64,000 nucleotides of DNA from Elusimicrobia bacterium GWC2_61_19 (lineage in GTDB: Bacteria; Elusimicrobiota; Elusimicrobia; Elusimicrobiales; UBA9959): contig MGUD01000018.1 in assembly GCA_001799795.1 (NCBI GenBank), positions 2,647 through 66,646 of the forward strand, written 5' to 3'. A program made the position numbers and the translations under genes. Shown here one piece after another: positions 1-64,000 of the stretch (position 1 is the first letter of the stretch; each line of letters starts with the position of its first letter). The notes under the pieces were generated by a model, which saw only the letters and a list, made by a program, of their open reading frames with translations, made no database searches and was not told the DNA's origin.

Positions 1-282
1 ACTTCCGTAACCTACCAGACGCCGCTGGAAAAGCTTAAACTCGTGCCGGCCATGCTAAAGGAAGCGGTCGCCGGCCTGGAGAACGCCACCTTCGACCGGG
101 CCAACATGGCCGGGCTGGGGGATTTCTCCATAGATTTCGAAACGGTCTATTACCTGGAATCTCCGGATTACAACTTGCATATGCAGGCCCAGGAACGCCT
201 GCTGCAGGCCCTGATAGGGAAATTCGCCAAAGAAGGCATAGAGTTCGCCTATCCGACGCAGACACTTTACGTACAGAAATAA
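1..282 (+). CDS. MscS-family mechanosensitive channel, C-terminal fragment (5' end outside window)
   Basis: Frame 1 is open from nt 1 (TSVTYQTPLEKLKLVPAMLKEAV...) and runs into listed ORF 43..282. The C-terminal MscS-like pattern is present (..FSIDFETVYYLES.., ..EGIEFAYPTQTLY). Confidence 0.6.
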   Translation, partial: TSVTYQTPLEKLKLVPAMLKEAVAGLENATFDRANMAGLGDFSIDFETVYYLESPDYNLHMQAQERLLQALIGKFAKEGIEFAYPTQTLYVQK

Positions 283-297
283 GCAACGGAGGGAATT

Positions 298-1155
298 ATG
301 AAAAGAACCATATTAGCGGCCGCCCTGCTGGCGGTATTCGCCGGCGGCCTTTACGCCGCCGAGAAAGAAGTAGCCGTGGTCAACGGGCGGAAAATAGCCC
401 GCGAAGACCTGACCAAGAAACTCTGGTGGCAGTACGGGGCCCAGGGCCTTTCCGAACTCATAGACGAGCGGCTGCTGCTGGCGGAGGCCGCGCGCCTCGG
501 CGTAAAAGCCGACCCGAAGGAGGCCCAGGAGCGCTACAACAGCCTGTCCGCCGGTTACCCCGACAAGGCCCAGTTCGAGGCCAACCTGAAGTCCGTGGGC
601 TGGACCCCCGCCGACCTGCGCGCCCTTATCGACCGCCAGCTGACCATCCGCGCCACGGTGATAGCCGCCAGGAAACTGGCCGTCACGGACGCCGACGCCA
701 GGGACTTCTTCGACAAGAACAAAGAGCGCCTGGCCACCCCCGAGTCGCTGAAACTCAGCCAGATCTTCGTGAACACCAAAGCAGAAGCGGACGACGCCTA
801 CGAACTGCTGACCTCCGTCGGAGCGGACTTCGCCAAGCTCTCCAGCCTAAAGTCCACCGACGCCAACCTCAAGAAGAACAACGGCAGCCTGGGCTATATC
901 TCCAAGGGCATGCTGCTGCCCGAGATAGAGAAGGAAATATTCTCCCTGAAAGCCGGGCAGTACAGCAAAGTCCTGCCCACCGGCAACGGCTTCAGCATTT
1001 TCAAGGTGGAAGAGCGCAAACCGGGCCAGGACGCCTCGTTCGACAAGGTGAAAGACGAGCTCAAGGTCGCCCTGCTCAACCAGGCCGTCACCAAAGCCCT
1101 GCCCGAGCTGGCCGCGGAACTGCGCCAGAAGGCCAAGATAGAAATTATAAAGTAA
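298..1155 (+). CDS. Exported parvulin-type peptidyl-prolyl cis-trans isomerase (SurA/PrsA-like)
   Basis: GGAGGG lies just upstream of the ATG. Signal peptide MKRTILAAALLAVFAGGLYAA. C-terminal rotamase pattern GSLGYISKGMLLPEIEKEIFSLKAGQYSKVLPTGNGFSIFKVEE. Confidence 0.8.
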   Translation: MKRTILAAALLAVFAGGLYAAEKEVAVVNGRKIAREDLTKKLWWQYGAQGLSELIDERLLLAEAARLGVKADPKEAQERYNSLSAGYPDKAQFEANLKSVGWTPADLRALIDRQLTIRATVIAARKLAVTDADARDFFDKNKERLATPESLKLSQIFVNTKAEADDAYELLTSVGADFAKLSSLKSTDANLKKNNGSLGYISKGMLLPEIEKEIFSLKAGQYSKVLPTGNGFSIFKVEERKPGQDASFDKVKDELKVALLNQAVTKALPELAAELRQKAKIEIIK

Positions 1156-1178
1156 CTTAAGCCGAAGCGAAAAAAGAG

Positions 1179-1214
1179 AAGGCGGGCCGGATATTCCGGC
1201 CCGCCTTTCTTTTT
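1179..1214. terminator. Bidirectional intrinsic terminator between convergent genes
   Basis: 12-bp stem aaggcgggccgg/ccggcccgcctt with loop atatt. It is flanked by an A-run upstream and tctttttt downstream. Confidence 0.7.
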
Positions 1215-1228
1215 ACCCGCTTGGCTTT

Positions 1229-1969
1229 TTACGCGGCTTCCTCGGTGGAAACTTCCTTCTTACCCTTAGTGAAGAACGAGTGAGCTATGAAGTATATCAC
1301 CATGGCCGCCAGAATGACCTGGCTGGCGTAGAAATACTTGGCCGCGGAGTAGGTGTACAGGTCGTCGAAGCGCCCGTACAACAGCGAGAACCGGGCCATG
1401 ACGGTATTACCGAAGGCCGCGCCGAAGTAGACCATCAGGAAGTAGATGCCCACATTGGAGACTTTTTTAAGGTGGCCTTTATGCTCCACCGAGAAGAAGA
1501 AGTAGAAGAGCACGCAGATAGTACCGCCCGCCACCAGCAACGACCCGAAAATATTGAACGGGGTCATGGAAGCCAGCATGGAGAACGGCTTTATGGTGCC
1601 GCCTATCTGGCTGATGAAGTCCGTGGAAAGGCCGGCCGGGATGGCCAGGCCGGAGCCGTAGCCCATCATGAACGTGAAGCCGTAGCGGGAGATCCAGGAG
1701 ATCTTGGGGATGAACTGGGTCAGCAGTGAAATACCCAGGATGGAGGGGATTATCACCAGCATCTCGCCGTTGGAGACGGGTTCCCAGATCTTCGGCAGCC
1801 ACACGTTCGTGACCGACACCTGGAACAGCCAGCCCATGCCGGCGCCCAGGTACAGGTGCTCGGCGATCTTAAAGAACGGGTTGTCCTTGTAAAGGAAGCT
1901 GAAGAGGAAGATAGTGAGTCCCGCCGACACCCAACCGCCGATAATAAGCCATGTTTCTGACATAATCAC
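1229..1969 (-). CDS. Polytopic inner-membrane protein, unknown function (membrane module gene 4)
   Basis: The listed ORF starts at GTG 1969; ATG at 1963, preceded by GAGGTG, is the likelier start. Several hydrophobic helices. It begins 18 nt after the upstream gene. No family recognised. Confidence 0.7.
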   Translation of the reverse strand: MIMSETWLIIGGWVSAGLTIFLFSFLYKDNPFFKIAEHLYLGAGMGWLFQVSVTNVWLPKIWEPVSNGEMLVIIPSILGISLLTQFIPKISWISRYGFTFMMGYGSGLAIPAGLSTDFISQIGGTIKPFSMLASMTPFNIFGSLLVAGGTICVLFYFFFSVEHKGHLKKVSNVGIYFLMVYFGAAFGNTVMARFSLLYGRFDDLYTYSAAKYFYASQVILAAMVIYFIAHSFFTKGKKEVSTEEAA

Positions 1970-1987
1970 CTCAAGAGAAAGTTGTTA

Positions 1988-2812
1988 TCAAAAATATTTA
2001 ATGAACAGCAGAATGATGTTGGAAGTCAGGATAAGCACCAGCACCAGCAGGTGCGCCAGGTTAAGCGCGTCGATCCCGGAAGTGCCTTTGCCCGGCTGCT
2101 TGATGAGCGACTCGTACTCCGCCGCGCCCTTCATGCCGCCTATAAGGCCTTTCAACTGATTGGTCTGCAGGTAGGGCCCGTAGCCCGGCTGGCTGATGGC
2201 TGTAACGCCGCCGGCCACCGGCACGCTGTACTTGTCGCCGACGTAAGCCACCCAGTAATCCAGCAGCGCGGTACCGGTAACGCTTACGATAAGGGCCATA
2301 TCCTTATAGTTCTTCACGCCCTTCATGACGGGCATATCTTTGATGGGGGCACCGTTGCGGTCCTTGGCGTAAATACCGTAGAGGTCCGAAGACATCTGCG
2401 TCATGACCGCCAGCACATTGGGCTGGTACGGGAAAATAACATAATCCTGCCCGTCCGTTTTATTGTATTCCTTGGGGACCTTGGCGAAGACCTCTTCTAT
2501 CAGGCCCGTGGAGCCGGCTATATAGGTAACCACGCCCACGCGCAGGTTCCGGCTGAAGGCGTGCCGCACCAGCGCCATGGCCATAGGATGCAGTTCAGGC
2601 CTGGTCGAGGGGTCGTAGTCGAGCGATAAAAGCACGAAAGACCCGACGGGCAGTTTCTCGATATTATCGTAGACCCGGCGGGTGGCGGGGGAGATGGTCT
2701 TATTGGGCAGGCCGATAGGCTTCATTATCGGGACGAACAGCGTGACCGCCAGCAGCAGGAAGATCCAGCGCCTGTCTATCTTGAAGAATTTCTGAAGTTG
2801 TTCCTTGAGCAT
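1988..2812 (-). CDS. Bitopic membrane protein with large soluble middle domain, unknown function (module gene 3)
   Basis: N-terminal TM (WIFLLLAVTLFVPIM) and C-terminal TM (LLVLVLILTSNIILLFI) flank a ~220-aa domain. The start lies 3 nt after the upstream stop. Confidence 0.7.
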   Translation of the reverse strand: MLKEQLQKFFKIDRRWIFLLLAVTLFVPIMKPIGLPNKTISPATRRVYDNIEKLPVGSFVLLSLDYDPSTRPELHPMAMALVRHAFSRNLRVGVVTYIAGSTGLIEEVFAKVPKEYNKTDGQDYVIFPYQPNVLAVMTQMSSDLYGIYAKDRNGAPIKDMPVMKGVKNYKDMALIVSVTGTALLDYWVAYVGDKYSVPVAGGVTAISQPGYGPYLQTNQLKGLIGGMKGAAEYESLIKQPGKGTSGIDALNLAHLLVLVLILTSNIILLFIKYF

Positions 2813-2815
2813 GGC

Positions 2816-3484
2816 TTAATCCTTCCCCATATACTGTTTTTCGATGCCGAAGATTATTTTAAGCGAGGTCACGATAGCGCCGATGGAGATGCCTATCATG
2901 ATACCGCGTTTGCCGGCCACCGCGGGTACCTGCATGATCCATTCTATGACCTGGTCCACCCCGGCGCCGGTCCAGCCCAGCACCGAACTCCAGATTATCT
3001 GGCCCAGCGGAACTTTGCCGAGTATCAGGATGAAAGCCGCCACGAACAACACGAAAGCCTGCAGTGATTTTATCCTGAACGACCTGTAAGCGGTGGAAAC
3101 GATGTAGAAGGCCAGCACCGCGAACATGGTGCCCGAGAGGGCATTGTAGATGAACTTGAACGACCAGCCCAGCGGGGTCAGGCCGGCGTCGGTCATCTGC
3201 TTACCGTGGCTCAGGTAGGCGGGCAGCACCATGGCCAGGAAGCCCACGAACACGAAGACGCTGTAGCCCCAGCCGTCGGCGTGCCTCTTGATCTTATTGT
3301 AGTGCGAGAAGAACAGGCTGATGAGCCCCAGCAGAAAAGCGAAAGCGACCACGATATTTTCCCACTGGCTCAGGGTCTCGATGTAATTAACCGAGACCTT
3401 GTTGGGGACATAATAAGACACCAGTGTAAGAACACCGGTCACCATCACGATGGCTAAAGGTATATGTTTTTTTATCAGTTTCAT
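2816..3484 (-). CDS. Polytopic inner-membrane protein, unknown function (module gene 2)
   Basis: Multi-TM ORF separated by 3 nt from the upstream gene. No family recognised. Confidence 0.7.
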   Translation of the reverse strand: MKLIKKHIPLAIVMVTGVLTLVSYYVPNKVSVNYIETLSQWENIVVAFAFLLGLISLFFSHYNKIKRHADGWGYSVFVFVGFLAMVLPAYLSHGKQMTDAGLTPLGWSFKFIYNALSGTMFAVLAFYIVSTAYRSFRIKSLQAFVLFVAAFILILGKVPLGQIIWSSVLGWTGAGVDQVIEWIMQVPAVAGKRGIMIGISIGAIVTSLKIIFGIEKQYMGKD

Positions 3485-3487
3485 AAA

Positions 3488-4732
3488 TTAATAGCCTTTG
3501 AACAGGTGGAGCAGGCCGGCCACGAAATTGGTCCAGCCGAACTTCGCCCCCAGGACCACCAGGATCATGCCGAAGAAAGCCGAGACCATCACTATAAGCT
3601 TGCCGAAGTCCTGCACCTTGAGGGCGCTGAGCAGCATGGGCTCCTTGGACAGGTAGGCCCCCGCGGCGTAGAGTTCCTCGCCGATAAGCGTATAGTCGCA
3701 GGCCGTGAAGAAGAAAGGCAACTGGTGCTCCACGTCGGTGCCGGCGATCTGGATGGCGCCCGAGGTGGCGCCGACTTCGGCCAGCAGCAGGGATTCGGCC
3801 ATGAAGTAACCCATATAGAAACAGGCGGCCGGTTTTTCGCGCGAGATCATACCGTCTACCGAGGCCGCGTAAGAGAACTGGTCGGCGCTGACGAACTGGT
3901 TGACGTCCTCGCGGTAGGAATCCGGGCGGCCGGCTTCCAGGTAGGACTGCTTGACTATCTCCTTGCAGACGGTCATGACTATGGGGTCGTAATGCGGCAC
4001 TTTTATCTGGGAATCGTACTGGGCGACCTTTTTAGAAACCTCGCCCAGGATGAAAGCGGAGGCGATGGTGGAAATGGAGCTCATGGAGCCGATACCGGGC
4101 ACATAGAAGATGGGCTTGCCCATCTCGGTGGCGCGGCCGATGGCCTCGTCTATGGCGTCCAGACCCGCTATGCGGCGGATGAACAGGCCTTTGCGCTTGG
4201 CGTGCGACACCGCCCAGAAAAAGATAACGATGAGCACGATGAGCAGGATGAGGTTGTTGAGGCGGTCGAGGCGGAACCAGTTGCCCACCGGGGTCACGGC
4301 CACGGGCAGCGACTCCGCTATTACTTTCTTGCCTTTTTCGGCCGCCACTTTGAACTGAAAAACAGAGGCGGGCAGGCTCTCGCCGAAAAGGTTATTGAGC
4401 TCGACTTTTACCGCGTGCTCGTCGGCGGAACCGTTCCAGGCCCAGAAAGGCAGGTCGATATCCTTGCCGGTCCTGGCGTCGAAGGCGAACCTGTCGGCCT
4501 CCAGCCAGCCGCCGGTCTGAAGAGAAGAAGCGTAAACCACGTAAACAGTATCGGGGGTATCGGCGGGGTTCACCGGCCATCTGAGGACGGCCGCGTTGCC
4601 GACGTCGTAGGGCATGTCCCCGGCGGTGAAGCCGTTCAGGACCGCCGCGGCGGGGGCCGGTTTAGCGGCAAAAACGCTGCCGGCGGCAAAGAGCATTAAA
4701 ACAATAAGGGGGATCACTTTGGTTTTAATCAT
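3488..4732 (-). CDS. Signal-peptide protein with exported beta-rich domain, TM segments and a conserved-looking GLDAIDEAIGRATEMGKPIFYVPG domain; unknown function (module gene 1)
   Basis: Signal peptide MIKTKVIPLIVLMLFAAGSVFA. A ~130-aa exported domain is followed by a TM helix (LILLIVLIVIFFWAV), a ~200-aa domain and C-terminal TM helices. Confidence 0.7.
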   Translation of the reverse strand: MIKTKVIPLIVLMLFAAGSVFAAKPAPAAAVLNGFTAGDMPYDVGNAAVLRWPVNPADTPDTVYVVYASSLQTGGWLEADRFAFDARTGKDIDLPFWAWNGSADEHAVKVELNNLFGESLPASVFQFKVAAEKGKKVIAESLPVAVTPVGNWFRLDRLNNLILLIVLIVIFFWAVSHAKRKGLFIRRIAGLDAIDEAIGRATEMGKPIFYVPGIGSMSSISTIASAFILGEVSKKVAQYDSQIKVPHYDPIVMTVCKEIVKQSYLEAGRPDSYREDVNQFVSADQFSYAASVDGMISREKPAACFYMGYFMAESLLLAEVGATSGAIQIAGTDVEHQLPFFFTACDYTLIGEELYAAGAYLSKEPMLLSALKVQDFGKLIVMVSAFFGMILVVLGAKFGWTNFVAGLLHLFKGY

Positions 4733-4743
4733 AACTGTCTAAT

Positions 4744-4772
4744 AATATACACTTTATGGATTTTCCAGGCAA
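4744..4772 (-). promoter_or_regulatory. Candidate sigma70-type promoter for the four-gene membrane module
   Basis: On the minus strand: TTGCCT (4772..4767), 17-nt spacer, TATATT (4749..4744). ATG at 4732 is 11 nt downstream with no SD. The gap is AT-rich in a GC-rich region. Confidence 0.4.
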
Positions 4773-4781
4773 GGTCAAATG

Positions 4782-6542
4782 TCAGTTCTCCAGCAAATAG
4801 CTGGACACCCCGGCCCGCGAAGGCCCTGAGCTCAGGAATCTCTTTATCGCCGCGACGTGTTTCTGCATACCGGCCTTGTTCATATTTTCAAAAACGGCCT
4901 CTCTTGCCGCGCGGCTGATGTTTTTGGGCCAGAGCAGGTAAAGGGTGGCGGGGGCGCTGCCTTCTCCCTCATAGCGAAAAACTTTCATCAGTCTGTAAGG
5001 CTCAAGGAGAGAATCCAGCTGTTTGGCCGTAACATGCCATTGCGAGTACAAGTCCCTGTCCGCAAGGACATCTCCCGTCATGTACACGGGGACGGCCTGT
5101 GCATAGTAACGCGCGAGGCTGGCGCGCAGCTGCGCGACCGGGTCTTTTTTGTCCGCGTAGGCGTTCAGGATAGCCAGCTGGATGGAGATCCTTTTACGGT
5201 TGGAGAAATACGGGAGATAGACCTTCAACGCCCCGCCGGAGATCAGGACGGGGCTGTCCGGGTAGGTAAAGTGCGCGACCGCTTCGCAAAACCCGATGGC
5301 CGGCTTGACCTGCTTACCCAGATAATTAGGCACGATAAGCCGGAAGAAATTATTGCCGGCCAGAAGACCGACGAAGAGAAACCCGGCCGCGGGTAAAAAG
5401 CGGGCCTTCAGCGCCCGGACGCGCGCCTGGAACAGCGCCGCCAGCAGCCCGCAGCAGAGCGCGACATTGGTGGACCAGTAAATAGTGTTGGCCGGCTGCC
5501 AGACGGAGTACAGCAGCAGGAACAACGCGAAAGGCAGGCCGAAGGCGGCCGCGAGCGGCGCGCTTTCGGGTGTAAGGAGGGGGCGCTTTTTATCGCCGGA
5601 AGACGCGCTGAAGGCGGCCATGGCCGACAGGAGGAGCGCCGCGGCGGCGAGTACGGCCGCCGCTGATCCGCCGGTAAAGTAGAAAAAAGACAGGAGCAGG
5701 TTCTTTACCGGCAACAGTATGTGGGCGGGGATATTCAGGTCGAACTGCCCCAGGGGATTGCTCTCGGGTGAAACTCCGTTCACAAGCCCCGAACCCCACT
5801 GCCACCAGCGCGCCAAGCCGCCCCTGACAAAAAAACCGTGTATACCGGCGTAAGGCAGGAAGAAAACCAGGAATATGCCGGACAAAATACCGGCCTGCCT
5901 GAGGACCTCCTTGCGGTGATATAACAGCGCGGCAGCCGCGGCGGCCCAGAGGATATTATTGGCGATATGGAAACCGGAGGCCAGGCCGGCGAAAACACAC
6001 AGCCAGGTGAAAGCGGCCAGGGAAAATTCCCGGAAATACCTGTAGAGCGCCGCGCAGAAAAGAACGGTGAACAGCGTCCCGGCCAGGTACGGCTCCGCCC
6101 CGGTGGAGCGGCTCCAATACACATTGCTGACGCCGGCCAGCAGCGTCCAGAACAGCGCCGGCCGCCTGGAAAGGAGCCCGTTAAGAATGGCGAAGAAGAA
6201 GGCCAGGCCAAGCGCGCCGGCGGCCGCGTTGAACCACTGGATGGCCTCATAGGTCAGGCCGCCGAAGCCCAGGGCCCGGATTAGCACGTAGAAAAAGCGC
6301 GTGGCGGGGTACCAGAGGAAATGGTTCCATTCGAATATGACGGAGAGTTCGTTGAGGCCGAGAGGCGCCCTGATGATGCCGGCGTACAGGACCGAATCAT
6401 AAAAATACGAGTGGTCGAAAGTTACGGAATAAAGGAGCAGGAAAGCTATAAAAACGAAGACCGGGTCGGAGACCGCCTGAGGAACGGAACCGGAAATTAT
6501 CTCTTTAAACCGGCCACCGCCGGGGTTGGACTCCATAAGCAC
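4782..6542 (-). CDS. GT-C-like (ArnT/PMT/DUF2723-like) polytopic membrane glycosyltransferase, putative
   Basis: More than 10 hydrophobic helices plus a ~170-aa soluble C-terminal domain. Loop motif DHSYFYDSVLYAG after TM1. The listed start is GTG; ATG at 6536 is an alternative. Assigned by architecture only. Confidence 0.5.
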   Translation of the reverse strand: MLMESNPGGGRFKEIISGSVPQAVSDPVFVFIAFLLLYSVTFDHSYFYDSVLYAGIIRAPLGLNELSVIFEWNHFLWYPATRFFYVLIRALGFGGLTYEAIQWFNAAAGALGLAFFFAILNGLLSRRPALFWTLLAGVSNVYWSRSTGAEPYLAGTLFTVLFCAALYRYFREFSLAAFTWLCVFAGLASGFHIANNILWAAAAAALLYHRKEVLRQAGILSGIFLVFFLPYAGIHGFFVRGGLARWWQWGSGLVNGVSPESNPLGQFDLNIPAHILLPVKNLLLSFFYFTGGSAAAVLAAAALLLSAMAAFSASSGDKKRPLLTPESAPLAAAFGLPFALFLLLYSVWQPANTIYWSTNVALCCGLLAALFQARVRALKARFLPAAGFLFVGLLAGNNFFRLIVPNYLGKQVKPAIGFCEAVAHFTYPDSPVLISGGALKVYLPYFSNRKRISIQLAILNAYADKKDPVAQLRASLARYYAQAVPVYMTGDVLADRDLYSQWHVTAKQLDSLLEPYRLMKVFRYEGEGSAPATLYLLWPKNISRAAREAVFENMNKAGMQKHVAAIKRFLSSGPSRAGVSSYLLEN

Positions 6543-6565
6543 CCTTTCACTTAGCGCCCTAAGTC

Positions 6566-8725
6566 TTATTTCGCACCTATGTACCGGACGATGACTTCCC
6601 GCATGATGTTGAAAGCAGGGGAGACCCCGGGAGGGAGTTTAGACACAAGTTCATAAACGGCCACGCGGTTGACGGGACGGCCGTTGTCCATCTCTTCGTG
6701 GGCGTACACTTCCACTACGTGCTTATCCCAGAAGGCATCGTAGATCCCGCGGGCCCGGGCGTCCCAGTAGAACATATTGTAGGCCTTGCCCAGCCTTATG
6801 CCTTCGGCTGGATTCAGCAGCAGATGCGTTATTCCCTCGGCTTTCAGGCGCGAGTAAAGTTCCTCGCCCGTTTTGGCGGCGGCGGCGTACTCCACTATCG
6901 GGGTTTTGTCGAAAACGGAACTTACCATGAAATCTTTCCTGAAGTACGAACCGCGGGCGTCCCCTATAATCAGCGTTTTGGCGCCGGGCGGCAGTTTATA
7001 ATTGATGAACTGAATGGCCCCATAATGGCTGTAAGGGTAGGTGGGTTCGGTGACGGCCAGGTAAGCATCCTTGTCCACAAGGCCGAACACCGGCCGCCAG
7101 CGGCCCTGTGAATACAATATGAGGCCGGCCCAGTACACCCCGAAAGCGCAGGAGAACAGCGTCAGGATAGCGAGCGTTTTGCGCAGGAGCCTGTGCTGGC
7201 GGGCGTCGAGCGCCGCGGCTATCAGCAGGGCCGCCGCCGGGTAGACGGGCATCAGGAAGCGCACCATGGTGGAGGCGAAGGACCACAGCAGCCAGCCGCA
7301 GAGGAAATAGAGCCAGAACGGCGGCGTGCCCGCCGGCTGCAACAGGAACAGCAGCGGCAGCATGACCAGGAACAGAGGCGTGAAATAATTAGAATTGGGC
7401 AGGGCGCCCATCGTGACGTTCCACGGGTGCAGCAACCAGGCCTTCGGTTCCAGGGCGCTCATCTGCCGCGTTTCCACCATAAAGCCGCGCAGTTTATCCG
7501 GGTCCGCCCCGGACAGCCCGAAGACGGACGTCAGGAAGGGAAAGAAGGGATTGCCGCGGTACAGCCAATTCTTGGCCAGCCAGGGCAGCACCGGCAGGGC
7601 GGCCACGCCCGCGAACACCAGGGCAGCGCGCAGGGCGTTAGCGCGGTCGGCCCGCGCGCGCCAGAGCAGGACCAGGCCGGTGCCCACGGCCGGGAACAGG
7701 CCGGTGGTCTTTACCGCCATGCCGCAGCCGGAAAGAAAAGCCGCCAGCAGCAAAAAACGGTATTCTCCGGGCTCGTGGCGCAGGGCGGCGGCGAGCGCGC
7801 AGACCGAGAACAGGGTAAGCAGGTCTTCCGTGCCGGAGGACCAGGAGGCCATCATCGCCTGCGCTACGGTGTAGAAGATCAGCCCGGCCCAGAGGCCGGC
7901 GCGCAGCGTGAAATGCCGGCGGCCGATGCCGACTACGGCTACCAGGCTCAGGACCCCGGCCGCGTAGTTCAGCAGTTTGGGCACCATCTCGTCCTTAAGC
8001 AGCAGGCCGGCGGAATAGAGCATGCCGTGCAGCAGGAAGAGGTTGGAATACAGGTTATACGGCATGTCCGAGATACCATGCTTTATCGTATAGAAACTGG
8101 GCACGGCCAGGTGATAGACCAGAGAATCGTAAAAGATCTCGGGGCTGAGCGCGCCGATGAGGTTGAGCAGCAGCGCCGCGGCCAGCAGGGCCATGGCGAG
8201 CAGGTCGGGGAACTCCGGCCTGAAAGCGGGGGCGGGGGCTTCCGGGGGGATGGGATAATGTTTTCTGGAAAGCGCTCCCAGCGCCAGCGAAACCCCCAGG
8301 ACCAGGTATACCGGCCCCCTGTAAAGGAAACCGCAGGCGGCCAGAACAAGTATCAGGTGCCCTACGGCACCGAACCCCAGCGCTACCGAGAAAGCCGACT
8401 CTTCGCAGGCCGTCATGCGCCCGGGGTTAAGCGCGGCGGCCAGCAGGAACCTGCCCAGGCCGGCGCAGGCCAGGACAAAGAACAGGCCGGACAGCAGCGC
8501 GGAAAAATGTCCGGGCAGGGCCTTGAACAGGGCGGCGCTGAAATACTGCCCCGGCGAAAGGACGACAAAAAGCGAATTGAGATCGGGGGGATAATGCGAG
8601 AGGTAGGTCTTAAGGACCCAGCCGCCCCAGAGCAGGAAAGCGCCCCAGGCCAGCCAGGCCGGGAACCGGGGCGGCTCTGGCGCGGCAGGCGGAACGGCGG
8701 CGGCGTTTTTACGTTTTTTTGCCAT
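6566..8725 (-). CDS. GT-C-like polytopic membrane glycosyltransferase, putative (paralog of 4782..6542)
   Basis: 719 aa with many TM helices and a soluble C-terminal domain. It shares the motif SPEIFYDSLVYHL with its neighbour. Assigned by architecture only. Confidence 0.5.
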   Translation of the reverse strand: MAKKRKNAAAVPPAAPEPPRFPAWLAWGAFLLWGGWVLKTYLSHYPPDLNSLFVVLSPGQYFSAALFKALPGHFSALLSGLFFVLACAGLGRFLLAAALNPGRMTACEESAFSVALGFGAVGHLILVLAACGFLYRGPVYLVLGVSLALGALSRKHYPIPPEAPAPAFRPEFPDLLAMALLAAALLLNLIGALSPEIFYDSLVYHLAVPSFYTIKHGISDMPYNLYSNLFLLHGMLYSAGLLLKDEMVPKLLNYAAGVLSLVAVVGIGRRHFTLRAGLWAGLIFYTVAQAMMASWSSGTEDLLTLFSVCALAAALRHEPGEYRFLLLAAFLSGCGMAVKTTGLFPAVGTGLVLLWRARADRANALRAALVFAGVAALPVLPWLAKNWLYRGNPFFPFLTSVFGLSGADPDKLRGFMVETRQMSALEPKAWLLHPWNVTMGALPNSNYFTPLFLVMLPLLFLLQPAGTPPFWLYFLCGWLLWSFASTMVRFLMPVYPAAALLIAAALDARQHRLLRKTLAILTLFSCAFGVYWAGLILYSQGRWRPVFGLVDKDAYLAVTEPTYPYSHYGAIQFINYKLPPGAKTLIIGDARGSYFRKDFMVSSVFDKTPIVEYAAAAKTGEELYSRLKAEGITHLLLNPAEGIRLGKAYNMFYWDARARGIYDAFWDKHVVEVYAHEEMDNGRPVNRVAVYELVSKLPPGVSPAFNIMREVIVRYIGAK

Positions 8726-8768
8726 TAAACAAAAGCGGCCGCGCGGCGGGTTACCGGCGCAGGCCGCT
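8726..8768 (-). terminator. Intrinsic-terminator-like GC hairpin plus U-tract abutting the ATG of the 719-aa gene
   Basis: On the minus strand, stem agcggcc..ggccgct (8768..8734, with inner GC pairs) is followed by TTTTGTTTA and then ATG at 8725. Confidence 0.45.
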
Positions 8769-8779
8769 CGTAGGTCAGG

Positions 8780-9904
8780 TTACTTCTCCAGCACTTCTAT
8801 ATTGGCGCGGGGGACCACTATCACCTCGCCGCCGTCGAGCGTAACTTCCAGCACGCGGGCGTGGGATTCGCTGCCTATCACGGTCAGTTCCGGCGGCAGG
8901 GACTTCACGGTGCCTATCACGCCGAAGTGGGGCTCGCGGATTATGCGGATAGGGTCGCCGGGTTCTATCCAGCCGCGGCCCTGGTCCTTCTTGCACTCGG
9001 TCACGTTCTTGGGGAAGCCGGGCACGATGATCTCCGGGCGCATGACGCCGGCGCGGATCTGCGTAGCGCCGGAAACGGAGGCGTTCTCCCCGTTGCGCGA
9101 CGAGATCAGTTTAAAAGTATACTCGGCCATCGGGATCGCGCCGAAGCCTTCGGTCACGATCACGGTAACGCCCAGCTGCTCGTTGCCGGTCACCGCCACG
9201 CCGATGTCGTAGCCCAGGAGTTCGCGCAGGTCGCGGTCGTGGATGCCGCCCACCACTATGGCGTTAACGCCCATCTCGACGGCGCGCTTGATGGTGGCGA
9301 GGCTCGCGTGCCTGCCGCCTATGACGATCTTGCCCTTGTGTATTTCCTTGATGGCCTCCGGCTGAAGGTCCTCGTCGGGGCTGGCCACGGCCACGGCTAT
9401 TTCGCCGTTGGTCTCGCCGCCCACGCCGAAGATGCCCTGGATGAAGGTGCCTTCGGCCTCTATGGCGACGCCGAAATTGGGGGTAACCTCCACCACTTTG
9501 CCTTTTACGTAGGCCTTAATGGGCAGCACTTTCGGGGGCTCGCGCAGCAGCACCTGGCCGGTTATAAAGGAGACGCTTTCCACGGTGCCGCTTACCGGCG
9601 ACTCCACGGAGGTCTTGAACCACTTCAGGAAGGGTTTGTTCTCGGCGAGGATCTCGCCCTGCTTCACGGCCTCGCCCTCTTTCTTGAGCATATAGCCCTG
9701 TATTTCTTCCGGGCCCACGGAAAGGCGGTTCGCGACGTTCACGGAGAAGACCTTGCCGGGCAGTTCGGTCTGGGCCACGATGTCCAGCGAATCTACCTGC
9801 TGCCCCAGGGCGGCCAGCACCTTGCCGGGGATGGGCAGCAGCCTCTTCTTCACCAGCCGTGTGCAGGGCATTACTTTAAGTCCGGGTGTATACGCGTGTG
9901 CCAT
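8780..9904 (-). CDS. Barrel-sandwich-hybrid (lipoyl/RnfC-N-like) domain protein, unknown function
   Basis: AAGGAGA SD. The pattern EGEAVKQGEILAEN...VESPVSGTVESV is present, but there is no MKM biotin motif. Gly-rich segment KGKIVIGGRHASLATIKRAVEMGVNAIVVGG. Confidence 0.6.
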   Translation of the reverse strand: MAHAYTPGLKVMPCTRLVKKRLLPIPGKVLAALGQQVDSLDIVAQTELPGKVFSVNVANRLSVGPEEIQGYMLKKEGEAVKQGEILAENKPFLKWFKTSVESPVSGTVESVSFITGQVLLREPPKVLPIKAYVKGKVVEVTPNFGVAIEAEGTFIQGIFGVGGETNGEIAVAVASPDEDLQPEAIKEIHKGKIVIGGRHASLATIKRAVEMGVNAIVVGGIHDRDLRELLGYDIGVAVTGNEQLGVTVIVTEGFGAIPMAEYTFKLISSRNGENASVSGATQIRAGVMRPEIIVPGFPKNVTECKKDQGRGWIEPGDPIRIIREPHFGVIGTVKSLPPELTVIGSESHARVLEVTLDGGEVIVVPRANIEVLEK

Positions 9905-9926
9905 AAATTATCTCCTTGTGGTCGTA

Positions 9927-11720
9927 CTAGAGAGGATACATCGACATCGCTTTGTACCACTTGTTCAGGTCGTCGCGGCGCTTGGACGGGTCCTTCGCCA
10001 GGTTGAAGGGGCGGCCGCGCCCGTCCAGCACCAGGCCCACCACGCCGCCCTCGATATCGGCTTCCACGCGGTTGCCGGAACCGGCGCCCATGTCGAAGCC
10101 CTTCACCGGCTTGGCCACGAGTTTGGCTTTGGGAGCGGCGAACGGCACATGGATGATGTCGCCGAAGCGCAGTTCTCCGGCCTGCCGGCTGCCGTCGGAG
10201 CCGGTAACTTCCCACTCCATTATAAGCTGGCCTTCCTTGGCCAGGCCCTTGGGGGCCAGGCAGGTGCCCATCCGCACAAGGCAGTCGTGGTAGAACACGT
10301 CCAGCGCGGCCTTCTCGCTGATCTGCGCCAGCACGCCCAGGTGCGGCATCATGAAGATGGAGTCCACGGCCATGCGGGTGACGCCTTCGGGCTGGTAGGC
10401 GTCTATCATCATCAGCATGGACTGGGTGCGGCGGGGGGAATGCGCCAGAATGCCGCCCGAACCTATCACGTAGTCGAGCCGCATCACGTTGATGAGGCTG
10501 GCCCCGGAAGAGGTCTGGTCGAAAGCGTCCGAGATGGAGCGCTCCTGCTGCACGCCCTTGAGCCCGACGGCCAGCGCCTTGTGCTGGTCGAAAGCCAGGC
10601 GCAGCGCCTCGCGCGAGACGGCATGCTCGATCTGCAGGTCCTCCACCGTCTGGGGGATGGTGGTGGGGCGGATCATTTTGTTCTTCAGGCGGTTTCTGAG
10701 GTCCTGCTCTTCGATGTCGAAAGGCAGCCAGCGCAGGATGTTCGCCAGGCCCGCCTCCGCCATGACATTGGAGATGGAGTAGCTCATACCCAGGTTGGCG
10801 CTGACGGTGCGGTTGAAGACTTCGGAGAACACGGAGAACACGTCGGTGGTGGCGCCGCCGATGTCCACGGCCAGGACGTTGAATTTATTGGCCTTGGCGA
10901 ATTTTTCCGTCATGGTGCCTACCGCGGCCGGCGTGGGCATGATGGGCGCGCCCACCATCTTCATCAGGCGCGGGTAGCCGGGGGCCTGCTGCATCACGTG
11001 CTCGAGGAAAATGTCGTGGATCTTGTGGCGGGCCGGCATCAGGTTCTCGCGCTCCAGGCTGGGGCGCAGGTTCTCGGTTATGATCAGGGCGGTGGTGTCG
11101 CCGAGGATCGCCTTGATCTGGTCGTGCGCCTTGTTGTTGCCGGCGTAGATCACCGGCAGCTTGTAGGAGGCGCCGAGGCGCGGCTTGGGGTCGGCCGCCT
11201 TCAGGAACTGGGCCAGTTCCACCACGTGCGTGATGGTGCCGCCGTCGGTGCCGCCGGAAAGCAGCATCATGTCCGGGCGCAGCTGGCGGATGCGCTCGAT
11301 CTTCTCGTGGTCCGCGCGGCCGTCGTTAGAGGCCAGCACGTCCATCACGATGGCGCCCGCGCCGAGCGCGCAGCGCTGGGCGGATTCGCCGGTCATGGCC
11401 TTCACCGCGCCGGCCACCATCATCTGCAGGCCGCCGCCGGCCGAGGAGGTGGAGACGTAAATATCGGCGCCCACATTGCCGTTGTTCGGGGTTATTATCC
11501 GTTCGCCGTCGAGGATCTTGCGGCCGGAGAGCTCCTCCACCTCGGTGATGGAGTTGAGCACGCCCTTGGTGACGTCTTCAAAAGGGGCTTCCACAGTGGT
11601 GGGGGCTTCGCCGCGGAAAGTCTGGCGGTAGGTGTCGCCTTTCTTTTCGATAAGGATGGCTTTCGTGGTGGTACTGCCGCAGTCGGTGGCTATTATGACT
11701 TCAAGGTCTTTGTTGGACAT
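9927..11720 (-). CDS. GlmL/MutL-family ASKHA-fold ATPase (glutamate-mutase-L-like), orphan
   Basis: AAGGAGAG SD. Phosphate-binding motifs IATDCGSTTTKAIL and VLAVDIGGATTDVF. Family assignment is from memory of GlmL/MutL-like proteins. Confidence 0.65.
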   Translation of the reverse strand: MSNKDLEVIIATDCGSTTTKAILIEKKGDTYRQTFRGEAPTTVEAPFEDVTKGVLNSITEVEELSGRKILDGERIITPNNGNVGADIYVSTSSAGGGLQMMVAGAVKAMTGESAQRCALGAGAIVMDVLASNDGRADHEKIERIRQLRPDMMLLSGGTDGGTITHVVELAQFLKAADPKPRLGASYKLPVIYAGNNKAHDQIKAILGDTTALIITENLRPSLERENLMPARHKIHDIFLEHVMQQAPGYPRLMKMVGAPIMPTPAAVGTMTEKFAKANKFNVLAVDIGGATTDVFSVFSEVFNRTVSANLGMSYSISNVMAEAGLANILRWLPFDIEEQDLRNRLKNKMIRPTTIPQTVEDLQIEHAVSREALRLAFDQHKALAVGLKGVQQERSISDAFDQTSSGASLINVMRLDYVIGSGGILAHSPRRTQSMLMMIDAYQPEGVTRMAVDSIFMMPHLGVLAQISEKAALDVFYHDCLVRMGTCLAPKGLAKEGQLIMEWEVTGSDGSRQAGELRFGDIIHVPFAAPKAKLVAKPVKGFDMGAGSGNRVEADIEGGVVGLVLDGRGRPFNLAKDPSKRRDDLNKWYKAMSMYPL

Positions 11721-11741
11721 GTGGCTCTCCTTGGAATACCG

Positions 11742-12056
11742 TCAGATCTTCTTTTCAGCGTCCGCTCCCAGCCGCTCCGTCAGATAGGCGACGGCCTTGG
11801 GATTCTCCAGCAGCTTGGCATACCTGCTGACTTCTTCTTTCTGAAAAACCATGCTGAGCATCGGGCCCAGGAAAACCACGCCCTGCGCGCCCAGGTTATG
11901 CAGGGGCCTGGTGCTCTCCAGCGCCAGGGCGGCCATGTCGCCCATCTTTCTGGCCCGGACCTTGTCGGCGAGGGCGTCCAGAAGTTTTTTTTCCTCTTCC
12001 GTCGCCTCCGGCGGTTCGGGGAGTTTAAAAGCGTTGTCCCAGATTCCCATGCGCAT
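11742..12056 (-). CDS. Small acidic/helical hypothetical protein, first gene of the ASKHA trio
   Basis: 104-aa ORF, 21 nt upstream of the ASKHA gene. The in-frame ATG at 12050 may be the true (leaderless) start. No family recognised. Confidence 0.5.
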   Translation of the reverse strand: MRMGIWDNAFKLPEPPEATEEEKKLLDALADKVRARKMGDMAALALESTRPLHNLGAQGVVFLGPMLSMVFQKEEVSRYAKLLENPKAVAYLTERLGADAEKKI

Positions 12057-12058
12057 TT

Positions 12059-12122
12059 ATTTTACAATATTTAATACGGCGCAACGCGGATTCGGGCCGA
12101 CCGCCGCATTATATTGTAAAAT
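12059..12122. promoter_or_regulatory. Divergent promoter region with 12-bp inverted repeat, each arm carrying TGTAAAAT
   Basis: attttacaatat (12059..12070) and atattgtaaaat (12111..12122) are reverse complements. Each arm supplies a TAAAAT -10 box facing outward. Confidence 0.45.
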
Positions 12123-12144
12123 TATACCGTAACAGGACAAAGAT

Positions 12145-12672
12145 ATGGACCCGAACAACAGGACAAAACTTCCAGGCGGCCTCAGCCCGGCCGCCCTGCT
12201 TATCTTGGGCGTCGTCCTGACCGCCGCCATCATCCTGGGCATTAAGTTCCTGATGGGGAACGACTCCGAAGGGGCGCCGCCGTCCGCGGCGAAGGACGCC
12301 ATTTTCAGGGACGAGACGGACCACACTAACGCGCCCGGCTACAATCCCGCCGTCCTCCCGGAAAACCCCGGCGGGGATTCGCTCTCCATGTTCAAGAAGA
12401 CCAACGCCGGGTACGCGGCAGACGAATCCTCCGCCACGGACAAAGAGGAACAGGCCGGCCCGAAAACCGCTAAAAAGACGGCCGCGGTGAAAAAACAGGC
12501 CGCCAAAACCCCGCAAAAAAGCCGGCAGCGCACGGTGATCCCGCGCATGCAGGGGGCGAAACCTTTCGGCTCGGCGACGCCGGCCAGGCAGGGCCTGCCG
12601 GGCGGCGCCGGGATGCCGGACATCTCCGACATAATGAAGCAGGCCCAGCAGAAGCCGCAGAGCGGCGACTAA
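12145..12672 (+). CDS. Membrane-anchored low-complexity (Pro/Ala/Lys-rich) protein
   Basis: AGGA lies 7 nt upstream of the ATG. Single TM helix (AALLILGVVLTAAIILGIKFL), then a disordered-looking tail. Confidence 0.55.
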   Translation: MDPNNRTKLPGGLSPAALLILGVVLTAAIILGIKFLMGNDSEGAPPSAAKDAIFRDETDHTNAPGYNPAVLPENPGGDSLSMFKKTNAGYAADESSATDKEEQAGPKTAKKTAAVKKQAAKTPQKSRQRTVIPRMQGAKPFGSATPARQGLPGGAGMPDISDIMKQAQQKPQSGD

Positions 12673-13142
12673 AAATAACGGGGGAAGGAAATTCTAATTT
12701 TCGAGCCGGGCCTGACCCGGTGCGCGCGGGCCGAACCCGCCGGCAGCTCCAGCACCAGGCTGGCGGGCGCCACGGCGCGCGCCACCTCGTCTTCCGGCTG
12801 GTCCGGCCTTGACCGGGGCACCCGGTGAAAGACCCGCAGCACTTTCAGGTCCGCGTCCAGAAAGACCATGTCCAGATCTATGAGGGTATTCTTCATCCAG
12901 AAAGATTTAACCCCGCCGCTGCCGAACACGAACAGCATGCCGCGGCCGGGTGGCAGCGAGGTGCGGAACATCAGGCCCTTGGCCTGGGCCTCGGGGGTGA
13001 GCGCCAGCTCCACGCGGACCGCGGCGCCGTCGGGCAGCGTCAGGACGGCCTCGCGCGCGCCGGACGGCACCCGCAGCGCCTGGACCCCGGCGCAAAGGCC
13101 CAGCAGCAAAGCGGCGGCGATAAATTTATTTCTTTTCGGCAT
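12669..13142 (-). CDS. DUF192 family exported protein
   Basis: Signal peptide, then GLMFRTSLPPGRGMLFVF...FWMKNTLIDLDMVFLD, which is typical of DUF192. Confidence 0.75.
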   Translation of the reverse strand: MPKRNKFIAAALLLGLCAGVQALRVPSGAREAVLTLPDGAAVRVELALTPEAQAKGLMFRTSLPPGRGMLFVFGSGGVKSFWMKNTLIDLDMVFLDADLKVLRVFHRVPRSRPDQPEDEVARAVAPASLVLELPAGSARAHRVRPGSKIRISFPRYF

Positions 13143-13653
13143 CTGTTCGGGGGGGCGCGGTCGAGGACGCGGCCTCGTACGCCGCTGCTCCTGAAGTGGA
13201 GGTCGAGAGCAGGAAAAGCGGCAGACGCAGGTCGGCCGCTTCCTTAAGCCGGCCGCCGGCCTCGAAAAGCGCCATGGCGTCCGCCTTGTGTTTTTTGGCT
13301 AGGGCGCGGAAACTTCCCGCCTTCGCCAGGTCCGCCGCCAGCGTCCGGAAGGGAACCCGGACGCTCTCCGACATCAGCAGCATGGCGGCAAGTTCCTGAC
13401 GGTAAATGCCCTGGCGCAGGTATTTAAGGATCTCCCGTTCCGGCGCCGTGGATTCGAAAACGGTATAGAGCGAAGCGCTGCTCACTTCCACGCTGAGGGC
13501 CCAGGCGAAAGCGTCCTCTCCGTCGGTGTCTATCTTCGCGTCGTCACCCCTGGTAAAGGCGTCCGGCCCGACCTCGGCGCCGAGAAAGACCTGAGCCGCG
13601 GCCGGAACGGCCGCGGACAGGGCGAGCAGGACGCAGACCAGAAGGGCACGCAT
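13126..13653 (-). CDS. Exported hypothetical protein
   Basis: Signal peptide MRALLVCVLLALSAAVPAAAQ. It overlaps the downstream DUF192 gene by 17 nt. Confidence 0.55.
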   Translation of the reverse strand: MRALLVCVLLALSAAVPAAAQVFLGAEVGPDAFTRGDDAKIDTDGEDAFAWALSVEVSSASLYTVFESTAPEREILKYLRQGIYRQELAAMLLMSESVRVPFRTLAADLAKAGSFRALAKKHKADAMALFEAGGRLKEAADLRLPLFLLSTSTSGAAAYEAASSTAPPRTDAEKK

Positions 13654-13664
13654 GCGGCGCCGGC

Positions 13665-13898
13665 TTACAGCGACGTCGTCACCAGGGTTTCGGTGGAAAG
13701 CACGCCGGGGATACCGCGTATTTCCTGCACCACTATGTTGGAAAGAGTGGGAAGGTCGTCCGTCTCCATATCCAGCACCAGGTCCCAGCGCCCGAAGACG
13801 GCGGACATGTGCACCACGCTCTTGAGCGCCTTAAGTTTGTTAAGGGTCTGTTTTTCCTTGCCGGGCATCAGTTTCACGAGCACTAATCCAGTAACCAT
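13665..13898 (-). CDS. Stand-alone Lrp/AsnC-type ligand-binding (RAM) domain protein
   Basis: 77 aa. The pattern VLVKL.PGKE...L..L..V......V.G.WDLVL... matches AsnC_trans_reg-type small proteins. There is no HTH. Confidence 0.65.
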   Translation of the reverse strand: MVTGLVLVKLMPGKEKQTLNKLKALKSVVHMSAVFGRWDLVLDMETDDLPTLSNIVVQEIRGIPGVLSTETLVTTSL

Positions 13899-14043
13899 TT
13901 TAATTTCCTTTTCGCGCGGCCCTGAACTCCGGCCCGCGCGCGTTCAACCTATTATACAATCGGCCAGTTATATATTCAAGCCTGCCGCCCCCTTCAACGC
14001 CGCCGCCGTCACTATCTTGTGCCGCGGAGACGGATAAATTAAT

Positions 14044-14049
14044 TATAAT
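14044..14049 (+). promoter_or_regulatory. Consensus -10 box (TATAAT) 6 nt upstream of the dtd ATG (leaderless geometry)
   Basis: TATAAT at 14044..14049, then agagct, then ATG at 14056. There is no SD. Confidence 0.45.
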
Positions 14050-14055
14050 AGAGCT

Positions 14056-14502
14056 ATGCGTGCGCTGATACAGCGGGTAAAACGCGGCGGCGTAAGAACG
14101 GCCGGCGCGCATAGCACCATAGGGCCGGGCCTGGTGGTGCTGCTGGGCGTGGGGGAAGGGGACTCGGAAACCGACGCGGACTTCCTGGCGGAAAAGATCG
14201 CCAACCTCCGGATATTCTCCAACGCGGCGGGGAAATTCGACCGGTCGCTGCTGGACACAGGCGGGGCGGCGCTGGTGATCTCCCAGTTCACGCTGTACGC
14301 CGACGCGGCCGGCGGCCGCCGCCCGGACTTCACGGGCGCGGCGAAACCCAGCGAGGCGCTGCGCCTTTACGACTATTTCACGAAGGCCCTGCGCGGAAAA
14401 GGCCCGCCCGTGCGGACCGGGGTCTTCGCGGCGGACATGGAAGTGGAAATAATAAACGACGGCCCGGTCACGATCTGGCTGGACAGCCGCGTAAAGAAGT
14501 AG
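14056..14502 (+). CDS. dtd: D-aminoacyl-tRNA deacylase
   Basis: MRALIQRV...[10 protein letters not shown]...SQFTLYAD...GRRPDF, the canonical Dtd pattern and size. Confidence 0.9.
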
Positions 14503-14526
14503 ACGGCGACGACAGGCAGGGACGGT

Positions 14527-15240
14527 ATGAAGACACTACAAATAAAATTATTGGCGGCGGCGCTGCTGGCGGCGGTTTTCACGGCGGGCTGTATTAATCC
14601 GGCCATGTTCAAAAAAGGCGCTTACGCCATAGACGACTGGGAAACCTGGACCGGCTGGAACGACGCCTACGGTTCCCACGAGGTACTGCCTGACGGTCTT
14701 TATTACCGCCTCACGGAACGTCAGGACGACACCCGCGACATGTCCTCAGACGGCTATTCGCCGGGGCTTATACTTTCCAAAGAACTGCTGGGCGCCAGCT
14801 GGACCCTGGACCTGGAAGCCGATTTCAGGATCCCGCCAGGCCAGGTAAAGCGTTTCTCCTACGGCATCTGGGAGGGCGGCGATTCCTCGCGGCCCTCTAT
14901 CGGCAACGCCTCCGCCGTCCTTAAAGTGCTGGCCCAGCGCCAGAACGGCCCGCGGCCGCAGGACGACGCGCTGCTGGTCTTCTACCTGCCCGGCGGCAAG
15001 CCCTTCAGCCTGCCTATAAACCTCAAGGTGCTGCGGTTCAAGCGCGCCGGCAATTTCTTCTCGGTGGACTACTCCATGAACCGCAAGAAATTCATTCCCG
15101 TGTTCAGGCTGGACGCACAGGCCGCGGCGGCGGTACCGTCCCAGAAATTTTTCATCGGCGGCTTTGCCGGCGGCGATCCGCAGGGCGCCTACGCCAGGCT
15201 TACCAGCCTTAAAATAAACGGCAGGGAAACCCTGAGATGA
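14527..15240 (+). CDS. Lipoprotein, beta-sandwich-like, unknown function
   Basis: Lipobox AVFTAGC. The soluble domain has no recognised motif. Confidence 0.6.
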   Translation: MKTLQIKLLAAALLAAVFTAGCINPAMFKKGAYAIDDWETWTGWNDAYGSHEVLPDGLYYRLTERQDDTRDMSSDGYSPGLILSKELLGASWTLDLEADFRIPPGQVKRFSYGIWEGGDSSRPSIGNASAVLKVLAQRQNGPRPQDDALLVFYLPGGKPFSLPINLKVLRFKRAGNFFSVDYSMNRKKFIPVFRLDAQAAAAVPSQKFFIGGFAGGDPQGAYARLTSLKINGRETLR

Positions 15241-15268
15241 AGGCGCCGCGCGCCGAGTTCCGTAAAGA

Positions 15269-15763
15269 ATGAAAGAAACCGCCGACGGACTTATAGCACT
15301 TTATTCGCTTGAAACGCACCCAGAGGGAGGCTTTTTCCGCGAAAGCTACAGAGCGGGGGGAAAAACCGGTACGGAGCGGGGGGAAAGGAATTTTTCCACC
15401 GCCATCTACTTCCTCCTTAAAGAAGGCCAGGTGTCGCGCCTGCACCGGATAAAGGCCGACGAAGTCTGGCATTTTTACGCGGGGGGGCCCCTGACCGTGG
15501 CCGGCATACTCCCGGACGGCCGCGTAGAGGAAACCGTCCTGGGCCGGGACACGGCGGCGGGGCAGAAGTTCCAGTACGCGGTACCCGCCGGCCGCTGGTT
15601 CGGGGCGTACCCGAACCCGGGAACCGGATTTTCGTTCGTCGGCTGCACGGTGGCCCCGGGCTTCGAGTTCGCCGACTTTGAAATGGGGGACCGCGGGAAA
15701 CTCCTGAAAGAGTTCCCGGCGGCCAAAAAGATAATCGAGAAATTGACCAAAGGAATAAAATGA
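15269..15763 (+). CDS. Cupin superfamily protein (DUF985-like)
   Basis: HPEGGFFRESYR...TAIYFLL...SRLHRIKADEVWHFYAGGPL pattern. Confidence 0.75.
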   Translation: MKETADGLIALYSLETHPEGGFFRESYRAGGKTGTERGERNFSTAIYFLLKEGQVSRLHRIKADEVWHFYAGGPLTVAGILPDGRVEETVLGRDTAAGQKFQYAVPAGRWFGAYPNPGTGFSFVGCTVAPGFEFADFEMGDRGKLLKEFPAAKKIIEKLTKGIK

Positions 15764-17817
15764 AATCACATTGGAAAAAACGCGAGACGCGCGGCGCCTC
15801 CGGCGGCCATGAGGCCATAGTTGAAGGCGTAATACAGCACAAGGGCACCTTCGCCTTCCTCCTCTCGGAGAAAGAGGGCGTGGGCGACGTCTTTATCCGC
15901 GGCCGCGGGCTGGACCTGGCCATGGACGGGGACCGCGTTCAGGCGCGGGTGCGGCCCGAAAAGAGCGGCCGCCTGGCCGGCGAGATCATCGCCGTGGTAA
16001 AACGCGCGCACAGCTCCATGGTGGGCATACTCAGGAAAGTAAGGGACACCTGGGCGCTGTTCCCCGAAAAGGGCAACGCGCCGCCCGCGCTGGTAAACGG
16101 CTTCGCCCAGAAAATAACCCCGATAGAGGGGGCTTTCGCCGTGCTGGAGGTCAAACACTGGCCCGAGGGCGGCAACCCCGCCTCCGGCCTGGTTACCGAA
16201 ATACTGGGCGACCCGGGCGACGTGCGCGCCCGCATAGACTCCATCCTGCGCGCCAAGGGCATAGAAGAGGTCTTTCCTCCGGAAGTTATAGCCCAGGCCG
16301 AAAGTTTCGGCGCCCGGCTTGAGCCCGAGCAATGGAAGGACAGGGAGAACCTGATCGACCTGCCCATTTGCACCATAGACGGGGCAGACGCCAAGGACTT
16401 CGACGACGCGGTCTCGCTTGAGGACCTGGGCGGCGGGACACTGCGCCTGGGCGTGCACATCGCGGACGTGGGCCATTACGTTAAGACCGGAACCGCGCTT
16501 GACGCGGAAGCCTACGAGCGCGCCACCAGCGTTTATTTGCCCGACCGGGTCGTGCCCATGTTGCCGCCGGCGCTGTCCGACAATCTCTGCAGCCTGGTGC
16601 CGCGCCAGGAGCGGCTGACCATGTCGGCCTTCATGGATATAAACTCGGCCGGCAAAGTAACGAAGAGGCGCCTGGCCCAAACCGTCATACGCTCGTGGCG
16701 CCGGTTCACTTACGAGGAGATCCAGACCCTTATAGACGGCGGCAAAGTGCCGGACGTACCCAAAGCCGTGGAAGAAGCCGTCATGCGCATGAGCGACCTG
16801 ACCGACGTGCTGTACAAGCGGCGCGTGGCCCGCGGGGCCCTGGACTTCAACCTGCCGGAATACAAGATCAACGCGGACCCGCACGGCAGGCCGCTGGGCG
16901 TAAGCCTGCGGCCGCGGCTCAAGAGCCACCGCCTGATAGAGGAATTCATGCTGCTGGCCAACGAGGCCGTGGCCACGGAACTCTATGCCGCTAAAATGCC
17001 GTTCCTGCACCGCCGGCACGATTCGCCGGACCCGCTGAAGCTGAAGGCGCTGTCCGCCGCGCTGGGCGAGCTGGGCCTGACCGCCGGGCACATCGAGGGC
17101 GCCAACGCGCAGAAAGGCCTGCAGGATGTGCTGCGCCAGGCGGAGAACCACCCGCTGACCAATATCATAAACTCGCTGATGGTACGCAGCATGCGCCAGG
17201 CCGTTTACTCGCCGGAGTCCGAGGGGCACTTCGGCATAGCCACGCGCTTCTATTCGCACTTTACGTCGCCCATACGCCGCTACCCGGACCTGATGACGCA
17301 CCGCGCCGTCAAGGCGCTGCTGGCGGGCAAAAAAGAGAACCACGGGGCGCTGCCGCTGGATAAGGCCGGGGTGCACTGCTCGGAACGCGAGCGCGCCGCC
17401 GCCGACGCCGAGCATAAGTCGGTGGATATCATGCGGGCCGAAATGATGAAGGAACTTGTGGGTTCCATAATGGACGGGGCCGTTACCACCGTTATCGACA
17501 GCGGGGCTTTCATAATGCTGGGCAGCACCGGCGCCGAAGGCCTGCTGCGCGTGAACGGCCTGAAGCCGGGCACCAAGGTGAAAGTGATGATAGCCGCGGT
17601 GGACACGGCGGAGGGCAAGATAGACCTGTCGCTGGAAGGCGCCCCCGGCGCCGGAGTCAGTGCGGCTCCGCGCGGCGGTCAGGGCCGCCAAACCCGCGGC
17701 GGCCGGCCCGGCCAGCGGCCCGGCGCGCCGCTCAACTTCGCCCGCGTCGCGCGCAACAAAGCCGGCGGCAAGGGCCGAGGCCGCGGCAGAGGCAGGGGCC
17801 GCGGAGGCGCAAGGTAA
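15760..17817 (+). CDS. rnr: Ribonuclease R
   Basis: RNB-domain motifs (CTIDGADAKDFDDAVS, HFGIA...YSHFTSPIRRYPDL), a C-terminal S1-like region and an RG-rich basic tail. It overlaps the upstream stop by 4 nt. Confidence 0.9.
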   Translation: MKSHWKKRETRGASGGHEAIVEGVIQHKGTFAFLLSEKEGVGDVFIRGRGLDLAMDGDRVQARVRPEKSGRLAGEIIAVVKRAHSSMVGILRKVRDTWALFPEKGNAPPALVNGFAQKITPIEGAFAVLEVKHWPEGGNPASGLVTEILGDPGDVRARIDSILRAKGIEEVFPPEVIAQAESFGARLEPEQWKDRENLIDLPICTIDGADAKDFDDAVSLEDLGGGTLRLGVHIADVGHYVKTGTALDAEAYERATSVYLPDRVVPMLPPALSDNLCSLVPRQERLTMSAFMDINSAGKVTKRRLAQTVIRSWRRFTYEEIQTLIDGGKVPDVPKAVEEAVMRMSDLTDVLYKRRVARGALDFNLPEYKINADPHGRPLGVSLRPRLKSHRLIEEFMLLANEAVATELYAAKMPFLHRRHDSPDPLKLKALSAALGELGLTAGHIEGANAQKGLQDVLRQAENHPLTNIINSLMVRSMRQAVYSPESEGHFGIATRFYSHFTSPIRRYPDLMTHRAVKALLAGKKENHGALPLDKAGVHCSERERAAADAEHKSVDIMRAEMMKELVGSIMDGAVTTVIDSGAFIMLGSTGAEGLLRVNGLKPGTKVKVMIAAVDTAEGKIDLSLEGAPGAGVSAAPRGGQGRQTRGGRPGQRPGAPLNFARVARNKAGGKGRGRGRGRGRGGAR

Positions 17818-17844
17818 GTAATAAGGCCCGCGCCAGTACGCAAT

Positions 17845-17876
17845 AAAAAACCGGAGGGGTGACCCTCCGGTTTTTT
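17845..17876. terminator. Bidirectional intrinsic terminator
   Basis: aaaaaa-ccggaggg-gtga-ccctccgg-tttttt, lying between convergent rnr and the PAP2 gene. Confidence 0.8.
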
Positions 17877-17892
17877 ATTGCGGCTCAAAGTC

Positions 17893-18639
17893 CTACTTTA
17901 CCAGCAGGGCTTTCATTCTTTCTATATCTTTGCGGTAGGCCTCGGATTTAAGGAGATCGGCGTGGTAGAGGTCGCCGAAGACCTTGCCGGCGGCTATGTC
18001 GGTGGGGAAATGCACACCGCCTATCACGCGGTCCTGGGCTATCTCGTCGGCCTTGGCGAAGAACTCGGGCTTACGCTCCGGCACGATGTCGGTCATCACA
18101 TTGGCGAAAACCCTGGAGAACGAGGAATGACCGCTGGGGTAGGAGAAGCCGCCGCTTCTCTTTATGCAGGGCTCGGCCTGGCCGGGATAGGCCTTGAACG
18201 GCCGCAGGCGCTGGTAGCGGTCCTTGATGTTGGTGACGGCGCTGTCGAGGTCCAGGGTCAGGCGGTCGAAGAACTCCACCACTTCGGCCGGCAGCGGCTC
18301 GGGGAACGGGCTTTTGGCGCCCCAGAAAGCATCGTAAGTGGATTTAGCGGTTTTCTTGGCCTTCTTGCAATCCGCGGCCGTGCGCTTGCTCTGCCAATCC
18401 ATTATCGCCGCGATATCGGCTTTCTGGACGTCGGAATCGAAAGCGGGGGGAGGGGCGAACTCCACGGTCTTGAACTGTTCGGCCTCCACATAGTATGTCC
18501 GTGTGGGTACGAGATGGGCCCTTTTAAGGGCGATCCTCGCCGTGGGCGAAGAGCAGGAGCTGGCGCCCAGCGCCAGCGCGATAAACACCAAAGCCAGTTG
18601 TTTTTTCCTGAAGATCATACCCAAATTGTACAAAATCAA
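17893..18639 (-). CDS. PAP2-family (class A acid phosphatase-like) exported phosphatase
   Basis: Motifs KDRYQRLRPF, SYPSGHSSFS and RVIGGVHFPTD. N-terminal signal or lipoprotein-like segment. Alternative start at the internal MIFRKK. Confidence 0.8.
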   Translation of the reverse strand: MILYNLGMIFRKKQLALVFIALALGASSCSSPTARIALKRAHLVPTRTYYVEAEQFKTVEFAPPPAFDSDVQKADIAAIMDWQSKRTAADCKKAKKTAKSTYDAFWGAKSPFPEPLPAEVVEFFDRLTLDLDSAVTNIKDRYQRLRPFKAYPGQAEPCIKRSGGFSYPSGHSSFSRVFANVMTDIVPERKPEFFAKADEIAQDRVIGGVHFPTDIAAGKVFGDLYHADLLKSEAYRKDIERMKALLVK

Positions 18640-18790
18640 AGCTCCGTCAACCTTGACAATAAATCTTCCCCGCGGCCTGTGAAGTATCCGAATTACCCGC
18701 CTAATTTAACGCGACACTACGGTGTCGGGATGACCTGCTATGCTTAAAAGGAGATTAAGAGTTAATTTAAACAGAGTCTGAAAATAGGCC

Positions 18791-18819
18791 TTGCGTATAC
18801 AAGATATATCATGTATACT
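18791..18819 (+). promoter_or_regulatory. Promoter/operator of the toxin-antitoxin pair
   Basis: TTGCGT, 17-nt spacer, TATACT. Two GTATAC palindromes bracket the spacer as a possible operator. GGGAAGGGGG SD precedes ATG 18840. Confidence 0.5.
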
Positions 18820-18839
18820 ATTTTCGGGAAGGGGGCGGG

Positions 18840-19178
18840 ATGTATTCTGTTGAATTTTACCAGACCCCGGGCGGAGAGTATCCCGCGCGCGACTTCCTGG
18901 CGCAACTGCAGGCTAAGGTCAGGGCCAAAGTCGCAAAGTGGCTTCAACTGCTACAGGAGGAAGGGCCGGACCTAAAAAGACCGTACGCGGATATGCTGCA
19001 TGACGGCATAAGGGAATTGCGGGTCTCGTTCGGACATATTGAAGTTCGGCTGTTATACTTTATAGACGGCAAAGCCATAGTTCTGAGCCATGGCTTCTTA
19101 AAAAAGACCCTGCAGACGCCGGTTATGGAAATTGAAAGGTCAAAGAGATACCGCGCCGACTGGCTTAGAGCAAAGTGA
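18840..19178 (+). CDS. Gp49/HigB-like RelE-superfamily toxin
   Basis: The pattern YSVEFYQTPGGEYPARDFL...IRELRV...VRLLYFIDGKAIVLSHGFLKKT is typical of phage Gp49-like/HigB toxins. Confidence 0.75.
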   Translation: MYSVEFYQTPGGEYPARDFLAQLQAKVRAKVAKWLQLLQEEGPDLKRPYADMLHDGIRELRVSFGHIEVRLLYFIDGKAIVLSHGFLKKTLQTPVMEIERSKRYRADWLRAK

Positions 19179-19185
19179 GAAATTT

Positions 19186-19470
19186 ATGAAAAATAAAAAA
19201 CTGCTTCTAAACACCTGGCTCAAAGGTGAACTAAAAAATAAGGAATTCAAAAAAGCTTTCGACGCGGAAGACATCCGCGCGCGCCTGGCCCTGCTGATAG
19301 CCGAAAAACGCCACAAACTGGGCGTAAGCCAAGCCGAGCTGGCCCGCCGCATCCACACAAAACAGCAGGTAGTCTCGGACATCGAAACCCTGAAGCACTC
19401 GAACATAACCATCCTGACCCTGGACAAAATAGCCAAAGCCCTGAACAGCCACCTGACGATCTCTTTCTAA
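19186..19470 (+). CDS. XRE-family HTH antitoxin (HigA-like)
   Basis: ATG at 19186, 8 nt after the toxin stop and in frame with listed ORF 19132..19470. HTH segment LGVSQAELARRIHTKQQVVSDIE. Confidence 0.75.
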   Translation: MKNKKLLLNTWLKGELKNKEFKKAFDAEDIRARLALLIAEKRHKLGVSQAELARRIHTKQQVVSDIETLKHSNITILTLDKIAKALNSHLTISF

Positions 19471-19690
19471 GGTAATAGGTGTCTGTCCCTAGTTAAGTTA
19501 TATAAAGGGGCTGATACCCCAAAATGCTAAAAATCAAGACCTGACCCCAGTGCACAATGTGCCGCTGTTAATCTCGCGTATCGTAGTACTCCCGATATGC
19601 CTTTCTTTTTTTAAGATCTAAAAAATCCCGCAGCGGCCGCCCGTTTTCATATTTCCAAAGCGTAATGGAACAAAATCAACGCACGCGAAA

Positions 19691-19836
19691 CCGGAGGGGG
19701 CTGCCGGGGGTATGGCCCTGAGCACCCGTTGCGGAAAGGGGGCCCCAGCCTAATTTTCCCGGCTGGGGGGAAACCGACGCAAGGGTTTCCTCTGCCCGGG
19801 TGAGCAGGGCCATACCCCCGACAGCCCCCCGACCGG
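19691..19836 (+). ncRNA. Unclassified highly structured element (long closing helix plus three-way junction); candidate sRNA or cis-regulatory RNA
   Basis: 19696-19720 pairs with 19805-19829 (25 bp, 1 mismatch). CCGG/CCGG and cacccg/cgggtg extend the helix across a tandem A-G/A-G internal loop. Inner hairpins lie at 19743-19768 and 19769-19790. Strand uncertain. Confidence 0.35.
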
Positions 19837-19875
19837 GCATCCTTGCGGACCTAAAACCAAAGTTATTCTAAGCTT

Positions 19876-19898
19876 CCCCGCTCATTGCGGGGATTTTT
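19876..19898 (+). terminator. Intrinsic terminator downstream of the structured element
   Basis: ccccgc-tcatt-gcgggg followed by attttta. Confidence 0.6.
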
Positions 19899-19934
19899 AT
19901 TGTAAACGCGCTTGAATTTTTAAATAATAGACAT

Positions 19935-21104
19935 ATGACACCGGCCATTAACGAGAAGAGGATGGTGCAGCTGTTCTGCGACCTGGCGCGCATCACGTCG
20001 CTTTCCGGCAAAGAAGGCGCCATAGCGCGGCGCCTCTCCATACTCCTTAAATTCATGGGCGCCGAGGTCTTCATAGACGACGCCGGCCGTAAGATAGGCG
20101 GCGAGACCGGCAACCTCATAGCCCGCTTCCCCGGCACCGCCCCCGGCGAACCCTTTTTACTCTCGGCCCACATGGACACCGTAGGCCCCGCCGACAACGT
20201 CCGACCCGTAGTACACAAAGACCGCGTCACCTCAGACGGCACCACCATACTCGGCGCCGACTGCAAAGCCGGCATAGCCATCATCCTCGAGGTCATCAAG
20301 ACCCTCGACGAGAACAAGATCCCTCACCCGCCCATAGAAGCCGTCTTCACCATCAGCGAGGAAATGGCCCTCATGGGCGCCAAGTACCTGGACTACTCCA
20401 AGCTCCGCTCGCGCTACGGGCTCATCTTCGACAACGAACAGGGCCTCGAGAACGTCATCACCAGCGCCCCCGCCGCCGACGCCATGGAAATAAAAGTCTA
20501 CGGCGCCGCCGCCCACTCCGGTGTAGCCCCCGAAAAAGGCATCTCCGCCATCAAGGTGGTTTCCGACGCCATCTCCGGCATGAAGCTTGGCCGCATAGAC
20601 TCCGAGACCACCGCCAACATCGGCTTCATCTCCGGCGGCAACGCCATCAACATCATACCGCCCCTGGTGGAACTCTCCGGCGAAGCCCGCAGCCACGACC
20701 CAGCCAAACTGAAGAAACAGACCCGCCACATGGAAGACTGCCTCAAGCGGGCCGTCAAAAAGATAAAGATCCGCGCCGACGGGAAAATGATCATCCCCCG
20801 CTACGAATTCCTCATAGAGCAGAAATTCCCGCACCTGCGCATAGACAAGGCCAACCCCGTGCTGGCCCTCATCTCAAGCGCCCTGCGCGACGAAGGCCTT
20901 AAGATGAAACCCTCGGCCTCCGGCGGCGGCACCGACGGGAACATCCTCTACGGCCACGGCATCAAAGCCCCCATCCTGTCCACCGGCATGCGTGACGTCC
21001 ACACCACCCACGAATACCTCGACCTCAAAGATTTCTTCGGCTGCGCCCGCCTCACCCTGAAAGTGATCTCCAGCTGGACGCAGCGCGAATACGCGAAGAA
21101 TTAA
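19935..21104 (+). CDS. M20-family metallopeptidase (peptidase T-like)
   Basis: Motifs LLSAHMDTV and GADCKAGIA, and a PepT-like length. AATAAT lies 6 nt upstream of the ATG and there is no SD. Confidence 0.75.
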   Translation: MTPAINEKRMVQLFCDLARITSLSGKEGAIARRLSILLKFMGAEVFIDDAGRKIGGETGNLIARFPGTAPGEPFLLSAHMDTVGPADNVRPVVHKDRVTSDGTTILGADCKAGIAIILEVIKTLDENKIPHPPIEAVFTISEEMALMGAKYLDYSKLRSRYGLIFDNEQGLENVITSAPAADAMEIKVYGAAAHSGVAPEKGISAIKVVSDAISGMKLGRIDSETTANIGFISGGNAINIIPPLVELSGEARSHDPAKLKKQTRHMEDCLKRAVKKIKIRADGKMIIPRYEFLIEQKFPHLRIDKANPVLALISSALRDEGLKMKPSASGGGTDGNILYGHGIKAPILSTGMRDVHTTHEYLDLKDFFGCARLTLKVISSWTQREYAKN

Positions 21105-21111
21105 AAGAACT

Positions 21112-21687
21112 ATGGCTCATATTTTCGACCCCGAGGAAAGACATAAACTGGACAACGCCGACCGGCGCGCGGTGATGCCGCCGGAAGAAACCCTGGTGAA
21201 GGCCGGCATAAAGCCCGGCGACGTGGTGCTGGACATCGGCTGCGGCATGGGCTACTTCGCCATCCCCGCCGCAAAAATGGTGGGCCCCAAAGGCCTCGTC
21301 TACGCGCTGGACATTTCCGGCGTGATGCTGGCCGAACTCCGTTCAAAAACGGCCTCCACCGGCATATTCAACATACACACGCTGCAGACGCAGCACGGCA
21401 AACTGGCCATACCGGAAGTGGACTACACCCTGGCGCTGCTGTCCAACGTCCTGCACGAGGTGGATGACAAGAAGGTTTTCCTGGCCGCCATCGGCGCGGC
21501 GCTTAAACCCGGAACGCGCCTGGCCGTGATAGAGTGGAAGAAGGCGCAGACCCCGGCCGGCCCGCCCGTAAAAGAAAGGATCTCCGAGGACGAGATACAG
21601 GTGCTGCTGAAAAAAGCCGGCTTTACCGAACCTGTCACCTCCGACCTCACACCGTCGAGCTGCCTCTACACCTGCGTCAAGGCATGA
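21112..21687 (+). CDS. Class I SAM-dependent methyltransferase
   Basis: Motif I VLDIGCGMGYFAIPAA, with post-I and motif II patterns. Confidence 0.8.
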   Translation: MAHIFDPEERHKLDNADRRAVMPPEETLVKAGIKPGDVVLDIGCGMGYFAIPAAKMVGPKGLVYALDISGVMLAELRSKTASTGIFNIHTLQTQHGKLAIPEVDYTLALLSNVLHEVDDKKVFLAAIGAALKPGTRLAVIEWKKAQTPAGPPVKERISEDEIQVLLKKAGFTEPVTSDLTPSSCLYTCVKA

Positions 21688-23105
21688 AATACCGCAACCG
21701 GTTCCTCGCAGTAATTTCCGGGCTCCTCCTGGCCGCGTCGTTCGCGCCTTTCGGCGCCGGCGGACTCGCCTGGCTGGCCCTGGCCCCTCTGTTTTACGCC
21801 GTCCTGGACACCGGCGGGATGGTGGCCGCCGCCCGCCTGGGCGCGCTGGCCGGTCTGGTCTTCTACTCGGTCTCCCTGGTCTGGATGACGACGGTGGTGC
21901 ATTACCTGGCCATAGTGTTCTGGGGCGTGTTCGCCCTGTGGCTGGCGCTGCACGCGGCCGTCATACGCGGTCTGTGGGACCTGGCCCGGAAACGGGGAGG
22001 AGGGCCGTGGAGCGCGCTGGCCTGGGCGGCCTCGTCCGGCGTGGTCTGGGCCGGCATAGAATATTTCCGTTCGGAACTCTGGCCGCTGGCCTGCCCCTGG
22101 CTGGGCATCGGCTACAGCCAGATGTACAGCCCGCCGGCGCTGCAGTCCCTGAGCGTCTGGGGCGTGTACGGCCTTTCGGCCTTTATCGTGGCGGCCAACT
22201 CCGCCTGGGCGCTGGCGCCGCGCAAACTGCGGCTGCCCGCCGGTTTTTTCCTTGCCGCTCTCATCCTCGTCACCGCCTGGGGCAAACACCGCCTGGCCGT
22301 CCTGCCGGCGGAGAACGGAACCCCTGTAAAAGTGGCGCTGGTGCAGGCCGAGCGCGCGGATATCGACAAGCTGGCAAAACTCAGCCTTACCCCTGAGGCC
22401 GCCGCGGCCGACCTGCTGGTCTGGCCGGAATGCTCGGTGATGATGCCCGCCGCCGACAGCCCGGACTACGTCGCGCTGATAGCGAAAAGGCTCAGACCCT
22501 CCAAAGCCGAAGCCGTCATCGGCGTCTGCGTGGACGCCAATAAGGCCCGGGGCATAAAACGCGCGAATTTCACCCTGGTGCTGGGCCGCGACAAAAAGAC
22601 CTTAGGCGTCTACAATAAAATGCACCCCGTGCAGTTCGTGGAGACCGGCCTGCCGGAGAATAAAACACCGGCGCCGGTGGCCACGCCGCTGGGCAGGCTG
22701 GGCCCGCAGATCTGCTACGACCTGGCCTTCGAGGACGGGACCAGGAAGATGACCGCCCAGGGCGCGCAGCTGCTGATAGTACCGACGCTGGACCCGATGG
22801 AATGGAGCGAGTGGCAGCATCGTCAGCATTCGGACATGTCCGCGGCGCGGGCCGTGGAAGCCGGCCTCTGGCTGGTGCGGTCGGCCTCTTCCGGCTATTC
22901 CCAGGTCATAGACCGGCTGGGCTATGTCCGCGCGGAACTTGCGACCGGCAAGGAAGGCGCGCTGACGGCCGCAGTTTACGTGGGCGACGGGGGGACTTTC
23001 TACACAAGGGCCGGCTGGCTGTTCGCCCCTTTCGCTTTCGCCTTCGCGCTGGCCGCGGCGGCCTGGCTGGCGTTGTGCGCTTTCAGAGCAGGTAAACCGA
23101 CTTAG
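21684..23105 (+). CDS. lnt: Apolipoprotein N-acyltransferase
   Basis: ATG 21684 overlaps the upstream stop (ATGA). Multi-TM N-terminus plus a CN-hydrolase domain (VALVQAE..., PQICYDLAFED). The longer listed ORF start at 21534 was rejected. Confidence 0.85.
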   Translation: MKYRNRFLAVISGLLLAASFAPFGAGGLAWLALAPLFYAVLDTGGMVAAARLGALAGLVFYSVSLVWMTTVVHYLAIVFWGVFALWLALHAAVIRGLWDLARKRGGGPWSALAWAASSGVVWAGIEYFRSELWPLACPWLGIGYSQMYSPPALQSLSVWGVYGLSAFIVAANSAWALAPRKLRLPAGFFLAALILVTAWGKHRLAVLPAENGTPVKVALVQAERADIDKLAKLSLTPEAAAADLLVWPECSVMMPAADSPDYVALIAKRLRPSKAEAVIGVCVDANKARGIKRANFTLVLGRDKKTLGVYNKMHPVQFVETGLPENKTPAPVATPLGRLGPQICYDLAFEDGTRKMTAQGAQLLIVPTLDPMEWSEWQHRQHSDMSAARAVEAGLWLVRSASSGYSQVIDRLGYVRAELATGKEGALTAAVYVGDGGTFYTRAGWLFAPFAFAFALAAAAWLALCAFRAGKPT

Positions 23106-23120
23106 ACTGGAGACTACCAC

Positions 23121-24590
23121 ATGACAGAGACAAAAGAAGAATCTTTCATCGGCAAATTCATGGTGCTGAAGGGCTCCATACGCGAACTCTGGATCATCTT
23201 CGGCACCAAGATCATGACGATATTGGCGTACAGCCTGGTAAACTCCGTGCTGGTGCTGTGGCTCTCCTCCGACCTGCGCCTCTCCGACAAGAGCGCGGGC
23301 TGGATCATAGGCTACTGGTCCATCATAATGACGGCCTTTACCGTGATGGTGGGGTCGCTGGTGGACGCGGTGGGCATACGCAAATCTCTGATAGCTGGCT
23401 TCGGCCTGGCGGCGCTGGCGCGCCTGGTGATGGCCTTCTTCGCCGCCAAGTGGATAGCCGTGCCGTTCGGCCTGTTCCCGCTGGCCCTTGGCGAGGCGCT
23501 GCAGACCCCGGTGATGGTAGCGGCGGTAAGACGCTTTACCACGACGAAGCAGCGCTCCATCGCCTTCTCGATGTACTACTCGATGATGAACGTCGGCTTC
23601 GCGATAGCGAGCTACGTGGTGGACAAGGTGCGCGGTGGCATGGGCGAGTACGGCCACTTCACGGTGCCCTACCTGGGCATGCAGATCAGCACCTACCAGA
23701 CCATCATCCTGCTGGGCATGTTCTGTACCCTGCCCAACCTGGTGCTGACCTGGATCGCCATGCGCGAAGGCGTGGAGGCCACCGACGAGGGGGTAAAGGT
23801 AACGCCCGCCGTCAGCAAATACGGCGGTGAGGGTTTCATGACCGCCTTCCTGCTGTCCTGCCGCGACGCGGCCAGGGACTGGTGGAGGATCTTCAGCGCG
23901 CTGTGGAGCCAGCCCACCTTCTACCGCTTCCTCACCTTCTTTGGTTTCGTAGTGTTCACGAAGCTCATCCTTTATCATTTCTACTACACCTTCCCCAAGG
24001 TGGTCATCCGCGAGCTCGGGGAGGGCGCGCCCTTCGCGCGGCTGTTCGGCTTCCTGAACGCGGTGGTGGTGATCATCCTGGCCCCCGTGGTGGGCGCGCT
24101 GACGCAGAAGTTCACGGCCTACAGGACCGTCATCATCGGCACCACTATAGCCGGCCTTTCCATCTTCCTGATGGCCCTGCCTCCGGCCACGTTCCAGCCG
24201 CTGGCGGGCGGGCCGTTCGGCGCGGTGATCTCCTGGTGGCTGGACCTGAAGGGCCCGCTGCACCCGCTTTACGCGGGCATAGTGCTGTGCGTGCTCATTT
24301 ATTCCGTGGGCGAATGCTTCTACTCCCCGCGCCTCTACGAGTACCCGGCGGCCATAGCGCCCAAGGGGCAGGAAGGCTCTTACCTTGCCCTCTCGATGCT
24401 GCCGTACTTCTTCGCCAAGTTCCTGGCGGGCGGCCTCTCCGGCTATCTGCTGGCCGCCTACTGCCCGCCCGAAGGCCCGCGCAATTCCCAGATGATCTGG
24501 GTGTGGGTGGCGGGCATGGCCCTTATCACCCCTATCGGCCTTCTGCTGGCCAGGCGCTACATACAGGTGCACGAGGCGGGCCGGGAATAA
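23121..24590 (+). CDS. MFS-type transporter (POT-like N-terminal motif)
   Basis: 12-TM-like profile. N-terminal RELWIIFGTKIMTILAYSLV resembles the POT ExxERF region. Substrate unknown. Confidence 0.7.
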   Translation: MTETKEESFIGKFMVLKGSIRELWIIFGTKIMTILAYSLVNSVLVLWLSSDLRLSDKSAGWIIGYWSIIMTAFTVMVGSLVDAVGIRKSLIAGFGLAALARLVMAFFAAKWIAVPFGLFPLALGEALQTPVMVAAVRRFTTTKQRSIAFSMYYSMMNVGFAIASYVVDKVRGGMGEYGHFTVPYLGMQISTYQTIILLGMFCTLPNLVLTWIAMREGVEATDEGVKVTPAVSKYGGEGFMTAFLLSCRDAARDWWRIFSALWSQPTFYRFLTFFGFVVFTKLILYHFYYTFPKVVIRELGEGAPFARLFGFLNAVVVIILAPVVGALTQKFTAYRTVIIGTTIAGLSIFLMALPPATFQPLAGGPFGAVISWWLDLKGPLHPLYAGIVLCVLIYSVGECFYSPRLYEYPAAIAPKGQEGSYLALSMLPYFFAKFLAGGLSGYLLAAYCPPEGPRNSQMIWVWVAGMALITPIGLLLARRYIQVHEAGRE

Positions 24591-24603
24591 CCCTAACTAC
24601 GCT

Positions 24604-24733
24604 GGCGTGACAAGGGTGCCGGATAAGCAAAACCGTCGTTGAGCCCGCCGCTTGCATAAGCGCGGCGGGCGAATACCGAGTGAGGGCACGGTGTGCCCGA
24701 ACGCGTTTTGCGTTCCGGCACCCTTGGCGCGCC
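24604..24733 (+). other. Y-shaped GC-rich stem-loop structure in the MFS 3' region / ligase 5' region
   Basis: caagggtgccgga (24611-24623) pairs with tccggcacccttg (24714-24726). gcaaaac/gttttgc extends the helix. Inner hairpins at 24643-24670 and 24684-24698. Confidence 0.35.
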
Positions 24734-24825
24734 TGGAGTCCCGTTATTTTGGTTACAAGGTCTTTAATAAACGCTATTTATTATCTACAATTTACTCTTA
24801 ACATGCGTTCCGGAGGCGCCAACAA

Positions 24826-26418
24826 ATGACCGAACCTAAAGATCTTTACTCCTGCCTTGCCAAAACGGCCGAGAGGAACCCCGAAGAGACCGCTTTTGTC
24901 ACCGGCGACAAGCGCATGTCCTGGCACGAGGTCCTTTTTTCCGTGGACAGGGCGGCCGATATGTTCTGGCAGCTGGGCCTGCGCAAAGGCGACCGCGCCG
25001 CCATAGCCCTGCGCAACTCCCCTGAATTCGTTATCGCCTACTTCGCCCTGGTAAAGATCGGCGCGGTGGCCGTCCCGATCAACTTCATGGTCTCCAAGGC
25101 GGATGAGCTCGCCTACATACTAGAGAACGCCGCCTGTAAGGGCGTGGTCACCGAAAAAGAATTCGTCAAGAACTACGTCAACGTAAAAAAGAACCTGCCC
25201 GGGCTGAAATTCCTGATCTCGGCCGACTTCTGCGGCGTGGACGGCGTGGTGGATTTCTGGCATTACCTCAAGCACGCCCATTACCACCCGCAGACCCAGA
25301 AGGCCTCCGCCGACGAACAGGACGTGGCCAGCATCCTTTACACCTCCGGCACCACCGGCCACCCCAAGGGCGTGCTGCTGACCCACCACAACATGCTGGA
25401 GAATTCCAAGGCGTCCATCGCCACCCTGGAACCCACCAAGAAGGACGTCTTCATGGCGCTGCTGCCCATGTTCCACACCTTCTCCTGGACCGGCAACGTC
25501 ATCACCCCGATCCTGCTGGGGTCGAAAACCCTGATAGTGAAGAGCATCACCCCGCCCAAGCCGTGGCTGCAGGCCATGGGCCGCGAAGGCGTCACCATCA
25601 TGATAGCCGTGCCCCAGATCTACGGCGTGCTGGCCAAGGAGGCCCGCGGCCTCAAGAAGTTCTTCCTCAAATTCTGGAGCCTCAGGAAAGTGCGCCTGTG
25701 CATGTCGGGCGCGGCGCCGCTCAACCATACCATCGCCCAGCACTTCCATAAATGCTTCGGGCTGCACGTGCTGGAAGGCTACGGCCTGACGGAAACCAGC
25801 CCGGTGGTCACCATCGTCCCGCCCCGGTCGCGCAGGCACGGCTCGGTGGGCAAGGCCATCCCCGGCGTGAAGATACGGATCATGGGCGAGGACGGCGGCC
25901 ACCTCAAGCACGGCGAGGAGGGGGAGATCTGCGTGATGGGCCCCAATATCACCCGCGGCTACCACCAGAACGACCAGGCCACCAAGGAACTGTTCACGGC
26001 CGACGGCTGGCTCAAGACCGGCGACATCGGCGTGCTGGACACGGACGGCTTCCTGTTCATCCGCGACCGCAAGAAGGACATGGTGATAGTGAAGGGCCTG
26101 AAAGTTTTCCCTGCCCAGGTGGAACACGTCATAAACACCCACCCGAAAGTGCTGGAGAACGCCGTCATAGGCATACCGGACGGCTCCGGCAACGAGACCA
26201 TGAAATGCTTCTGCGTCCCCAAGCCCGACGTACAGCTGGAGAAAGCGGAGATCATGCATTTCATAAAAGCCAATTTCGACGCCTACAAGCGCCCGCGCGA
26301 GGTTGAGATAGTCAGCGCCCTGCCCAAGAACACGATGCAGAAAGTGCTGAAGCGGGAACTCCTCAAAAAAGAACTTGAAAAGCGCCTGAAGGCCGCCGGA
26401 GCGGCCCCGTCGCATTAA
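24826..26418 (+). CDS. Long-chain acyl-CoA (or acyl-ACP) synthetase, AMP-binding family
   Basis: GGAGG SD. AMP-binding motif YTSGTTGHPKGV, plus TGDIG and the C-terminal K of ANL enzymes. Confidence 0.85.
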   Translation: MTEPKDLYSCLAKTAERNPEETAFVTGDKRMSWHEVLFSVDRAADMFWQLGLRKGDRAAIALRNSPEFVIAYFALVKIGAVAVPINFMVSKADELAYILENAACKGVVTEKEFVKNYVNVKKNLPGLKFLISADFCGVDGVVDFWHYLKHAHYHPQTQKASADEQDVASILYTSGTTGHPKGVLLTHHNMLENSKASIATLEPTKKDVFMALLPMFHTFSWTGNVITPILLGSKTLIVKSITPPKPWLQAMGREGVTIMIAVPQIYGVLAKEARGLKKFFLKFWSLRKVRLCMSGAAPLNHTIAQHFHKCFGLHVLEGYGLTETSPVVTIVPPRSRRHGSVGKAIPGVKIRIMGEDGGHLKHGEEGEICVMGPNITRGYHQNDQATKELFTADGWLKTGDIGVLDTDGFLFIRDRKKDMVIVKGLKVFPAQVEHVINTHPKVLENAVIGIPDGSGNETMKCFCVPKPDVQLEKAEIMHFIKANFDAYKRPREVEIVSALPKNTMQKVLKRELLKKELEKRLKAAGAAPSH

Positions 26419-26451
26419 GCCCGGGCCGGCGCCCGGCTAGTCAGGCCTGCA

Positions 26452-27936
26452 ATGAACATAACCGCCAGCATCCTCAGCGTTTTCGGCGAAGCCTACCTGG
26501 TAGGCGGCGCCCTGCGCGACGCCGTCCTCAAGCGGCCGTTCAAGGACATAGACCTGGCGGTCCCGCCCTCGGCCGATTTCCGCGCCAAGGCCGCGCGCCT
26601 GGCCCGGAAACTCGACGCGGCCTGTTTCCCCCTCGACGAAGAGAACCAGGTGTACCGCCTGACGGGCCGCAAAGCCCCCAGGGCGCAGATCGACATCATG
26701 CCCTTCGTCGGCGGCGCGCTCAAGCCCGACCTCGAAAGGCGCGACTTCACCGTAAACGCCATGGCCCTGAAGCTCACCAAGGCCCTGGAATTCAAGACCG
26801 ACCGGAAAACCGGCGGCTTCACCCTGCGCGCCGACAAGGCCGCCATCATAGACCCGTGCGGGGGGCTCAAGGACCTCGCCGCCAAAAAGATAAAAGCCGT
26901 CTCGGCCGGGATCTTCACGGAGGACCCGGTGCGCCTGATGCGGGCTTTCCGCATCGCCGCGGCCCTGGATTTCGATATCGCGCCGGCCGTGCTCAAAGCC
27001 GTCAGGAAACAGGCGCCCCTGATAAAAAAACCGGCCCAGGAACGCGTGCGCGAAGAACTGATGCGCCTCTTCGAGAGCCCCGAGTCCAGCCGGTGGCTGG
27101 CCCTGATGCACAAACACGGTCTGCTGACCGCCCTCTTCCCGGACCTGGCGGCGCAGGAGACGTGCGCCGTCGGCTATTACGGCGCGGGCGGCGTGCTGAA
27201 GCACACCCTGCTGGTGGTGGAGCGCATCGACCACCTGTTCGAGAACCTGCCCGCCTACCTGCCGGACTATAAAAAAGTGGAGGAGTTTTTAGCCGCGCCG
27301 CGCACGCTTAAATTCGCCGCGCTGCTGCACGACATAGCCAAGCCGCCCAAAGCCGCCATGGTAAAGGGCCGCCTGCGCTTCTTCGGCCACGAGGAGTACG
27401 GCGCCATCATGGCGGAAAAGGTCATGGAGGACCTGCGCTTCTCGCGCGACGACATCCGGCTGGTGTCGCGCATCATAGGCACCCACCTGCGCCCGGGCAA
27501 CCTGGCCGCCAACGAGACCATTTCGGACAGGGCGATGTTCCGCTTCTTCCGCACCCTCGGGGAATACACCGTGCCCCTGCTGGCGCTGTCCTGGGCCGAC
27601 CACGCCAGCTACGTGTCGGCGCAGCAGCTGAGCAAAATGCGCAAGCGCCTGCAGCACCCGCCGGGCCCGCTGCCGGCCGGCGGCCTGCCCTACAATTCGC
27701 CCAAAAAGACCCTGCGCTATATGCAGGTGCTCAACCTGCTTTTCAGGGTCTACGTAAAGAAGAACATGAAGCTGCGCTCGGCGCGCCTGATAGACGGCAA
27801 CGACATCATAAAGACGCTGAAACTGCAGGAAGGCCCGCGCATAGGCGAACTGCTCGAGAAGGTCCACCTGCTCCAGTTCGAGGGAAAGATAAAGACCCGC
27901 GAGCAGGCCCTGAAAGCCGTTAAGGGAATGAAATAA
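26452..27936 (+). CDS. cca: CCA-adding tRNA nucleotidyltransferase with HD domain
   Basis: LVGGALRDAVLKRPFKDIDLAV nucleotidyltransferase head and LLHDIAKP HD motif. Confidence 0.8.
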   Translation: MNITASILSVFGEAYLVGGALRDAVLKRPFKDIDLAVPPSADFRAKAARLARKLDAACFPLDEENQVYRLTGRKAPRAQIDIMPFVGGALKPDLERRDFTVNAMALKLTKALEFKTDRKTGGFTLRADKAAIIDPCGGLKDLAAKKIKAVSAGIFTEDPVRLMRAFRIAAALDFDIAPAVLKAVRKQAPLIKKPAQERVREELMRLFESPESSRWLALMHKHGLLTALFPDLAAQETCAVGYYGAGGVLKHTLLVVERIDHLFENLPAYLPDYKKVEEFLAAPRTLKFAALLHDIAKPPKAAMVKGRLRFFGHEEYGAIMAEKVMEDLRFSRDDIRLVSRIIGTHLRPGNLAANETISDRAMFRFFRTLGEYTVPLLALSWADHASYVSAQQLSKMRKRLQHPPGPLPAGGLPYNSPKKTLRYMQVLNLLFRVYVKKNMKLRSARLIDGNDIIKTLKLQEGPRIGELLEKVHLLQFEGKIKTREQALKAVKGMK

Positions 27937-27960
27937 CCGCTCACCGGCACCGCTGCCCGA

Positions 27961-27987
27961 AAGGCCTACAGAGATGTAGGCCTTTTT
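27961..27987 (+). terminator. Intrinsic terminator after cca
   Basis: aaggcctaca-gaga-tgtaggcctt followed by ttt. Confidence 0.7.
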
Positions 27988-28073
27988 ATTTTGCAAACAT
28001 GGCCACCGGGCCCGTGCCGGCCCCGCGCCCTTAGTGTAAACTATACAGGAACAGCGGACAGGAGACAAAAACC

Positions 28074-28703
28074 ATGAAGATAAAATTCGCGCTTTCCGCC
28101 GGCCTTGTACTTCTCTCCGGGCTGGGCCTGGCTTTCGCCGCCGCCCCCGGCAAAACCATAACGCCGGCCGTCAGCCAGGAAGACGCGAAAACCCGCGACT
28201 ACAAGGACATCCTTTTCAAGCTTGTGCGCCAGGACGAATACCTCGACGAGGCCATGGAGACCCTGGACGGCGCCAACGGCCGCATGCGCGCCCATGATCT
28301 TTCCGCCATGGGCCTGAGCCTTAAGATGATAGCCGGCAACCTCGACCGCGTGGCGGCCCTTAACAAAACGGAGTTCTCTTCCGTGCAGGCCGGTTCCATG
28401 CACGCCAGGTACATCAACACCATATTCAGCTACAGCTCCAAGGTCAACCGCAAAGCCGTCAAGGTCAGCGCCGTGATCGGGCGGATGGCCGCGAAGTATA
28501 AGAAGTCCGCCATGCGCGACGCTGTCTCCTCCAGGAAAAACGGCATAAAGGTCCGCGGCAAAAAAGTCCGCGGCAAAAAGTTGACCCAGCTGCTTGAGGA
28601 GAGAAAGGCCATGGACACCCTGGCCGCCGACGCCAAGGTCCTGCGCGCCGCCGCCCGCGGCGTCTCCGCCACCAGCAAGTGGCTGTATATCTCGGCGAAA
28701 TAA
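28074..28703 (+). CDS. Exported helical hypothetical protein
   Basis: GGAGA SD. Signal peptide MKIKFALSAGLVLLSGLGLAFA. No family recognised. Confidence 0.55.
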   Translation: MKIKFALSAGLVLLSGLGLAFAAAPGKTITPAVSQEDAKTRDYKDILFKLVRQDEYLDEAMETLDGANGRMRAHDLSAMGLSLKMIAGNLDRVAALNKTEFSSVQAGSMHARYINTIFSYSSKVNRKAVKVSAVIGRMAAKYKKSAMRDAVSSRKNGIKVRGKKVRGKKLTQLLEERKAMDTLAADAKVLRAAARGVSATSKWLYISAK

Positions 28704-28738
28704 TAAAGAACCGCCGCCGGCCGCCGGCACGGCCAGAC

Positions 28739-28768
28739 TCCCCCGCGAAGAAGCGGGGGATTCTTTTT
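28739..28768 (+). terminator. Intrinsic terminator
   Basis: tcccccgc-gaagaa-gcggggga followed by ttcttttt. Confidence 0.65.
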
Positions 28769-28796
28769 GGCCGGTAAAGTTTGTAAAATCATAATC

Positions 28797-29354
28797 ATGA
28801 AAGATCCGCTCGAAGCCGCGACCCTGCAGATACTCAAAGCCATAGGGGAAGACCCGGGCCGGGAGGGGCTGAAAAAAACGCCGCAGCGCGTGGCGCGCGC
28901 CCTGCGCGAGATCACCTCCGGCTATAACGCCGATATAACCAAAGTTTTCAACGGCGCTTTTTTCAAGGCCGATTACAGCGAGATGGTGATAGTCAAAGAT
29001 ATCGCCTTTTACTCCCTTTGCGAACATCACATGCTGCCCTTCTTCGGCAGAGCCCACGTGGCGTACATCCCGAACGGCCGCATAGTGGGCCTGTCCAAGA
29101 TCCCGCGCCTGGTGGAAACTTTCGCCCGCCGCCTGCAGGTGCAGGAACGGCTTACCGTGGAAATAGCCGATACGCTGTTCAAGACGCTTAAGCCGCTGGG
29201 GGTGGGGGTAGTGATGGAGGCGGAACACCTCTGCGTCAGCATGCGCGGGGTAAAGAACGAAACCTCTTTCGCCACCACCAGCTCCATGCTGGGCGTCTTC
29301 CGCAGCGACAACAAAGTAAGGGAAGAATTCCTCAAACTCATAAAGAAACAATAA
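28797..29354 (+). CDS. folE: GTP cyclohydrolase I
   Basis: [10 protein letters not shown]...[10 protein letters not shown]...VEAEHLCMS-like motifs. ATG 28797 was chosen because the listed TTG start at 28767 lies inside the upstream terminator U-tract. Confidence 0.9.
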
Positions 29355-29477
29355 TAATATTGAAATCTATAGGCCTTCTTAGGTAGAATTTACAGGTATC
29401 GGTAATTTGTGCATTTGAGAGGGGAGTAGTTCCCTTGAGAAAAGCCCGGGGCGGAAAGCGCCAAGGGCATAAACAGC

Positions 29478-29551
29478 GCGGGCGTCGTACAATGGTAGTA
29501 CGAGTGCTTCCCAAGCATTAAACGTGGGTTCGATTCCCATCGCCCGCTCCA
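29478..29551 (+). tRNA. tRNA-Gly (anticodon CCC), CCA encoded
   Basis: Cloverleaf by eye: acceptor GCGGGCG/CGCCCGC, D stem GUAC/GUAC, anticodon stem AGUGC/GCAUU with loop UUCCCAA, T arm GUGGG-UUCGAUU-CCCAU, and a 3' UCCA. Confidence 0.9.
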
Positions 29552-29555
29552 AATT

Positions 29556-30059
29556 ATGACAAAATCAAAAACATTCTGGGCTGCCGCGGCGTTCGTCAGC
29601 CTGGCAGCCGCGGCTTTTGCCGGCTACTCCATCTATGAACGCATGTCGCTGCACTTCTCAGGCGACACTATAGAAGTGCACCCGGTGCCCCTGCCGGCCG
29701 CTCCGGCTGAAGAACCGACCGAGGAAACAGCGCCGGCCGCCGCCGCCAAACCCGAAGAAGTAAAACCCGCCGTCACCACCAAGGGCGCGCAGGCCGCCGA
29801 GCAGGCCGCGACCGAAAAGATAAAAGCCGTAAAGACCGCTTTCGTCTATAAAGACGCCAAGGCCAAGTCCGTAAAAATAGCGGGCAGCTTCACCTCCTGG
29901 AAAGACGTCAAACTGACAAAGAAGAACGGCGTCTGGGCGACCGACATATACATACTGCCCGGCACCTACCCCTACCATTTCACGGTGGACGGGAAAAAAA
30001 AGCTGGACCCGGGCAAACCCAAAGCCCCGACAGGGGATTCGCTGGTGGACGTGAACTGA
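29556..30059 (+). CDS. Membrane-anchored protein with AMPK-beta/CBM48-like glycogen-binding domain
   Basis: N-terminal TM, Ala/Pro/Glu linker, then KSVKIAGSFTSWKDVKLTKKNGVWATDIYILPGTYPYHFTVDGKKKLDP. Confidence 0.7.
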   Translation: MTKSKTFWAAAAFVSLAAAAFAGYSIYERMSLHFSGDTIEVHPVPLPAAPAEEPTEETAPAAAAKPEEVKPAVTTKGAQAAEQAATEKIKAVKTAFVYKDAKAKSVKIAGSFTSWKDVKLTKKNGVWATDIYILPGTYPYHFTVDGKKKLDPGKPKAPTGDSLVDVN

Positions 30060-30126
30060 AAACCGTTCTTTTACCGGGCCGCAACAAAGTTGTAACAGTT
30101 TTCTTGTAGACTATCTCCGGATAATT

Positions 30127-33100
30127 ATGAATTTCAGAAAGGTCCTTCCTATATCGCTGTTCGCCCTGGCCTTGTTAGCGCCGGGAGCTGGCGCGCTTGC
30201 CACCGGCCGCCACGGCCATACCACCACCCTGCTGCCTGACGGCAATATCCTGGTAGCCGGCGGCACCACCGGCGCCGCCAACGTCTCCCTCAACAGCGTC
30301 GAGATCTATTTCACTTCCGCGGCCGCTTTCGGCGCGGCCCCCAACATGCCGGCCTCCCTGTCCTCCCACACCGCCACGCTCATGGGCAACGGTATGGTCC
30401 TGGTAGCGGGCGGTTTCACCAACGGCGTCCCGGTAAACTCCGCCGCGATCTATAACCCGCTGACAAAAACCTGGACGCCTGTAACCGCCACCCTGGCCTC
30501 GACGAGGGGGGGACATACCGCCACCCTGCTTAATAAAGGCGCCAGTTCCGGAAAAGTCCTTATCTGCGGCGGGCAGACCGCGAGCGAAACTTCCATAACC
30601 AACACCTGCGAGGTTTTCACCCCGAACGTCACCCCGGCGCTCGGTAATTTCGCCTCGGTCCAGGCCATGAGCAGCGAACGCATGGGCCACTCCGCCAGCG
30701 CCATAGCCGGCGGCCGCGTATTCGTATCGGGCGGGCGCCGTTGGGACGCCGTCGCCTCCACCTTCACCTACCTGTCCACCAACGAGATCTACGACCCCGA
30801 GAACTACCAGTGGCAGACCGTAACGGCCCTTACCACCGGACGCACCGACCATTCCGCCGTGGTACTCAACAACGGCACCATCCTCATCTCCGGAGGGTAC
30901 AACGGCATCGACAAGCTGGACACAGCGGAAGAGGGCTGGTATAAAACCCCGCTGGGCAGCGCATCCAACCAGAACGCAGGCAGCAAAGGTTTCCTGGACA
31001 GCGCCGAGATCTTCGACTCTTACGGCGGCAGGGTGCCGGTCTCCGGCTCCGACTACCAGGTGATGCCTTACAGGAACTCGAAACACGCCGCCGCCCTCTC
31101 CCCGGACGGCAAGCAGCACATGTACGGCGGCTACGGCAATATCCCGCCCAAATTTTTCTTCGCCATCCCGACCATGGAAACCGGCTCGCAACTGGACACC
31201 ACAAAGACCAATATAACCACCGCCAGGGTGAACACCAGCAGCATCCTCCGGTACCTGCTGGACATCAATCTCTCCAGGCCCGTGGACGGCCGCCTCGTCG
31301 ACGCGGATATCTTTATCTCGCGGGCGGTGGACGGGCCTTCCCTCAGCGTCTCTAACGCGTCCATTTATATCGACGGGCCGAGCACCGCCACCGTGGACGG
31401 CTTTACGGTCGGCCTGATGGTCCCCGGCGTGGCACCGGGAGAGTTCAGGGACATAGTGCAGCCGCAGAACCCGACCGGCACCGTCAGCTTCGCCCCGGTC
31501 GGGGTCGCCTCCATCGACACCTACGCGACCTCCGGCTCGCTGGTCTTCTCGATCACCCCGATCCCGGTCGGGAATCCGCCCGTCCCGCTGACGGCGGGCT
31601 CCGTGCTGACCATTCCCGTCACCATCGAAGTCTCCCCGACCTACGTCGGAGGCATCATCAGCGGCACAATGACGATAACCGGCGCGTCGATATCCGACAA
31701 CCTTGGCTACTGGCTGGCCTCCCTGACCGGCGGCACGGGGGAATTCACCAGCGGCGCGGTAACCTACGACGCCTTCACGGGGATGGGCGTGGCCTCCGGC
31801 AACGTGGCCTTTTCAGCCCTCACCGGTACTATCATAAATTCGACAACTACCGCGATAGTGTCCAGCCCGCTGGCCACTACCGCCAGCGACCCCGTGACCT
31901 CCGTATCACTGCGGGCCTATTACACCTCCACCAGGATAGACCTTTCAGACCTGCAGTATGCCATAAGCATATCCACATTCGTCGTCCGGGAAATGATATT
32001 CTCCGACAACCTGGAGTACAGCCCGGATAAGGCCAAATGGCAGTTCGGACAGGTACTCTACCCGGTCTTCAACCTGTCGGCCCTGGTCACCCCCGGCGCG
32101 GACACGGCCATCATAGGCGGCAGGAACTGCGAACTGATCCCGTCCGCACACTGCAAGCGCGCGGCCCTGGCCCCGGTTTTCACCGCCTCCAATATCTCCG
32201 GGGCGTTCATCTCCCAGAACCATTCAACTTGGTCCAAAAGCGGAAAACTCGCCAACAAGCGCGCCTTTCATACCAGCACCCTGCTGCCGGACGACGGGAT
32301 ACTTACCTGCGGCGGCTCCGACGGCACAGCCACGCTGGCCACCTGCGAAATGTTCTACCCGGCGGAACAAGAGTGGAGGCCGGCCGGGACCATGAATTAC
32401 CCGCGCTCCAGGCACACCGCCACGCTGCTGCCCAACGGCCGCGTGCTGGCGGCCGGCGGTGCCATAAACTCCTCTACCCATGCCGTAACTTACGCGGAGA
32501 TCTACTACCCGGACACCGACAAATGGCTGCCGACGAACTCAATGGCTTTCGCCCGCACGAACCATACCGCCACGCTGCTGCCGGACGGCAACGTGCTGAT
32601 GGCCGGCGGTGATACGATAAACGGCTACTCGGCGACCTCCGAGATCTACCTTACCACCAGTTCGGTCTGGCTGACCGCCGGCGCCCTGGCGAACGGCGGC
32701 AGGGCCCAGCACACGGCCACGCTGCTTAAGAGCGGCAACGTGCTGATAGCCGGCGGCATAAACGGCAACGGCGCCATAAAGACCACGGAAGTGTATAATT
32801 TCGCGACGCGCACCTGGACCGACACCGGCGACGACCTGCAGGTAAAGCGCTACGCGCACGCCGCGAACCTGCTGATGGACGGCCGCGTTATGGTCACCGG
32901 CGGCACCGACGGCTACGGCCCGATGGACACCGCCGAGGTTTACGACGGGTTAAGCTGGAAACTCACCACCCAGCTGGGGGGCAACAACATGCTCGCCCGC
33001 CGCACAGGCCACCGTTCCACCCTGCTGCCCAACGGCAAGGTCCTGATCACCGGCGGTGAGGCCCCGGGCATCGCCTACTCTCTGGTAGAAGGCTACGACG

Positions 33101-35784
33101 TAGATTTCAGCACCTGGCAGAGCCAGGGTGAAACTTCCAACCGCTCCAACCATACCACGGTGCTGACCTCAAGCGGTACCCTGCTGGCCATAGGCGGCTG
33201 GGACGGGGCACAATATCTCGACACCACGGAAACTATCTACTTCAGCGCGTACCCGGACACCGAAGGCTTCGCGCCCAAGGACCTGCGCAACCCGCTGGTT
33301 TCCACGGGCACCACGCTCTTCGACCGCGGCGACAGGCTGACCCTGCTGGGCAACACCTCCAACTTCCACGGTATCAGCGAAGCCTCCGGCGGCGGCTCCG
33401 GCTCCATGAATTCCTCTTTCCACAATCCGCGCATTTACCTGCAGCAGATAGACAACCCCAGCGGCTTCCTGACCGACATGACCACCCGGCTGTACACCAC
33501 CTACGGCGGCCCGAATACGGCCTGGGATAAAACGATCTCATCCATTACCATCATCTCCCCCATAACCCCCGGTGAAATGCCGTACGGCTGGTACCACGCG
33601 CGGATAGCGGCCAACGGCCAGTTCTCCAACGGCGTCCCCGTACAGGTCTCAGCGCCCAGGCCCACCGGCAGCCCCACCGCCCCCGTAGGCGCCGTACTGG
33701 GGACCAGTTCCATAACCTGGTCCTGGACTTCCGGCACCAGTTCCGCCGCGGACGGTTATGCGCTTTATTCCTCCTCCGACAACGTATTCATTACAACCAC
33801 CGCTTTCTCGCCCTCGGCCGCTTTCACGCAGACCAGCCTGCAGCCCAATACCGCCGCCTCCGTGAAGGCAAACACTTACAACACGGGAGGCAGCGGCCAG
33901 CTGGCGCAGTCGTCCACCTATTACACGCTGGCCGCCAAGCCCACGGCGCTGACCGTGATGGACGCCAGTTTCACCACGGCCAAACTGGAGTGGGGCAGCG
34001 CCAATGCCCCCGGAACGCCGTTCGAAGTTTCCATGTGCGCGGGCAGCGATTTCGCCGACCCGGTGCTTATCTCCACGCCCGTGCCGTTCAATCTCATTTA
34101 CACCAGCACCTCCGCCACGGTAGACAGGCTTTTGACCAACACCCGGTATTTTTTCCGCGTGCGGGCCAAGAACGGGGAGGGGGTCCCGACAGATTTCTCC
34201 AACAGGCCCTCCACGCTGACGGTATCGGATGTGGGCACGCTTACCGGCACGCCCACCAGCAGCTCTACCATAAACTGGGCGTGGAACTCCGCCGTAGGCG
34301 CCGACTTCTATGAGATCTTCGACGTCACCGCGGACACCGCCAACCCCGTCTATGTGGGGTCCACCACCTACACCGACTTCACCCAGAGCGGGCTGGGCGC
34401 CAACCGCCCCTATGCGGTATTCGCGCGCGCGGTCAACAACGACCCCTCCCCTGTCTACGGCCCCATGTCGGCCTCCGGCCGGGTCTACACGCTGGCGGGA
34501 GCGCCCTCTCCGGACCCGGCGAATATTTTTACCAACGTCAGCACCGGCAGTTTTACCGCCAACTGGCTGACCAACGACAACTCCACCTGGACAGTTTACG
34601 GGCTGATGATCTCCACCAGCAGCCTCTACCTCAGTTCAGGCACCAGTTCCGCCTCGGTCATCGGCAACAGCCATAATTTCTCCGGCCTGGCCGCCAACTT
34701 CCGTTACTACGTCAAGCTCGCTGCCATAAACGGCGACGGCATCCCCTCGGAAGCCGTCTCGCTGGGCTCTAAATATACCCTGGCGCGCGCCCCCGCGCAG
34801 GTTACGCCGGCTACGGTGGCCATATCGGGAGTGACGATAACCTGGTCCCAGAACAACAATACCCCGGGCACCGTTTACGAACTGCGCGGCACCACCGGCA
34901 GCTTCACCGGGCCCGTTACGACCTACGTGCCTTTCTCCCTCGGCTATACAGGCAATGCCTACACGCTGACCGGCCTGCTTACTTCCACTACCTATTACTT
35001 CGACGTGACGGCCAGGAACGGAGAGAACATCCTTACGTCCAGATCGCAGGCGGTGCCCGCCGCTTTCACCGACGACAAACTTACCAGCGCGCCCGCCGGC
35101 TCCATCGCCGGCACATCGGACCCCGCCCAGACCGTCACCATAACCGGCACGCTGCCCAACAGCCGCACCGTCACCCTTACCGTCCCGGCGGAGTCTTTCC
35201 CCGCCGCCACGGCCATAGCCATCTCGCCGTCCGCCACCAACAACTGCGGTTCCTACCTGATCAACGGCAGGACGGTGGAGGTGGCCGTCTACACGCAGAA
35301 CAACGCCCAGCCGCAGACGCCGGTGACCCTCAGTGTTTCCTACGACGGGTTCATCGTCCCCAGTTCCGATATCTACAGCCTGGTGCTGGCCCGCGACAAC
35401 GGCAACGGAGTTTGCCTGCCCCTTGAGACCAGGATTGACACGGGCCTAAAAACGATAACCGCTACGCTCAACCACTTCAGCGTGTTCCAGCTGATGTTCA
35501 AGGCCGCCGCTACGAACCTCAACGACGTGCTGGTTTACCCGAACCCTTTCAAGCCCAACCGCGGCAACGGTTTTGTCACCATCGCCAATCTCCCGGCCAG
35601 CTCCAAACTCCGCGTCTACACCCTGTCCGGCGCCAAAGTGTGGGAGGGGACGGCGGGCACCACAGGCATAATAATCTGGCGCGGCCTTAACGACGCGGGC
35701 AACCTGGTGGCCAGCGGCGTCTACCTGGCGGTCATCGATTCTAGCGCCGGCAAGAAGGTTCTGAAACTGGCGGTGGAAAGGTAA
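30127..35784 (+). CDS. Giant exported Kelch-repeat / fibronectin-III protein with FlgD-Ig/T9SS-type C-terminal sorting domain
   Basis: Signal peptide. Two blocks of Kelch blades (repeated GHTATLLPDGxVLxAGG) are separated by a ~340-aa non-Kelch insert. About 5-6 Fn3-like repeats follow. C-terminus VYPNPFKPNRG...RVYTLSGAKVWEG...WRGLNDAGNLVASGVYLAVI. Confidence 0.8.
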   Translation: MNFRKVLPISLFALALLAPGAGALATGRHGHTTTLLPDGNILVAGGTTGAANVSLNSVEIYFTSAAAFGAAPNMPASLSSHTATLMGNGMVLVAGGFTNGVPVNSAAIYNPLTKTWTPVTATLASTRGGHTATLLNKGASSGKVLICGGQTASETSITNTCEVFTPNVTPALGNFASVQAMSSERMGHSASAIAGGRVFVSGGRRWDAVASTFTYLSTNEIYDPENYQWQTVTALTTGRTDHSAVVLNNGTILISGGYNGIDKLDTAEEGWYKTPLGSASNQNAGSKGFLDSAEIFDSYGGRVPVSGSDYQVMPYRNSKHAAALSPDGKQHMYGGYGNIPPKFFFAIPTMETGSQLDTTKTNITTARVNTSSILRYLLDINLSRPVDGRLVDADIFISRAVDGPSLSVSNASIYIDGPSTATVDGFTVGLMVPGVAPGEFRDIVQPQNPTGTVSFAPVGVASIDTYATSGSLVFSITPIPVGNPPVPLTAGSVLTIPVTIEVSPTYVGGIISGTMTITGASISDNLGYWLASLTGGTGEFTSGAVTYDAFTGMGVASGNVAFSALTGTIINSTTTAIVSSPLATTASDPVTSVSLRAYYTSTRIDLSDLQYAISISTFVVREMIFSDNLEYSPDKAKWQFGQVLYPVFNLSALVTPGADTAIIGGRNCELIPSAHCKRAALAPVFTASNISGAFISQNHSTWSKSGKLANKRAFHTSTLLPDDGILTCGGSDGTATLATCEMFYPAEQEWRPAGTMNYPRSRHTATLLPNGRVLAAGGAINSSTHAVTYAEIYYPDTDKWLPTNSMAFARTNHTATLLPDGNVLMAGGDTINGYSATSEIYLTTSSVWLTAGALANGGRAQHTATLLKSGNVLIAGGINGNGAIKTTEVYNFATRTWTDTGDDLQVKRYAHAANLLMDGRVMVTGGTDGYGPMDTAEVYDGLSWKLTTQLGGNNMLARRTGHRSTLLPNGKVLITGGEAPGIAYSLVEGYDVDFSTWQSQGETSNRSNHTTVLTSSGTLLAIGGWDGAQYLDTTETIYFSAYPDTEGFAPKDLRNPLVSTGTTLFDRGDRLTLLGNTSNFHGISEASGGGSGSMNSSFHNPRIYLQQIDNPSGFLTDMTTRLYTTYGGPNTAWDKTISSITIISPITPGEMPYGWYHARIAANGQFSNGVPVQVSAPRPTGSPTAPVGAVLGTSSITWSWTSGTSSAADGYALYSSSDNVFITTTAFSPSAAFTQTSLQPNTAASVKANTYNTGGSGQLAQSSTYYTLAAKPTALTVMDASFTTAKLEWGSANAPGTPFEVSMCAGSDFADPVLISTPVPFNLIYTSTSATVDRLLTNTRYFFRVRAKNGEGVPTDFSNRPSTLTVSDVGTLTGTPTSSSTINWAWNSAVGADFYEIFDVTADTANPVYVGSTTYTDFTQSGLGANRPYAVFARAVNNDPSPVYGPMSASGRVYTLAGAPSPDPANIFTNVSTGSFTANWLTNDNSTWTVYGLMISTSSLYLSSGTSSASVIGNSHNFSGLAANFRYYVKLAAINGDGIPSEAVSLGSKYTLARAPAQVTPATVAISGVTITWSQNNNTPGTVYELRGTTGSFTGPVTTYVPFSLGYTGNAYTLTGLLTSTTYYFDVTARNGENILTSRSQAVPAAFTDDKLTSAPAGSIAGTSDPAQTVTITGTLPNSRTVTLTVPAESFPAATAIAISPSATNNCGSYLINGRTVEVAVYTQNNAQPQTPVTLSVSYDGFIVPSSDIYSLVLARDNGNGVCLPLETRIDTGLKTITATLNHFSVFQLMFKAAATNLNDVLVYPNPFKPNRGNGFVTIANLPASSKLRVYTLSGAKVWEGTAGTTGIIIWRGLNDAGNLVASGVYLAVIDSSAGKKVLKLAVER

Positions 35785-35785
35785 T

Positions 35786-36841
35786 ATGAAAAGGTCGAAC
35801 ACCCGGACGGGAATATTAACGGCGCTGGCCGCGGCGGCCTGCCTGGCCGCCTGCGCGGCGCCGTACGCCCGCGCCGGGGAAGACCCCCGCTATTTTTCCG
35901 CCGCCGCCGCCGGCACCACCACGGCCGACTTCCTGAACCTGCCCGTAGGGGCCCGGGCCGCGGCCATGGGCGGCGCCTACACCGCCGTAAGCGACGAAGC
36001 CTCCGCCATCTACTGGAACCCCGCCGGTCTTGTGCAGATCCCCAAGCTGTCGGCCGTGTTCATGCGGGCGCAGTACCTGGAAGAGATCAGCTACCAGTAC
36101 GCCGCCTACGCTCACCGCCTGTCCTACGACTCCGTTATCGCCGGCTCCATCCTGCTTACCGATATCGGCTCCATCAAGCAGACGGATATTTCCGGCAACA
36201 CGGTGGGCAGCTTCGCCCCGCGCGACCAGGTTTTCACGCTTTCCTACAGCAAGGCCATCCTGGAATTTTCCGACAAGGACATAGACGTCTCCATCGGCGT
36301 GAACGCCAAATACATAAAGTCGCGCATCTCCGGCTCCGCCAGCAGCTACGCCGGGGATATCGGCGTCATGACCTATAATTTCTCGGACATTCCCTACCGC
36401 CTGGCCGTCACCGCCAGCAACATAGGCGGCGGCCTGAGGTACGACACCGAATCCAACCCGCTGCCCCTCACGTTCAAACTGGGCGCCGCGGTGAACCCTT
36501 TCCGCAACATGCTCCTGTCCACGGACGTGGTCTTCCCCAAACAGAACAAGCCCAACGTGCTGCTGGGCGCGGAACTCGCCACCACGCCCAACGAGCTGAC
36601 CCGCCTTTGCGTGCGGGCCGGCCTCAACACCCAGCAAATGCGCGACGGCATCAGCGGCCTCTCCATGGGCGTGGGCGCCACGCTGCACTTCTTCTCCCTG
36701 GACTACGCTTTTATCCCCATGGGGGAACTCGGCTCTACGCACCGCATTTCGCTCACCTTCGACTTCCCTTTCCGCAGCCCCGTCTTCCAGCGCAGGGACC
36801 GCACCATCTTCACCAAGATGAAAGGTATTTCGTTCAAATAA
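35786..36841 (+). CDS. PorV/PorQ/UPF0164-type (FadL-like) outer-membrane beta-barrel
   Basis: It starts 2 nt after the Kelch stop. Signal peptide, the hallmark ADFLNLPVGARAAAMGGAYTAVSDEASAIYWNPAGL, and a C-terminal aromatic residue (..ISFK). Confidence 0.65.
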   Translation: MKRSNTRTGILTALAAAACLAACAAPYARAGEDPRYFSAAAAGTTTADFLNLPVGARAAAMGGAYTAVSDEASAIYWNPAGLVQIPKLSAVFMRAQYLEEISYQYAAYAHRLSYDSVIAGSILLTDIGSIKQTDISGNTVGSFAPRDQVFTLSYSKAILEFSDKDIDVSIGVNAKYIKSRISGSASSYAGDIGVMTYNFSDIPYRLAVTASNIGGGLRYDTESNPLPLTFKLGAAVNPFRNMLLSTDVVFPKQNKPNVLLGAELATTPNELTRLCVRAGLNTQQMRDGISGLSMGVGATLHFFSLDYAFIPMGELGSTHRISLTFDFPFRSPVFQRRDRTIFTKMKGISFK

Positions 36842-36865
36842 CGCCTCCCGGCCACAAGGCCTTAC

Positions 36866-36899
36866 GGGGTTCCGGCCGCCGCGGAACCCCGGTTTTTTT
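36866..36899 (+). terminator. Intrinsic terminator after the barrel gene
   Basis: ggggttccg...cggaacccc followed by ggttttttt. Confidence 0.75.
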
Positions 36900-36914
36900 C
36901 GGAGGCCGCGTCGG

Positions 36915-36943
36915 TTGACACCCCCCGGCAAATAATATAGATT
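36915..36943 (+). promoter_or_regulatory. Candidate promoter of the speH-speE-dksA-like operon
   Basis: TTGACA (36915..36920), 17-nt spacer, TAGATT (TATAGA is the alternative with a 15-nt spacer). Confidence 0.4.
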
Positions 36944-37009
36944 GTTAGGCCGCCTGAAGGCCATAGGCCTTGTTGCGGCACAAGCATAGCTTTGACCGGA
37001 AGAACCTAA

Positions 37010-37363
37010 ATGAAAGCCCTTGGCCAACACCTTATACTGGAACTTTACGGCTGCAACGCCGCGGCCCTTTCATCGGTGACAAAAGTGCAGGACGCCATGC
37101 TGAAAGCCGCCCGCGCGGCCGACGCCACCATCATAGACTCGATCTTCCATCATTTCAAGCCCTACGGCGTTTCCGGCGTAGTGGTGATAGCCGAATCCCA
37201 TTTCGCCATCCACACCTGGCCGGAACACCAGTACGCCTCCGTGGACCTCTACACCTGCGGCGAAAGGACCCGCCCCTGGGAAGCTTTTAAAGTGGTAAAG
37301 AAATTATTCAGGTCCACCCATTTCAGCATGATGAAGATGGAACGGGGCCTGCTGCCGAAATGA
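37010..37363 (+). CDS. speH: S-adenosylmethionine decarboxylase proenzyme (small, pyruvoyl type)
   Basis: GQHLILELYGC...VVIAESHFAIHTWPE (Glu-Ser self-cleavage site)...VDLYTCGE. Confidence 0.85.
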   Translation: MKALGQHLILELYGCNAAALSSVTKVQDAMLKAARAADATIIDSIFHHFKPYGVSGVVVIAESHFAIHTWPEHQYASVDLYTCGERTRPWEAFKVVKKLFRSTHFSMMKMERGLLPK

Positions 37364-38331
37364 AAACCTCCAAGTTCAAATGGCTCAAGAATTCCAGGAG
37401 CGTCCTGCCCCGCGGGGAGTGGTTCGTGGAGTTCTTTACGCCCGGGGAGCTGCACGCCCACCGCGCCCTGGAGACGCTCGAGCATTCCTCCACGGCCTTC
37501 CAGGAAGCCACCCTCATAAGGACGCACACTTTCGGCAAGGTGCTGGTGATAGACGGGGAGACCCAGAGCAGCCAGTACGACGAGGCCTTTTACCACGAAT
37601 CCCTGGTCTACCCGGCACTGCTGGCCCACCCCAGGGCGCGCCGGGCGCTGATCCTGGGCGGGGGGGAAGGCGCCACCGCCCGGGACATCCTCAACGACCG
37701 CGGCATCGAGCTTGTCGTAATGGCCGACATCGATTACAACATACTGCGCTTCGCGAAAAAACACCTGGAGTCCTGGCACAAAGGCGCCTTCGACGACCCG
37801 CGCCTGCGCCTGCTCGCCCAGGACGCGAAAAAGATAGTCGAGAACACCGCGACCAAATTCGACCTCATCTACTCGGACCTGCCCAGCCCCATAGAGGGCG
37901 GCCCGGCGTTCGGCCTTTACACGGTGGAATTCTACCGGCGCATGAAGCGCGTCCTGGCGGATGACGGGATCTTCACTATCCAGGCCGGCCCCGGCACACC
38001 GCTGCAGTTCGAACTGCATCCGGCCGTCTTCAACACCCTTAAGAAAGTTTTCAAGTTCGTCGGCAGCTACACCGCTTTCATCCCGTCCTACGACATGCCC
38101 TGGACTTTCCTTTACTGCACGGATGCTCCGGCCCTGGCCCCGCGGCGGCTCAAAGCCGCCGCCCTCGACCGGGCGGCAAGCTATAAGCTCAAACGCCCGC
38201 TCAAGTATTCCGACGGGCTCACCATAACCGGGGCCTTCGTCCTGCCCAAGTACTACCGGGACAGGATCAAGGCCTCGCGCGCCGTTATCACCGAGGCGCG
38301 CCCGATGTTTTTCAGCACTTCCCGACATTGA
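37360..38331 (+). CDS. speE: Spermidine (polyamine aminopropyl) synthase
   Basis: ATGA overlap with speH. VLVIDGETQSS...ALILGGGEGATARDIL...SDLPSP motifs. Confidence 0.85.
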   Translation: MKTSKFKWLKNSRSVLPRGEWFVEFFTPGELHAHRALETLEHSSTAFQEATLIRTHTFGKVLVIDGETQSSQYDEAFYHESLVYPALLAHPRARRALILGGGEGATARDILNDRGIELVVMADIDYNILRFAKKHLESWHKGAFDDPRLRLLAQDAKKIVENTATKFDLIYSDLPSPIEGGPAFGLYTVEFYRRMKRVLADDGIFTIQAGPGTPLQFELHPAVFNTLKKVFKFVGSYTAFIPSYDMPWTFLYCTDAPALAPRRLKAAALDRAASYKLKRPLKYSDGLTITGAFVLPKYYRDRIKASRAVITEARPMFFSTSRH

Positions 38332-38348
38332 CATTAACGGAGCCGATC

Positions 38349-38840
38349 ATGAAAAAAACAAAAAAGACAGCGAAGAAGAGCCCCTCCAGGGCCGCGGTAA
38401 AGACCAAGCCCCGCGCCGCCGCGGCGCTGAAACTCAAAAAAAAGCCCGCCGCCGCGCCGGCGAAAAAGACGTCGCCCGCCAAAGAGGCGCTTACCAAGGC
38501 TGAGCTGGCGGAGATAGCCGCGCATCTCTCCGAGATGAAAATAGATATCGCCAAGAACGTCGAGGACAAGAAGAACCTGGACCTGCTGGAACCGGAGGTC
38601 GGGGACTCGATAGACCAGGCCACGCAGAGCCTGGACAAAGAGATCCTCTTCGAGCTCTCGGACAACGAACGCAAGATCCTGCGCGACATAGAAGCCGCGC
38701 TGCGCAAGATGGAGAAGGGCACCTACGGCCTCTGCGAGCACTGCAAGAACGTGATAGAGAAGAAGCGCATAAAAGCGCTGCCTTCCGCGCGCTACTGCAT
38801 GGTCTGCCAGAGCGGTTCCGAACGCAACAGGGGGGAATAA
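38349..38840 (+). CDS. DksA/TraR C4 zinc-finger protein with Lys/Ala/Pro-rich N-terminal tail
   Basis: ATG 38349 (in frame with listed ORF 38328). Tail KKTKKTAKKSPSRAAVKTKPRAAAALKLKKKPAAAPAKK. Coiled coil, then CEHCKNVIEKKRIKALPSARYCMVCQ. Confidence 0.75.
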   Translation: MKKTKKTAKKSPSRAAVKTKPRAAAALKLKKKPAAAPAKKTSPAKEALTKAELAEIAAHLSEMKIDIAKNVEDKKNLDLLEPEVGDSIDQATQSLDKEILFELSDNERKILRDIEAALRKMEKGTYGLCEHCKNVIEKKRIKALPSARYCMVCQSGSERNRGE

Positions 38841-38864
38841 CCCCGCAGCCGGCTTTCCCGGCGT

Positions 38865-38897
38865 AAAAAAAGCCCCGCGTCCAACGCGGGGCTTTTT
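38865..38897. terminator. Bidirectional intrinsic terminator
   Basis: aaaaaaa-gccccgcg-tccaa-cgcggggc-ttttt, lying between convergent genes. Confidence 0.8.
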
Positions 38898-38918
38898 CCG
38901 TCCTCCGGCGGCGCCCGG

Positions 38919-39797
38919 TCAGCGCCGCTGCGGGGGCGCCGACGCCACCTGGACTTCCGTCTTGCGCCAGTTCCTGGCCTTGGCGGTGATGTAATACTTG
39001 CTGCCGTTGGAAGCTATCGCCAGCGTCCCCGGCTCGAGGGTCTTGAAAAGTTCCGCGCGCACGGCGTTGACGTTGCCGGTCATCTCGGCCAGGGTCTTCA
39101 TGTCGTTGGTGTAATGCCCCTCCTGCCGCATGTAAATTTCCTCGAGCTTAGCCAGCTTGGAAATAGTGCGGTGCGCCGCTATGATCTGGCCTTTTTCGGC
39201 GGGGGAGATCCTGAGGACGGTCTGGTTCAGCCAGGACCCGATGAGTATCGCCATCAGGCCCCAGGAGAAGGCCAGTACCAGCCCGTTGGCCAGGTCCCCG
39301 CGTTCGCGCACGCTTACCACGCGGCTGCCGGCCAGATAGTCGTGCAGCGCCCTTTTCTCCGGGGTGACCAGGGCGGCGAAATAGCCCAGGTTCAGCGTGC
39401 CGGAACTAACAAAATAGGACAGCGCCCTGACGAAAGCCCGGCCCACGGAGAGGTCGCCCCCGTCCTTGGCCCGCACCCGGATGTTCAGCAGCAGCTTGCC
39501 CACCGTGGCCCGGCCGCCGCTCGACAGGACCGTTTCATAAATTATGTACGCGCCTATCCAGAGCAGCTTCCACTTCCATTCGTTGGCGGGGGTATAGGAA
39601 ATAACGCCGGCCTTGACCAGGGCGTTAAGGGAGAGGTAGGTGCCGGCCACGAACGGAAAAGCGTCTATAGCATAAGCCAGGAACCGCTCGTTAAAGCCGG
39701 CCGGGACGGGCCCTTCCGGGCTGAATTCGGCTGGGGTGCCGTCCTCCCCGAGCATGGGCGCCGCCTGGGGCTCGATATTAAAATCTTCGTTTTCCAT
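38919..39797 (-). CDS. RDD-family membrane protein with C-terminal extracytoplasmic domain
   Basis: RFLAYAIDAFPF...GRATVGKLLLNIRV...ALHDYLAGSRVV (RDD pattern), followed by a TM helix and a ~100-aa tail. Confidence 0.7.
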   Translation of the reverse strand: MENEDFNIEPQAAPMLGEDGTPAEFSPEGPVPAGFNERFLAYAIDAFPFVAGTYLSLNALVKAGVISYTPANEWKWKLLWIGAYIIYETVLSSGGRATVGKLLLNIRVRAKDGGDLSVGRAFVRALSYFVSSGTLNLGYFAALVTPEKRALHDYLAGSRVVSVRERGDLANGLVLAFSWGLMAILIGSWLNQTVLRISPAEKGQIIAAHRTISKLAKLEEIYMRQEGHYTNDMKTLAEMTGNVNAVRAELFKTLEPGTLAIASNGSKYYITAKARNWRKTEVQVASAPPQRR

Positions 39798-39861
39798 ATA
39801 TGCCTGCCTGTCCCGGAAATATAGTGACTACATGATAATTATATAAACATTAACCGGTCAT

Positions 39862-39890
39862 TTGAATACCCCCTCCAAATTGAATAAAAT
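39862..39890 (+). promoter_or_regulatory. Candidate promoter upstream of the GATase-HEAT-Bat gene string
   Basis: TTGAAT (39862..39867), 17-nt spacer, TAAAAT (39885..39890). ATG 39900 is 9 nt downstream with no SD. Confidence 0.5.
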
Positions 39891-39899
39891 ATAGGCCTG

Positions 39900-40607
39900 A
39901 TGTGCAGGATAACAGCGGTTATTTCGGCCAGGCCGGTTTCGGGCCGGGACCTTCTTTGCGAGGGCCCCAAGTCCTTGCCGGCCCGGGCCGGCGCCGCCGC
40001 GGCTGCGCGCGTTACCCTGACCCATCCGCGCGAGGCCTCCGATCCGGCCGGCCTGCCGAAGACGCGGCTGATAAGCCGCGCCAATACCCGGCCTTTCTCG
40101 GCCTACGGCCTGACCTTCGCCCATAACGGCACGCTTTTTATAAAGGACGAGATCCGGTCCCTGCTGGGCAAGTACGCCGCCAGAGTCAAAGGCGCCGACG
40201 ATTCCGAAGTGCTGTTCTGGCAGGTGGTGAAGATGCTGGACGCCTACGGTTCCATGGGCACGGCGCTTGAAATGGCGCTCGACGAGATCCGCACGGTGTG
40301 GATCTCGACCAGGGACAAATATCCCGGGCGCGCCGCCCCTTACCGCGGACTGAACATGTTCCTGGCCTCTAAAGATTCCCTGGCGGTGCTTTGCCACTCG
40401 CCGTCCAAAAAGCGCGCGCCGGCCCTGCTGCCCCCGGGCTGGGAATTCGGGCGCGTGGCCTGGCGCCGGGAAAAGGACCGCCTGGTCTTTTCGAGCGAAC
40501 CCGCCGACGTACGGCCCGGCTGGAAGAAGATGAACGACCCGGAACTGGCCTGCGCGACGGCGCGCGGCGGCAAATTGGAACTCTCCTTCAGGAGGCTCTG
40601 CTTATGA
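39900..40607 (+). CDS. Class II (Ntn) glutamine amidotransferase-like protein
   Basis: N-terminal Met-Cys (MCRITAVIS), AHNGTLF, and a YafJ-like size. Confidence 0.65.
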   Translation: MCRITAVISARPVSGRDLLCEGPKSLPARAGAAAAARVTLTHPREASDPAGLPKTRLISRANTRPFSAYGLTFAHNGTLFIKDEIRSLLGKYAARVKGADDSEVLFWQVVKMLDAYGSMGTALEMALDEIRTVWISTRDKYPGRAAPYRGLNMFLASKDSLAVLCHSPSKKRAPALLPPGWEFGRVAWRREKDRLVFSSEPADVRPGWKKMNDPELACATARGGKLELSFRRLCL

Positions 40608-41227
40608 AATGGTTTTTAATGCTTTTGATCTTCATCTCCGGTATCTACTACCTGGTGAACCAGCACAAGCGCGAGACCGCCCGCAAGGAAATGGTCCAGC
40701 TGGCTAAAAAGGACCAGCTCAAGACCCTGGAAGAACCGCCCCTGCCGGTCAAGACCGAAAGAGTCTACATGATGAAATTCTCGCTGCAGACCATCAAGAC
40801 CCTGCGCTCCCTCACCGAAGACTCCAACGAGAAGGTCCGCTTCGCCTCCGCGGAGCTGCTCTGGCAGCTGCAGGACGAGAGCGCCCCGGCGGTCATCAAG
40901 AACATGTTCGAGAACGAAACCGAGCCGGTGGTCAAGAGAAGCCTGATAGAAATGCTCGGCAAGGATAAGAGCAAGCTCAGCCTGGCCCTGCTCACGGAAG
41001 CCCTGAAGGACTACGACAGGGAGACCCGCCTGCGCGCGGTGGAGGCCATCGGCAATTTTTCCAACAAAGAAGGCATCCTGGCCCTCAATAAAGCGCTGCA
41101 GGACTACGACGAAGAAGTGCGCCTGAAGGCGCTGGAAGCGGTCAACCGCATCCGCCGCGACATAGAGGCCCACAAAGAGCAGCAGCTGCGCGAGATAGAG
41201 AGCAAACCGCTCTTCCGCATAGAATAA
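40604..41227 (+). CDS. Membrane-anchored HEAT-repeat protein
   Basis: ATG 40604 with an ATGA overlap. N-terminal TM (WFLMLLIFISGIYYLV). Repeated D..VR..A..AL / E..P.V segments. Confidence 0.65.
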   Translation: MKWFLMLLIFISGIYYLVNQHKRETARKEMVQLAKKDQLKTLEEPPLPVKTERVYMMKFSLQTIKTLRSLTEDSNEKVRFASAELLWQLQDESAPAVIKNMFENETEPVVKRSLIEMLGKDKSKLSLALLTEALKDYDRETRLRAVEAIGNFSNKEGILALNKALQDYDEEVRLKALEAVNRIRRDIEAHKEQQLREIESKPLFRIE

Positions 41228-41262
41228 AACCGCGATCACCCACCAAGACGAAGGAGCGACAC

Positions 41263-42252
<990 letters not shown>

Positions 42253-42288
42253 AGCAAGTCCGAGAGTCCGAAGGCCGAGACTGCCGTT

Positions 42289-43176
42289 ATGAACACAGCC
42301 GAGATCCTCAAGAAGGTCCGCCAGATAGAGATCAAGACCGGGCGCCTGGTCAGCGAGACCTTCTCGGGCCAGTACCAGAGCGTGTTCAAGGGCCGCGGCA
42401 TTGAATTCTCCGAAGTGCGGGAATACGTGCCCGGCGACGACATCCGTTCCATAGACTGGAACGTCACGGCCCGCGCCTCCAAACCCTTCGTCAAGCGCTA
42501 CATCGAGGAGCGGGAACTCACGCTGATGATCCTTTGCGACGTGTCCGCTTCGCAGAGCTTCGGCTCCGGCGAGAAGCCGAAAAGCGAAGCGGCGGCTGAA
42601 CTGGCCGCCATGTTCGCCTTTTCCGCCCTGAAGAACAGCGACAAGACCGGCCTGCTGCTGTTCACCGACAAGCCCGAACTCTACATCCCGCCCAGAAAGG
42701 GTAAGAACCACAGCCTCCGCATCATCCGCGAACTCCTCGCCTACACGCCCAAAAGCCGCGGCACCGACGTGGCCATGGCCCTGAGGACCGCCAACCGCGT
42801 AATGAAGCGCCGCGGCATCATCATCCTTATCTCGGACTTCAACTCCCCGGACTACGCCAGGGAGGCCCGCCTGACCGCGCGGCGTCACGACCTTATCCCC
42901 GTGATCATAACCGACCGCTTCGAGCGGAGCCTGCCCGAAGCGCGGGCGCTGCTGGTCTCGGAACCGCTGGAGGGGGGCCCCGTCTTCACGGCCGACCTCT
43001 CGAGCCAGACCGTCAGGCGGGACTACGAAGCCGCCGCGGAGTTCAGGCGCTCGGCGCTGGAAAGCCTCCTGCGCTCGGCCGGCGCCGACTGGATAGACGT
43101 CGACCCCGCCCTGCCCGTCTACGGCCCGGTGGTGAAATTTTTCCGCCAGCGCAGGAGGAACTTCCGCCTGCTATGA
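42289..43176 (+). CDS. DUF58 (VWA-like) protein, MoxR partner
   Basis: FKGRGIEFSEVREYVPGDDIRSIDWNVTAR hallmark. Confidence 0.85.
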   Translation: MNTAEILKKVRQIEIKTGRLVSETFSGQYQSVFKGRGIEFSEVREYVPGDDIRSIDWNVTARASKPFVKRYIEERELTLMILCDVSASQSFGSGEKPKSEAAAELAAMFAFSALKNSDKTGLLLFTDKPELYIPPRKGKNHSLRIIRELLAYTPKSRGTDVAMALRTANRVMKRRGIIILISDFNSPDYAREARLTARRHDLIPVIITDRFERSLPEARALLVSEPLEGGPVFTADLSSQTVRRDYEAAAEFRRSALESLLRSAGADWIDVDPALPVYGPVVKFFRQRRRNFRLL

Positions 43177-44123
43177 AGACCGCCGTCGTCCTGCTGCTGG
43201 CCGCGCTGACGCTCGCCCCGGTTCACGCCGGGGCGCAGGAAACCGTCTCCTTCAAGATAACGCCGCCGCCGGGGAAAACGCGCCTCGCCGAGGTTTTCAA
43301 ACTGAAAGTGCAGGCGTCCTTCCCGGAGAAATACTCCGTACGCCCGGACACGGCCTCCTTCGAGGGGCAGGATTTCGGACTGCTCTCCTATTCGGGCTCG
43401 CCCGGCAAAGCCGCCGGCGGCCTGAAAACGGAGACCTTCGAACTGCGCCTGCAGGCGTTCACCCTGGGCGTGAGCACCTTCCCCGAGCTCACCTGGACGC
43501 TGTACGGCGCGGCCGCCGCCGCCTCGGCCAAAAGCCCCTCTTTTACGATGGAGATCCTGCCCGCTTTCGAAACCAGGCAGAACGAGGACATCCGCGATAT
43601 CTATCCGCCGTTCCGCTACTTTCCCTGGCTCTGGCTGCTGGCCGGCGCGCTGGCGGCGGCGGCGGGCTGGCTGCTCTACCGGCGCTTCAGGCGCGCTTCC
43701 GCCATTCTCGCGGCCGCGGCCTGGACCGACGCCAGGGCCCCCTACCGGCGCGCCAAGGACAGATTGGGCGGGGTGGAAAAGTCCGGCCTCGCGGCGGCCG
43801 GAAAAATGAAGGAATACTACAGCGGCCTCGCCGCGGTACTGCGCTTTTACCTGGTCGAGGAGTTTTCCATAAACGCCGACCTCATGACGACCTCCGCCCT
43901 GGCCCGCGAGCTGAAAAGGACCGGCACGGATATCAAGGCCACGCTGAAGGCGCGTGAATTCCTGCAGAAAGCCGACCTGGTAAAATTCGCCAGACTGAAG
44001 CCCGAGGACGCGCAGGCCGACGCGGCCGCGCTGGACGGACTGCTGACCGACTTCAACAGCGCCGCGGAGACGGCCCGGGCCGCCGCGCAAGCCGCGCGCC
44101 TGGCCGCGGAGAGAAAGCCATGA
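43173..44123 (+). CDS. Bat-operon membrane protein (BatD-like N-domain plus DUF4381-like segment)
   Basis: 4-nt overlap with the upstream gene. Signal peptide, then IRDIYPPFRYFPWLWLL followed by a TM helix, as in DUF4381 proteins of Bat operons. Confidence 0.6.
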   Translation: MKTAVVLLLAALTLAPVHAGAQETVSFKITPPPGKTRLAEVFKLKVQASFPEKYSVRPDTASFEGQDFGLLSYSGSPGKAAGGLKTETFELRLQAFTLGVSTFPELTWTLYGAAAAASAKSPSFTMEILPAFETRQNEDIRDIYPPFRYFPWLWLLAGALAAAAGWLLYRRFRRASAILAAAAWTDARAPYRRAKDRLGGVEKSGLAAAGKMKEYYSGLAAVLRFYLVEEFSINADLMTTSALARELKRTGTDIKATLKAREFLQKADLVKFARLKPEDAQADAAALDGLLTDFNSAAETARAAAQAARLAAERKP

Positions 44124-45106
44124 CGGTTTTCAAACACCCCCTGTTCCTGCTGCTGCTGCCGCTGCTGGGCGTGCTGGCCGGCCTCGCGCGCGCCCAGTCG
44201 GCGCGCCGCCTCAACTCCGCGCCGGTGCCGACGGGCCTGCCGGCCAGGGAAAGCCTGCGCTCGGTACTCTTCTCGCTGCTGCCTTTCTGGGGCAGGGTGC
44301 TGGCCATTACGCTGCTGATCTTCGCCCTGGCGCGCCCGCAGAAAGCCGCGCGCGGCGAGGCGCCGCCGTCGGAAGGCATAGATATAATGCTTACCCTGGA
44401 CACCTCCGGCAGTATGGCCGCCGAGGACTTCGCCCCTTATAACCGCCTGGAGGCCGCCAAGGCCGCCGCCGCCGCCTTCGTAAAGAAGCGCCATAACGAC
44501 CGCATCGGCGCGACCGTGTTCGGCGGCACCGCCCTGCTTACCTGCCCCCTGACCCTGGACTACCAGTCGGTACTGGAACTGCTGGACTCCACTTATCTCG
44601 ACATGACAAAAGCGGAGGGCACCGCGGTAGGCGACGCCATCATCACCGCCGTAAACCACCTGAAGGACAGCAAAGCCAAGAGCAAAGTCATAGTGCTGCT
44701 CACTGACGGCCGCTCCAACGTGGGCATGGTGACCGACCTCCCCCTGGCCGCCAGGACGGCGGCCGCCTACGATATCAAGATCTACACCATAGGCACGGCG
44801 GGCAAAGGCAGGGCGAAGGTTACCACCGGCGATCCGGCCCAGCCAGTGGTCTACATAGAAGAGGACCTGGACGAGCCGACCCTGCGCGAAATAGCCGGCC
44901 TCACCGGTGGGGAATTCTACCGCGCCAAGAATTACGCCGAGCTGGACAAAATCTATTCGAAGATAGACGCGCTGGAGAAAACGAAGTTCGAGGCGAAGAC
45001 CTATACCAATTATACGGACCTCTACCTGTATCTCCTGGCGCCGGCGCTGGCGCTGCTGGCCGCGCTGTACGTGCTGGAAAGAACTTATTTCAGGGTCATC
45101 CCGTAG
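44120..45106 (+). CDS. batA: VWA-domain membrane protein BatA
   Basis: N-terminal TMs, MIDAS motif LDTSGSM, a VWA fold pattern and a C-terminal TM. Confidence 0.8.
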   Translation: MTVFKHPLFLLLLPLLGVLAGLARAQSARRLNSAPVPTGLPARESLRSVLFSLLPFWGRVLAITLLIFALARPQKAARGEAPPSEGIDIMLTLDTSGSMAAEDFAPYNRLEAAKAAAAAFVKKRHNDRIGATVFGGTALLTCPLTLDYQSVLELLDSTYLDMTKAEGTAVGDAIITAVNHLKDSKAKSKVIVLLTDGRSNVGMVTDLPLAARTAAAYDIKIYTIGTAGKGRAKVTTGDPAQPVVYIEEDLDEPTLREIAGLTGGEFYRAKNYAELDKIYSKIDALEKTKFEAKTYTNYTDLYLYLLAPALALLAALYVLERTYFRVIP

Positions 45107-45111
45107 GGCTT

Positions 45112-46887
45112 ATGGATCTATTCAGATACCCTTCAATTTTACTCTGGGCGGCCGCGGCGCTGGCGGCCCTGCTCTTCTTCCGTTTCAAGGCGGAGGAAAG
45201 GCGCCTGGAGACGGCCCGCCTGCTGTTCGGCCCCGCGTTCGAGCGGCTTACCGCCGGGCCGGCCGCCGCCCGCAGGCGGCTGCGCGGACTGCTTTACATC
45301 GCGGCCCTGGGGTTCGCGGCGGCCGCCGCGGCCGGCCCGCAGTGGGGCGTGGAACTGACCCCGGTGACGGACCTGAAAGGGAACATTGTCATAGCTGTGG
45401 ACACGTCCCTGTCCATGGCGGCGCGCGACCTGAAGCCCAGCCGCCTGGAGAACGCCCGCCTGCTCCTGGGCGCCATAGCCGAGAAATTCTCCGACTACCG
45501 CATAGGCGTGGTGGCCTTCGCGGGCGAAGGTTACGTGCAGTGCCCGCTGACCACGGACCAGGAAGCCATCAGTTATTTCGCCTCCGCGCTCACGCCGGGC
45601 ATGCTGCCGGAGCAGGGCACCGACTTTTCCGAGGCCATCGCCACCACCCTTAAAATGCTGTCGCGCTACGGCGGGCAGAAGGTGATGGTGCTGATAACCG
45701 ACGGCGAGGACCACTCCTCGGTGCTGGACACGGCGCTAAAGGACGCGGCGGCGCAGAACCTGAAGATCTTTACCATCGGCATCGGCACCCCGGACGGGGA
45801 ACTGATCCCGATGAACGACTCGGCGGGCAACACCCTGGAGTATAAGAAGGACTCCGGCGGCAAGACCGTGGTCAGCCGCCTGGGCGAGGCCCAACTGATG
45901 AAGATAGCCAGCCGCACGGGCGCGGCCTACCTGCGCTACGCGGACCCCGACGCGGCGGCGGAAGAAATGCGCAAGGCCGTAAGCTCGCTCGACCTGGAAA
46001 AAAGCAAAGGCAAAGGCCGCGCCAATTTCAAGAACCGCTACCAGTGGCCGCTGGCTTTGGCCCTGCTCCTGCTTTTGATAGAATTAACGCTTATGGACAA
46101 GGGGTTCAGACTGGAATTCTCCTGGCTCCGTAAAGCCGCGGCGCCGCTGCCCCGCCGCATAGCTGCTGCCATAGCGGCGGCGGCGCTGCTGGGCACGCTG
46201 ACGGCCGGCCTGAACGCCGCGGACGGCGGGGCGCTGGCCAGGCAGGGCAATTCGGCCTACGACAAGAAGGACTGGCCCAAAGCTTTCGAATACTATTCCA
46301 GGGCGATGGAGAAAAACCCGGCGGACAAGCGCCTGGACTTCAATATCGGCGACGCGTTTTACCGCATGGAAGACTACGCCAAAGCGGGGGAGTTCTTCGG
46401 CCAGGCCGCGGGGGCGCCGAAGGTGGCCGCCAGGGCCTATTACAACCGCGGCAACGCGCTGTACCGGGCCGGCGACCTGCCCGGCGCCATAGCGGCCTAC
46501 CGCTCCGCGCTCACCCTGGCCCCCAAAGACGAGAACGCCAGGTTCAACCTGCAGAAAGCGCTCGAGCAGAAAAAAAAGAATTCCTGTAAAAACCCGAAAG
46601 AAGATAAGAAAGATAAGGACAAAAAGGACAAAAAGGACAAGAAGGACCAGGAGAAGAAGCAGCAGCCCCAGGACAAGAAAGACGACAAGCAGGACAAAGA
46701 AAAGCAGGAACAGGATAAAAAACAGGAACAGGAGCGGAAAAAAGCCGAAGCCAGGGAAAAAAGCCGCCAGATACTGGAAATGATGAAAGAAAAAGAAAAA
46801 GCCGCTGCCCGCGACCCGCAATCCGCCCAGCGCGCGCTGCGACAGGCCGGCAAGCCGCCGCCGCGGCCGAGGATGGAGGACTGGTGA
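45112..46887 (+). CDS. batB: Fused BatB (VWA) / BatC (TPR) protein with Lys/Asp/Gln-rich tail
   Basis: MIDAS motif VDTSLSM, mid-protein TM, TPR repeats (AYYNRGNALYRAGDLPGAIAAYRSAL), then KKDKDKKDKKDKKDQEKK... Confidence 0.75.
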   Translation: MDLFRYPSILLWAAAALAALLFFRFKAEERRLETARLLFGPAFERLTAGPAAARRRLRGLLYIAALGFAAAAAAGPQWGVELTPVTDLKGNIVIAVDTSLSMAARDLKPSRLENARLLLGAIAEKFSDYRIGVVAFAGEGYVQCPLTTDQEAISYFASALTPGMLPEQGTDFSEAIATTLKMLSRYGGQKVMVLITDGEDHSSVLDTALKDAAAQNLKIFTIGIGTPDGELIPMNDSAGNTLEYKKDSGGKTVVSRLGEAQLMKIASRTGAAYLRYADPDAAAEEMRKAVSSLDLEKSKGKGRANFKNRYQWPLALALLLLLIELTLMDKGFRLEFSWLRKAAAPLPRRIAAAIAAAALLGTLTAGLNAADGGALARQGNSAYDKKDWPKAFEYYSRAMEKNPADKRLDFNIGDAFYRMEDYAKAGEFFGQAAGAPKVAARAYYNRGNALYRAGDLPGAIAAYRSALTLAPKDENARFNLQKALEQKKKNSCKNPKEDKKDKDKKDKKDKKDQEKKQQPQDKKDDKQDKEKQEQDKKQEQERKKAEAREKSRQILEMMKEKEKAAARDPQSAQRALRQAGKPPPRPRMEDW

Positions 46888-48731
46888 GAACTATTTCCAC
46901 CCTTCTCCTGGCCATGACCCTGGCCGTCTGCGCCGCCCCGGCCCGCGCGGCCCTGTCCGTCTCCGCCGAGGTCGATCGCAATTCCGTGGAGATCAGCGGC
47001 AACCTCTACCTGACGGTGACCGTGTCGGGCGATTCCGCCAGCGTGCCGGACCCCAAACTGGCCAACATGCAGAACTTCAACGTCTACAGTTCCGGGCGCA
47101 GCCAGAGTATCTCCATCATAAACGGCAGGATCGCCACCTCCGTCACTTTCACCTATATCCTGACGCCGCGCTTCCTCGGCGTCCAGCGCATCCCGCCCAT
47201 CACCGTTTTTAACGGCAAGGAAAAAGCCGTGACCCCGGAAATACAGGTGACCGTCACAAAAGGCGGGCAGCAGGGCGCCGCGGCGCAGCCGACGGCCCAG
47301 CCCCAGCGCTCCTCCCACAGGCAGCCGACCAGGGCGGCCGCCCAGGGCGGGCCGCAGATCTTCGTAAAAGCGGAACCGGACAGGAGATCCGCCTACCCCG
47401 GCGAACAGATCAATCTCAGCATAAAATTCTACACCTCGGTGCCGCTCAGCTCTAACCCGCAGTACCTCCCGCCGACCTTCAAGAACCTGATCTCGGAAGA
47501 CCTGCCCCCGATACGCAGCGGCGAAACGGAGATAGGCGGCGTGCGCTACGCCTTCAGCGAGATCAGGACCGCCCTTTTCGCCCTGGCGCCGGGCGGCGCG
47601 GAAATACGGCCGCTTTCCGTGATAGCCCAGATCCCCTCCAACGAACCCGTGGACCCGTTCGACCCGAATTTCTTCCAGAACCTGATGGCCATGAGCGGGG
47701 CGCAGGGAAAAAGCCAGGAATTCACCACCGACATCATCCCCCTGACGATAAAGCCCCTGCCGCCCGGCGCGCCCGCCGACTTCGGCGGGGCGGTGGGGAA
47801 TTACACCATAACGGCCTCCGCCGACAGGTCCGAAGCCAGAACCGGCGAAGCCGTGAACTTTTCAATAGCCCTCAACGGCACCGGCAACCTGAAAGCCGTC
47901 ACCGCCCCTAAATTGCCGGACCTGGCGGATTTCAAAGTGTTCGACACCATGAGTTCCCTGGACATAAAGAAGGAGAGGGACATCATAAGCGGTAAAAAGA
48001 CCTTCACTTATATCCTGGTGCCGCGCGCGGAAGGCCGCAAAACGGTGCCGGCGGTGAAGTTCGCCTTCTTCGACCCCGCCGCCGCCGCTTACCGGGAGAT
48101 ACGTACCGAGCCCGTCGTGCTGCGGGTGGAAAAAGGCGCAGAAGGCGCCAAGAGCGTTTATTTCAATCAGGCCGCGCCCGGCGGTGGCGACGTAACACCC
48201 TCCGGGTCCGATATCCGTTACGTCAGCGAAAGGTCCGGCGCCGCCGCGTCGCCGCGCCTGGCCGCGCGTGTGACCGCCCTGCCCCTCTGGGCCCACGCCA
48301 TCCCGGCCGCCCTGCTGACGCTGGGCTTCTGGCTGGCCAGGTTCAACCGCTTTAAATCCGCCAACCCGCTGCTCTTCAGGTTCCGCCGGGCGCGCGCTTC
48401 GGCCTCCCGCGACATCGACGAGGCCGAGGCCCTGGTGAAAGCCGGCAGGAACAACGAAGCGGTCTCCCTGCTTTATGACTCTTTCATGGACTACCTGTCC
48501 GATAAGTGCGGCGTAAAAGTAAGCGCCCTCACCATGAAGAAGGCCGGCGACCTCATAAAGGAACGCTTCCCCGGCGTCGGGGACCGCGCCATGGAGGAGA
48601 TCCGGGAACTTTGGACGGCCCTGGAACTGCGCCATTTCTCGCCCGAGGCCGCCGGCGCGGAAGGCACGTCCGACCTGGCTAAGAAATACGCGCTGCTGCT
48701 GGAGCTGCTGGAGAAGGAGCTTAGGAAATGA
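46884..48731 (+). CDS. batD: BatD (oxygen-tolerance) protein
   Basis: Signal peptide, repeated Ig-like modules, late TM helix, and the expected position in the Bat operon. Confidence 0.7.
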   Translation: MRTISTLLLAMTLAVCAAPARAALSVSAEVDRNSVEISGNLYLTVTVSGDSASVPDPKLANMQNFNVYSSGRSQSISIINGRIATSVTFTYILTPRFLGVQRIPPITVFNGKEKAVTPEIQVTVTKGGQQGAAAQPTAQPQRSSHRQPTRAAAQGGPQIFVKAEPDRRSAYPGEQINLSIKFYTSVPLSSNPQYLPPTFKNLISEDLPPIRSGETEIGGVRYAFSEIRTALFALAPGGAEIRPLSVIAQIPSNEPVDPFDPNFFQNLMAMSGAQGKSQEFTTDIIPLTIKPLPPGAPADFGGAVGNYTITASADRSEARTGEAVNFSIALNGTGNLKAVTAPKLPDLADFKVFDTMSSLDIKKERDIISGKKTFTYILVPRAEGRKTVPAVKFAFFDPAAAAYREIRTEPVVLRVEKGAEGAKSVYFNQAAPGGGDVTPSGSDIRYVSERSGAAASPRLAARVTALPLWAHAIPAALLTLGFWLARFNRFKSANPLLFRFRRARASASRDIDEAEALVKAGRNNEAVSLLYDSFMDYLSDKCGVKVSALTMKKAGDLIKERFPGVGDRAMEEIRELWTALELRHFSPEAAGAEGTSDLAKKYALLLELLEKELRK

Positions 48732-49483
48732 TCCCGGCGAAAAAAGTCTTATTCCTTTTGCTGGCGGCGGCCGCCCTGCCCGCGGCCGCCTACGACCGCA
48801 GCGAACTGGCGGAATTCAACGACCTGTATAAGACCGGCCGCTACGAAGAGGCCCTTGAGGGCTACAGGAACATCATAGCGGCCGAGCCGGCCAACCCCTG
48901 GGCGTATTACAACGCCGGCAACGCCTTATTCCGCCTTAACCGCATGGGCCCGGCGGTCCTGAACTATTCCAGGGCCTTCATGCTGGACCCGCGCTCCGCC
49001 GATATCCGCGCCAATCTCGACTACGCGCTGCGCCAGACCGGGCAGACCCTGGCCCCGGACAATGTGCCCAAAGCCCTGCATTACATTTACTATCTCCTGG
49101 CCGAGCGGGAGATAAAGGCGGCCGCCATACTGCTGTTCTGGCTGGCCTGCCTGGCGGGGGCGGCCAGCTTCCTGTTCGACGGCGGCGGGGCCGGCCGGGC
49201 CGCGGGCAGCGTCTCGCTGACGGCGGCGGGCCTGCTGGTGCTGGCGCTGGCCTGGCTGGGCGCGCGGCAGACCTCTCCCTTCACCGCCGCCGGCGTGGCA
49301 GTAAAACCGGACGGCGCGCGCATGCTCAGCGGCCCAGGCGGGAATTTCAAGACCTACGCCTCGGCCCCGGAAGGCCGGCTGGTCAGGATCCTGGACGCCG
49401 CCGACGACAACTATTACGAGATAGGCCTGCCGCGCGAAGGCATAAAGGGCTGGGCGCTCAAGACCGACATCGAGAGATTATAA
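48728..49483 (+). CDS. batE: BatE-like TPR / SH3b protein
   Basis: TPR (WAYYNAGNALFRLNRMGPAVLNYSRAF), TMs, and a C-terminal SH3-like YYEIGLPREGIKGWALKTDI. Confidence 0.7.
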   Translation: MIPAKKVLFLLLAAAALPAAAYDRSELAEFNDLYKTGRYEEALEGYRNIIAAEPANPWAYYNAGNALFRLNRMGPAVLNYSRAFMLDPRSADIRANLDYALRQTGQTLAPDNVPKALHYIYYLLAEREIKAAAILLFWLACLAGAASFLFDGGGAGRAAGSVSLTAAGLLVLALAWLGARQTSPFTAAGVAVKPDGARMLSGPGGNFKTYASAPEGRLVRILDAADDNYYEIGLPREGIKGWALKTDIERL

Positions 49484-49493
49484 AGGAACTGCC

Positions 49494-49943
49494 ATGAAAA
49501 TTGCCGTCGCCGGCGATCACGCCGGATATCCCCTGAAAGCCCTCCTGCTGCCGTATCTGAAAACCCTGGGCCACGAAGTGACGGACCTGGGGACCGATTC
49601 GCCGGACCGGCCGGTGGACTACCCGGACTTCGCCGCCGCCGCCGCCAGGGAGGTCCTGGCCGGCCGCTCCGAGCGCGCCATAGTGGTCTGCGGCTCCGGC
49701 GTCGGCGCCTGCGTGGCTGCCAACAAGATAAAAGGCATCCGCGCCGGCCTCTGCCACGACACCTACTCGGCCCACCAGGCCGTGGAACACGACGACATCA
49801 ACGTGCTGTGCCTGGGTTCGCGGATCATAGGCCCGGCCGTCGCCTTTGAAATAACCGCGGCCTTCATGAACGCCCGCTTTTCCGGAGAAGCCCGGCACAC
49901 CCGCCGGCTGAAGAAAATAGAAGACCTGGAAAAAGGCGCCTGA
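49494..49943 (+). CDS. rpiB: Ribose-5-phosphate isomerase B
   Basis: MKIAVAGDHAGY...VVCGSGVGACVAANK...RHTRR pattern. Confidence 0.9.
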   Translation: MKIAVAGDHAGYPLKALLLPYLKTLGHEVTDLGTDSPDRPVDYPDFAAAAAREVLAGRSERAIVVCGSGVGACVAANKIKGIRAGLCHDTYSAHQAVEHDDINVLCLGSRIIGPAVAFEITAAFMNARFSGEARHTRRLKKIEDLEKGA

Positions 49944-52900
49944 TGCTCACCCCGGCCGACATCGCCAGGACCGGCCAGAGCCTCTGGCTGGACAACCTCC
50001 GGCGCGACTTCCTGCTGGACGGCACGCTGACCCGCCGCATGCGCGACTGGGCCGTCACCGGCCTCACCTCCAACCCCTCTATCTTCGAAAAAGCCCTGGC
50101 GGGCGAATTCTACGCGGGCCCGATCGCGACCCTGGCCGCCGCCGGCGCCGGCCCCGAAGAGATCTTCGAGACCCTGGCCGTGGAGGACATACAGCGCGCG
50201 GCCGACCTTCTTAAACCGATCCACCGGGACTCCGGCGGCCTGGACGGTTTCGTCAGCATGGAAGTCTCCCCGAAACTGGCCCGCGACGCGGCCCGCACCG
50301 AAACGGAGGGCCTGCGCCTGGCGGAGCGCGTCGGCCGCCGTAACCTGATGATAAAGGTCCCCGCCACCAGGGAAGGCCTGCTGGCGGGGGAGAACTTGCT
50401 TAAAAAAGGCGTCAGCGTAAATTTCACGCTTATCTTCTCGCTGGAGCGCTACCGCGCTGTCACCCAGGCCTACACGGCGGCCATGTCCTGGCGCGTGCGC
50501 AACGCCCTGCCCGTCGAGGGCGTCGCGTCCGTGGCCAGTTTCTTCGTAAGCCGCATAGACACGGAGACGGACAAGGCGCTGGGCGCCGTTACGGGCCGCA
50601 GCGCCGGAGAGGCCGGGAAACTCATGGGCCGCACGGCGGTGGCGAACTCCCTGCTGGCCTACCGGCTGTACAGGGAGCTTTTCTACAACCCTGGCTTCAA
50701 GGCCACGGGTATACCGCCGCAGCGCATACTCTGGGCTTCCACCAGCGTCAAATCCCCGGTCTATCGGCCGGCGCAGTATATGGAAGAACTGGCCCTCGAG
50801 GGCTCGGTCAACACGGCCCCCGAGGACGCCCTGGCCGCGTACTTCGCCGACGGACGCATAAACAGGGCGCCCCTGGCGGGCCGCTACGCCGCCGCGGAGG
50901 CCCACTTCGCGCGCCTGAAGGCGCTGGGCCTGGATTTCGGCAGGATACTCGCAGACCTTGAGATTGACGGGATAGACAAATTCGCCAAGTCTTACGACGG
51001 GTTGCTGGCGGGCATAGCGCAGAAAGAGAATGCCGCCCGCCGACAGGAGGACCACATGCAGACGACACTACCGCAGACGAACAGCACGGCCGCTTTCAAA
51101 AAGCTGGCCGACATGGACTTTGCCGCCAGGCTCTGGAAAAAAGATCCCGGCCTCTGGAAAAAGGACGAGGCCGGCAGGAAATACATCTCCGGCGCGCTGG
51201 GCTGGCTGGACATCCCTTTCAAGATGCTGCCCAAGGTGAAAGAGATCCAAAGCTTCGCCGAGGAGGTCCGCGAGGACGGCTTCACGCACGTGGTGCTGCT
51301 GGGCATGGGCGGTTCGAGCCTGGCCCCGGAAGTTATCCGCACCGTGTTCCAGGACGCCGAATATCCCGAACTGCTGGTGCTGGACACCACCGACCCGGTG
51401 TGGGTGGCCTACGTGCGCGCCCGGATAGACCTTAAACATACCCTGTTCCTTTTCGCCAGCAAATCCGGCGGCACCATCGAGCCGTCCAGCCACTTCAAGT
51501 ATTTCTGGGGCCAGCTCAAGACCGCCGGCGTCAAGGCCCCCGGCGCCAACTTCATGGCCGTCACCGACGCGGGCACGGGCCTCGAGAAACTGGCGAAGGA
51601 AAAGGGGTTCCGCAAGGTCTTCATAAACCCCTCGGACATCGGCGGACGCTTCTCGGCCCTGTCCTACTTCGGCCTGGTGCCCGCGGCCCTGTGCGGCGCC
51701 GACATCGGCCGCCTGCTGGAGCGCGCCATCAACGCCGCCAGCCTGTGCAAGCTCCCCGAAATAGAGAAGAACCCCGGGGCGCTGCTGGGCGCGCTGATGG
51801 GCTCTTTCGCGCTGGAAGGCCGCGACAAGCTTACGCTGGTGATGCCGGAAAAATTCAAATATCTCGGCCTCTGGGTGGAACAGCTGGTGGCGGAAAGCAC
51901 CGGCAAGGAAGGACGCGGCATAACCCCCGTCTGTCTGGAACCGCTCATGGAGCCGGATAAATACCAGGCCGACCGCTTTTTCGTCTACACCAGGATGGAG
52001 GGAGCGGTCTCCAAGAACGACGAGGCCCGCCTTGAAGCCCTGAAGAACGCCGGGCACCCGGTCTACACCATAAACGTAAAAGACCCCTACGACCTGGGCG
52101 CGGAGTTCTTCCGCTGGGAAGCCGCCACCGCGGCGGCGGGGGCGCTGCTCGCGATAAACCCCTTCGACCAGCCCAACGTGCAGGAGGCCAAGCTCCTGAC
52201 CATGAACGTCCTGGCCAAGCTCTCGCAGAAGGGGAAGAAACCCGCGGCCGCGAAACCCTGCTTTTCCTCCGACCGCGTGGACGTTTACGCCTCCCGCGCC
52301 ATCAGCGACCCTAAAAAGACCGTCTCCGGCTACGACGACGTGTTCTGGACGGTCTTTACGGCGCTGGAGAAAAAAGAGTATATCGGCCTGCTGGCTTACC
52401 TGCCGGACGACCCCAAGGTGGCGGAGGGCCTGCGCAAACTGCGCGCGGCCTTTACGCTCTACACCTCGTCAGCCTGCACGCTGTCCTACGGGCCGCGCTA
52501 CCTGCATTCCTCCGGCCAGCTGCACAAGGGCGGCCCGGACAACGCCGTCTTCCTGATATTGACCAGCCAGGCCAAAAAAGATATAGTCATACCTGGGGAA
52601 AAATACACATTCGGGCAGTTGGAAACCGCTCAGGCATTGGGCGATTTCGAAGCCCTCGATTCCAAGAACCGACGCGTTTTGAGACTGCACCTTAAACACC
52701 CCCTGGACAAGTCCCTCGCTTACCTGAGCGAACGGATAGCCAGGGTCGGCAAAACCGGGGAGGCCCCCGGGACTGCCCCACAAGCGGAGGAAAGCGAAAT
52801 GCTTAAGTTAGCCGTGAAAAAAACCACAAACAATAAGACCGCCAAGACCAGGCTCACCAACACCGAAGAATACGTTGTTGTTGACCACCCGAAAAACCTG

Positions 52901-53128
52901 GAGACCATCACCTCCAGGCATTATTCGGTGCGCATAGGCGCCAGCGACTGCACGGGCGTCGACATTTCCGTCAACGACCAGCCCTGGCAGCCCTGCAGGC
53001 ACGCCGTAGGCTACTGGTGGTTCGACTGGAATAATTTCCAGACCGGCACCCATCAGCTGGTGGCCCGCATGCACACGCGCAAAGGCGAGTACCTGATCTC
53101 CAAGCGCCGCCGCTGCAAAGTAGTTTAA
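49943..53128 (+). CDS. Fused transaldolase / glucose-6-phosphate isomerase with extra C-terminal beta-domain
   Basis: The N-terminal ~360 aa look like transaldolase (QSLWLDNLRRD, MIKVPAT). The middle ~580 aa look like PGI (LLGMGGSSLAPE, FASKSGGTIE, GRFSALS). The last ~100 aa form an unrelated Trp/Cys-containing domain. Confidence 0.8.
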   Translation: MLTPADIARTGQSLWLDNLRRDFLLDGTLTRRMRDWAVTGLTSNPSIFEKALAGEFYAGPIATLAAAGAGPEEIFETLAVEDIQRAADLLKPIHRDSGGLDGFVSMEVSPKLARDAARTETEGLRLAERVGRRNLMIKVPATREGLLAGENLLKKGVSVNFTLIFSLERYRAVTQAYTAAMSWRVRNALPVEGVASVASFFVSRIDTETDKALGAVTGRSAGEAGKLMGRTAVANSLLAYRLYRELFYNPGFKATGIPPQRILWASTSVKSPVYRPAQYMEELALEGSVNTAPEDALAAYFADGRINRAPLAGRYAAAEAHFARLKALGLDFGRILADLEIDGIDKFAKSYDGLLAGIAQKENAARRQEDHMQTTLPQTNSTAAFKKLADMDFAARLWKKDPGLWKKDEAGRKYISGALGWLDIPFKMLPKVKEIQSFAEEVREDGFTHVVLLGMGGSSLAPEVIRTVFQDAEYPELLVLDTTDPVWVAYVRARIDLKHTLFLFASKSGGTIEPSSHFKYFWGQLKTAGVKAPGANFMAVTDAGTGLEKLAKEKGFRKVFINPSDIGGRFSALSYFGLVPAALCGADIGRLLERAINAASLCKLPEIEKNPGALLGALMGSFALEGRDKLTLVMPEKFKYLGLWVEQLVAESTGKEGRGITPVCLEPLMEPDKYQADRFFVYTRMEGAVSKNDEARLEALKNAGHPVYTINVKDPYDLGAEFFRWEAATAAAGALLAINPFDQPNVQEAKLLTMNVLAKLSQKGKKPAAAKPCFSSDRVDVYASRAISDPKKTVSGYDDVFWTVFTALEKKEYIGLLAYLPDDPKVAEGLRKLRAAFTLYTSSACTLSYGPRYLHSSGQLHKGGPDNAVFLILTSQAKKDIVIPGEKYTFGQLETAQALGDFEALDSKNRRVLRLHLKHPLDKSLAYLSERIARVGKTGEAPGTAPQAEESEMLKLAVKKTTNNKTAKTRLTNTEEYVVVDHPKNLETITSRHYSVRIGASDCTGVDISVNDQPWQPCRHAVGYWWFDWNNFQTGTHQLVARMHTRKGEYLISKRRRCKVV

Positions 53129-53132
53129 AGAG

Positions 53133-53192
53133 GGGGACGCTCTTAGTTAATTAGTTTTTGCACTCAAAAACTAATTAACTAAGAGCGTCCCC
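53133..53192. repeat. Perfect 27-bp inverted repeat (AT-rich core) with 6-nt loop
   Basis: ggggacgctcttagttaattagttttt (53133-53159), gcactc loop, then the exact reverse complement (53166-53192). A T7 run lies at 53202-53208. Confidence 0.9.
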
Positions 53193-53271
53193 TAAGCCGT
53201 CTTTTTTTGTGGAGCTGATCTAGCCCCAGTTAAAGGCGGCTTTTTCTATTATTGTGTAGAATACTGCCTAT

Positions 53272-54279
53272 ATGACAAAAACCAGGATACTGGCCACGCT
53301 GGGCCCGGCCTGCGCCGCGCCCGCCATGCTGCGCAAACTTTACGCGGCCGGCCTGGACGCCGTACGCCTGAATTTTTCCCACGGCACCCCGCAGGACCAC
53401 GAAGCCGGCGTAAAACTGGTCAGGGAACTTAACCGCAAACTCCGGCGGCACATACTCATACTGCAGGACCTCAAAGGCAACCGCATAAGGATAGGGCGCC
53501 TGAAGACCCCGCTGGAGCTGAAGAAGCGGCAGCGCGTGACCCTTATACAGGCTGACGCGGCCGGCAAGCCCGGCGAGATCCCTTTCGATTACCGCGGCTC
53601 CCTCAAGGTCATTAAAAAAGGCCACCTGGTCTACATAGACGACGGCAATATAGCGCTGGAAGTGAAAGCCCCCGGCCGCGATTCGCTTACCTGCGAAGTG
53701 ACGGCGGGGGGCCTGCTGAAAGAACGCAAGGGCGTGAACATACCGCTGGCGCGGCTGGACTTCCCGCTGCTCTCGGACGAGGACAGGGCGGATATAGAGT
53801 TCGGGGTAAAGCACCGCCTGGACTTCATCGCCCAGTCCTTCGTGCGCTCCCGGGAGGACGTGAGCGCCGTAGCCCGCCTGGTGAAACCGCGGCACCCCGC
53901 CTGTAAAATAATTGCCAAGATCGAGGCCCGAGAAGCCGTAAAGAATCTGGAAGAAATAGCCGACGCCGCCGACGGCATAATGGTGGCGCGCGGAGATCTG
54001 GGTGTGATGTTCCCGCTTTGGGAAGTGCCCATGCTGCAGAAGAGGATCATAAAGCTGGCCAACCGCCTGGGCAAACCCGTCATCACCGCCACGCAGATGC
54101 TGGAGACCATGACCGCCAGCCCCGTGCCCACCAGGGCCGAGGTTTCCGACGTGGCCAATGCCGTGCTGGACGGCACCGATTACGTCATGCTGTCGGCCGA
54201 GACGGCGGCCGGGAAATATCCGGCCGAAGCCGTCCGCATGATGGACCGGATAGTAAAATACACCGAAGCCAACTCTTAA
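53272..54279 (+). CDS. pyk: Pyruvate kinase, A+B domains only (no C-terminal regulatory domain)
   Basis: [11 protein letters not shown]...LNFSHG...MVARGDLG...TQMLETM...[10 protein letters not shown]. It ends after the A-domain at 335 aa. Confidence 0.8.
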
Positions 54280-54412
54280 GACCGGGAATTCCACCGCTAC
54301 CAAAAGGCCCAAGAAATAAGGGGCCTTTAGGACCTATTGCGCCTCCCGCCGGCCGGCTATAATTATATAAGTGAAAACCAATAGCACCCGTACAGCCAGG
54401 GAGAACCACCAT

Positions 54413-56215
54413 ATGAAATACCCCGTAAGAGGTCTTTTTACCTATTTATGCGGCCTTATGATCCTGGCCGGCCAGGTTTCGGCCGCGCCTATCGACGAAC
54501 TGGAAGCGCTCGCCGCCTCCGCGCCCGGCGACTACGGGAAGGTTTTCGACAAGAACCTGGCCTCCGCCACCGCCGGCGCCGCCGGGTCCATGACGCAGCA
54601 GCAGCTTAAGCAGCTGATGCTCCAGGACCTGGACTCGGTAAGGAACACGATAGCCGCCCGCTACGCCCCGGCCGGCTGGAAGCAGGAAGAGTTCGGCTGG
54701 AATCTGGACGCCGAGATACAGAAAGCCAAAGACAAGGTGAACGCCTCGGATTCCTTCGGCGTGCAGGACTACCAGCAGACGCTGAAAGCGATGCTGAACT
54801 CCCTGCGGGACTACCATGTGTCCGTTTCCTTCCATGCCACCGAATACTCCGCCCTGCCTATCGGCATTACCGAAGCGGGCGGCCGGTACTTTATTTCCGC
54901 CATAGGCCGCAAAAGCCTCCCCGAGAACGTCTTCCCTTTCAAAGTAGGGGACGAGGTCACGTCTTTCGACGGGAAACCCGTGGCCGAGGCGGTCGCGGAG
55001 CTTAAGAAAAAAGCCGGCATGGACAATGTGGCGCATACCGACGAAGCCATGGCCGTCATGATGTCCCTGACTTTCCGCGGCGCCATGTCCGGCGATGCCG
55101 TGCCCCAGGGGCCGGTGGCCATAAGCATCAGGCCCGCCGGGGCGGCGGAGTCCGTCCCCTTCCAGCTGAAGTGGATCCACGCGCCGGAGCTGATAGCCCC
55201 GCAGCCTTTCGTGACAAAGCGGACCGGCCTTAAACTCCCCATGTCCTGGCTGGGCATGATGCTGCTGGACACCCCTTACGCGGCCGTTAACGCCCAGGCC
55301 TCCTACGGCCTGGGCAACAAGGACGGCTTCCTGCCGGACTTCGGAGAGAAGGTCTGGGAAGCCCCGGCCGACAACTCTTTCAGGGCCTATGTTTACAAGT
55401 CGCCCGCCAGCGGCAGGAACGTGGCTTTAGTACGCATCCCCACTTACATGGTGGACAACCCCGCCAAACTGGTGAAGGACTTCGCCGCGCTGGTGCCCGA
55501 ATTCAACAACCGGGCGGACGCGCTTGTAATAGACCAGACCAACAACCCCGGCGGCATCGTGTTCTACCTTTACGCGCTGGCCTCCATGCTGACCGACACA
55601 CCGCTTACCCTGCCCAGGCACTATATCACGCTGACTCAGGCCGACGTGGCCGAATCGGTGAATTTCCTGCAGGAAACGGCCGCGGCGAAGACCGACGCGG
55701 ACGCCAAGGACATGCTGGGCCCCGACGTGGCCGGCTACCCCGTAAGCTACGAGCTGCTCGCCAACTGGGCCGCCTTCCACGCGGAAGTGGTCAAACAGTG
55801 GGCCGCCGGCAAGACCATGACGAGCCCCCTGCCGGTGTTCGGCATCGCCACTCTTAAACCCGACGCGGCCGTGCGGTTCACCAAACCCGTGATGATACTC
55901 ACCAACCCGCTCGACTTCTCCGGCGGCGACTTCTTCCCGGCCATCATGCAGGACAATAAGCGCGCCGTGATCTTCGGCGAGCGCACCGCCGGCGCCGGCG
56001 GCGTGGTAAAGGAATATAAACAGGCGAACTCCCTGCTGGGCGTGAGCAGCATCCACCTCACCGCCACCATAGCCGAACGCCCCAACGGCCAGCCCATCGA
56101 GAATCTGGGCGTAACGCCCGACGTGCCCTATATTGTAACCCCGGCCGACGTGCAGGGCGGTTACGCGGCCTATATAAGGGCGGCCGACGCCGCCGTAGCC
56201 GGGCTGTTCAGATGA
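54413..56215 (+). CDS. S41-family serine peptidase, CPAF-like
   Basis: ATG 54413 preceded by GGGAGA. Signal peptide. ALVIDQTNNPGG and PVMILTNPLDFSGGDFFPAIMQDNKRAVIFGERTAGAGG resemble, from memory, the CPAF active-site region. Confidence 0.65.
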   Translation: MKYPVRGLFTYLCGLMILAGQVSAAPIDELEALAASAPGDYGKVFDKNLASATAGAAGSMTQQQLKQLMLQDLDSVRNTIAARYAPAGWKQEEFGWNLDAEIQKAKDKVNASDSFGVQDYQQTLKAMLNSLRDYHVSVSFHATEYSALPIGITEAGGRYFISAIGRKSLPENVFPFKVGDEVTSFDGKPVAEAVAELKKKAGMDNVAHTDEAMAVMMSLTFRGAMSGDAVPQGPVAISIRPAGAAESVPFQLKWIHAPELIAPQPFVTKRTGLKLPMSWLGMMLLDTPYAAVNAQASYGLGNKDGFLPDFGEKVWEAPADNSFRAYVYKSPASGRNVALVRIPTYMVDNPAKLVKDFAALVPEFNNRADALVIDQTNNPGGIVFYLYALASMLTDTPLTLPRHYITLTQADVAESVNFLQETAAAKTDADAKDMLGPDVAGYPVSYELLANWAAFHAEVVKQWAAGKTMTSPLPVFGIATLKPDAAVRFTKPVMILTNPLDFSGGDFFPAIMQDNKRAVIFGERTAGAGGVVKEYKQANSLLGVSSIHLTATIAERPNGQPIENLGVTPDVPYIVTPADVQGGYAAYIRAADAAVAGLFR

Positions 56216-57099
56216 TAAAAGCGGCCCTGCTCGCGCTGACCGCCGCGATGTCGCTGACCCCGGGAGCCTGCGCGCTGGACCCCGGCTTCTGTATATTTAA
56301 CGGCCGCGACGGCGTCCCCGGCGCCGCCGCCTTCAATGCCGCCGTGGCAGCGAGCGACCTGGTCTGCGTGGGCGAGAGTCACGACCAGGCCAACGACCAC
56401 CTGGCCCAGTTGGAAGCGCTCAAAGCCCTTTACGCCGCCCGCGGCCGGAACGTGGCCGTCGGCTTTGAAATGCTGAACATGACGCTCCAGCCCGTGCTGG
56501 AGGACTACGCCGCCGGCAGGCTGAGCGAGGCGGAATTCCTGCTGAAAGCCGACTGGCGCAAAGAGTGGGGCTTCGACTTCAACCTTTATAAACCCATCTT
56601 CGACTTTATCCGGGAAAAGAAACTCGCCGCCATCGCCCTTAACCTGCCGAAAAAAGTGGTGGCTAAAATAGCCAGGACCGGCCTGGCCGGGCTTTCGCCC
56701 GAAGAGGCCAAGTACCTGCCCGCCAACCTGCACGTTACTACCGACGAGCGCTACATAGCCTACATCCGCCAGTCTTTCGACGGGCAGATGTCGGATATGT
56801 TCAAGTTCGAGAATTACCTGGCCGCCATGTCGGCCTGGAACGAAGCCATGGGCGCTCGCCTCGCCGATTTTCTAAACGCCAATCCCGGCTTCGCCGCGCT
56901 GTCGGTCGCCGGCTCGGGCCACATGATCTACAACGCGGGCATCCCGGCCTCGGTCAAAGCCAGGGCACCGGGCGCGCGCATCACCACCTATTTCATGCAG
57001 GGCTCCGCCGCCTGCCCCGGGGCTTTCCCGGCCGCCGACAAAGACCTCGGCGACTACATCTGGTACGTGCGGCACACCGCGGCGCCGGCGGAAAAATAA
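56212..57099 (+). CDS. ChaN/Tiki-superfamily (DUF399, haem-binding-uptake-like) exported protein
   Basis: ATGA overlap with the S41 gene. Signal peptide. VCVGESHDQANDHLAQLEALKAL hallmark. Confidence 0.65.
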   Translation: MIKAALLALTAAMSLTPGACALDPGFCIFNGRDGVPGAAAFNAAVAASDLVCVGESHDQANDHLAQLEALKALYAARGRNVAVGFEMLNMTLQPVLEDYAAGRLSEAEFLLKADWRKEWGFDFNLYKPIFDFIREKKLAAIALNLPKKVVAKIARTGLAGLSPEEAKYLPANLHVTTDERYIAYIRQSFDGQMSDMFKFENYLAAMSAWNEAMGARLADFLNANPGFAALSVAGSGHMIYNAGIPASVKARAPGARITTYFMQGSAACPGAFPAADKDLGDYIWYVRHTAAPAEK

Positions 57100-57132
57100 A
57101 ACCCCGGCGGCGTCCTCCAATTTAAAGCTTCA

Positions 57133-58938
57133 ATGGCCATACTGCTCAGCTGTCAAAATCTTTCCAAAAGTTTCGGCGCCCGGCCCCTGTTCGAGGGGCT
57201 GTCGTTCGGCCTTTCCGAAGGCGAACGCACCGGGCTCATAGGCCCCAACGGGACCGGCAAATCCACGCTGCTAAAAATCCTGGCCGGGGTAGAGACGCAG
57301 GACGCCGGGGCGGTCACGCCCAGGCGCGGCCTGCGGCTGGGCTACCTGGCCCAGCAGGACCGCTTTACCGACGCCCAGGGCGGCTGGACCGTGCGCGACG
57401 AAATACTGAAAGCCCTGGCGGACCTGAACCTTGAGGATTATGAGATCGACCGCCGCGCCGCCGCCGGGCTGGCCGCCGCCGGCTTTGCGGACCCGGCCCA
57501 ACCCGTGAACGTGCTGTCCGGCGGCTGGCGCAAGCGCCTGGCTATCCTGGCCCAAAGCGCGCGCGAGCCGGACCTGCTGCTGCTCGACGAACCCACCAAC
57601 CACCTCGACATCGAGGGCGTGCTGTGGCTGGAGAATTTTATCGCGGAGTTCAAATTTCCTTTCCTGGTGGTCACGCACGACCGCCGCTTCCTGGAGCGGG
57701 TCACCAACCGCGTAATAGAACTTAACAAGCGCTACCCGGAGGGCTACTTCAGCAGCGCCGGCAACTACAGCAAATTTCTGGAGAACCGGGAGTCTTTCTT
57801 CGACGCGCAGGCCTCGCGCGAGGACTCCCTGCGCAACGTTGTCCGCACGGAAATAGCCTGGCTGCGCCGCGGCGCGCGGGCCCGCATGACCAAGCAGAAA
57901 GCCCACATAGACCGTGCGGGGGGGCTGATACAGGAACTTTCCGAGCTGGAGTACCACAACGCCCAGAACCGCACCGCCGGCATAGATTTCACCGCCGGGG
58001 ACCGCCAGGCCAACCGCCTCATCCACGCCGTAAAGATAGAAAAATCCCTGGGCGGCCGAAAGTTGTTCGGCCCGCTGGACCTGACGCTGGGCCCGGGCGA
58101 GAAGCTGGGCCTGCTGGGCGGCAACGGCTCGGGCAAGACCACCCTGCTTAAAATGCTGACCGGCCAGCTGGCCCCAGACGCCGGCACCCTGAAACAGGCC
58201 CAGGGCCTGCGCGTGGCCGTGTTCGACCAGCACCGAAGCGCCCTTAACCTGGACCATACCCTCAAACACGCCCTGTGCGGCCACGGGGAGCACGTATTTT
58301 ACAAAGACGCCCCCATCCACGTAAAAGCCTGGGCCACGCGTTTTCTTTTCCGGGCCGAGCAGCTGGAGATGCCGCTGCGGCTGCTTTCCGGCGGCGAGCA
58401 GGCCCGCGTACTGATAGCCGGCTTCATGCTGGAACCCGCCGACGTGCTGCTGCTGGACGAACCGACCAACGACCTGGACCTCCAGTCGCTGGAAGTGCTG
58501 GAGAACAGCATGCAGGAATTCCCCGGCGCGCTGGTGCTGGTGACGCATGACCGCTACCTGCTCGAGCGCGTCAGCCGCCGTCTGCTGGCGCTAGACGGCA
58601 GGGGCAACGCGCGCTTTTTTGCGGATCTTTCACAGTGGGAGAGCTGGATGGCCGACACCGGCGCCGAAACCATAGCGGCACAGCCGGCACCCGCCGCCGC
58701 CCAGGGGCTTTCGGCCAAGGAAAGCCGTGAGGCCAAAGCCGCCATCCGTAAACTGGAATCGGAAATGCAGACCGCGGAGAACCAGGCCGCCAAAGCCCGC
58801 CTGGCCCTGGAAGACCCGGCCATAGCCACCGACGCCGGAGAACTGGCCGAACGCCAGAAGAAACTCGACGCGGCCCTGGCCAGGATAGACGGCCTCTTCG
58901 CCCGCTGGTCCGAACTGCACGAAAAAGCCGAAAATTAA
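57133..58938 (+). CDS. uup: ABC-F family ATPase (Uup-like)
   Basis: Two ABC cassettes (GPNGTGKST/LSGGWRKR and GGNGSGKTT/LSGGEQAR), an inter-domain linker WLRRGARARMTKQK, and a C-terminal coiled coil. Confidence 0.75.
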   Translation: MAILLSCQNLSKSFGARPLFEGLSFGLSEGERTGLIGPNGTGKSTLLKILAGVETQDAGAVTPRRGLRLGYLAQQDRFTDAQGGWTVRDEILKALADLNLEDYEIDRRAAAGLAAAGFADPAQPVNVLSGGWRKRLAILAQSAREPDLLLLDEPTNHLDIEGVLWLENFIAEFKFPFLVVTHDRRFLERVTNRVIELNKRYPEGYFSSAGNYSKFLENRESFFDAQASREDSLRNVVRTEIAWLRRGARARMTKQKAHIDRAGGLIQELSELEYHNAQNRTAGIDFTAGDRQANRLIHAVKIEKSLGGRKLFGPLDLTLGPGEKLGLLGGNGSGKTTLLKMLTGQLAPDAGTLKQAQGLRVAVFDQHRSALNLDHTLKHALCGHGEHVFYKDAPIHVKAWATRFLFRAEQLEMPLRLLSGGEQARVLIAGFMLEPADVLLLDEPTNDLDLQSLEVLENSMQEFPGALVLVTHDRYLLERVSRRLLALDGRGNARFFADLSQWESWMADTGAETIAAQPAPAAAQGLSAKESREAKAAIRKLESEMQTAENQAAKARLALEDPAIATDAGELAERQKKLDAALARIDGLFARWSELHEKAEN

Positions 58939-58948
58939 ATTTTAGGCC

Positions 58949-58976
58949 TTGACACCCAGAAAAATTCTGCTAGAAT
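58949..58976 (+). promoter_or_regulatory. Near-consensus promoter TTGACA-16-TAGAAT
   Basis: TTGACA at 58949..58954 and TAGAAT at 58971..58976, followed by a hairpin (58983-59018) and ttactttta. Confidence 0.45.
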
Positions 58977-59046
58977 ATGTTTGAGCCTGCGGCCCTTATA
59001 AACGGGATTCGTGGGCTCTTACTTTTATCCCCGTAAAATTCCCATT

Positions 59047-59055
59047 TGTTATAAT
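59047..59055 (+). promoter_or_regulatory. Extended -10 (TGTTATAAT) 7 nt upstream of ATG 59063 (leaderless geometry)
   Basis: tgt-tataat at 59047..59055, then ttaaccg, then ATG. There is no SD. Confidence 0.45.
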
Positions 59056-59062
59056 TTAACCG

Positions 59063-59542
59063 ATGCCACTGAACGCTATCTGCCGGGACGTGCGGGATTT
59101 CCTGAGCGGCCTCGTACACGATCTGCCCGAGGTTTTCCCGGCTCCGCGCGTTTACTACCGCCGCGCACCTACGCGCCTGGCCCGCCGGCCGTCCGCGGAG
59201 GAAGCCGCCGCCCGCAAGGGCGCAAGGGAAATTATCGGGGCGAGGGTCAGGCATTGGGCCGCGCTGATGAACCTCGATTACCGCCGGGTTTCCATAAAAG
59301 ACCAGCGCACCCTGTGGGGCAGCTGTTCGGGCAGGAAGAACCTGAACTTCAACTGGCGCCTGGCCGCCGCGCCGCCGGAAGTGCTGGATTACGTGGTCAT
59401 CCACGAGCTTTGCCACCTGCGCGAAATGAACCACTCCCGTAATTTCTGGGCCCTGGTAAACGCGCACTGCCCCGCTTACGCCGCCCGCCGCCGCTGGCTC
59501 AGGGATAATTGCTCCGCGCTAAGGGACCGCGCCTTATACTAA
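59063..59542 (+). CDS. YgjP-like (DUF45/M48-type) zinc metallopeptidase, short form
   Basis: RTLWGSCS...NFNWRL...VLDYVVIHELCHLREMNHSRNFWALV. It lacks the ~70-aa N-terminal part of typical YgjP proteins. Confidence 0.7.
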   Translation: MPLNAICRDVRDFLSGLVHDLPEVFPAPRVYYRRAPTRLARRPSAEEAAARKGAREIIGARVRHWAALMNLDYRRVSIKDQRTLWGSCSGRKNLNFNWRLAAAPPEVLDYVVIHELCHLREMNHSRNFWALVNAHCPAYAARRRWLRDNCSALRDRALY

Positions 59543-59585
59543 CCCCGCCCTGGCCTGACACAAACCTATATACTGAACATGTCCG

Positions 59586-60209
59586 TCACTCTATTTTAAA
59601 CCCCGTAAGTTTCCCCGCCAGCAGGGCCACATATCTGCCCTGGTACCTAGCGGCGGCCAATTCGTTAGCGCTCGGCATGCGCTCTCCCTGTCCTCCGGCT
59701 ATGGTGCCGGCGCCGTAAGGGGACCCCCCGGTTATTTCAGTCAGGCCCATCTGCCCCTGGAAGGAGTAAGGCAGGCCGGCGATCACCATCCCGTGATGCA
59801 GTAACGTGGTGTGGAAGGAAAGTATGGTGGATTCCTGGCCCCCGTGCTGGGTTGCGCTGCTTGCTATTACGCTGCCGACTTTTCCTACTAAGGAACCTTT
59901 CAGCCATAACGCTCCGGTCGAATCCAGGAACTGCCGCATCTGGCCGCACATATTGCCGAAACGCGTGGGCGTGGCGAAGATCGCCGCGTCGGCCCCGGCG
60001 AGGTCGTCGGTGGAGCACACCGGCACGGAAGCCTGTTTTTTTTGCGCCTCGACCGCCCCCATCTGCCCCAGCACCTCGACTGGGAGCGTTTCAGGCACAC
60101 GTTTTACGCTTACTTCGGCTCCTTTAACTGTAGCGGCGCCTTCGGCCGCGGCCTTGGCCATTTCATGAACATGGCCGTACATCGAATAATAAACCACCAG
60201 TATTTTCAT
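59586..60209 (-). CDS. wrbA: NAD(P)H:quinone oxidoreductase, WrbA type
   Basis: [14 protein letters not shown]...PTRFGNM...GGQE pattern. GGGGGGAAG SD and TATAAT upstream on the minus strand. Confidence 0.85.
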
Positions 60210-60292
60210 ATTTCTTCCCCCCGGGAATTATTATATTTCTACCCGCCTGAATCGTATATATTTTGACCTTTACAGTCAACACAACGCCGGGC

Positions 60293-60321
60293 TTGACAGA
60301 CCACGCCGGTTTTAATGTAAT
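60293..60321 (+). promoter_or_regulatory. Candidate promoter of the kor operon
   Basis: TTGACA (60293..60298), 17-nt spacer, TGTAAT (60316..60321). A purine-rich SD precedes ATG 60344. Confidence 0.4.
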
Positions 60322-60343
60322 CAGGGTAGGTGCAGGGGGTGGG

Positions 60344-62050
60344 ATGAAAAACGAGATCAACATAAGGATAACCGGCGAGGCCGGGCAGGGGATAATCTCC
60401 GCCGGCATGATGCTGGCCCGCATGTATACGGACAGCGGGCGGCATGTTTTCGCCATACAGGATTATATGTCCCGCATCCGCGGCGGCAATAACTTTTTCC
60501 AGGTGCGCGCGGCGACAAAGCCGGTAGCCGCGCCGGCAAAACAGGCCGATATCATAATCGCTCTGGACAAAGAAGCGGTAGAAGCCAGCAAGGCCGCGCT
60601 GGCCCCCGGCGGCGTGATGGTGCTCGACGCGGAGAAATTCGGGATAAAGGACCTGGAGAACGGCCGGATCAACGCGCCCATCTACGCCCTGGCGCAGGAA
60701 GCCGGCGGTCCCCTCTACGCCAATTCGGTCGCGCTGGGCATTCTGGCGGCGCTGACCTGCGATAACTTCGAAGACGCCGCAAAGACGGTGGCGCGTGAGT
60801 TCGCCTCCAAAGGCGGCGAAGCGGCCCTAAGGAACGCGCAAGCCGCCCGCAAAGGTTACGATTACGCCGCCGGGAACATAAAGGATCCCGCCTTCAGACT
60901 TGCCGCCGCTCCGCATGACCGCGGCTGCCTGCTGGCCGGCAACGAGGCGCTGGCGCTCGGCGTTATCTCCGCAGGGTGCAAGTTCTACAGCGCCTACCCC
61001 ATGTCGCCGGCCACAGGCATAATGAATACCGTGGCCGATCATGCCGCGCGCTACGGGATAATAGTGGAGCAGGCGGAGGACGAGATAGCGGCCGTCAACA
61101 TGGCCATCGGGGCGTCATTCGCCGGAGTACGGGCCATGACCGGAACGTCGGGCGGGGGCTTCGCGCTGATGTGCGAGGGGCTCAGCCTGGCCGCCATGAC
61201 GGAAACCCCTCTGGTAATAGCGCTGATAATGCGCCCGGGGCCCGCCACCGGCTTCCCCACCCGCACCGCGCAGGAGGACCTGCTGTTCGCGCTGCACGCC
61301 GGCCATGGGGAATTCGCCCGCGCCGTCTACACGCCGGGCTCGCCGGAAGAATGTTTCCTGGCCGCCAAACGCGCCTTCAACACCGCCGAACGCTTCCAGG
61401 TTCCGGCGCTTATCCTGTCGGACCAGTACCTTGGCGAGTCTTTTACCAATATTAAGTTTCCCGATACGGCGTGCGAACCGCCTGACAGGGGCCGCATCTT
61501 AAAGAACGGAACTACCCCTGGGACTCGCCGCTACGAATATAGCGATGACGGAGTCTCGCCCCGCGCCATCCCGGGCAGGTCCGAAGCGCTGGCCGCCGCC
61601 GACAGCGACGAGCACGGGCCGGAAGGCCATATAACCGAACTGGCGGAAGTCCGCATAAAGATGACGGAGAAGCGCCTGAAATTGAAGATGGCGGGCCTGG
61701 CGGGGGAGATCCTGCCGCCTACCGTGGTAAATCCCGGGGCGAAGACCATGCTCTGCGGCTTCGGCTCTACCCTTGGTGTGCTGAGGGAGACCTGCGCCGC
61801 GGCGAAGGAGACCGGATTCATCCATTACCCGCAGATCTGGCCTTTTCCGGCGGACGCGACGCTGGCCGCGCTGAAAGGGACCGGGCGCGTTCTTACGGTG
61901 GAGAACAACGCCGGCGGGCAGCTGGCCGGGCTTATACGCAGGGAATCAGGTGTACACGCCGCCGGGTCCGTGCTTAAATACGATGGGCGGCCGTTCACGC
62001 CGGACGAAGTGGTTTCGGCGCTGGAAAGGGGGAACCAAGATGGAGCCTAA
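60344..62050 (+). CDS. korA: 2-oxoacid:ferredoxin oxidoreductase, fused gamma/alpha subunit
   Basis: ATG 60344 (listed ORF starts at TTG 60263). N-terminal gamma-like ITGEAGQGIISAGMMLA, then alpha-like GNEALALGVISAGCKFYSAYPMSPAT. Confidence 0.8.
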   Translation: MKNEINIRITGEAGQGIISAGMMLARMYTDSGRHVFAIQDYMSRIRGGNNFFQVRAATKPVAAPAKQADIIIALDKEAVEASKAALAPGGVMVLDAEKFGIKDLENGRINAPIYALAQEAGGPLYANSVALGILAALTCDNFEDAAKTVAREFASKGGEAALRNAQAARKGYDYAAGNIKDPAFRLAAAPHDRGCLLAGNEALALGVISAGCKFYSAYPMSPATGIMNTVADHAARYGIIVEQAEDEIAAVNMAIGASFAGVRAMTGTSGGGFALMCEGLSLAAMTETPLVIALIMRPGPATGFPTRTAQEDLLFALHAGHGEFARAVYTPGSPEECFLAAKRAFNTAERFQVPALILSDQYLGESFTNIKFPDTACEPPDRGRILKNGTTPGTRRYEYSDDGVSPRAIPGRSEALAAADSDEHGPEGHITELAEVRIKMTEKRLKLKMAGLAGEILPPTVVNPGAKTMLCGFGSTLGVLRETCAAAKETGFIHYPQIWPFPADATLAALKGTGRVLTVENNAGGQLAGLIRRESGVHAAGSVLKYDGRPFTPDEVVSALERGNQDGA

Positions 62051-62888
62051 TGATTTTAATTCCGCCGATCCGGTGGCCTGGTGCCCGGGCTGCGGGAACT
62101 TCGGCGTTCAAGCCGCGCTGAAAGCCGCCCTGGCGCAACTCGGTAAAGAACCGCGCCAACTGCTGCTGGTTTCCGGCATAGGCCAGGCGGCGAAAATGCC
62201 GCATTATATAAAGGCCAACTTTTTCAACGGCCTGCACGGCAGGGCTTTGCCCGCGGCCGCGGCCGCGAAAATAGCCAACCGCGAACTGACCGTAATAGTA
62301 ACAACGGGCGACGGCGACTGCTACGGCGAGGGCGGCAACCACTTCCTCCACAATATCCGGCGCAACGTGGACATAACGGTGATAGTGCACGACAACCAGA
62401 TCTACGGCCTCACCAAGGGGCAGGCCTCTCCCACTTCGGAGCCGGGCATGAAGACAAAGATACAGCCCGGCGGGGTGATACTGGCCCCGTTCCCGCCGCT
62501 GGAAACGGCGCTGGCGCTGGGCTGCGGCTTTGTGGCCCGCGGCTACGCGGCCGAAAGGGAACATTTAACGGAACTTATCCTGGCCGGAATAAGGCACAAG
62601 GGCTTTTCGCTTATAGACGTTTTCCAGCCCTGCGTATCGTTCAACAAACTGAACACCTACGAATGGTACGCGCGGCGGGTTTATAAGGTAGGACCGGAAC
62701 ACGACGCGGCCGACAAAACCGCCGCCATGGCGCTGGCGGCCCAGCGGGAACGCCTGCCCATAGGCGTGATCTACAGCGGCGCAAAACCCTCCTACGGGGA
62801 GCTCAGCGGCCTGGACGGCATGCCGCCGCTGGTGGACGCCGACATAAGCAACGTCGACATAAACCCGGCCCTGGCGGATTTCCGCTAG
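62040..62888 (+). CDS. korB: 2-oxoacid:ferredoxin oxidoreductase, beta (TPP-binding) subunit
   Basis: ATG 62040 overlaps the alpha stop. WCPGCGNFG and GDGDCYGEGGNH motifs. Confidence 0.85.
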   Translation: MEPNDFNSADPVAWCPGCGNFGVQAALKAALAQLGKEPRQLLLVSGIGQAAKMPHYIKANFFNGLHGRALPAAAAAKIANRELTVIVTTGDGDCYGEGGNHFLHNIRRNVDITVIVHDNQIYGLTKGQASPTSEPGMKTKIQPGGVILAPFPPLETALALGCGFVARGYAAEREHLTELILAGIRHKGFSLIDVFQPCVSFNKLNTYEWYARRVYKVGPEHDAADKTAAMALAAQRERLPIGVIYSGAKPSYGELSGLDGMPPLVDADISNVDINPALADFR

Positions 62889-62925
62889 GAGCCAGGCGGA
62901 ACGAATTCTCGGTTAGGGGGAAGTC

Positions 62926-63615
62926 ATGAAGAATAACGTGATCGCGCTCGCTGTAGCGGCGGGGTTTCTGTACGCCGTTGCCGCGCGCGCCCAGCAGACT
63001 GAAAACATGGGGGGAAACATGCAGCAAACAATGCAAACCTACAAGGCGGCGCAATATCCGGACCTCTCCGGAATGCCCGGCTTCAGCAGCCAGTTGATAG
63101 CCAACCACATTAAGCTCTACCAGGGCTACGTGAACAACACGAATGCCCTGGCAGAGAAACTTGCGGCCATGCTCGCCGAAGGCAAAGAGAAAAACCCGGA
63201 GTACGCTGAGCTCAAACGGCGTTTCGGCTGGGAGTTCAACGGCATGCGCCTGCACGAGCTGTATTTCGACAACCTCGGCGGAAGCGGCATAGCCAGGCAG
63301 AGCAGCCGGATACACAAGGCCATCCAGGACGACTTCGGAAGTTTCGAGGCCTGGAAAAAGGACTTCACGGCCACCGGCCTTATGCGCGGCGTCGGCTGGA
63401 CGGTCCTATACCGGGACAACACCTCCGGCAGGCTGTTCAACGCCTGGATAAACGAGCACGACGGCGGCCACCTGGCCGGCTGCACACCGCTGCTGATAAT
63501 GGACGTATTCGAGCACGCCTATCTGACCGACTATCAGCTGGACAAGGCCAAGTACATCGAAGCCTTTTTCATGGTGATAAACTGGGACGAGGTGGACAAG
63601 CGCTGGCCGAAGTAA
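62926..63615 (+). CDS. Fe/Mn-family superoxide dismutase with N-terminal signal peptide
   Basis: GGGGGAAG SD. Signal-like MKNNVIALAVAAGFLYAVAARAQ. SOD motifs HIKLYQGYV, GWTVL and MDVFEHAYL. Confidence 0.8.
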   Translation: MKNNVIALAVAAGFLYAVAARAQQTENMGGNMQQTMQTYKAAQYPDLSGMPGFSSQLIANHIKLYQGYVNNTNALAEKLAAMLAEGKEKNPEYAELKRRFGWEFNGMRLHELYFDNLGGSGIARQSSRIHKAIQDDFGSFEAWKKDFTATGLMRGVGWTVLYRDNTSGRLFNAWINEHDGGHLAGCTPLLIMDVFEHAYLTDYQLDKAKYIEAFFMVINWDEVDKRWPK

Positions 63616-63711
63616 CGAACTCCGCTGCCCGGCTAAGGAAGGGGCTGCGGCTGGCCCCTTCCGGCCGGCTTTGAGACGGATAGAAAAATAAAATAACGAG
63701 AGGTGCGATAA

Positions 63712-64000
63712 ATGAAAGGCGATACAGAACTGATAAAGACGCTGAATTCACTGTTGGCCGACGAGCTTACGGCCATCAACCAGTACATGGTGCATTCCGA
63801 AATGTGCGGCAACTGGGGCTACGCCAAGCTGCACAAGCATTTAGAGAAACGGGCCATCACCGAGATGAAGCACGCGGAGAAACTAATCGGGCGCATACTT
63901 TTCCTGGAAGGCCTGCCCACCGTAAGCGTCCTGAATAAGATCTCGATAGGCGCCGACGTGCCCAAGCAGCTGGTTAACGACCACGCCGCCGAGGCGGGCG
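63712..64000 (+). CDS. bfr: Bacterioferritin, 5' part (3' end outside window)
   Basis: GAGG SD. MKGDTELIKTLNSLLADELTAINQYMVHSEM...EMKHAEKLI. The frame is open to the window end and is not in the ORF track because there is no stop. Confidence 0.8.
   Translation, partial: MKGDTELIKTLNSLLADELTAINQYMVHSEMCGNWGYAKLHKHLEKRAITEMKHAEKLIGRILFLEGLPTVSVLNKISIGADVPKQLVNDHAAEAG

Follow-up and report, generated by a model that had tools for sequence, protein, structure and literature searches.

A conserved seven-gene system pairing an ASKHA-fold ATPase with four membrane proteins, split by a lineage-specific insert in an Elusimicrobia genome

Introduction

ASKHA ATPases of the hydantoinase/oxoprolinase branch and the reactivases of B12 enzymes are soluble enzymes or chaperones. 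No transporter driven by an ASKHA ATPase is known, and the hydantoinase/oxoprolinase-type enzymes are not known to be associated with a four-protein membrane complex. MacB, LolCDE and FtsEX, ABC machines of the mechanotransmission type, and the Opp importers are envelope machines in which a cytoplasmic ATPase is combined with polytopic subunits and periplasmic domains.

Here we analyse a block of nine genes, g1 to g9, in a 64,000-nucleotide stretch of DNA (the window) from Elusimicrobia bacterium GWC2_61_19. The product of g2 matches the core of the family of GlmL/MutL, an accessory protein of the coenzyme-B12-dependent glutamate (methylaspartate) mutase, and keeps the ASKHA nucleotide-binding motifs. 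Unlike GlmL, it stays under the NCBIfam cut-offs (231.3 against 475 bits for the GlmL equivalog, with NF040745 and TIGR01319 tested, and 164.4 against 204.05 bits for glmL_fam), carries an extra C-terminal region of about 120 aa that is conserved and subfamily-specific, and has g1, g3 and usually g6-g9 as its constant partners. Genes for B12-dependent mutases (glmS/glmE, ornithine/lysine aminomutase) are absent from the block, and in the loci examined, whose neighbours are partly annotated, neither a phmmer match nor an annotated gene for a mutase subunit was found beside g2. HyuA, 5-oxoprolinase and acetone carboxylase beta are distantly alike in sequence and have the ATP-binding ASKHA fold in common with g2, but the block lacks a HyuB-like partner, and g3 is a protein of barrel-sandwich-hybrid (BSH) and KOW architecture without a known enzyme relative.

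The layout of the block recalls the MacB, LolCDE, FtsEX and Opp machines, and its core is genomically linked to OppA, B, C, D and F. In contrast to ABC machines, its ATPase has the ASKHA fold and the core is without an ABC signature; nor are g7 and g9 BPD_transp_1 permeases like those of Opp/Dpp (no Pfam match; hhalign probability of their profiles with OppB/C, 0.5%). The N-terminal BSH domain of g3 gives weak profile matches to NqrA/RnfC with no match over the whole fold, and the membrane partners g6-g9 are unrelated to those of Na+-NQR/Rnf. Finally, g4 and g5 may be related to GT-C glycosyltransferases of the PMT/ArnT type (GT39/GT83-like). Both are polytopic, end in a long, putatively soluble C-terminal part and have an acidic FYDS motif after a transmembrane helix, but their family matches are all under or near the thresholds.

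Results

Layout of the block

All nine open reading frames are on the minus strand, between 1229 and 12144 (Table 1), with gaps from g1 to g9 of 21, 22, 54, 23, 49, 3, 3 and 18 nt, as a sequence-only reading of this DNA had described. Independent metagenome contigs carry identical or near-identical products, and every gene except g5 has many homologues, so all nine are real genes. The divergent promoter and bidirectional terminator that the same reading had placed at the borders are both found as consensus matches, the candidate promoter within an 88-nt divergent spacer.

Two further signals bracket g4-g5. The hairpin directly 3' of the g3 stop codon is followed by UUUUGUUU and marks the upstream edge of these two genes, while the promoter-like hexamer pairs (consensus matches only) mark the downstream edge. 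The proposed division of the block into three sub-units is real, its middle part ending exactly at the hairpin near 8750 and the promoter-like site near 4760. Similar hairpins are present 3' of g3 in other g4-bearing Elusimicrobia (L004, L006 and L009), and none was found in loci where g3 adjoins g6.

Table 1. Features of the nine-gene block and its borders (positions in the window)
Feature	Position	Strand	Description
Candidate sigma-70-like operon promoter	12113-12140	-	TTGTCC-16-TACAAT, 9/12 matches; consensus match only
g1, small protein, first gene of cytoplasmic module	11742-12056	-	104 aa, or 102 aa from ATG at 12050
g2, ASKHA-fold ATPase, MutL/GlmL family	9927-11720	-	597 aa; PF13941
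g3, multidomain cytoplasmic partner of g2	8780-9904	-	374 aa; BSH, beta-barrel, alpha/beta and KOW-like domains
GC-rich hairpin, then U-tract	8733-8769	-	-26.1 kcal/mol, z = -2.5
g4, polytopic PMT-like (GT-C-type) membrane protein	6566-8725	-	719 aa; about 10 hydrophobic segments
g5, polytopic membrane protein, near-orphan	4782-6542	-	586 aa, or 584 aa from ATG at 6536; about 8 hydrophobic segments
Two overlapping promoter-like hexamer pairs, g5-g6 spacer	4744-4778	-	TTGACC-16-TAAAGT and TTGCCT-17-TATATT
g6, DUF6754 protein	3488-4732	-	414 aa; PF20539, E = 1e-111, 372 bits
g7, polytopic membrane protein	2816-3484	-	222 aa; about 6 TM helices (hydropathy)
g8, bitopic protein	1988-2812	-	274 aa; N- and C-terminal TM helices (hydropathy)
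g9, polytopic membrane protein	1229-1969	-	246 aa, or 244 aa from ATG at 1963; about 5-6 TM helices (hydropathy)
Bidirectional intrinsic terminator	1178-1208	both	14-bp stem, 10 GC pairs, T-runs on both strands; consensus match only
Rotamase gene, convergent with block, same terminator	298-1155	+	

Seven of the nine genes are conserved together

The genes g6-g7-g8-g9 form an uninterrupted run in 66 of 67 testable loci. In 45 of 60 testable loci, from at least eight phyla, g2 and g3 are encoded upstream of g6 in the same orientation. Nitrospirota, anammox bacteria, NC10, Latescibacterota, Gemmatimonadota, Sumerlaeota and Binatia have g1-g3 directly upstream of g6, and the distance between g3 and g6 is below about 100 nt everywhere except in the Elusimicrobia near the window. 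Anchoring on g3 in metagenomes gives the same picture: g6-g9 follow g3 in 30 of 42 loci, one locus having the permuted order g6-g9-g1-g3. Altogether, the seven-gene system is kept across a dozen bacterial phyla and occurs in at least 588 species-level genomes; it is nearly universal among the Nitrospirota loci sampled, and several metagenome-only candidate phyla carry it as well. Its neighbours vary between phyla and none is universal; a Wzi-like protein and PilB/PilT are among them.

The two halves appear separable. Within 10 kb, g6-g9 have no g1-g3 in WOR-3 (0 of 4), Poribacteria (0 of 3) and others, and about 12 of the 42 g3-anchored loci contain g1-g3, or g3 by itself, but no g6-g9. The expectation that all three sub-clusters would be co-conserved thus holds for g1-g3 and g6-g9, which adjoin in most phyla, and fails for g4-g5.

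In the core, Pfam recognises only g2 (MutL) and g6 (DUF6754); five of the seven proteins are without a family, and the two families that are recognised have no known function. Neither the PDB, PADLOC nor the searchable literature yielded a family-level match to the core proteins, and among the PADLOC anti-phage defence models no component was matched beyond a negligible hit of g7 to ThsA (E = 0.0097). The earlier suggestion of a candidate for an undescribed system here, with an ATPase and a putative membrane complex, is supported.

The cytoplasmic module

The small g1 has no family in Pfam or NCBIfam; jackhmmer recovers it from 48 loci, where it is nearly always the gene just before g2. The assignment of g2 as a GlmL/MutL-like ATPase is confirmed by the Pfam MutL model PF13941 (E = 5e-127; 424.8 bits, cut-off 27), of which positions 1-449 of 450 are spanned by residues 9-479. 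Its likeness to Hydantoinase_A is distant (E = 7.5e-5). Identity between phyla is 64-68%, with a mean column identity of 72% in the alignment, and the phosphate-1 (Asp13-Lys20), phosphate-2 (Asp286-Asp293) and adenosine (Gly420-Gly423) motifs are invariant. Searching the PDB revealed no solved structure of a g2 relative.

The g3 protein, described beforehand as a barrel-sandwich-hybrid protein, gives NqrA_N and RnfC_N matches of this type that are weak and under the cut-off (E = 0.0016), and its AlphaFold2 model (pLDDT 84) supports the domain. Foldseek matches to the model are at the level of single domains (NusG/Spt5 KOW, BCCP, BesA, ZNRF3), and the g3 profile matches KOW in the PDB. Across phyla, the columns of the g3 alignment average 60% identity, and the N-terminal sequence MAHAYTPGL hardly varies. 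The gene follows g2 in 56 of 62 g3-anchored metagenome loci, and two loci (L135 and L152) contain paralogous g2'-g3' pairs.

The membrane module

Hydropathy confirms that g6-g9 are membrane proteins. In g6, a signal peptide is followed by an FN3-like domain predicted to be periplasmic, a transmembrane helix, an alpha/beta domain that is conserved and would be cytoplasmic, and further transmembrane helices at the C-terminal end; residues 150-397 match PF20539 over its full length. The family has 2138 cluster representatives at 50% identity, its longer members bear fn3 repeats, and 21 columns are invariant among 54 diverse sequences. In the AlphaFold2 model (pLDDT 71), the N-terminal domain matches FN3 structures by Foldseek, while for the DUF6754 part, modelled with moderate confidence (pLDDT about 50-80), no PDB match was obtained.

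The g7 gene adjoins g6 in 66 of 67 loci, and its product has no consistent Pfam match in 24 cross-phylum members. The g8 protein is conserved across phyla and is without a Pfam or PDB relative; its soluble domain, about 220 aa between the two transmembrane helices, is probably periplasmic. For g9 there is likewise no consistent Pfam match, and it is unrelated to g7 and to OppB/C. The 3-nt gaps between g6 and g7 and between g7 and g8, and the very high conservation of g2 and g3, can be read as signs of a stoichiometric complex.

The inserted genes and the variable slot

In g4, the proposed GT-C-like character is discernible through its family only. Alone, g4 has no Pfam match and reaches the NCBIfam LIC_10190 family at E = 7e-9 (34.9 bits, cut-off 100), while four of the six family members match PMT_2/PMT (best E-values 4.5e-8 for PMT_2 and 2.6e-6 for PMT) and TMEM260-like matches also occur. 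For g5 there is one weak PMT_2 match (E = 0.003; 18 bits, cut-off 26). The two proteins are not significantly alike, yet both have the motif FYDS(L/V)(V/L)Y after a transmembrane helix, and in both the hydrophobic segments are followed by a hydrophilic C-terminus of about 180-200 aa. Neither has a sequence relative in the PDB.

Their distribution is narrow. Among 80 genome loci g4 is present in six, all from close Elusimicrobia, and missing from 74; the g3-anchored metagenome scan places it in the same slot in L084 and L133. Only the window's own copies of g5 are found among the genome loci, and it is matched by just eight protein clusters among 5.8e9 sequences. Gene-neighbourhood analysis of all nine families therefore leaves seven that are co-conserved across phyla. 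Within Elusimicrobia, the slot between g3 and g6 is empty (L010, L011) or holds g4 (L004-L006), g4 and g5 (the window), g4 and Opp genes (L008, L009) or Opp genes (L007), a complete OppABCDF operon occupying it in sister genomes. Thus, g4-g5 is a lineage-specific cassette put into a conserved system and cannot define the function of that system.

Linkage to Opp genes

Opp-type genes recur beside or within the core, and no fewer than six arrangements were seen: g2-OppABC-g3-g6..g9-OppDF (L073); g9-OppDF (L053, L054, L056, L074); g9-OppA-D-F (L067); OppA-g1 (L070, L072, L075); Opp between g3, or g4, and g6 (L007-L009); and Opp-like ABC-importer genes, with matches to OppB, OppC and the ATPase, downstream of g3 (L086). 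Genuine OppB/C genes, separate from g7 and g9, are present in L073 and L007. The recurrent interleaving suggests that the substrate pathway is related to peptides. Opp genes are absent from all the Nitrospirota loci, so the peptide linkage is not universal.

Discussion

We consider the block to be a conserved seven-gene, two-module system into which g4-g5 was inserted, and the system itself to be an ATP-dependent inner-membrane machine linked to the uptake of peptides; we put the probability of this reading at about one half. In our model, module A would be cytoplasmic, with the small protein g1, the ASKHA ATPase g2 and its obligate partner g3. Module B would be a four-subunit inner-membrane complex in which g6 contributes a periplasmic FN3 stalk, a transmembrane helix and the cytoplasmic DUF6754 domain, g7 and g9 would be the polytopic subunits, and g8 a doubly anchored periplasmic alpha/beta protein. 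Module B would translocate or handle a substrate in the membrane, and module A would bind it from the cytoplasmic side, with the DUF6754 domain as the most plausible docking site. ATP used by module A may drive module B, or serve to trap or process what module B passes on. The substrate may be peptides, muropeptides or a similar ligand of family-5 substrate-binding proteins. Several points weigh against this reading: the loci in which the modules occur apart, the absence of Opp genes from the Nitrospirota loci, the moderate confidence of the DUF6754 model and its lack of a PDB match, and the soluble nature of the ASKHA ATPases related to g2, none of which is known to drive a transporter. Tentatively, the seven genes may even represent an unrecognised class of envelope machine, in which an ASKHA ATPase would energise or gate a four-subunit complex that works with Opp-type importers. 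Known machines use an ABC, AAA+, P-type or rotary ATPase for this purpose.

A different view, which we find somewhat doubtful, takes the locus for an uptake and catabolic operon: g6-g9 would form a secondary or facilitated transporter and g2/g3 a soluble ATP-dependent enzyme making no contact with it, for example a ring-opening or phosphorylating enzyme of the hydantoinase/oxoprolinase type acting on the imported compound. The Hydantoinase_A match of g2 and the genomes in which the modules occur apart agree with this, as do the g2'-g3' paralogues, typical of enzyme families, and the presence nearby, in several phyla, of Opp, a SusC-like TonB-dependent receptor, peptidase-like proteins and a class IV aminotransferase. 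However, the degree of conservation of g2, the invariant g3 N-terminus and the KOW/BSH architecture point rather to a machine with several partners; g3 has no recognised catalytic motif, the highly conserved cytoplasmic domain of g6 has no obvious role in transport, and the system is present in the chemolithoautotrophic Nitrospira, anammox bacteria and NC10.

It is rather unlikely that the system is cytoskeleton-like or organises the envelope in the manner of MreB-RodZ-MreCD or PilMNO, with an ASKHA polymer or scaffold positioning envelope synthesis or surface structures. Such a role would account for the ASKHA fold and actin-like conservation levels of g2, for bitopic and small polytopic partners bearing periplasmic domains, and for envelope-related cargo and neighbours (PMT-like glycosyltransferases, the Wzi-like protein, PilB/PilT, muropeptide-type importers); but g2 falls in the MutL/hydantoinase branch, not with actin, FtsA or PilM, and the neighbours differ by phylum.

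The sequence-only reading had joined all nine genes in one energy-dependent machine for the assembly or export of an envelope glycoconjugate or lipid; on such a model, the GT-C proteins would be its catalytic heart. The genes are indeed co-oriented and tightly spaced, the g4 family is similar to PMT_2/PMT, and the recurrence of g4 in its slot, in six Elusimicrobia loci and two metagenome loci, makes a local functional link possible within this class. For the conserved system, this reading is largely refuted by the near-absence of g4 and g5 elsewhere, by the adjoining of g3 and g6 in most phyla, by the Opp importer genes that fill the same slot in sister genomes, and by the terminator-like hairpin and promoter-like site around g4-g5; we regard it as very unlikely. 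Scarcely credible is an ion-translocating redox complex related to Rnf/Nqr, with g3 as the NqrA/RnfC-like subunit and g6-g9 as counterparts of NqrB-E, since against the weak g3 matches and subunit sizes and topologies that loosely recall Nqr stand the lack of any chain of NqrA or RnfC in the 50 top-ranking Foldseek matches listed for the g3 model, of any Rnf/Nqr Pfam match at E <= 1 for g6-g9 and their cross-phylum homologues, of noted flavin, Fe-S or NADH-binding motifs, and of a counterpart there of the ATPase g2.

The g2 protein is conserved at the level of a housekeeping protein, and among the hosts of the system, anammox bacteria and NC10 drive the global nitrogen cycle. The locus also illustrates how a lineage-specific insert can mislead a prediction of function made from a single genome. 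Should the membrane complex indeed be driven by the ATPase, this would be a new coupling of ATP to an envelope process, and the first cellular role of a MutL/GlmL protein outside B12-mutase operons.

Organization of the nine-gene block

The sequence-only reading had described a block of nine genes on one strand, and this is borne out, with all the open reading frames (g1, first in order, to g9, last), the gaps between them and the boundary signals being found. The internal hairpin after g3 and the promoter-like site before g6, pointed out at the same time, are both real in the sequence; all promoter and terminator calls in the window are consensus matches. The source is a groundwater metagenome-assembled genome (MAG), with the g6 protein 100% identical to GWC2_61_19 protein A2081_02310, and three independent metagenome contigs carry the same block. 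A spacing of 3 nt, both between g6 and g7 and between g7 and g8, is suggestive of a stoichiometric complex. Over window positions 1-13000, the GC content is about 0.61-0.65 in g1-g4 and falls to about 0.55-0.57 in g6-g9, which may reflect membrane-protein composition rather than foreign origin.

Coordinates of features in the window and in homologous loci (L numbers)
Feature	Sequence	Position	Strand	Description
g1-g9, nine ORFs	window	1229-12056	minus	gaps 21, 22, 54, 23, 49, 3, 3, 18 nt
Bidirectional terminator	window	1178-1208	both	14-bp GC-rich stem; closes block
Promoter-like site	window	12140-12113	minus	within 88-nt divergent spacer; consensus match
Hairpin 3' of g3	window	8733-8769	minus	-26 kcal/mol, z = -2.5; followed by UUUUGUUU
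Promoter-like hexamers 5' of g6	window	4778-4744	minus	consensus match
PpiC-type rotamase gene	window	298-1155	plus	convergent to block; shares the terminator
Divergent 175-aa gene	window	12145-12672	plus	no family
tRNA-Gly(CCC)	window	29478-29551		flanking feature
Giant ORF, 1885 aa	window	30127-35784	plus	flanking feature
Core with Opp genes	L073 (OZ240239.1)	2568-15630		co-directional array g1-g2-OppA-OppB-OppC-g3-g6-g7-g8-g9-OppD-OppF
Memo-like gene	L020	13903-15189		directly after g9
PilB-like and PilT-like genes	L013	13468-16443		directly downstream of g9
g3-g6 spacer	L020	9792-9928		G-tract repeat
g3-g6 spacer	L026	7782-7870		G-tract repeat
Two g6-g9 sets	L064	9572-16603		in tandem
g2'-g3' pair	L135	4266-11119		paralogous, upstream of g1-g2-g3
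g2'-g3' pair	L152	3885-10750		paralogous, upstream of g1-g2-g3
Two g8 paralogues	L053, L054	~11430-13527

Conservation of a seven-gene core

The DUF6754 family, to which g6 belongs, comprises 2138 cluster representatives at 50% identity and is present in at least 588 species genomes. The best 80 loci anchored on g6 come from Elusimicrobiota, Nitrospirota, anammox Planctomycetota, Methylomirabilota, Latescibacterota, Gemmatimonadota, WOR-3, Poribacteria, Sumerlaeota/BRC1, Binatia, Myxococcota, Ignavibacteriales and Edwardsbacteria; antisense shadow ORFs produced by greedy ORF calling in GC-rich loci (families F6, F7, F18 and F27) were left out. In this sample, 66 of 67 testable loci have g7-g8-g9 directly after g6. 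Upstream of g6, on the same strand, g2 and g3 are found in 45 of 60 (Nitrospirota 24/25, Elusimicrobiota 6/6, Latescibacterota 6/6, Gemmatimonadota 2/2, Sumerlaeota/BRC1 2/2, anammox Planctomycetota 2/3, Binatia 1/1, Methylomirabilota (NC10) 1/1), and g1 is always immediately before g2. Where g2 and g3 are present, g3 and g6 overlap or are separated by less than about 100 nt, except in Elusimicrobia close to the window, in which 1.8-8.6 kb are inserted. Metagenome contigs anchored on g3 have g2 upstream in 56/62 testable loci and g6-g9 downstream in 30/42. The modules are also found apart: g6-g9 lack g2 and g3 upstream at the locus in WOR-3 (0/4), Poribacteria (0/3) and some unclassified MAGs, and about 12 metagenome loci contain g1-g3, or just g3, with no g6-g9 at the locus. 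Genomes with a single module at the locus include Poribacteria OZ246979.1, OZ244616.1 and OZ241378.1 and WOR-3 CP070705.1.

Of the nine families that had been grouped together, g1-g3 and g6-g9 are thus co-conserved across phyla, whereas g4 and g5 are lineage-limited. From these neighbourhood counts, the conserved entity is a seven-gene system of two modules, cytoplasmic (g1-g3) and membrane (g6-g9), and we are highly confident of this composite architecture, a conserved core with a lineage-specific g4/g5 insert.

Several loci depart from the usual arrangement. The gene order is permuted in L086 (g6-g9-g1-g2-g3), L064 contains the membrane module twice, L053 and L054 have duplicated g8, and L135 and L152 contain an extra g2'-g3' pair, of which g3' has an additional N-terminal BSH-like (barrel-sandwich hybrid) region. 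A full seven-gene cluster is present in a MAG labelled 'uncultured Enterobacteriaceae' (L041, CAYTVL010000026.1); its similarity values resemble those of Nitrospirota and Binatia loci, and the label may stem from an error in binning or classification.

Cargo in the g3-g6 slot

The two proteins encoded between g3 and g6 in the window are polytopic. PMT_2/PMT is matched by four of six orthologues of g4 (719 aa; best E = 4.5e-8), and g5 (586 aa) has a weak PMT_2 match (E = 0.003). They show no significant mutual similarity and have in common a FYDS(L/V)(V/L)Y motif after a transmembrane helix; from their sequences, both are probably PMT-like GT-C proteins. Among the 80 g6-anchored loci, g4 is found in six, all from Elusimicrobia. 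The near-orphan g5 is represented among the loci by the window's own copies only, and by 8 matching clusters among 5.8 billion proteins, the most distant at 33% identity. Both genes are lineage-specific cargo.

The slot is empty in L010 and L011, holds g4 in L004-L006, g4 and g5 in the window, g4 plus a complete OppABCDF operon (oligopeptide-type ABC importer) in L008 and L009, and OppABCDF alone in L007. A strong GC hairpin lies 3' of the g3 stop codon in the g4-bearing window, L004, L006 and L009, and is absent where g3 adjoins g6. Since the hairpin tracks the g4-bearing slot, it and the promoter-like site mark the two edges of an inserted cassette; the promoter-like site may restore expression of g6-g9. 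In Nitrospira (L020, L026), the g3-g6 spacer has no predicted hairpin and consists of a purine-rich G-tract repeat with units GGGGUGAG and GGCGUAAG, which could form G-quadruplexes or provide multiple Shine-Dalgarno-like sites.

Proteins of the two modules

The 104-residue g1 has no match in Pfam or NCBIfam. In g2 (597 aa), residues 9-479 match Pfam MutL/GlmL (PF13941, E = 5e-127), followed by an extra C-terminal region of about 120 residues. Although g2 falls within Pfam MutL, it is not GlmL proper, because its scores lie well short of the NCBIfam GlmL cut-offs and mutase genes were not found among its neighbours; its length also fails. The three ASKHA nucleotide-binding motifs of g2 do not vary between phyla. 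Over the alignment as a whole, the Elusimicrobia protein is 64-68% identical to those of the other phyla sampled (seven or more), and the mean column identity is 72%. The cytoplasmic g3 (374 aa) is 48-57% identical across phyla, with a nearly invariant N-terminus, MAHAYTPGL. Its model, built like that of g6 from an Elusimicrobia-only alignment (pLDDT 84), contains a BSH domain, a beta-barrel, an alpha/beta domain and a C-terminal KOW-like barrel. Foldseek gave domain-level matches only (KOW, BSH, PA-like domain), and PDB matches by fold and profile are likewise to single domains (NusG/Spt5 KOW, BCCP, BesA, ZNRF3 ectodomain).

In the membrane module, g6 (414 aa) belongs to DUF6754 (E = 1e-111), a family without assigned function. 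Its model (pLDDT 71) runs from a signal peptide through a periplasmic FN3-like domain, a transmembrane helix and an alpha/beta domain to helices at the C-terminus; Foldseek supports the FN3 part only and returned no match for the DUF6754 domain. Longer homologues contain fn3 repeats. Identity in the DUF6754 domain is about 50-60%, and 21 columns do not vary among 54 diverse sequences. About six transmembrane helices are present in g7 (222 aa) and five to six in g9 (246 aa), while g8 (274 aa) has one at each end of a soluble domain of about 220 residues. None of these three has a Pfam family, even when 23-26 cross-phylum homologues were scanned at E <= 1. Homology of g7 or g9 to OppB/C permeases, or to each other, was rejected (hhalign probability below 1%), as was homology between the cytoplasmic alpha/beta domain of g6 and the periplasmic one of g8. 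PDB sequence and profile searches with g2, g3, g4, g5, g6 and g8 returned nothing except the KOW domain of g3.

Linked genes

Opp-type genes, encoding a family-5 substrate-binding protein, BPD_transp_1 permeases and OppD/F ATPases with an oligo_HPY domain, repeatedly adjoin or interrupt the core in differing arrangements. In the Latescibacterota chromosome (L073), they are interleaved with it, and a gene for a PD40/peptidase-MA-like protein (about 1200 residues) comes next. Elsewhere, OppD-F follow g9 (L053, L054, L056, L074), OppA-D-F follow g9 (L067, Sumerlaeota), OppA precedes g1 (L070, L072, L075), Opp genes lie between g3 (or g4) and g6 (L007-L009), or Opp-like ABC-importer genes (OppB, OppC and ATPase matches) lie downstream of g3 (L086). 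None were found in Nitrospirota loci. There, a Memo-like gene (PF01875) directly follows g9 in 28/28 loci, and in no other phylum sampled. Further lineage-specific neighbours are PD40/peptidase-MA-like proteins, a SusC-like TonB-dependent receptor and a class IV aminotransferase.

Genes for PilB-like (MshEN+T2SSE) and PilT-like ATPases follow g9 in L013, a Nitrospirota locus without g1-g3, and a DUF4388/PATAN protein gene follows it in WOR-3 locus L082. The neighbours of four-gene-only and solitary g3 loci are heterogeneous (aroK/aroB, sulfatase, PilB/PilT, Wzi-like protein, AccA, Era) and give no functional clue.

Functional interpretation

We know of no system in which an ASKHA ATPase is combined with a membrane complex of this kind, and literature searches of PMC and bioRxiv by family name returned nothing on this one. 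A defence system was rejected, as no core protein matches a PADLOC model, and so was a mobile or plasmid-borne element, DUF6754 being absent from 72,556 plasmids.

We observe which genes the core contains, their co-conservation, their domain architecture and the intact ATP-binding motifs. We tentatively propose an ATP-driven machine (probability roughly 0.3), for which we infer complex formation, topology, ATP coupling and substrate. The four membrane proteins would form an inner-membrane complex handling or translocating a substrate; g2, g3 and g1 would dock on its cytoplasmic face, most plausibly at the DUF6754 domain, and g2 would use ATP to drive or gate the complex or to trap its substrate. 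The association with Opp genes suggests that the substrate pathway is of a peptide type.

The main rival, a transporter with a soluble hydantoinase-like enzyme acting ATP-dependently on the imported compound, is possible, if doubtful. Functions outside the readings listed here retain a modest chance, and a cytoskeletal or envelope-organising role is unlikely. The glycoconjugate machine of the sequence-only reading is very improbable, its glycosyltransferase-like proteins g4 and g5 being lineage-specific. An Rnf/Nqr-like complex is the least likely and was rejected on Pfam scans of g7-g9 homologues and the Foldseek results for the g3 model.

The seven-gene core is an undescribed, phylogenetically broad system of unassigned biochemical function, and it is this core, not the glycosyltransferases, that is the object of interest.

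Follow-up and report, generated by a model that had tools for sequence, protein, structure and literature searches.

A conserved inner-membrane gene cluster of Elusimicrobia that encodes a DUF6754 protein and probably belongs to an undescribed cell machine

The DNA analysed here is a 64,000-nt stretch of Elusimicrobia bacterium GWC2_61_19 (GCA_001799795.1 MGUD01000018.1:2647-66646), hereafter the window, and all coordinates are positions in it. Four minus-strand ORFs of 414, 222, 274 and 246 aa (A, B, C and D, Table 1) were found as the preliminary description had claimed. The gaps between them had been given as 3, 3 and 18 nt; the A-B and B-C values stand, whereas the C-D gap becomes 24 nt if D starts at ATG 1963. 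This start is more probable than GTG 1969, because it is preceded by GAGGTG and because public gene callers give a product of 244 aa. The callers report the identical four genes, and homologues of each, down to 28-45% identity, occur in other phyla within the same cluster. Long plus-strand ORFs are also present in the region (e.g. 3464..4699); since they lie opposite the conserved A-D genes, they are taken to be shadow ORFs of G+C-rich DNA. That A-D are themselves partly spurious ORFs of such DNA, or unrelated genes adjacent by chance, is hardly credible: nothing favours it except that long ORFs are generally common in this sequence of 55-60% G+C, and it conflicts with the agreement of the gene callers and with homologues of all four in several phyla, clustered in 66 of 66 loci. 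On the strength of this clustering across phyla it was rejected.

Table 1. Features of the A-D locus and its linked genes (window coordinates)
Feature	Position	Strand	Remarks
Bidirectional intrinsic terminator	1178..1208	.	Sequence inspection; T-runs on both strands
Gene D	1229..1969	-	246 aa from GTG 1969, or 244 aa from ATG 1963
Gene C	1988..2812	-	274 aa
Gene B	2816..3484	-	222 aa
Gene A	3488..4732	-	414 aa
DUF6754 region of A, aa 150-397	3542..4285	-	TM helix, cytoplasmic domain, TM helix; Pfam
Sigma-70-type promoter of A-D operon	4744..4772	-	Consensus scan
Two large polytopic proteins (586, 719 aa) between 374 and A	4782..8725	-	Associated, not core
Linked gene 374	8780..9904	-	374 aa; cytoplasmic, beta-rich
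Linked gene 597	9927..11720	-	597 aa; GlmL/MutL-family ASKHA (actin/Hsp70-fold) ATPase; PF13941
Linked gene S	11742..12056	-	104 aa; directly upstream of ATPase gene

The four genes had been credited with a promoter of their own. In the 49-nt gap upstream of A, the scan located a -35 element TTGCCT (4772..4767) separated by a 17-nt spacer from a -10 element TATATT (4749..4744). The motif TTGCCT-N17-TATATT is present in 53 of 63 Elusimicrobia loci, as against 0.5% of random 70-nt windows, and this phylogenetic footprint supports the assignment. The motif is retained in Elusimicrobia regardless of the upstream gene, and in 47 of the 53 loci that carry it it ends 9-13 nt ahead of the start codon. 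Because the -10 element ends 11 nt ahead of the ATG of A and no Shine-Dalgarno sequence is present, we expect the A-D mRNA to have no leader or almost none, and the conservation of the promoter is suggestive of leaderless transcription in Elusimicrobia. The terminator on the 3' side of D is a strong hairpin with a G+C-rich stem of 13-14 bp and 10 G-C pairs. The A-D operon ends here, as does the PPIase gene (298..1155) that converges on it. We envisage A-D of Elusimicrobia as a separate transcription unit, delimited by the conserved sigma-70-type promoter and the hairpin terminator, in which A has a near-leaderless start and B, C and D are translated in a coupled manner.

Hydropathy, the AlphaFold model and Pfam bear out the earlier view of A as a protein with a signal peptide, an exported beta-rich domain, TM helices and a conserved domain. 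The signal peptide (aa 1-23) is followed by an exported beta-sandwich (aa ~24-154; hydropathy, AlphaFold model), which is FN3-like according to a Foldseek search with the model. TM helices are predicted at aa 155-181 and 368-398, the short tail facing outwards, and between them lies a conserved domain of 190 aa containing the GLDAIDEAIGRATEMGKPIFYVPG stretch. The juxtamembrane helix RRIAGLDAIDEAIGRATEMG is very conserved. A Rossmann-like alpha/beta fold is predicted for the cytoplasmic domain, whose AlphaFold model is of moderate confidence (pLDDT 38-84 in 10-residue blocks of aa 190-370) and gave no fold match in Foldseek. A is a full-length member of DUF6754 (PF20539; E 1.2e-111, 372.4 bits against a cut-off of 27, profile 3-251/257), and relatives of A from other phyla also pass the cut-off. 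The DUF6754 region is the conserved core of the family (42-56% identity between phyla for the protein or domain). The part N-terminal to it ranges in the relatives from almost nothing to about 1000 aa, and the periplasmic part is exchangeable among them, consisting of FN3 repeats, a PQQ/BamB-like propeller or a C-terminal extension, or being absent. PF20539 is a catalogue entry only, without function, structure or literature, and the partners B, C and D lie outside Pfam coverage; no mention of DUF6754 was found in the literature searched.

No Pfam or NCBIfam family was matched by B, C or D, and no PDB sequence relative was found for any of the four proteins. By hydropathy, B has six hydrophobic segments, corresponding to six predicted TM helices with cytoplasmic N- and C-termini, and D has five segments above threshold and probably 6-7 TM helices, in agreement with the proposal that the second and fourth ORFs are polytopic. 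The third, described as bitopic with a large soluble domain, does have a TM helix at either end of a soluble domain of ~215 aa. Both tails of C are K/R-rich, and the domain is therefore predicted to be periplasmic; from its alternating pattern of hydrophobic strands and amphipathic helices it appears to be alpha/beta rather than coiled-coil. Polysaccharide co-polymerases (Wzz/Wzc) and GldG-type proteins likewise have a periplasmic domain flanked by two TM helices, but C shares only this topology with them, not a sequence match. In some Latescibacterota C is tandemly duplicated. Conserved motifs are TMFSxLAFYIxSxAYRxFR and KRGIxxG...GIExxYxG in B, and FSFLYKDNPFFKxAEH, FFSxEHKG and FGASFGxTVMARxSLLxGR in D. 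A-D together are predicted to contribute about 16-17 TM helices.

The conservation of the four-gene order, on which the preliminary description had staked its proposal, extends far beyond the window. B, C and D adjoin A in all 66 loci with adequate flanks (40 of 40 in Elusimicrobiota, 10 of 10 in other phyla, 16 of 16 in metagenomes) and are colinear in 62 of them, with median intergenic gaps of 1, 3 and 16.5 nt (~75 loci). The hosts are Elusimicrobiota, Latescibacterota, Gemmatimonadota, Planctomycetota, Eisenbacteria, TA06, Xenobia and metagenomes, that is, at least seven bacterial phyla. Conservation is concentrated on the cytoplasmic side, the periplasmic side being more variable: the scores are 0.88 for the juxtamembrane helix of A, 0.75 for the domain of A and 0.36 for its FN3 domain, and 0.52-0.75 for the inward loops of B (the best three 0.66-0.75) as against 0.40-0.45 for outward loops. 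The spacing and the cross-phylum conservation fit the hetero-oligomeric membrane complex that had been suggested; what has to be amended is its extent, as A-D are only part of a larger set. A defence island seems unlikely, given the stable synteny in every Elusimicrobia locus examined and the very high degree of sequence conservation. The cluster is present in every Elusimicrobia locus examined, which together with its extreme conservation points to a housekeeping role.

The larger set includes three genes, S, 597 and 374, which in the window are found 4-7.3 kb upstream of A-D. The 597 protein belongs to PF13941 (E 5e-127; 424.8 bits, cut-off 27). As read from the sequence, its phosphate-1, phosphate-2 and adenosine motifs are intact. 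It carries a C-terminal extension of ~120 aa and is 65-68% identical between phyla, with a mean column identity of 78% across phyla. The 374 protein consists of an N-terminal barrel-sandwich hybrid domain (RnfC_N/NqrA_N-like), a central alpha/beta domain and a C-terminal KOW-like barrel, with the invariant stretches TEGFG and SGATQIRAG. S is a conserved small protein for which no family match was found. Outside Elusimicrobiota, the order S-597-374-A-B-C-D, with 374 directly upstream of A, is found in Latescibacterota and Gemmatimonadaceae; 374 overlaps A by 4 nt in three of these loci. Most Elusimicrobia have S-597-374 and A-D with GT-C-like genes inserted, and the Elusimicrobium minutum clade has A-B-C-D-x-x-S-597-374. 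Every 374 homologue with an inspected contig lies beside a DUF6754 gene, and in one metagenome contig (L134) a MutL-family domain and a 374-type barrel-sandwich domain are joined in one chain of 916 aa. Among full-flank loci, 597/374 were within 6-10 kb of A-D in 3 of 10 from other phyla and 3 of 16 from metagenomes; in the remaining genomes A-D may work without 597/374, or these genes may sit elsewhere.

The two proteins encoded between 374 and A gave weak matches to GT-C-type glycosyltransferases (PMT_2, LIC_10190 family, DUF8201). Many Elusimicrobia loci carry the 719-type gene, only three the 586-type; neither was found at this position in other phyla. A Wza-like Poly_export/SLBB gene is directly upstream of A in five loci. 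Most neighbours of A-D are unrelated housekeeping genes.

It had been noted that no ABC, MFS, RND or Sec signature is visible in the four proteins, and searches of Pfam, NCBIfam and PDB sequences agreed; nor did these searches, with Foldseek added, link the proteins to any transporter or respiratory complex that has been characterised. An ABC transporter was rejected, as neither ABC_tran nor a known ABC permease family was matched by A-D, 374, 597 or S. MFS, RND and Sec-YidC-Tat families had no match among the window proteins at E<=0.1 (Pfam, NCBIfam), and a wider survey of B and D, with 16-17 diverse members each, brought none even at E<=10; ABC2_membrane_3 was touched by only 2 of 17 B members (E 4.9). 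A-D could still be a self-contained solute or ion transporter in which the pathway would run through B and D, with A and C in accessory or regulatory roles; the ATPase would then not be needed, and the linkage with S-597-374 would be regulatory or reflect shared physiology. B and D are indeed polytopic, with 6-7 TM helices and a size typical of permease subunits, most non-Elusimicrobia loci lack 597/374 within 6-10 kb, and the A-D promoter of Elusimicrobia is separate from the S-597-374 genes. We nevertheless consider such a transporter unlikely, as the survey at E<=10 brought up no transporter family in these members of B and D beyond the two touches just mentioned, no internal repeat and no similarity between B and D was found, the invariant charged residues of B and D are in loops and not in predicted TM segments (alignments inspected), and conservation peaks in a 190-aa cytoplasmic domain rather than in the membrane core.

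The ATPase is of the same ASKHA family as the GlmL/MutL accessory proteins of B12-dependent glutamate mutase and the GlmL-related ornithine-degradation protein (PF13941, NF040745, NF040744). By their NCBIfam names, the characterised GlmL-family members assist B12-dependent mutases as accessory proteins and do not drive membrane machinery. It was rejected as a GlmL or Or-4 equivalog (231 bits against a cut-off of 475 and 211 against 600; NCBIfam), and is only 27-30% identical to annotated GlmL proteins. It differs from GlmL in the extra C-terminal region and in its neighbours, which are 374, S and A-D; no B12-binding, mutase or aminomutase gene was seen in the neighbourhoods of 597 examined. 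We know of no precedent for a GlmL-family protein acting at the membrane. ASKHA-fold proteins do dock on inner-membrane partners, as in MreB-MreCD, PilM-PilNO, GspL-GspM and mitochondrial Hsp70-TIM23, and by analogy 597 with A-D may follow the same logic of an actin/Hsp70-fold protein at the cytoplasmic or matrix face combined with small membrane proteins whose domains lie on the opposite side, but no family-level similarity to these systems was found in A-D or 374.

If 597 polymerised or formed a scaffold on A-D, the whole could be a membrane-anchored cytoskeletal or morphogenetic system like MreB-MreC-MreD or FtsA that positions envelope synthesis. The actin/Hsp70 fold family signature of 597, its identity across phyla, which we judge comparable to that of cytoskeletal or many-partner proteins, and the combination of a bitopic protein having a periplasmic domain with small polytopic partners, as MreC and MreD, are in line with this. 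None of the closest characterised relatives of 597, however, is a filament former, these being hydantoinases and accessory proteins of the GlmL type, and MreC, MreD, FtsA, PilM, PilN and PilO families were not matched in A-D, which makes a cytoskeletal role very unlikely. MreB-like_C was touched by 597 below threshold only (E 0.03).

An RnfC_N domain was detected in nine of nine members of the 374 family (best E 1.6e-6), and the L134 fusion exceeds the cut-off for NQRA_N (31.4 bits against 25); the 374 protein of the window itself scores below cut-off (19 bits). One peripheral protein, two polytopic proteins of ~220-245 aa and one bitopic protein of ~275 aa recall NqrA/D/C/E, and suggested an energy-converting, ion-translocating complex distantly like Rnf/Na+-NQR or the Na+-pumping decarboxylases, with 374 as an NqrA/RnfC-like peripheral subunit and A-D as the membrane arm. 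The likeness is confined to the N-terminal barrel-sandwich domain and, loosely, to subunit sizes; it does not extend to membrane-subunit homology, cofactor motifs or the whole-chain fold. No Rnf-Nqr, NQR2_RnfD_RnfE or FMN_bind match was obtained with A-D, on which ground Rnf/Na+-NQR membership was rejected, and none to Complex1_51K, SLBB or Fer4 with 374. The invariant columns of B and D contain no cysteine, and no Fe-S, flavin or NAD(H) motif was seen. The flavinylation motif has an upstream Asp, which the SGAT of 374 lacks, and 374 has no signal peptide. Foldseek gave a probability of 0.07 for 374 against RnfC (8ahx_C). To our knowledge, no Rnf or Nqr complex contains an ASKHA ATPase, which also counts against this assignment, and we regard it as highly improbable.

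As A-D are kept together in at least seven phyla, often beside an unusually conserved ASKHA ATPase, they are a real inner-membrane protein set and probably a hitherto undescribed cell machine. We put forward, as a tentative possibility, an ATPase-coupled machine of the cell envelope that includes 597, 374 and S, with A-D as its membrane part. In such a machine A-D would be subunits of one uncharacterised inner-membrane complex. To the cytoplasmic face of this complex A would contribute the juxtamembrane helix and the Rossmann-like DUF6754 domain, and B and D their inward loops; the periplasmic side would consist of the alpha/beta domain of C and the N-domain of A, be it FN3, propeller or absent. 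The cytoplasmic part would comprise the 597 ATPase, the 374 barrel-sandwich/KOW protein and S. The ATPase-adaptor pair may dock from the cytoplasm, at the conserved face presented by A, B and D, and ATP-dependent changes would be relayed through the membrane to the periplasmic domains. The machine would thereby assemble or export some component of the cell envelope, possibly a glycoconjugate. We infer the physical assembly of A-D and the coupling to ATP, and the role in the envelope or in export is suggested by weak hints, namely the GT-C-like genes in the Elusimicrobia cluster and the Wza-like gene in five loci. The most far-reaching form of the proposal, in which A-D with S, 597 and 374 would constitute an unrecognised machine spanning the inner membrane, driven by an ASKHA protein and not by an ABC, AAA+ or other P-loop ATPase, and serving housekeeping envelope assembly or export in Elusimicrobiota, several FCB-group candidate phyla, Gemmatimonadota and Planctomycetota, is possible but rather doubtful.

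The carriers of A-D belong mostly to phyla in which cultured members are few or absent, and the biology of their envelopes is largely uncharted. With these results DUF6754 gains a topology model, a set of candidate interactors and three defined partner families; B, C and D so far lack any family entry. Motors of the actin/Hsp70-fold type are, as far as we know, not known to drive bacterial envelope systems. If A-D and S-597-374 are indeed one machine, it would represent a new class of bacterial membrane apparatus.

Four consecutive minus-strand genes for membrane proteins, A to D, are separated by 3, 3 and 18 nt (the last counted from GTG 1969 of D), and the cluster noticed in the preliminary description is genuine, with clear limits. 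Scanning one genome for each GTDB species gave 80 loci; 80 further loci came from metagenomes, scanned with an Eisenbacteria-type A as seed. Wherever the flanks were adequate, B, C and D all adjoined A: in 40/40 loci of Elusimicrobiota, in 10/10 GTDB loci of other phyla (Latescibacterota, Planctomycetales, Gemmatimonadaceae, Eisenbacteria, TA06 and Xenobia) and in 16/16 metagenome loci. The order elsewhere, which had been named as a point to be checked, was colinear A-B-C-D throughout the first two sets and in 12 of the 16 metagenome loci; the non-colinear loci are permutations, e.g. C-D-A-B. The median A-B, B-C and C-D gaps are 1, 3 and 16.5 nt (about 75 loci). That the four genes adjoin by chance has a practically negligible probability. 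The features of the region are collected in the table; no source names exist for B, D, S, 597 or 719.

Features of the A-D region and two others in the window (window positions)
Feature	Position	Strand	Description
S	12056..11742	minus	104 aa
597	11720..9927	minus	GlmL/MutL-family ASKHA ATPase (PF13941, E 5e-127)
374	9904..8780	minus	barrel-sandwich/KOW-like protein
719-aa and 586-aa polytopic proteins	4782-8725	minus	weak GT-C-type hits (PMT_2, LIC_10190 family, DUF8201)
A	4732..3488	minus	414-aa ORF
B	3484..2816	minus	222-aa ORF
C	2812..1988	minus	274-aa ORF
D	1969..1229	minus	246-aa ORF (GTG 1969)
Hairpin	1178-1208		13-14 bp, G+C-rich, T-runs on both strands; 3' of D, also ends convergent PPIase gene
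tRNA-Gly(CCC) gene	29478-29551
Very long ORF	30127-35784	plus	1885 aa

The start of D is ambiguous (1960-1990), its length being 246 aa in the ORF list, 244 aa according to public gene callers and 233 aa in one NCBI record. Since GAGGTG precedes ATG 1963 and the gene callers give 244 aa, this codon is more probably the start than GTG 1969. AAAGG ahead of the start of B and GGAAGGA ahead of that of C fit coupled translation. The start codons at 4732, 3484, 2812 and 1969/1963 share one reading frame, with stop codons alone between; as the commonest A-B gap in other loci is 1 nt, this frame is not conserved, and it is probably a coincidence.

A promoter belonging to the cluster itself had also been proposed, and the promoter-like motif TTGCCT-17-TATATT (region 4730-4772) was indeed found within the 49 nt upstream of A. 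In Elusimicrobia CTTGCCTGAAAAATCCATAAAGTGTATATTATTACAAGTT-ATG reappears there with little variation, irrespective of the upstream gene. The relaxed pattern TTGNNN-N16-18-TA[TC]A[TA]T was present upstream of A in 53 of 63 loci, against a background of 0.5% of random 70-nt windows, and in 47 of the 53 its end lies 9-13 nt from the start codon. Because of this short distance from the ATG and because no Shine-Dalgarno sequence precedes A, the A mRNA is predicted to have little or no leader. The recurrence upstream of A in L001-L064, in dozens of Elusimicrobia species, suggests that such a transcript is conserved.

The signal peptide with which A starts looks cleavable, and behind it lies a periplasmic beta-sandwich (hydropathy, alignments and an AlphaFold model, pLDDT 71) that resembles FN3 domains, the only match of the model in Foldseek (E about 1e-4). 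These are followed by a TM helix, the near-invariant helix RRIAGLDAIDEAIGRATEMG, a Rossmann-like alpha/beta domain, placed in the cytoplasm by its K/R-rich flanks, and a second TM helix. From the first TM helix through the second the protein corresponds to Pfam DUF6754 (E 1.2e-111), and A is thus a member of this family. The host organism is one of the Elusimicrobiota, and the closest match of A, with 90% identity, is a protein of Elusimicrobia bacterium GWA2_61_42. DUF6754 comprises 2138 clusters at 50% identity (E<=1e-3). Its entry (PF20539) contains no functional information, and a search for relevant literature on the family found none. The domain is nearly always C-terminal. What precedes it ranges from next to nothing to about 1000 aa and can be made up of FN3 repeats, of a PQQ/BamB-like propeller or of sequence that is not recognised; in one relative the additional domain instead comes behind the last TM helix. 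The extracytoplasmic part is modular (L078 4084-6762; P0508; P0503, P0426), and its variants include the PQQ/BamB-like propeller (in Xenobia), the FN3 repeats, a beta-rich extension that follows the last TM helix and proteins with next to none (300-319 aa). Since these N-terminal and extracytoplasmic parts vary, conservation is centred on the cytoplasmic face, the most conserved side of A-D as a whole, with the periplasmic parts variable.

B has six TM helices (hydropathy and alignments); in D five hydrophobic segments exceed the hydropathy threshold and the number of helices is probably six to seven. C consists of a ~215-aa alpha/beta domain flanked by one TM helix at either end, and this domain is predicted to be periplasmic because both tails are basic. 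In some Latescibacterota a second, tandem copy of C lies between C and D (L065; L166 5031-5843, E 9e-99 with the C profile in hmmsearch). In L166 a DUF445 protein gene lies ahead of 374, near the contig end. B, C and D had no Pfam or NCBIfam match, even when 16-18 diverse members were scanned at E<=10, and the profiles built for A, B, C, D, 374 and 597 found no significant sequence match in the PDB. Paralogy of A and C, both built as TM-alpha/beta-TM, was rejected (hhalign probability 0.2%), and no two of A, B, C, D and 374 proved to be paralogous. DYDPS in C was considered as a HAD or MIDAS motif and rejected, its first Asp not being conserved. Two of the four proteins are polytopic, and A-D could be imagined as a stand-alone transporter; internal repeats in B or D and B-D similarity, looked for as transporter hallmarks, were not found. 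Membership in the ABC, MFS, RND, Sec, Mre or Pil families was tested with negative results, in agreement with the earlier remark that ABC, MFS, RND and Sec signatures are absent. We consider the transporter unlikely.

The preliminary description took the four proteins for a stoichiometric membrane complex. The idea is reasonable, though still a hypothesis, and incomplete, as a second conserved unit, S-597-374 (8780-12056, minus strand), is also linked to A-D, in three arrangements. The order S-597-374-A-B-C-D is found in Latescibacterota, Gemmatimonadaceae and one Elusimicrobiaceae lineage, with 374 overlapping A by 4 nt in three of these loci; in most Elusimicrobia one or two GT-C-like genes interrupt this order; and the Elusimicrobium minutum clade has A-B-C-D-x-x-S-597-374. 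Many Elusimicrobia loci contain the 719 type of inserted gene, only three contain the 586 type, and neither occupies this position in other phyla. The trio was found inside the available flank in at least 22 of 40 Elusimicrobiota loci, a lower bound since the insertions shift it further than 6 kb away, and in 3/10 loci of other phyla and 3/16 metagenome loci. All 374 homologues whose contig was looked up adjoin a DUF6754 gene. The 54-nt gap between 374 and 719 (8726-8779) contains a short G+C-rich palindrome, GCCGCGCGGC, then TTTTGTTT; this could act as a weak terminator or attenuator that separates the cytoplasmic genes from the GT-C-like ones.

Other recurrent neighbours, over 95 loci, were lineage-specific housekeeping genes only. 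Directly upstream of A and on the same strand, a Wza-like Poly_export/SLBB gene was seen in five metagenome loci (L087, L088, L093, L123, L129) and a PurF-like gene in L097, L104, L106, L109, L112 and L116; both probably reflect lineage-specific synteny. In a plasmid collection tblastn found no DUF6754, and with 597 as query true GlmL genes only.

At the Pfam level 597 is a member of GlmL/MutL. Its nucleotide-binding motifs, read by eye, are intact, and it has a ~120-aa C-terminal extension. Identity is 65-68% between phyla (mean column identity 78%), but only 27-30% to annotated GlmL; 597 falls under both NCBIfam equivalog cut-offs, is an equivalog of neither GlmL nor Or-4 and lacks mutase neighbours. 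The DxHxxG B12-binding motif, sought by eye because of the GlmL link, is absent from A, C and 374. No relevant literature was found on PF13941 or on GlmL as an ASKHA protein.

The model of 374 (pLDDT 83, pTM 0.76) comprises a barrel-sandwich hybrid (RnfC_N in 9/9 members), a central alpha/beta domain and a KOW-like barrel; Foldseek gave domain-level matches only, with no whole-chain analogue in the PDB. The barrel-sandwich hairpin may hold a biotinyl- or lipoyl-lysine, K94, W95 and K97 being conserved, but these residues sit in a longer, low-confidence loop, outside the MKM or DKA context canonical for such a site. In the ApbE flavinylation motif an Asp stands six residues before the Thr; in 374 this position is an invariant Ala and there is no signal peptide, so that SGAT is, on inspection of the sequence, unlikely to be such a site. 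The barrel-sandwich is the one domain that 374 has in common with RnfC/NqrA. All other defining features of Rnf/Nqr were looked for and were absent, and an Rnf/Nqr-like energy converter is very improbable.

In L134 (83-2833) a single 916-aa ORF joins a MutL/GlmL-family ATPase domain to a 374-type barrel-sandwich domain (NQRA_N, E 2e-7). This divergent paralogue of 597 and 374 (37% and 30% identity) lies some 7 kb upstream of a gene for a DUF6754 protein, with a GT4 gene nearby, and by the gene-fusion argument it suggests that 597 and 374 work together.

A to D are thus a conserved, predicted co-transcribed set of four membrane proteins with a highly conserved cytoplasmic face, genetically linked, repeatedly, to the ASKHA ATPase 597, its fusion partner 374 and S. 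Our tentative reading, to which we give somewhat less than an even chance, is that A-D would form the membrane portion of a machine coupled to an ATPase. The docking sites for the 597-374 pair would be the DUF6754 domain together with the inward loops of B and D, and conformational work would be relayed to two periplasmic domains, that of C and the exchangeable one of A. ASKHA-fold proteins dock on small bitopic or polytopic membrane partners in MreB-MreCD, PilM-PilNO and Hsp70-TIM23, which are the nearest functional analogies, and analogies only. An MreBCD-like morphogenetic scaffold is distinctly unlikely. For the ATPase-coupled machine, the GT-C-like genes in the Elusimicrobia cluster, the Wza-like gene and the GT4 gene weakly suggest a role in envelope assembly or export. 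We rate the A-D system as falling under no known kind, B, C and D having been compared by sequence only. It represents a phylum-spanning, strongly conserved and unstudied module, for which we infer a function and which is accompanied by an unusual ATPase.

Follow-up and report, generated by a model that had tools for sequence, protein, structure and literature searches.

The genes encoding a small helical protein (A), an ASKHA ATPase of the MutL/GlmL family (B) and its partner protein (C) belong to a conserved operon of seven genes and make up its soluble half; the remaining genes, F to I, encode a four-protein inner-membrane set. This seven-gene system is independent of B12 mutases, as shown by gene content, linkage and a tree, with no biochemistry on reactivation. 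The original prediction that the trio probably acts otherwise than in mutase reactivation was supported, and neither of the results named as refuting it was found, these being a B12 mutase always co-occurring with the trio and a clustering of B with hydantoinase/EutA-type enzymes. What that prediction missed is that the trio is only half of a unit, syntenic with a four-gene DUF6754 module across phyla.

In the window (the whole stretch of 64,000 nucleotides analysed), genes A-B-C-F-G-H-I are all on the same strand, from 12056 to 1229, with two genes, D and E, inserted (Table 1). The span, lengths and Shine-Dalgarno coupling given for the three open reading frames of the trio, which lie on the minus strand, all held, with AAGGAG boxes found 5' of the B and C starts and gaps of 21 and 22 nt; only the start of the small gene was corrected. 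Gene A likely begins at the in-frame ATG at 12050, which would yield 102 aa rather than 104, because the TGTAAAAT box ends at 12059. The position of this box implies a leaderless or near-leaderless transcript for gene A, a function that is inferred and not shown. Downstream of C, the hairpin followed by UUUUGUUUA (z = -2.5 vs shuffles) has comparable hairpin and U-tract counterparts in six Elusimicrobia loci and three metagenome loci, and resembles a terminator or attenuator, an inference made from sequence alone. The hairpin found 3' of gene I likely marks the end of the transcription unit.

Table 1. Genes and putative transcription signals of the seven-gene unit, in window positions.
Feature	Positions	Strand	Remarks
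Promoter-like site	12140..12113		Near the TGTAAAAT box
TGTAAAAT extended -10 box	12059..12066	-	Just 5' of gene A; sequence read, function inferred
A, small helical protein	11742..12056	-	104-aa ORF; first gene of the operon
B, MutL/GlmL-family (PF13941) ASKHA ATPase	9927..11720	-	597-aa ORF
C, partner protein	8780..9904	-	374-aa ORF; barrel-sandwich hybrid is the first of four domains
GC-rich hairpin, then UUUUGUUUA	8733..8769	-	Between C and the next gene; MFE -26.1 kcal/mol
D (719 aa) and E (586 aa), GT-C-like polytopic membrane proteins	4782..8725	-	Between C and F
F, DUF6754 membrane protein	3488..4732	-	PF20539 at 1.2e-111
G, 222-aa membrane protein	2816..3484	-	Six TM helices, N-in and C-in (predicted)
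H, 274-aa protein	1988..2812	-	Periplasmic alpha/beta domain of ~216 aa between two TM helices (predicted)
I, 246-aa membrane protein	1229..1969	-	5-6 TM helices; last gene of the unit
Strong hairpin and T-tract	1179..1207	-	13 pairs, 10 of them GC; 3' of gene I

The A-B-C-F-G-H-I order was found to be syntenic in Elusimicrobia, Nitrospira and Binatia, and also in a marine lineage and Cloacimonetes (B and C fused) and in a Zixibacteria genome. The operon was detected in about ten named lineages and is conserved as a set across many bacterial phyla, its genes being closely packed, with median gaps within the unit of -4, 37, 4, 1, 16 and 7 nt. A gave no Pfam, NCBIfam or PADLOC match; its homologues, which share the conserved core PA..FLES.KPL.F.GSQ...F..P, lie directly 5' of the ATPase gene in 73 of 80 genome loci, and an orthologue of B was present in all 21 sampled genomes of the Zixibacteria phylum. 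When this genome was compared with 800 kb of one Nitrospira genome, B and C were the two most conserved full-length proteins among the reciprocal best hits (n = 69), with 66.8% and 56.6% identity, compared to a median of 35.8% and to 52% for FtsH. No further neighbours were conserved across phyla, the flanking gene clusters being lineage-specific. Memo and Tim44-like genes flank the unit in Nitrospira, and Opp transporter genes do so in some Elusimicrobia, while a TetR gene precedes the Cloacimonetes operon. Our search of the literature retrieved nothing on DUF6754 or on this PF13941/GlmL clade, and no description of the seven-gene system; a 2025 paper on the FcmB actin deals with an unrelated, ParM-derived family.

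The assignment of B as a GlmL/MutL-like protein with ASKHA phosphate motifs held. It matches PF13941 (MutL) along residues 9-479 with E = 5.2e-127 and 424.8 bits (gathering cut-off 27), and both phosphate motifs, ATDCGSTTTKA (residues 11-21) and VDIGGATTDV (283-292), are intact, their residues being invariant across 92 related fused B-C proteins. The alignments also showed the ASKHA phosphate and adenosine motifs to be invariant. An additional C-terminal beta domain of about 115 aa spans residues 484-597. B scored below the cut-offs of NF040745 (GlmL equivalog, 231.3 vs 475 bits), NF040744 (Or-4, 210.7 vs 600 bits) and TIGR01319 (glmL_fam, 164.4 vs 204.05 bits), and it is 26-30% identical to true, mutase-linked GlmL/Or-4 proteins. 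The GlmL phylogeny with genomic context that had been suggested was run with 6 mutase-linked and 69 C-linked sequences, as a quick tree without bootstrap. B split from the mutase-linked members, with a long branch, of some 2.1 changes per site and with an SH-aLRT of 100, parting these from the C-linked sequences, and the end branches of the C-linked clade were about five times shorter than those of the mutase-linked one. Within the MutL/GlmL family, the ASKHA ATPase B belongs to a distinct branch that evolves very slowly.

Clustering with hydantoinase or EutA was not seen by sequence, as B stays in PF13941 and its match to Hydantoinase_A (PF01968) is sub-threshold (22.5 bits, cut-off 22.9) and limited to residues 264-309. 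The EutA/DdrA families gave no Pfam match to B at E ≤ 0.01 and were not among the top 50 PDB structural matches of the ATPase part, and no match to B was found in a sequence search of solved structures. By structure, the ATPase part matched N-methylhydantoinase, acetophenone carboxylase and acetone carboxylase best (E = 9e-10 to 1e-8), although with low TM-scores to the hydantoinases (0.16-0.30); PilM and FtsA also appeared among the matches (TMt ~0.4).

Regarding the link to B12 enzymes, it had been claimed that no mutase or B12-binding gene lies in the window, and this held for B12-binding, GlmE and MCM profiles, none of which matched on the contig of the window. All five reference GlmL genes are within glmS-glmL-glmE clusters; next to the trio, no mutase was present in any of the roughly 240 loci examined. 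GlmE (PF06368) and MCM were not found in this genome, which is 66% complete, nor in any of five near-complete, trio-carrying genomes of the same family, and GlmE was also absent from four trio carriers in other phyla. A KamD/KamE lysine-aminomutase cluster was detected in three of the five family genomes, one of them from the same genus, and in neither of two Nitrospira, and it sits on another contig than the trio, beside its own MutS-domain ATPase. Two of the five near-complete carriers (96% and 98% complete) have no GlmE, MCM or KamD, and the two Nitrospira carriers have neither KamD nor GlmE. An always co-occurring B12 mutase was thus looked for and not found. The six B12-binding domains of this genome are all in radical-SAM proteins with CxxxCxxC motifs.

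C is an obligate partner of B. Its AlphaFold model (pLDDT 91.8, pTM 0.82) showed a barrel-sandwich hybrid, a beta-barrel, an alpha/beta domain and a KOW-like barrel, and its invariant motifs include AYTPGL, QGIFGVGGE, TG.E, TEGFG, GATQIRAG..RPE and PRAN.E. The original prediction of a barrel-sandwich hybrid lacking an attachment lysine motif held, on weak matches (NQRA_N and RnfC_N, 1.6e-3; Biotin_lipoyl, 0.023, below its cut-off), and NQRA_N/RnfC_N-type matches recur among the precomputed Pfam matches of B-C fusions. No MKM or DKA motif is present. At the position of the hairpin residue K90, 58 of 83 relatives have Lys, 14 have Arg and the others carry different residues, so that K90 is not an obligatory attachment site. 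Searches of the PDB with C returned matches only at the domain level by structure and only chance-level matches by sequence.

B and C are fused into a single protein of about 1000 aa in more than 90 protein clusters, with B parts 53-56% identical to the B of the window, and the tree requires at least four gains or losses of the fused state. A structure model of a fusion reached a pTM of 0.87 across 995 residues. Fusions, and also C alone, were found distant from any F-I genes, so B·C may function without the membrane module. These stand-alone fusion copies may possibly be paralogues, as one Zixibacteria genome carries such a fusion plus the full seven-gene unit. A paralogous fusion subfamily with an N-terminal HTH_3 domain forms a separate clade (37-42% identity) and co-resides in genomes with the main system. 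Two other putative fusions were rejected: variants of C of about 450 aa contain a duplicated barrel-sandwich-hybrid domain and are not A-C fusions, and a lone C-F fusion, considered as a Rosetta stone, is probably a frameshift artefact, because a separate ORF of 119 aa, coming next, encodes the rest of DUF6754.

The topology of the membrane proteins F to I was predicted from positive-inside counts. From its N terminus, F is predicted to comprise an anchor, an FN3 domain in the periplasm, one TM helix, a core of about 200 aa in the cytoplasm and another TM helix at the end; it has 59 invariant columns, and the core is highly conserved. The FN3 domain (2e-11 to titin domains) was the only part of F matched in the solved-structure search, and G, H and I have no relative in Pfam or among solved PDB structures; a Pfam scan of 19 relatives of H at E ≤ 1 gave nothing consistent. 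G and I were considered as a pseudo-symmetric paralogue pair, which was rejected (hhalign probability 0.3%). An NqrA/Rnf-like complex, suggested by the barrel-sandwich-hybrid match and similar subunit sizes, was also discarded, because NqrA and RnfC are absent from the top 50 structural matches of C and the membrane proteins match no solved Nqr/Rnf subunits. An anti-phage defence system was rejected as well, with A, B, C, F, H and I unmatched by the PADLOC models and a single chance-level match for G (0.0097). The inserted genes D and E have weak family matches (LIC_10190, 7e-9; PMT_2, 3e-3). D is present only in some Elusimicrobia loci and E in one, and both are absent from Nitrospira and Binatia; they are lineage-specific and outside the conserved core.

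Our working interpretation, for which we see arguments of similar weight on either side, is that B·C would act in the cytoplasm as the ATP engine for a new complex of the inner membrane that has periplasmic domains. In this view, B and C would form a single complex in the cytoplasm, A being a small accessory to it, and this complex would dock onto the conserved cytoplasmic DUF6754 core of F, a contact inferred solely from gene order and topology. Conformational changes produced as B binds and hydrolyses ATP would be relayed by the membrane subunits to two periplasmic domains, the FN3 domain of F and the alpha/beta domain of H. The system would perform its work at or beyond the inner membrane, where an envelope component may be handled or moved. 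By analogy, the logic would be that of the mechanotransmission systems FtsEX, MacB and LolCDE, with an actin/Hsp70-fold protein in place of the ABC ATPase. The GT-C-like genes inside the Elusimicrobia operon may hint at a glycan or glycolipid substrate, but they are lineage-specific. No particular activity is backed by experiment or by a structural relative of F, G, H or I, and the best structural matches of the ATPase are enzymes of the hydantoinase-A type, not motors. A bolder reading, towards which we are slightly more sceptical, is that of an unrecognised class of envelope machine in which B and C would power a four-subunit inner-membrane complex by an energy coupling distinct from that of ABC, AAA+ and P-loop secretion ATPases and of ion-driven motors.

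Among the alternatives, B·C is possibly a soluble enzyme of two components that depends on ATP, in which B would phosphorylate or activate a small molecule, as in the hydantoinase-A modules of oxoprolinase and acetone carboxylase, C would bear a second catalytic or ligand site, and F-I would be a metabolite importer or exporter, or an anchor. The hydantoinase and carboxylase structural matches, the sub-threshold Hydantoinase_A match, the enzyme-like invariant Gly/Thr/Glu/Arg motifs of C at the strand ends of its alpha/beta domain, and the fusions and lone C genes without adjoining F-I speak for it. However, there is no HyuB-like catalytic partner, C has no structural relative among enzymes, the TM-scores to hydantoinases are low, no metabolic neighbour genes are common to the phyla, the periplasmic domains of F and H are sizeable and unusual for a simple solute carrier, and the stand-alone fusions may be paralogues. 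Reactivation by B of a B12 enzyme encoded elsewhere, with a lysine/ornithine-type aminomutase as the candidate, is very unlikely. It is favoured by the membership of B in PF13941, a family in which the members linked to mutases are taken to be reactivating chaperones (in the case of GlmL, a role assigned by analogy; PMC4682846), by the KamD/KamE-like genes of three family genomes in which no second PF13941 gene was seen, and by the incompleteness of the window's own genome. The carriers without a mutase largely refute it, and the lack of an adjacent mutase, the fixed partnership with C and four membrane proteins, the fully supported branch and low identity separating B from GlmL/Or-4, and the confinement of B12-binding domains to radical-SAM proteins also argue against it.

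We likewise consider it unlikely that B is a polymerising or scaffolding actin-fold protein, similar to FtsA, PilM or MreB, which would organise F-I spatially without driving them. Conservation as extreme as that of B typifies proteins that make contacts over many surfaces, the structural matches include PilM and FtsA, and the association of B with bitopic and polytopic membrane proteins parallels that of PilM with PilN/O. Against this, B falls by sequence into the GlmL/hydantoinase branch of the superfamily, a branch not known to form polymers, and the catalytic motifs of B are invariant. A ligand-sensing regulator of the membrane complex or of transcription, comparable to ROK-type proteins with an HTH and an ASKHA domain, could be invoked from the paralogous HTH_3 fusions and the TetR gene of Cloacimonetes, but it is very improbable, given that B and C of the window have no DNA-binding domain and that the HTH fusions are a separate clade co-residing with the main system.

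If the ATP-engine reading is right, bacteria possess a widespread machine under strong constraint that has been overlooked because its ATPase is automatically annotated as "glutamate mutase L" or "methylaspartate mutase", and a systematic mis-annotation falsely suggesting B12-dependent glutamate fermentation would be corrected. The carriers include nitrite-oxidising Nitrospira and other environmentally important groups, and learning what the system does could uncover a novel means of coupling ATP to envelope work, for which the recurrent B-C fusions offer a ready single-chain construct for biochemistry and cryo-EM.

Compared with known systems, FtsEX, MacB and LolCDE are alike only in the proposed working logic, as the seven-gene system has no ABC ATPase and no homology to them. 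By sequence, the first domain of C comes closest to the N-terminal barrel-sandwich-hybrid domain of NqrA/RnfC, with a match below the cut-off, whereas the remainder of C is dissimilar and no redox cofactor motifs were seen. PilM-PilN/O, FtsA-FtsN and GspL also comprise an ASKHA protein encoded with membrane proteins bearing periplasmic domains, but PilM, FtsA and GspL are mainly scaffolds, B belongs to a different branch of the superfamily, and the partners are unrelated in sequence. The diol dehydratase reactivase DdrA/DdrB and EutA, from which the chaperone idea for GlmL was borrowed (PMC4682846), are ASKHA-fold ATPases as well, comparable in length and working together with a small subunit; in contrast to them, no B12 isomerase is linked to the trio. 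The hydantoinase-A modules of N-methylhydantoinase, oxoprolinase and acetone/acetophenone carboxylase (beta) include the best matches by structure, a similarity that is present but weak, and B has a weak PF01968 match, although it has as partners a barrel-sandwich-hybrid/KOW protein and membrane proteins instead of a HyuB-type subunit. Finally, GlmL (NF040745) and Or-4 (NF040744) share with B the family PF13941 and the motifs GST.T, SSA.GGL, L..GG, AGN, PTP, D.GGATTD and RTV. B is longer (597 vs 461-467 aa), with three insertions and the extra C-terminal beta domain, and it is not located beside glmS/glmE or oraS/oraE, whereas the six reference GlmL/Or-4 genes are; unlike them, B has its own fixed partners, C and F-I.

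The trio of minus-strand genes encoding A, the ATPase B, and the barrel-sandwich-hybrid (BSH) protein C, which was all that the original prediction had seen, is half of a seven-gene unit that continues with genes for the DUF6754 membrane protein F and the downstream membrane proteins G, H, and I. A tblastn search of the window proteins against 80 genome loci revealed the order A-B-C-F-G-H-I in Elusimicrobia, Nitrospira, and Binatia, and the same order was found in a Zixibacteria genome, with median intergenic gaps across the unit loci of -4, 37, 4, 1, 16, and 7 nt. A marine contig encoded A, a B-C fusion (a single protein of about 1000 aa, the B part followed by the C part), F, G, H, and I, and Cloacimonetes presented TetR, a B-C fusion, a 1150-aa F, G, H, and I. 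B, C, and the F to I genes form a conserved operon. No further gene family common to the flanks of the unit was detected across phyla, and GT-C-like proteins (719 and 586 aa) encoded between C and F were found only at some Elusimicrobia loci. In the window, both GT-C-like genes lie inserted inside the operon (4782-8725, minus strand), and a YfhO-type GT-C gene adjoins the Cloacimonetes unit (L172:19363-21174). In the Nitrospira loci L050-L087, a lineage-specific neighbourhood was observed: a 466-aa Memo-like protein is regularly encoded after the unit, and a Tim44-like-domain protein 5' of it (examples at L077:16738-18135 and L065:6549-7991).

Genes of the seven-gene unit in the window
Gene	Coordinates	Strand	Product	Pfam match
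A	12056..11742	minus	ORF, 104 aa	
B	11720..9927	minus	ORF, 597 aa	PF13941 (MutL), E=5.2e-127, residues 9-479
C	9904..8780	minus	ORF, 374 aa	
F			DUF6754 protein, 414 aa	PF20539 at 1e-111
G			downstream membrane protein, 222 aa	
H			downstream membrane protein, 274 aa	
I			downstream membrane protein, 246 aa	

A B orthologue was detected in 7 of 121 sampled Elusimicrobiota genomes (6/6 of the window's family and 0/37 of a neighbouring small-genome family), in 10 of 81 from Nitrospirota, and in all 21 from the phylum Zixibacteria, as well as, by source names, in Neomarinimicrobiota, Planctomycetota, Ozemobacteraceae, Aegiribacteria, Fermentibacteria, and Cloacimonetes; C homologues were also named from Bdellovibrionales. 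Among metagenome contigs, some showed tandem copies of the soluble genes (B-C-A-B-C in L103, L129, L139, and L148), and others carried F-G-H-I twice behind one A-B-C (L142, L143, L151, and L155).

The three reading frames of the trio, the ASKHA motifs of B (phosphate-1, ATDCGSTTTKA; phosphate-2, VDIGGATTDV), and the weak BSH character of C (NQRA_N and RnfC_N, 1.6e-3; Biotin_lipoyl, 0.023) held as originally predicted, and so did the SD coupling, with AAGGAG 5' of both B and C in gaps of 21 and 22 nt. The claim that C is without a biotin/lipoyl attachment lysine held too: the hairpin lysine is not conserved among 83 relatives (Lys in 58, Arg in 14), and thus C is not a biotin/lipoyl carrier. 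Regarding A, a TGTAAAAT box ends 2 nt upstream of the annotated ATG, so that, as inferred from sequence alone, translation probably begins on a leaderless mRNA at the in-frame ATG 12050. Between C and the next gene, the window has a hairpin (-26 kcal/mol) and then UUUUGUUUA, and there is a strong terminator after I; therefore, again as an inference from the sequence, the trio could be expressed at a higher level than the membrane genes. Antisense shadow ORFs overlie the real genes of this 62% GC DNA (9753-12074, 773 aa; 8861-10006, 381 aa; 7193-8728, 511 aa; all on the plus strand).

By sequence, B is a member of the GlmL family, yet it is not a GlmL. Its scores were under all three NCBIfam cut-offs (GlmL, 231 vs. 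475; Or-4, 211 vs. 600; TIGR01319, 164 vs. 204). The comparison set consisted of six reference genes, five of them GlmL genes within glmS-glmL-glmE(-mal) clusters (Peptoclostridium, E. coli, Prevotella, Rhizobium, and Fusobacterium) and one an Or-4 gene in an oraS-oraE cluster (Acetoanaerobium). These mutase-linked proteins, of 461-467 aa, are 26-30% identical to the 597-aa B; the core motifs are common to B and GlmL, but B additionally contains three insertions and, at its C-terminus, a further domain of about 115 residues, predicted to consist of beta strands and then a helix. The phylogeny proposed with the original prediction, a maximum-likelihood tree of the 6 mutase-linked and 69 C-linked sequences (quick search, no bootstrap), placed the B clade apart from mutase-linked GlmL/Or-4 proteins, with the two sets separated by a branch as long as about 2.1 changes per site (SH-aLRT 100) and end branches of 1.2-2.0 in the mutase-linked sequences versus 0.1-0.4 in most of the B clade. 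In the Pfam search with B, Hydantoinase_A fell just under threshold (22.5 vs. 22.9 bits), and neither EutA nor DdrA was among the families listed.

The original prediction would have been refuted by B12-dependent mutases always present with the trio. The whole-genome search revealed no GlmE, MCM, or KamD/OraE-type match in the window's own genome, an Elusimicrobiales MAG of 1.36 Mb and 66% completeness. Six B12-binding domains were detected in it, all in class B radical-SAM enzymes, proteins of 450-560 aa with a CxxxCxxC motif, and none on the window's contig. Their genes (loci L002-L007) are located on contigs C25 (about 31.7-39.8 kb, and 106.6 kb), C15 (about 35.3 kb), and C17 (about 35.1 kb), three of them within 8 kb on C25. 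Because this MAG is incomplete, five near-complete genomes of the same family (96-100% complete) were searched, and a B orthologue was found in all five (78-97% identity), a KamD-like gene in three, and GlmE or MCM in none. In a same-genus genome, the KamD/KamE cluster is on a contig other than that of B, with the domains Lys-AminoMut_A in KamD, OAM_dimer and B12-binding in KamE, and a class-III aminotransferase. The genes at 7229-10897 of this locus (L168, G120:C95:72500-83420) encode a MutS-domain-V ATPase, KamD, KamE, and the aminotransferase, at a contig end; this MutS-like ATPase might be the aminomutase's own accessory protein. In addition, both KamD and GlmE were absent from two Nitrospira carriers of B, and GlmE from one Binatia and one Zixibacteria carrier. 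Mutase-free carriers therefore exist, no B12 isomerase always accompanies the trio, and the prediction was not refuted on this point; the seven-gene unit is independent of B12 mutases.

Fusions of B and C have arisen repeatedly, and the ATPase motifs of B are invariant. The C family comprised 2488 representatives (50% identity) at E<=1e-3 and 496 at E<=1e-30. Two proteins of about 1000 aa were among the best 150 C relatives, and more than 90 clusters of 950-1060-aa proteins corresponded to B followed by C, with N-terminal parts 53-56% identical to B. In the tree, the fused state changed at least four times inside the main clade, and all members of another, distant clade were fused. That the two have fused again and again in the same order strongly supports a physical B·C complex. 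The model of one fusion, for which 92 fusion sequences served as input (995 residues, pLDDT 86, pTM 0.87), hints at a defined arrangement of both parts, its coordinates not having been inspected. Members of the distant fused clade, often with an N-terminal HTH domain and located away from the F to I genes, are paralogues, as they co-reside with the seven-gene unit in Zixibacteria, where HTH_3-B-C fusions and the main unit were found together in about half of the sampled genomes. These fusions (about 950-1050 aa, 37-42% identical to B) stand alone, away from DUF6754 genes (L170:7444-10506; G121:C70:59599-61092). Considering adjacency only, 22 of the 126 scorable loci had C without a neighbouring B; they belong to several clades, which are interspersed among clades where B is adjacent. 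C-family genes without an ATPase gene within several kb were seen at L094:8505-9653, L097, L107:9992-11143, and L117:10001-11125, where the neighbours are unrelated genes such as a response regulator and histidine kinase pair.

The predicted structure of C (pLDDT 91.8, pTM 0.82) showed an N-terminal BSH domain, a small beta-barrel, an alpha/beta domain, and a C-terminal KOW/SH3-like barrel. No global relative was found in the PDB; at the domain level, matches corresponded to KOW domains of Spt5, NusG, and ribosomal proteins, PA-like domains (TM about 0.35), and BCCP. The invariant motifs QGIFGVGGE, TG.E, TEGFG, and GATQIRAG..RPE map in the model to a beta hairpin and strand ends of the alpha/beta domain. 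Strand ends of such domains are the usual site of a ligand or partner, and these motifs may form one. The invariant N-terminal AYTPGL was modelled with low confidence, which would fit a docking peptide. Some C-family proteins of about 450 aa (P0168, P0182, P0209, and P0228, among others) have a duplicated N-terminal BSH domain.

Comparison of the window's genome with 800 kb of a Nitrospira genome yielded 69 reciprocal best hits (median identity 35.8%, 95th percentile 52.8%), of which B (66.8% over 596 aa) and C (56.6%) were the two most conserved full-length proteins. Comparators, named from protein motifs, were FtsH (52%), a PilT-like ATPase (53%), thioredoxin reductase (52%), biotin carboxylase (50%), and transketolase (46%), and F, I, G, and H were 41-46% identical. 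The order of constraint, B > C > F-I > A, was also found inside Elusimicrobia, so that its cause is a difference in constraint rather than a single recent transfer; an ancient transfer of the unit between phyla remains possible.

Topologies of the membrane half were predicted from family-averaged hydropathy and positive-inside counts. F would have an N-terminal anchor, a periplasmic FN3 domain (profile match to titin FN3 domains at 2e-11), a TM helix, a cytoplasmic DUF6754 core that spans about 200 aa and contains 59 invariant columns, and a second TM helix; G, six TM helices with both ends inside; H, an N-in TM helix, a 216-aa periplasmic domain, and another TM helix; and I, five to six TM helices. 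The extracytoplasmic part of F varies much, with F measuring 414 aa in the window, 912 aa in a Zixibacteria genome (L180:6094-8832), and 1150 aa in Cloacimonetes (L172:12477-15929). G and I are not homologous to one another, no sequence relative of G, H, I, or the DUF6754 core was found in the PDB, nor of G, H, and I in Pfam, and the term DUF6754 did not appear in the literature searched.

We propose that B·C with A would be a cytoplasmic ATP-driven part, docked to F through the DUF6754 core on the cytoplasmic side, and that its conformational work would pass to the domains that F and H have in the periplasm, so as to act on an envelope component. This mechanism is entirely inferred, and we lean slightly towards doubting it; the account as a whole, shown parts plus mechanism, could equally prove right or wrong. 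Among the alternatives, an ATP-dependent soluble enzyme of two components, served by a dedicated transporter, is possible; the best structural matches of the ATPase part, with low TM-scores, were hydantoinase-A type modules (NMHase, acetophenone carboxylase, and acetone carboxylase). That B acts as a scaffold or filament is unlikely; Hsp70s, PilM/FtsA, and sugar kinases were the next matches, also with low TM-scores. Very unlikely are both a regulatory module, in favour of which stand the HTH domains of the distant fused clade, and a reactivase acting in trans on an aminomutase, the unit being independent of B12 mutases.

Public records label B as "methylaspartate mutase" or "glutamate mutase L", which is misleading, and the chaperone role of GlmL is itself an analogy with diol dehydratase reactivase (PMC4682846). 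No characterised counterpart was found that brings together an ASKHA ATPase with a BSH/KOW partner and a membrane complex of four proteins; the ATPase itself belongs to an already known superfamily.
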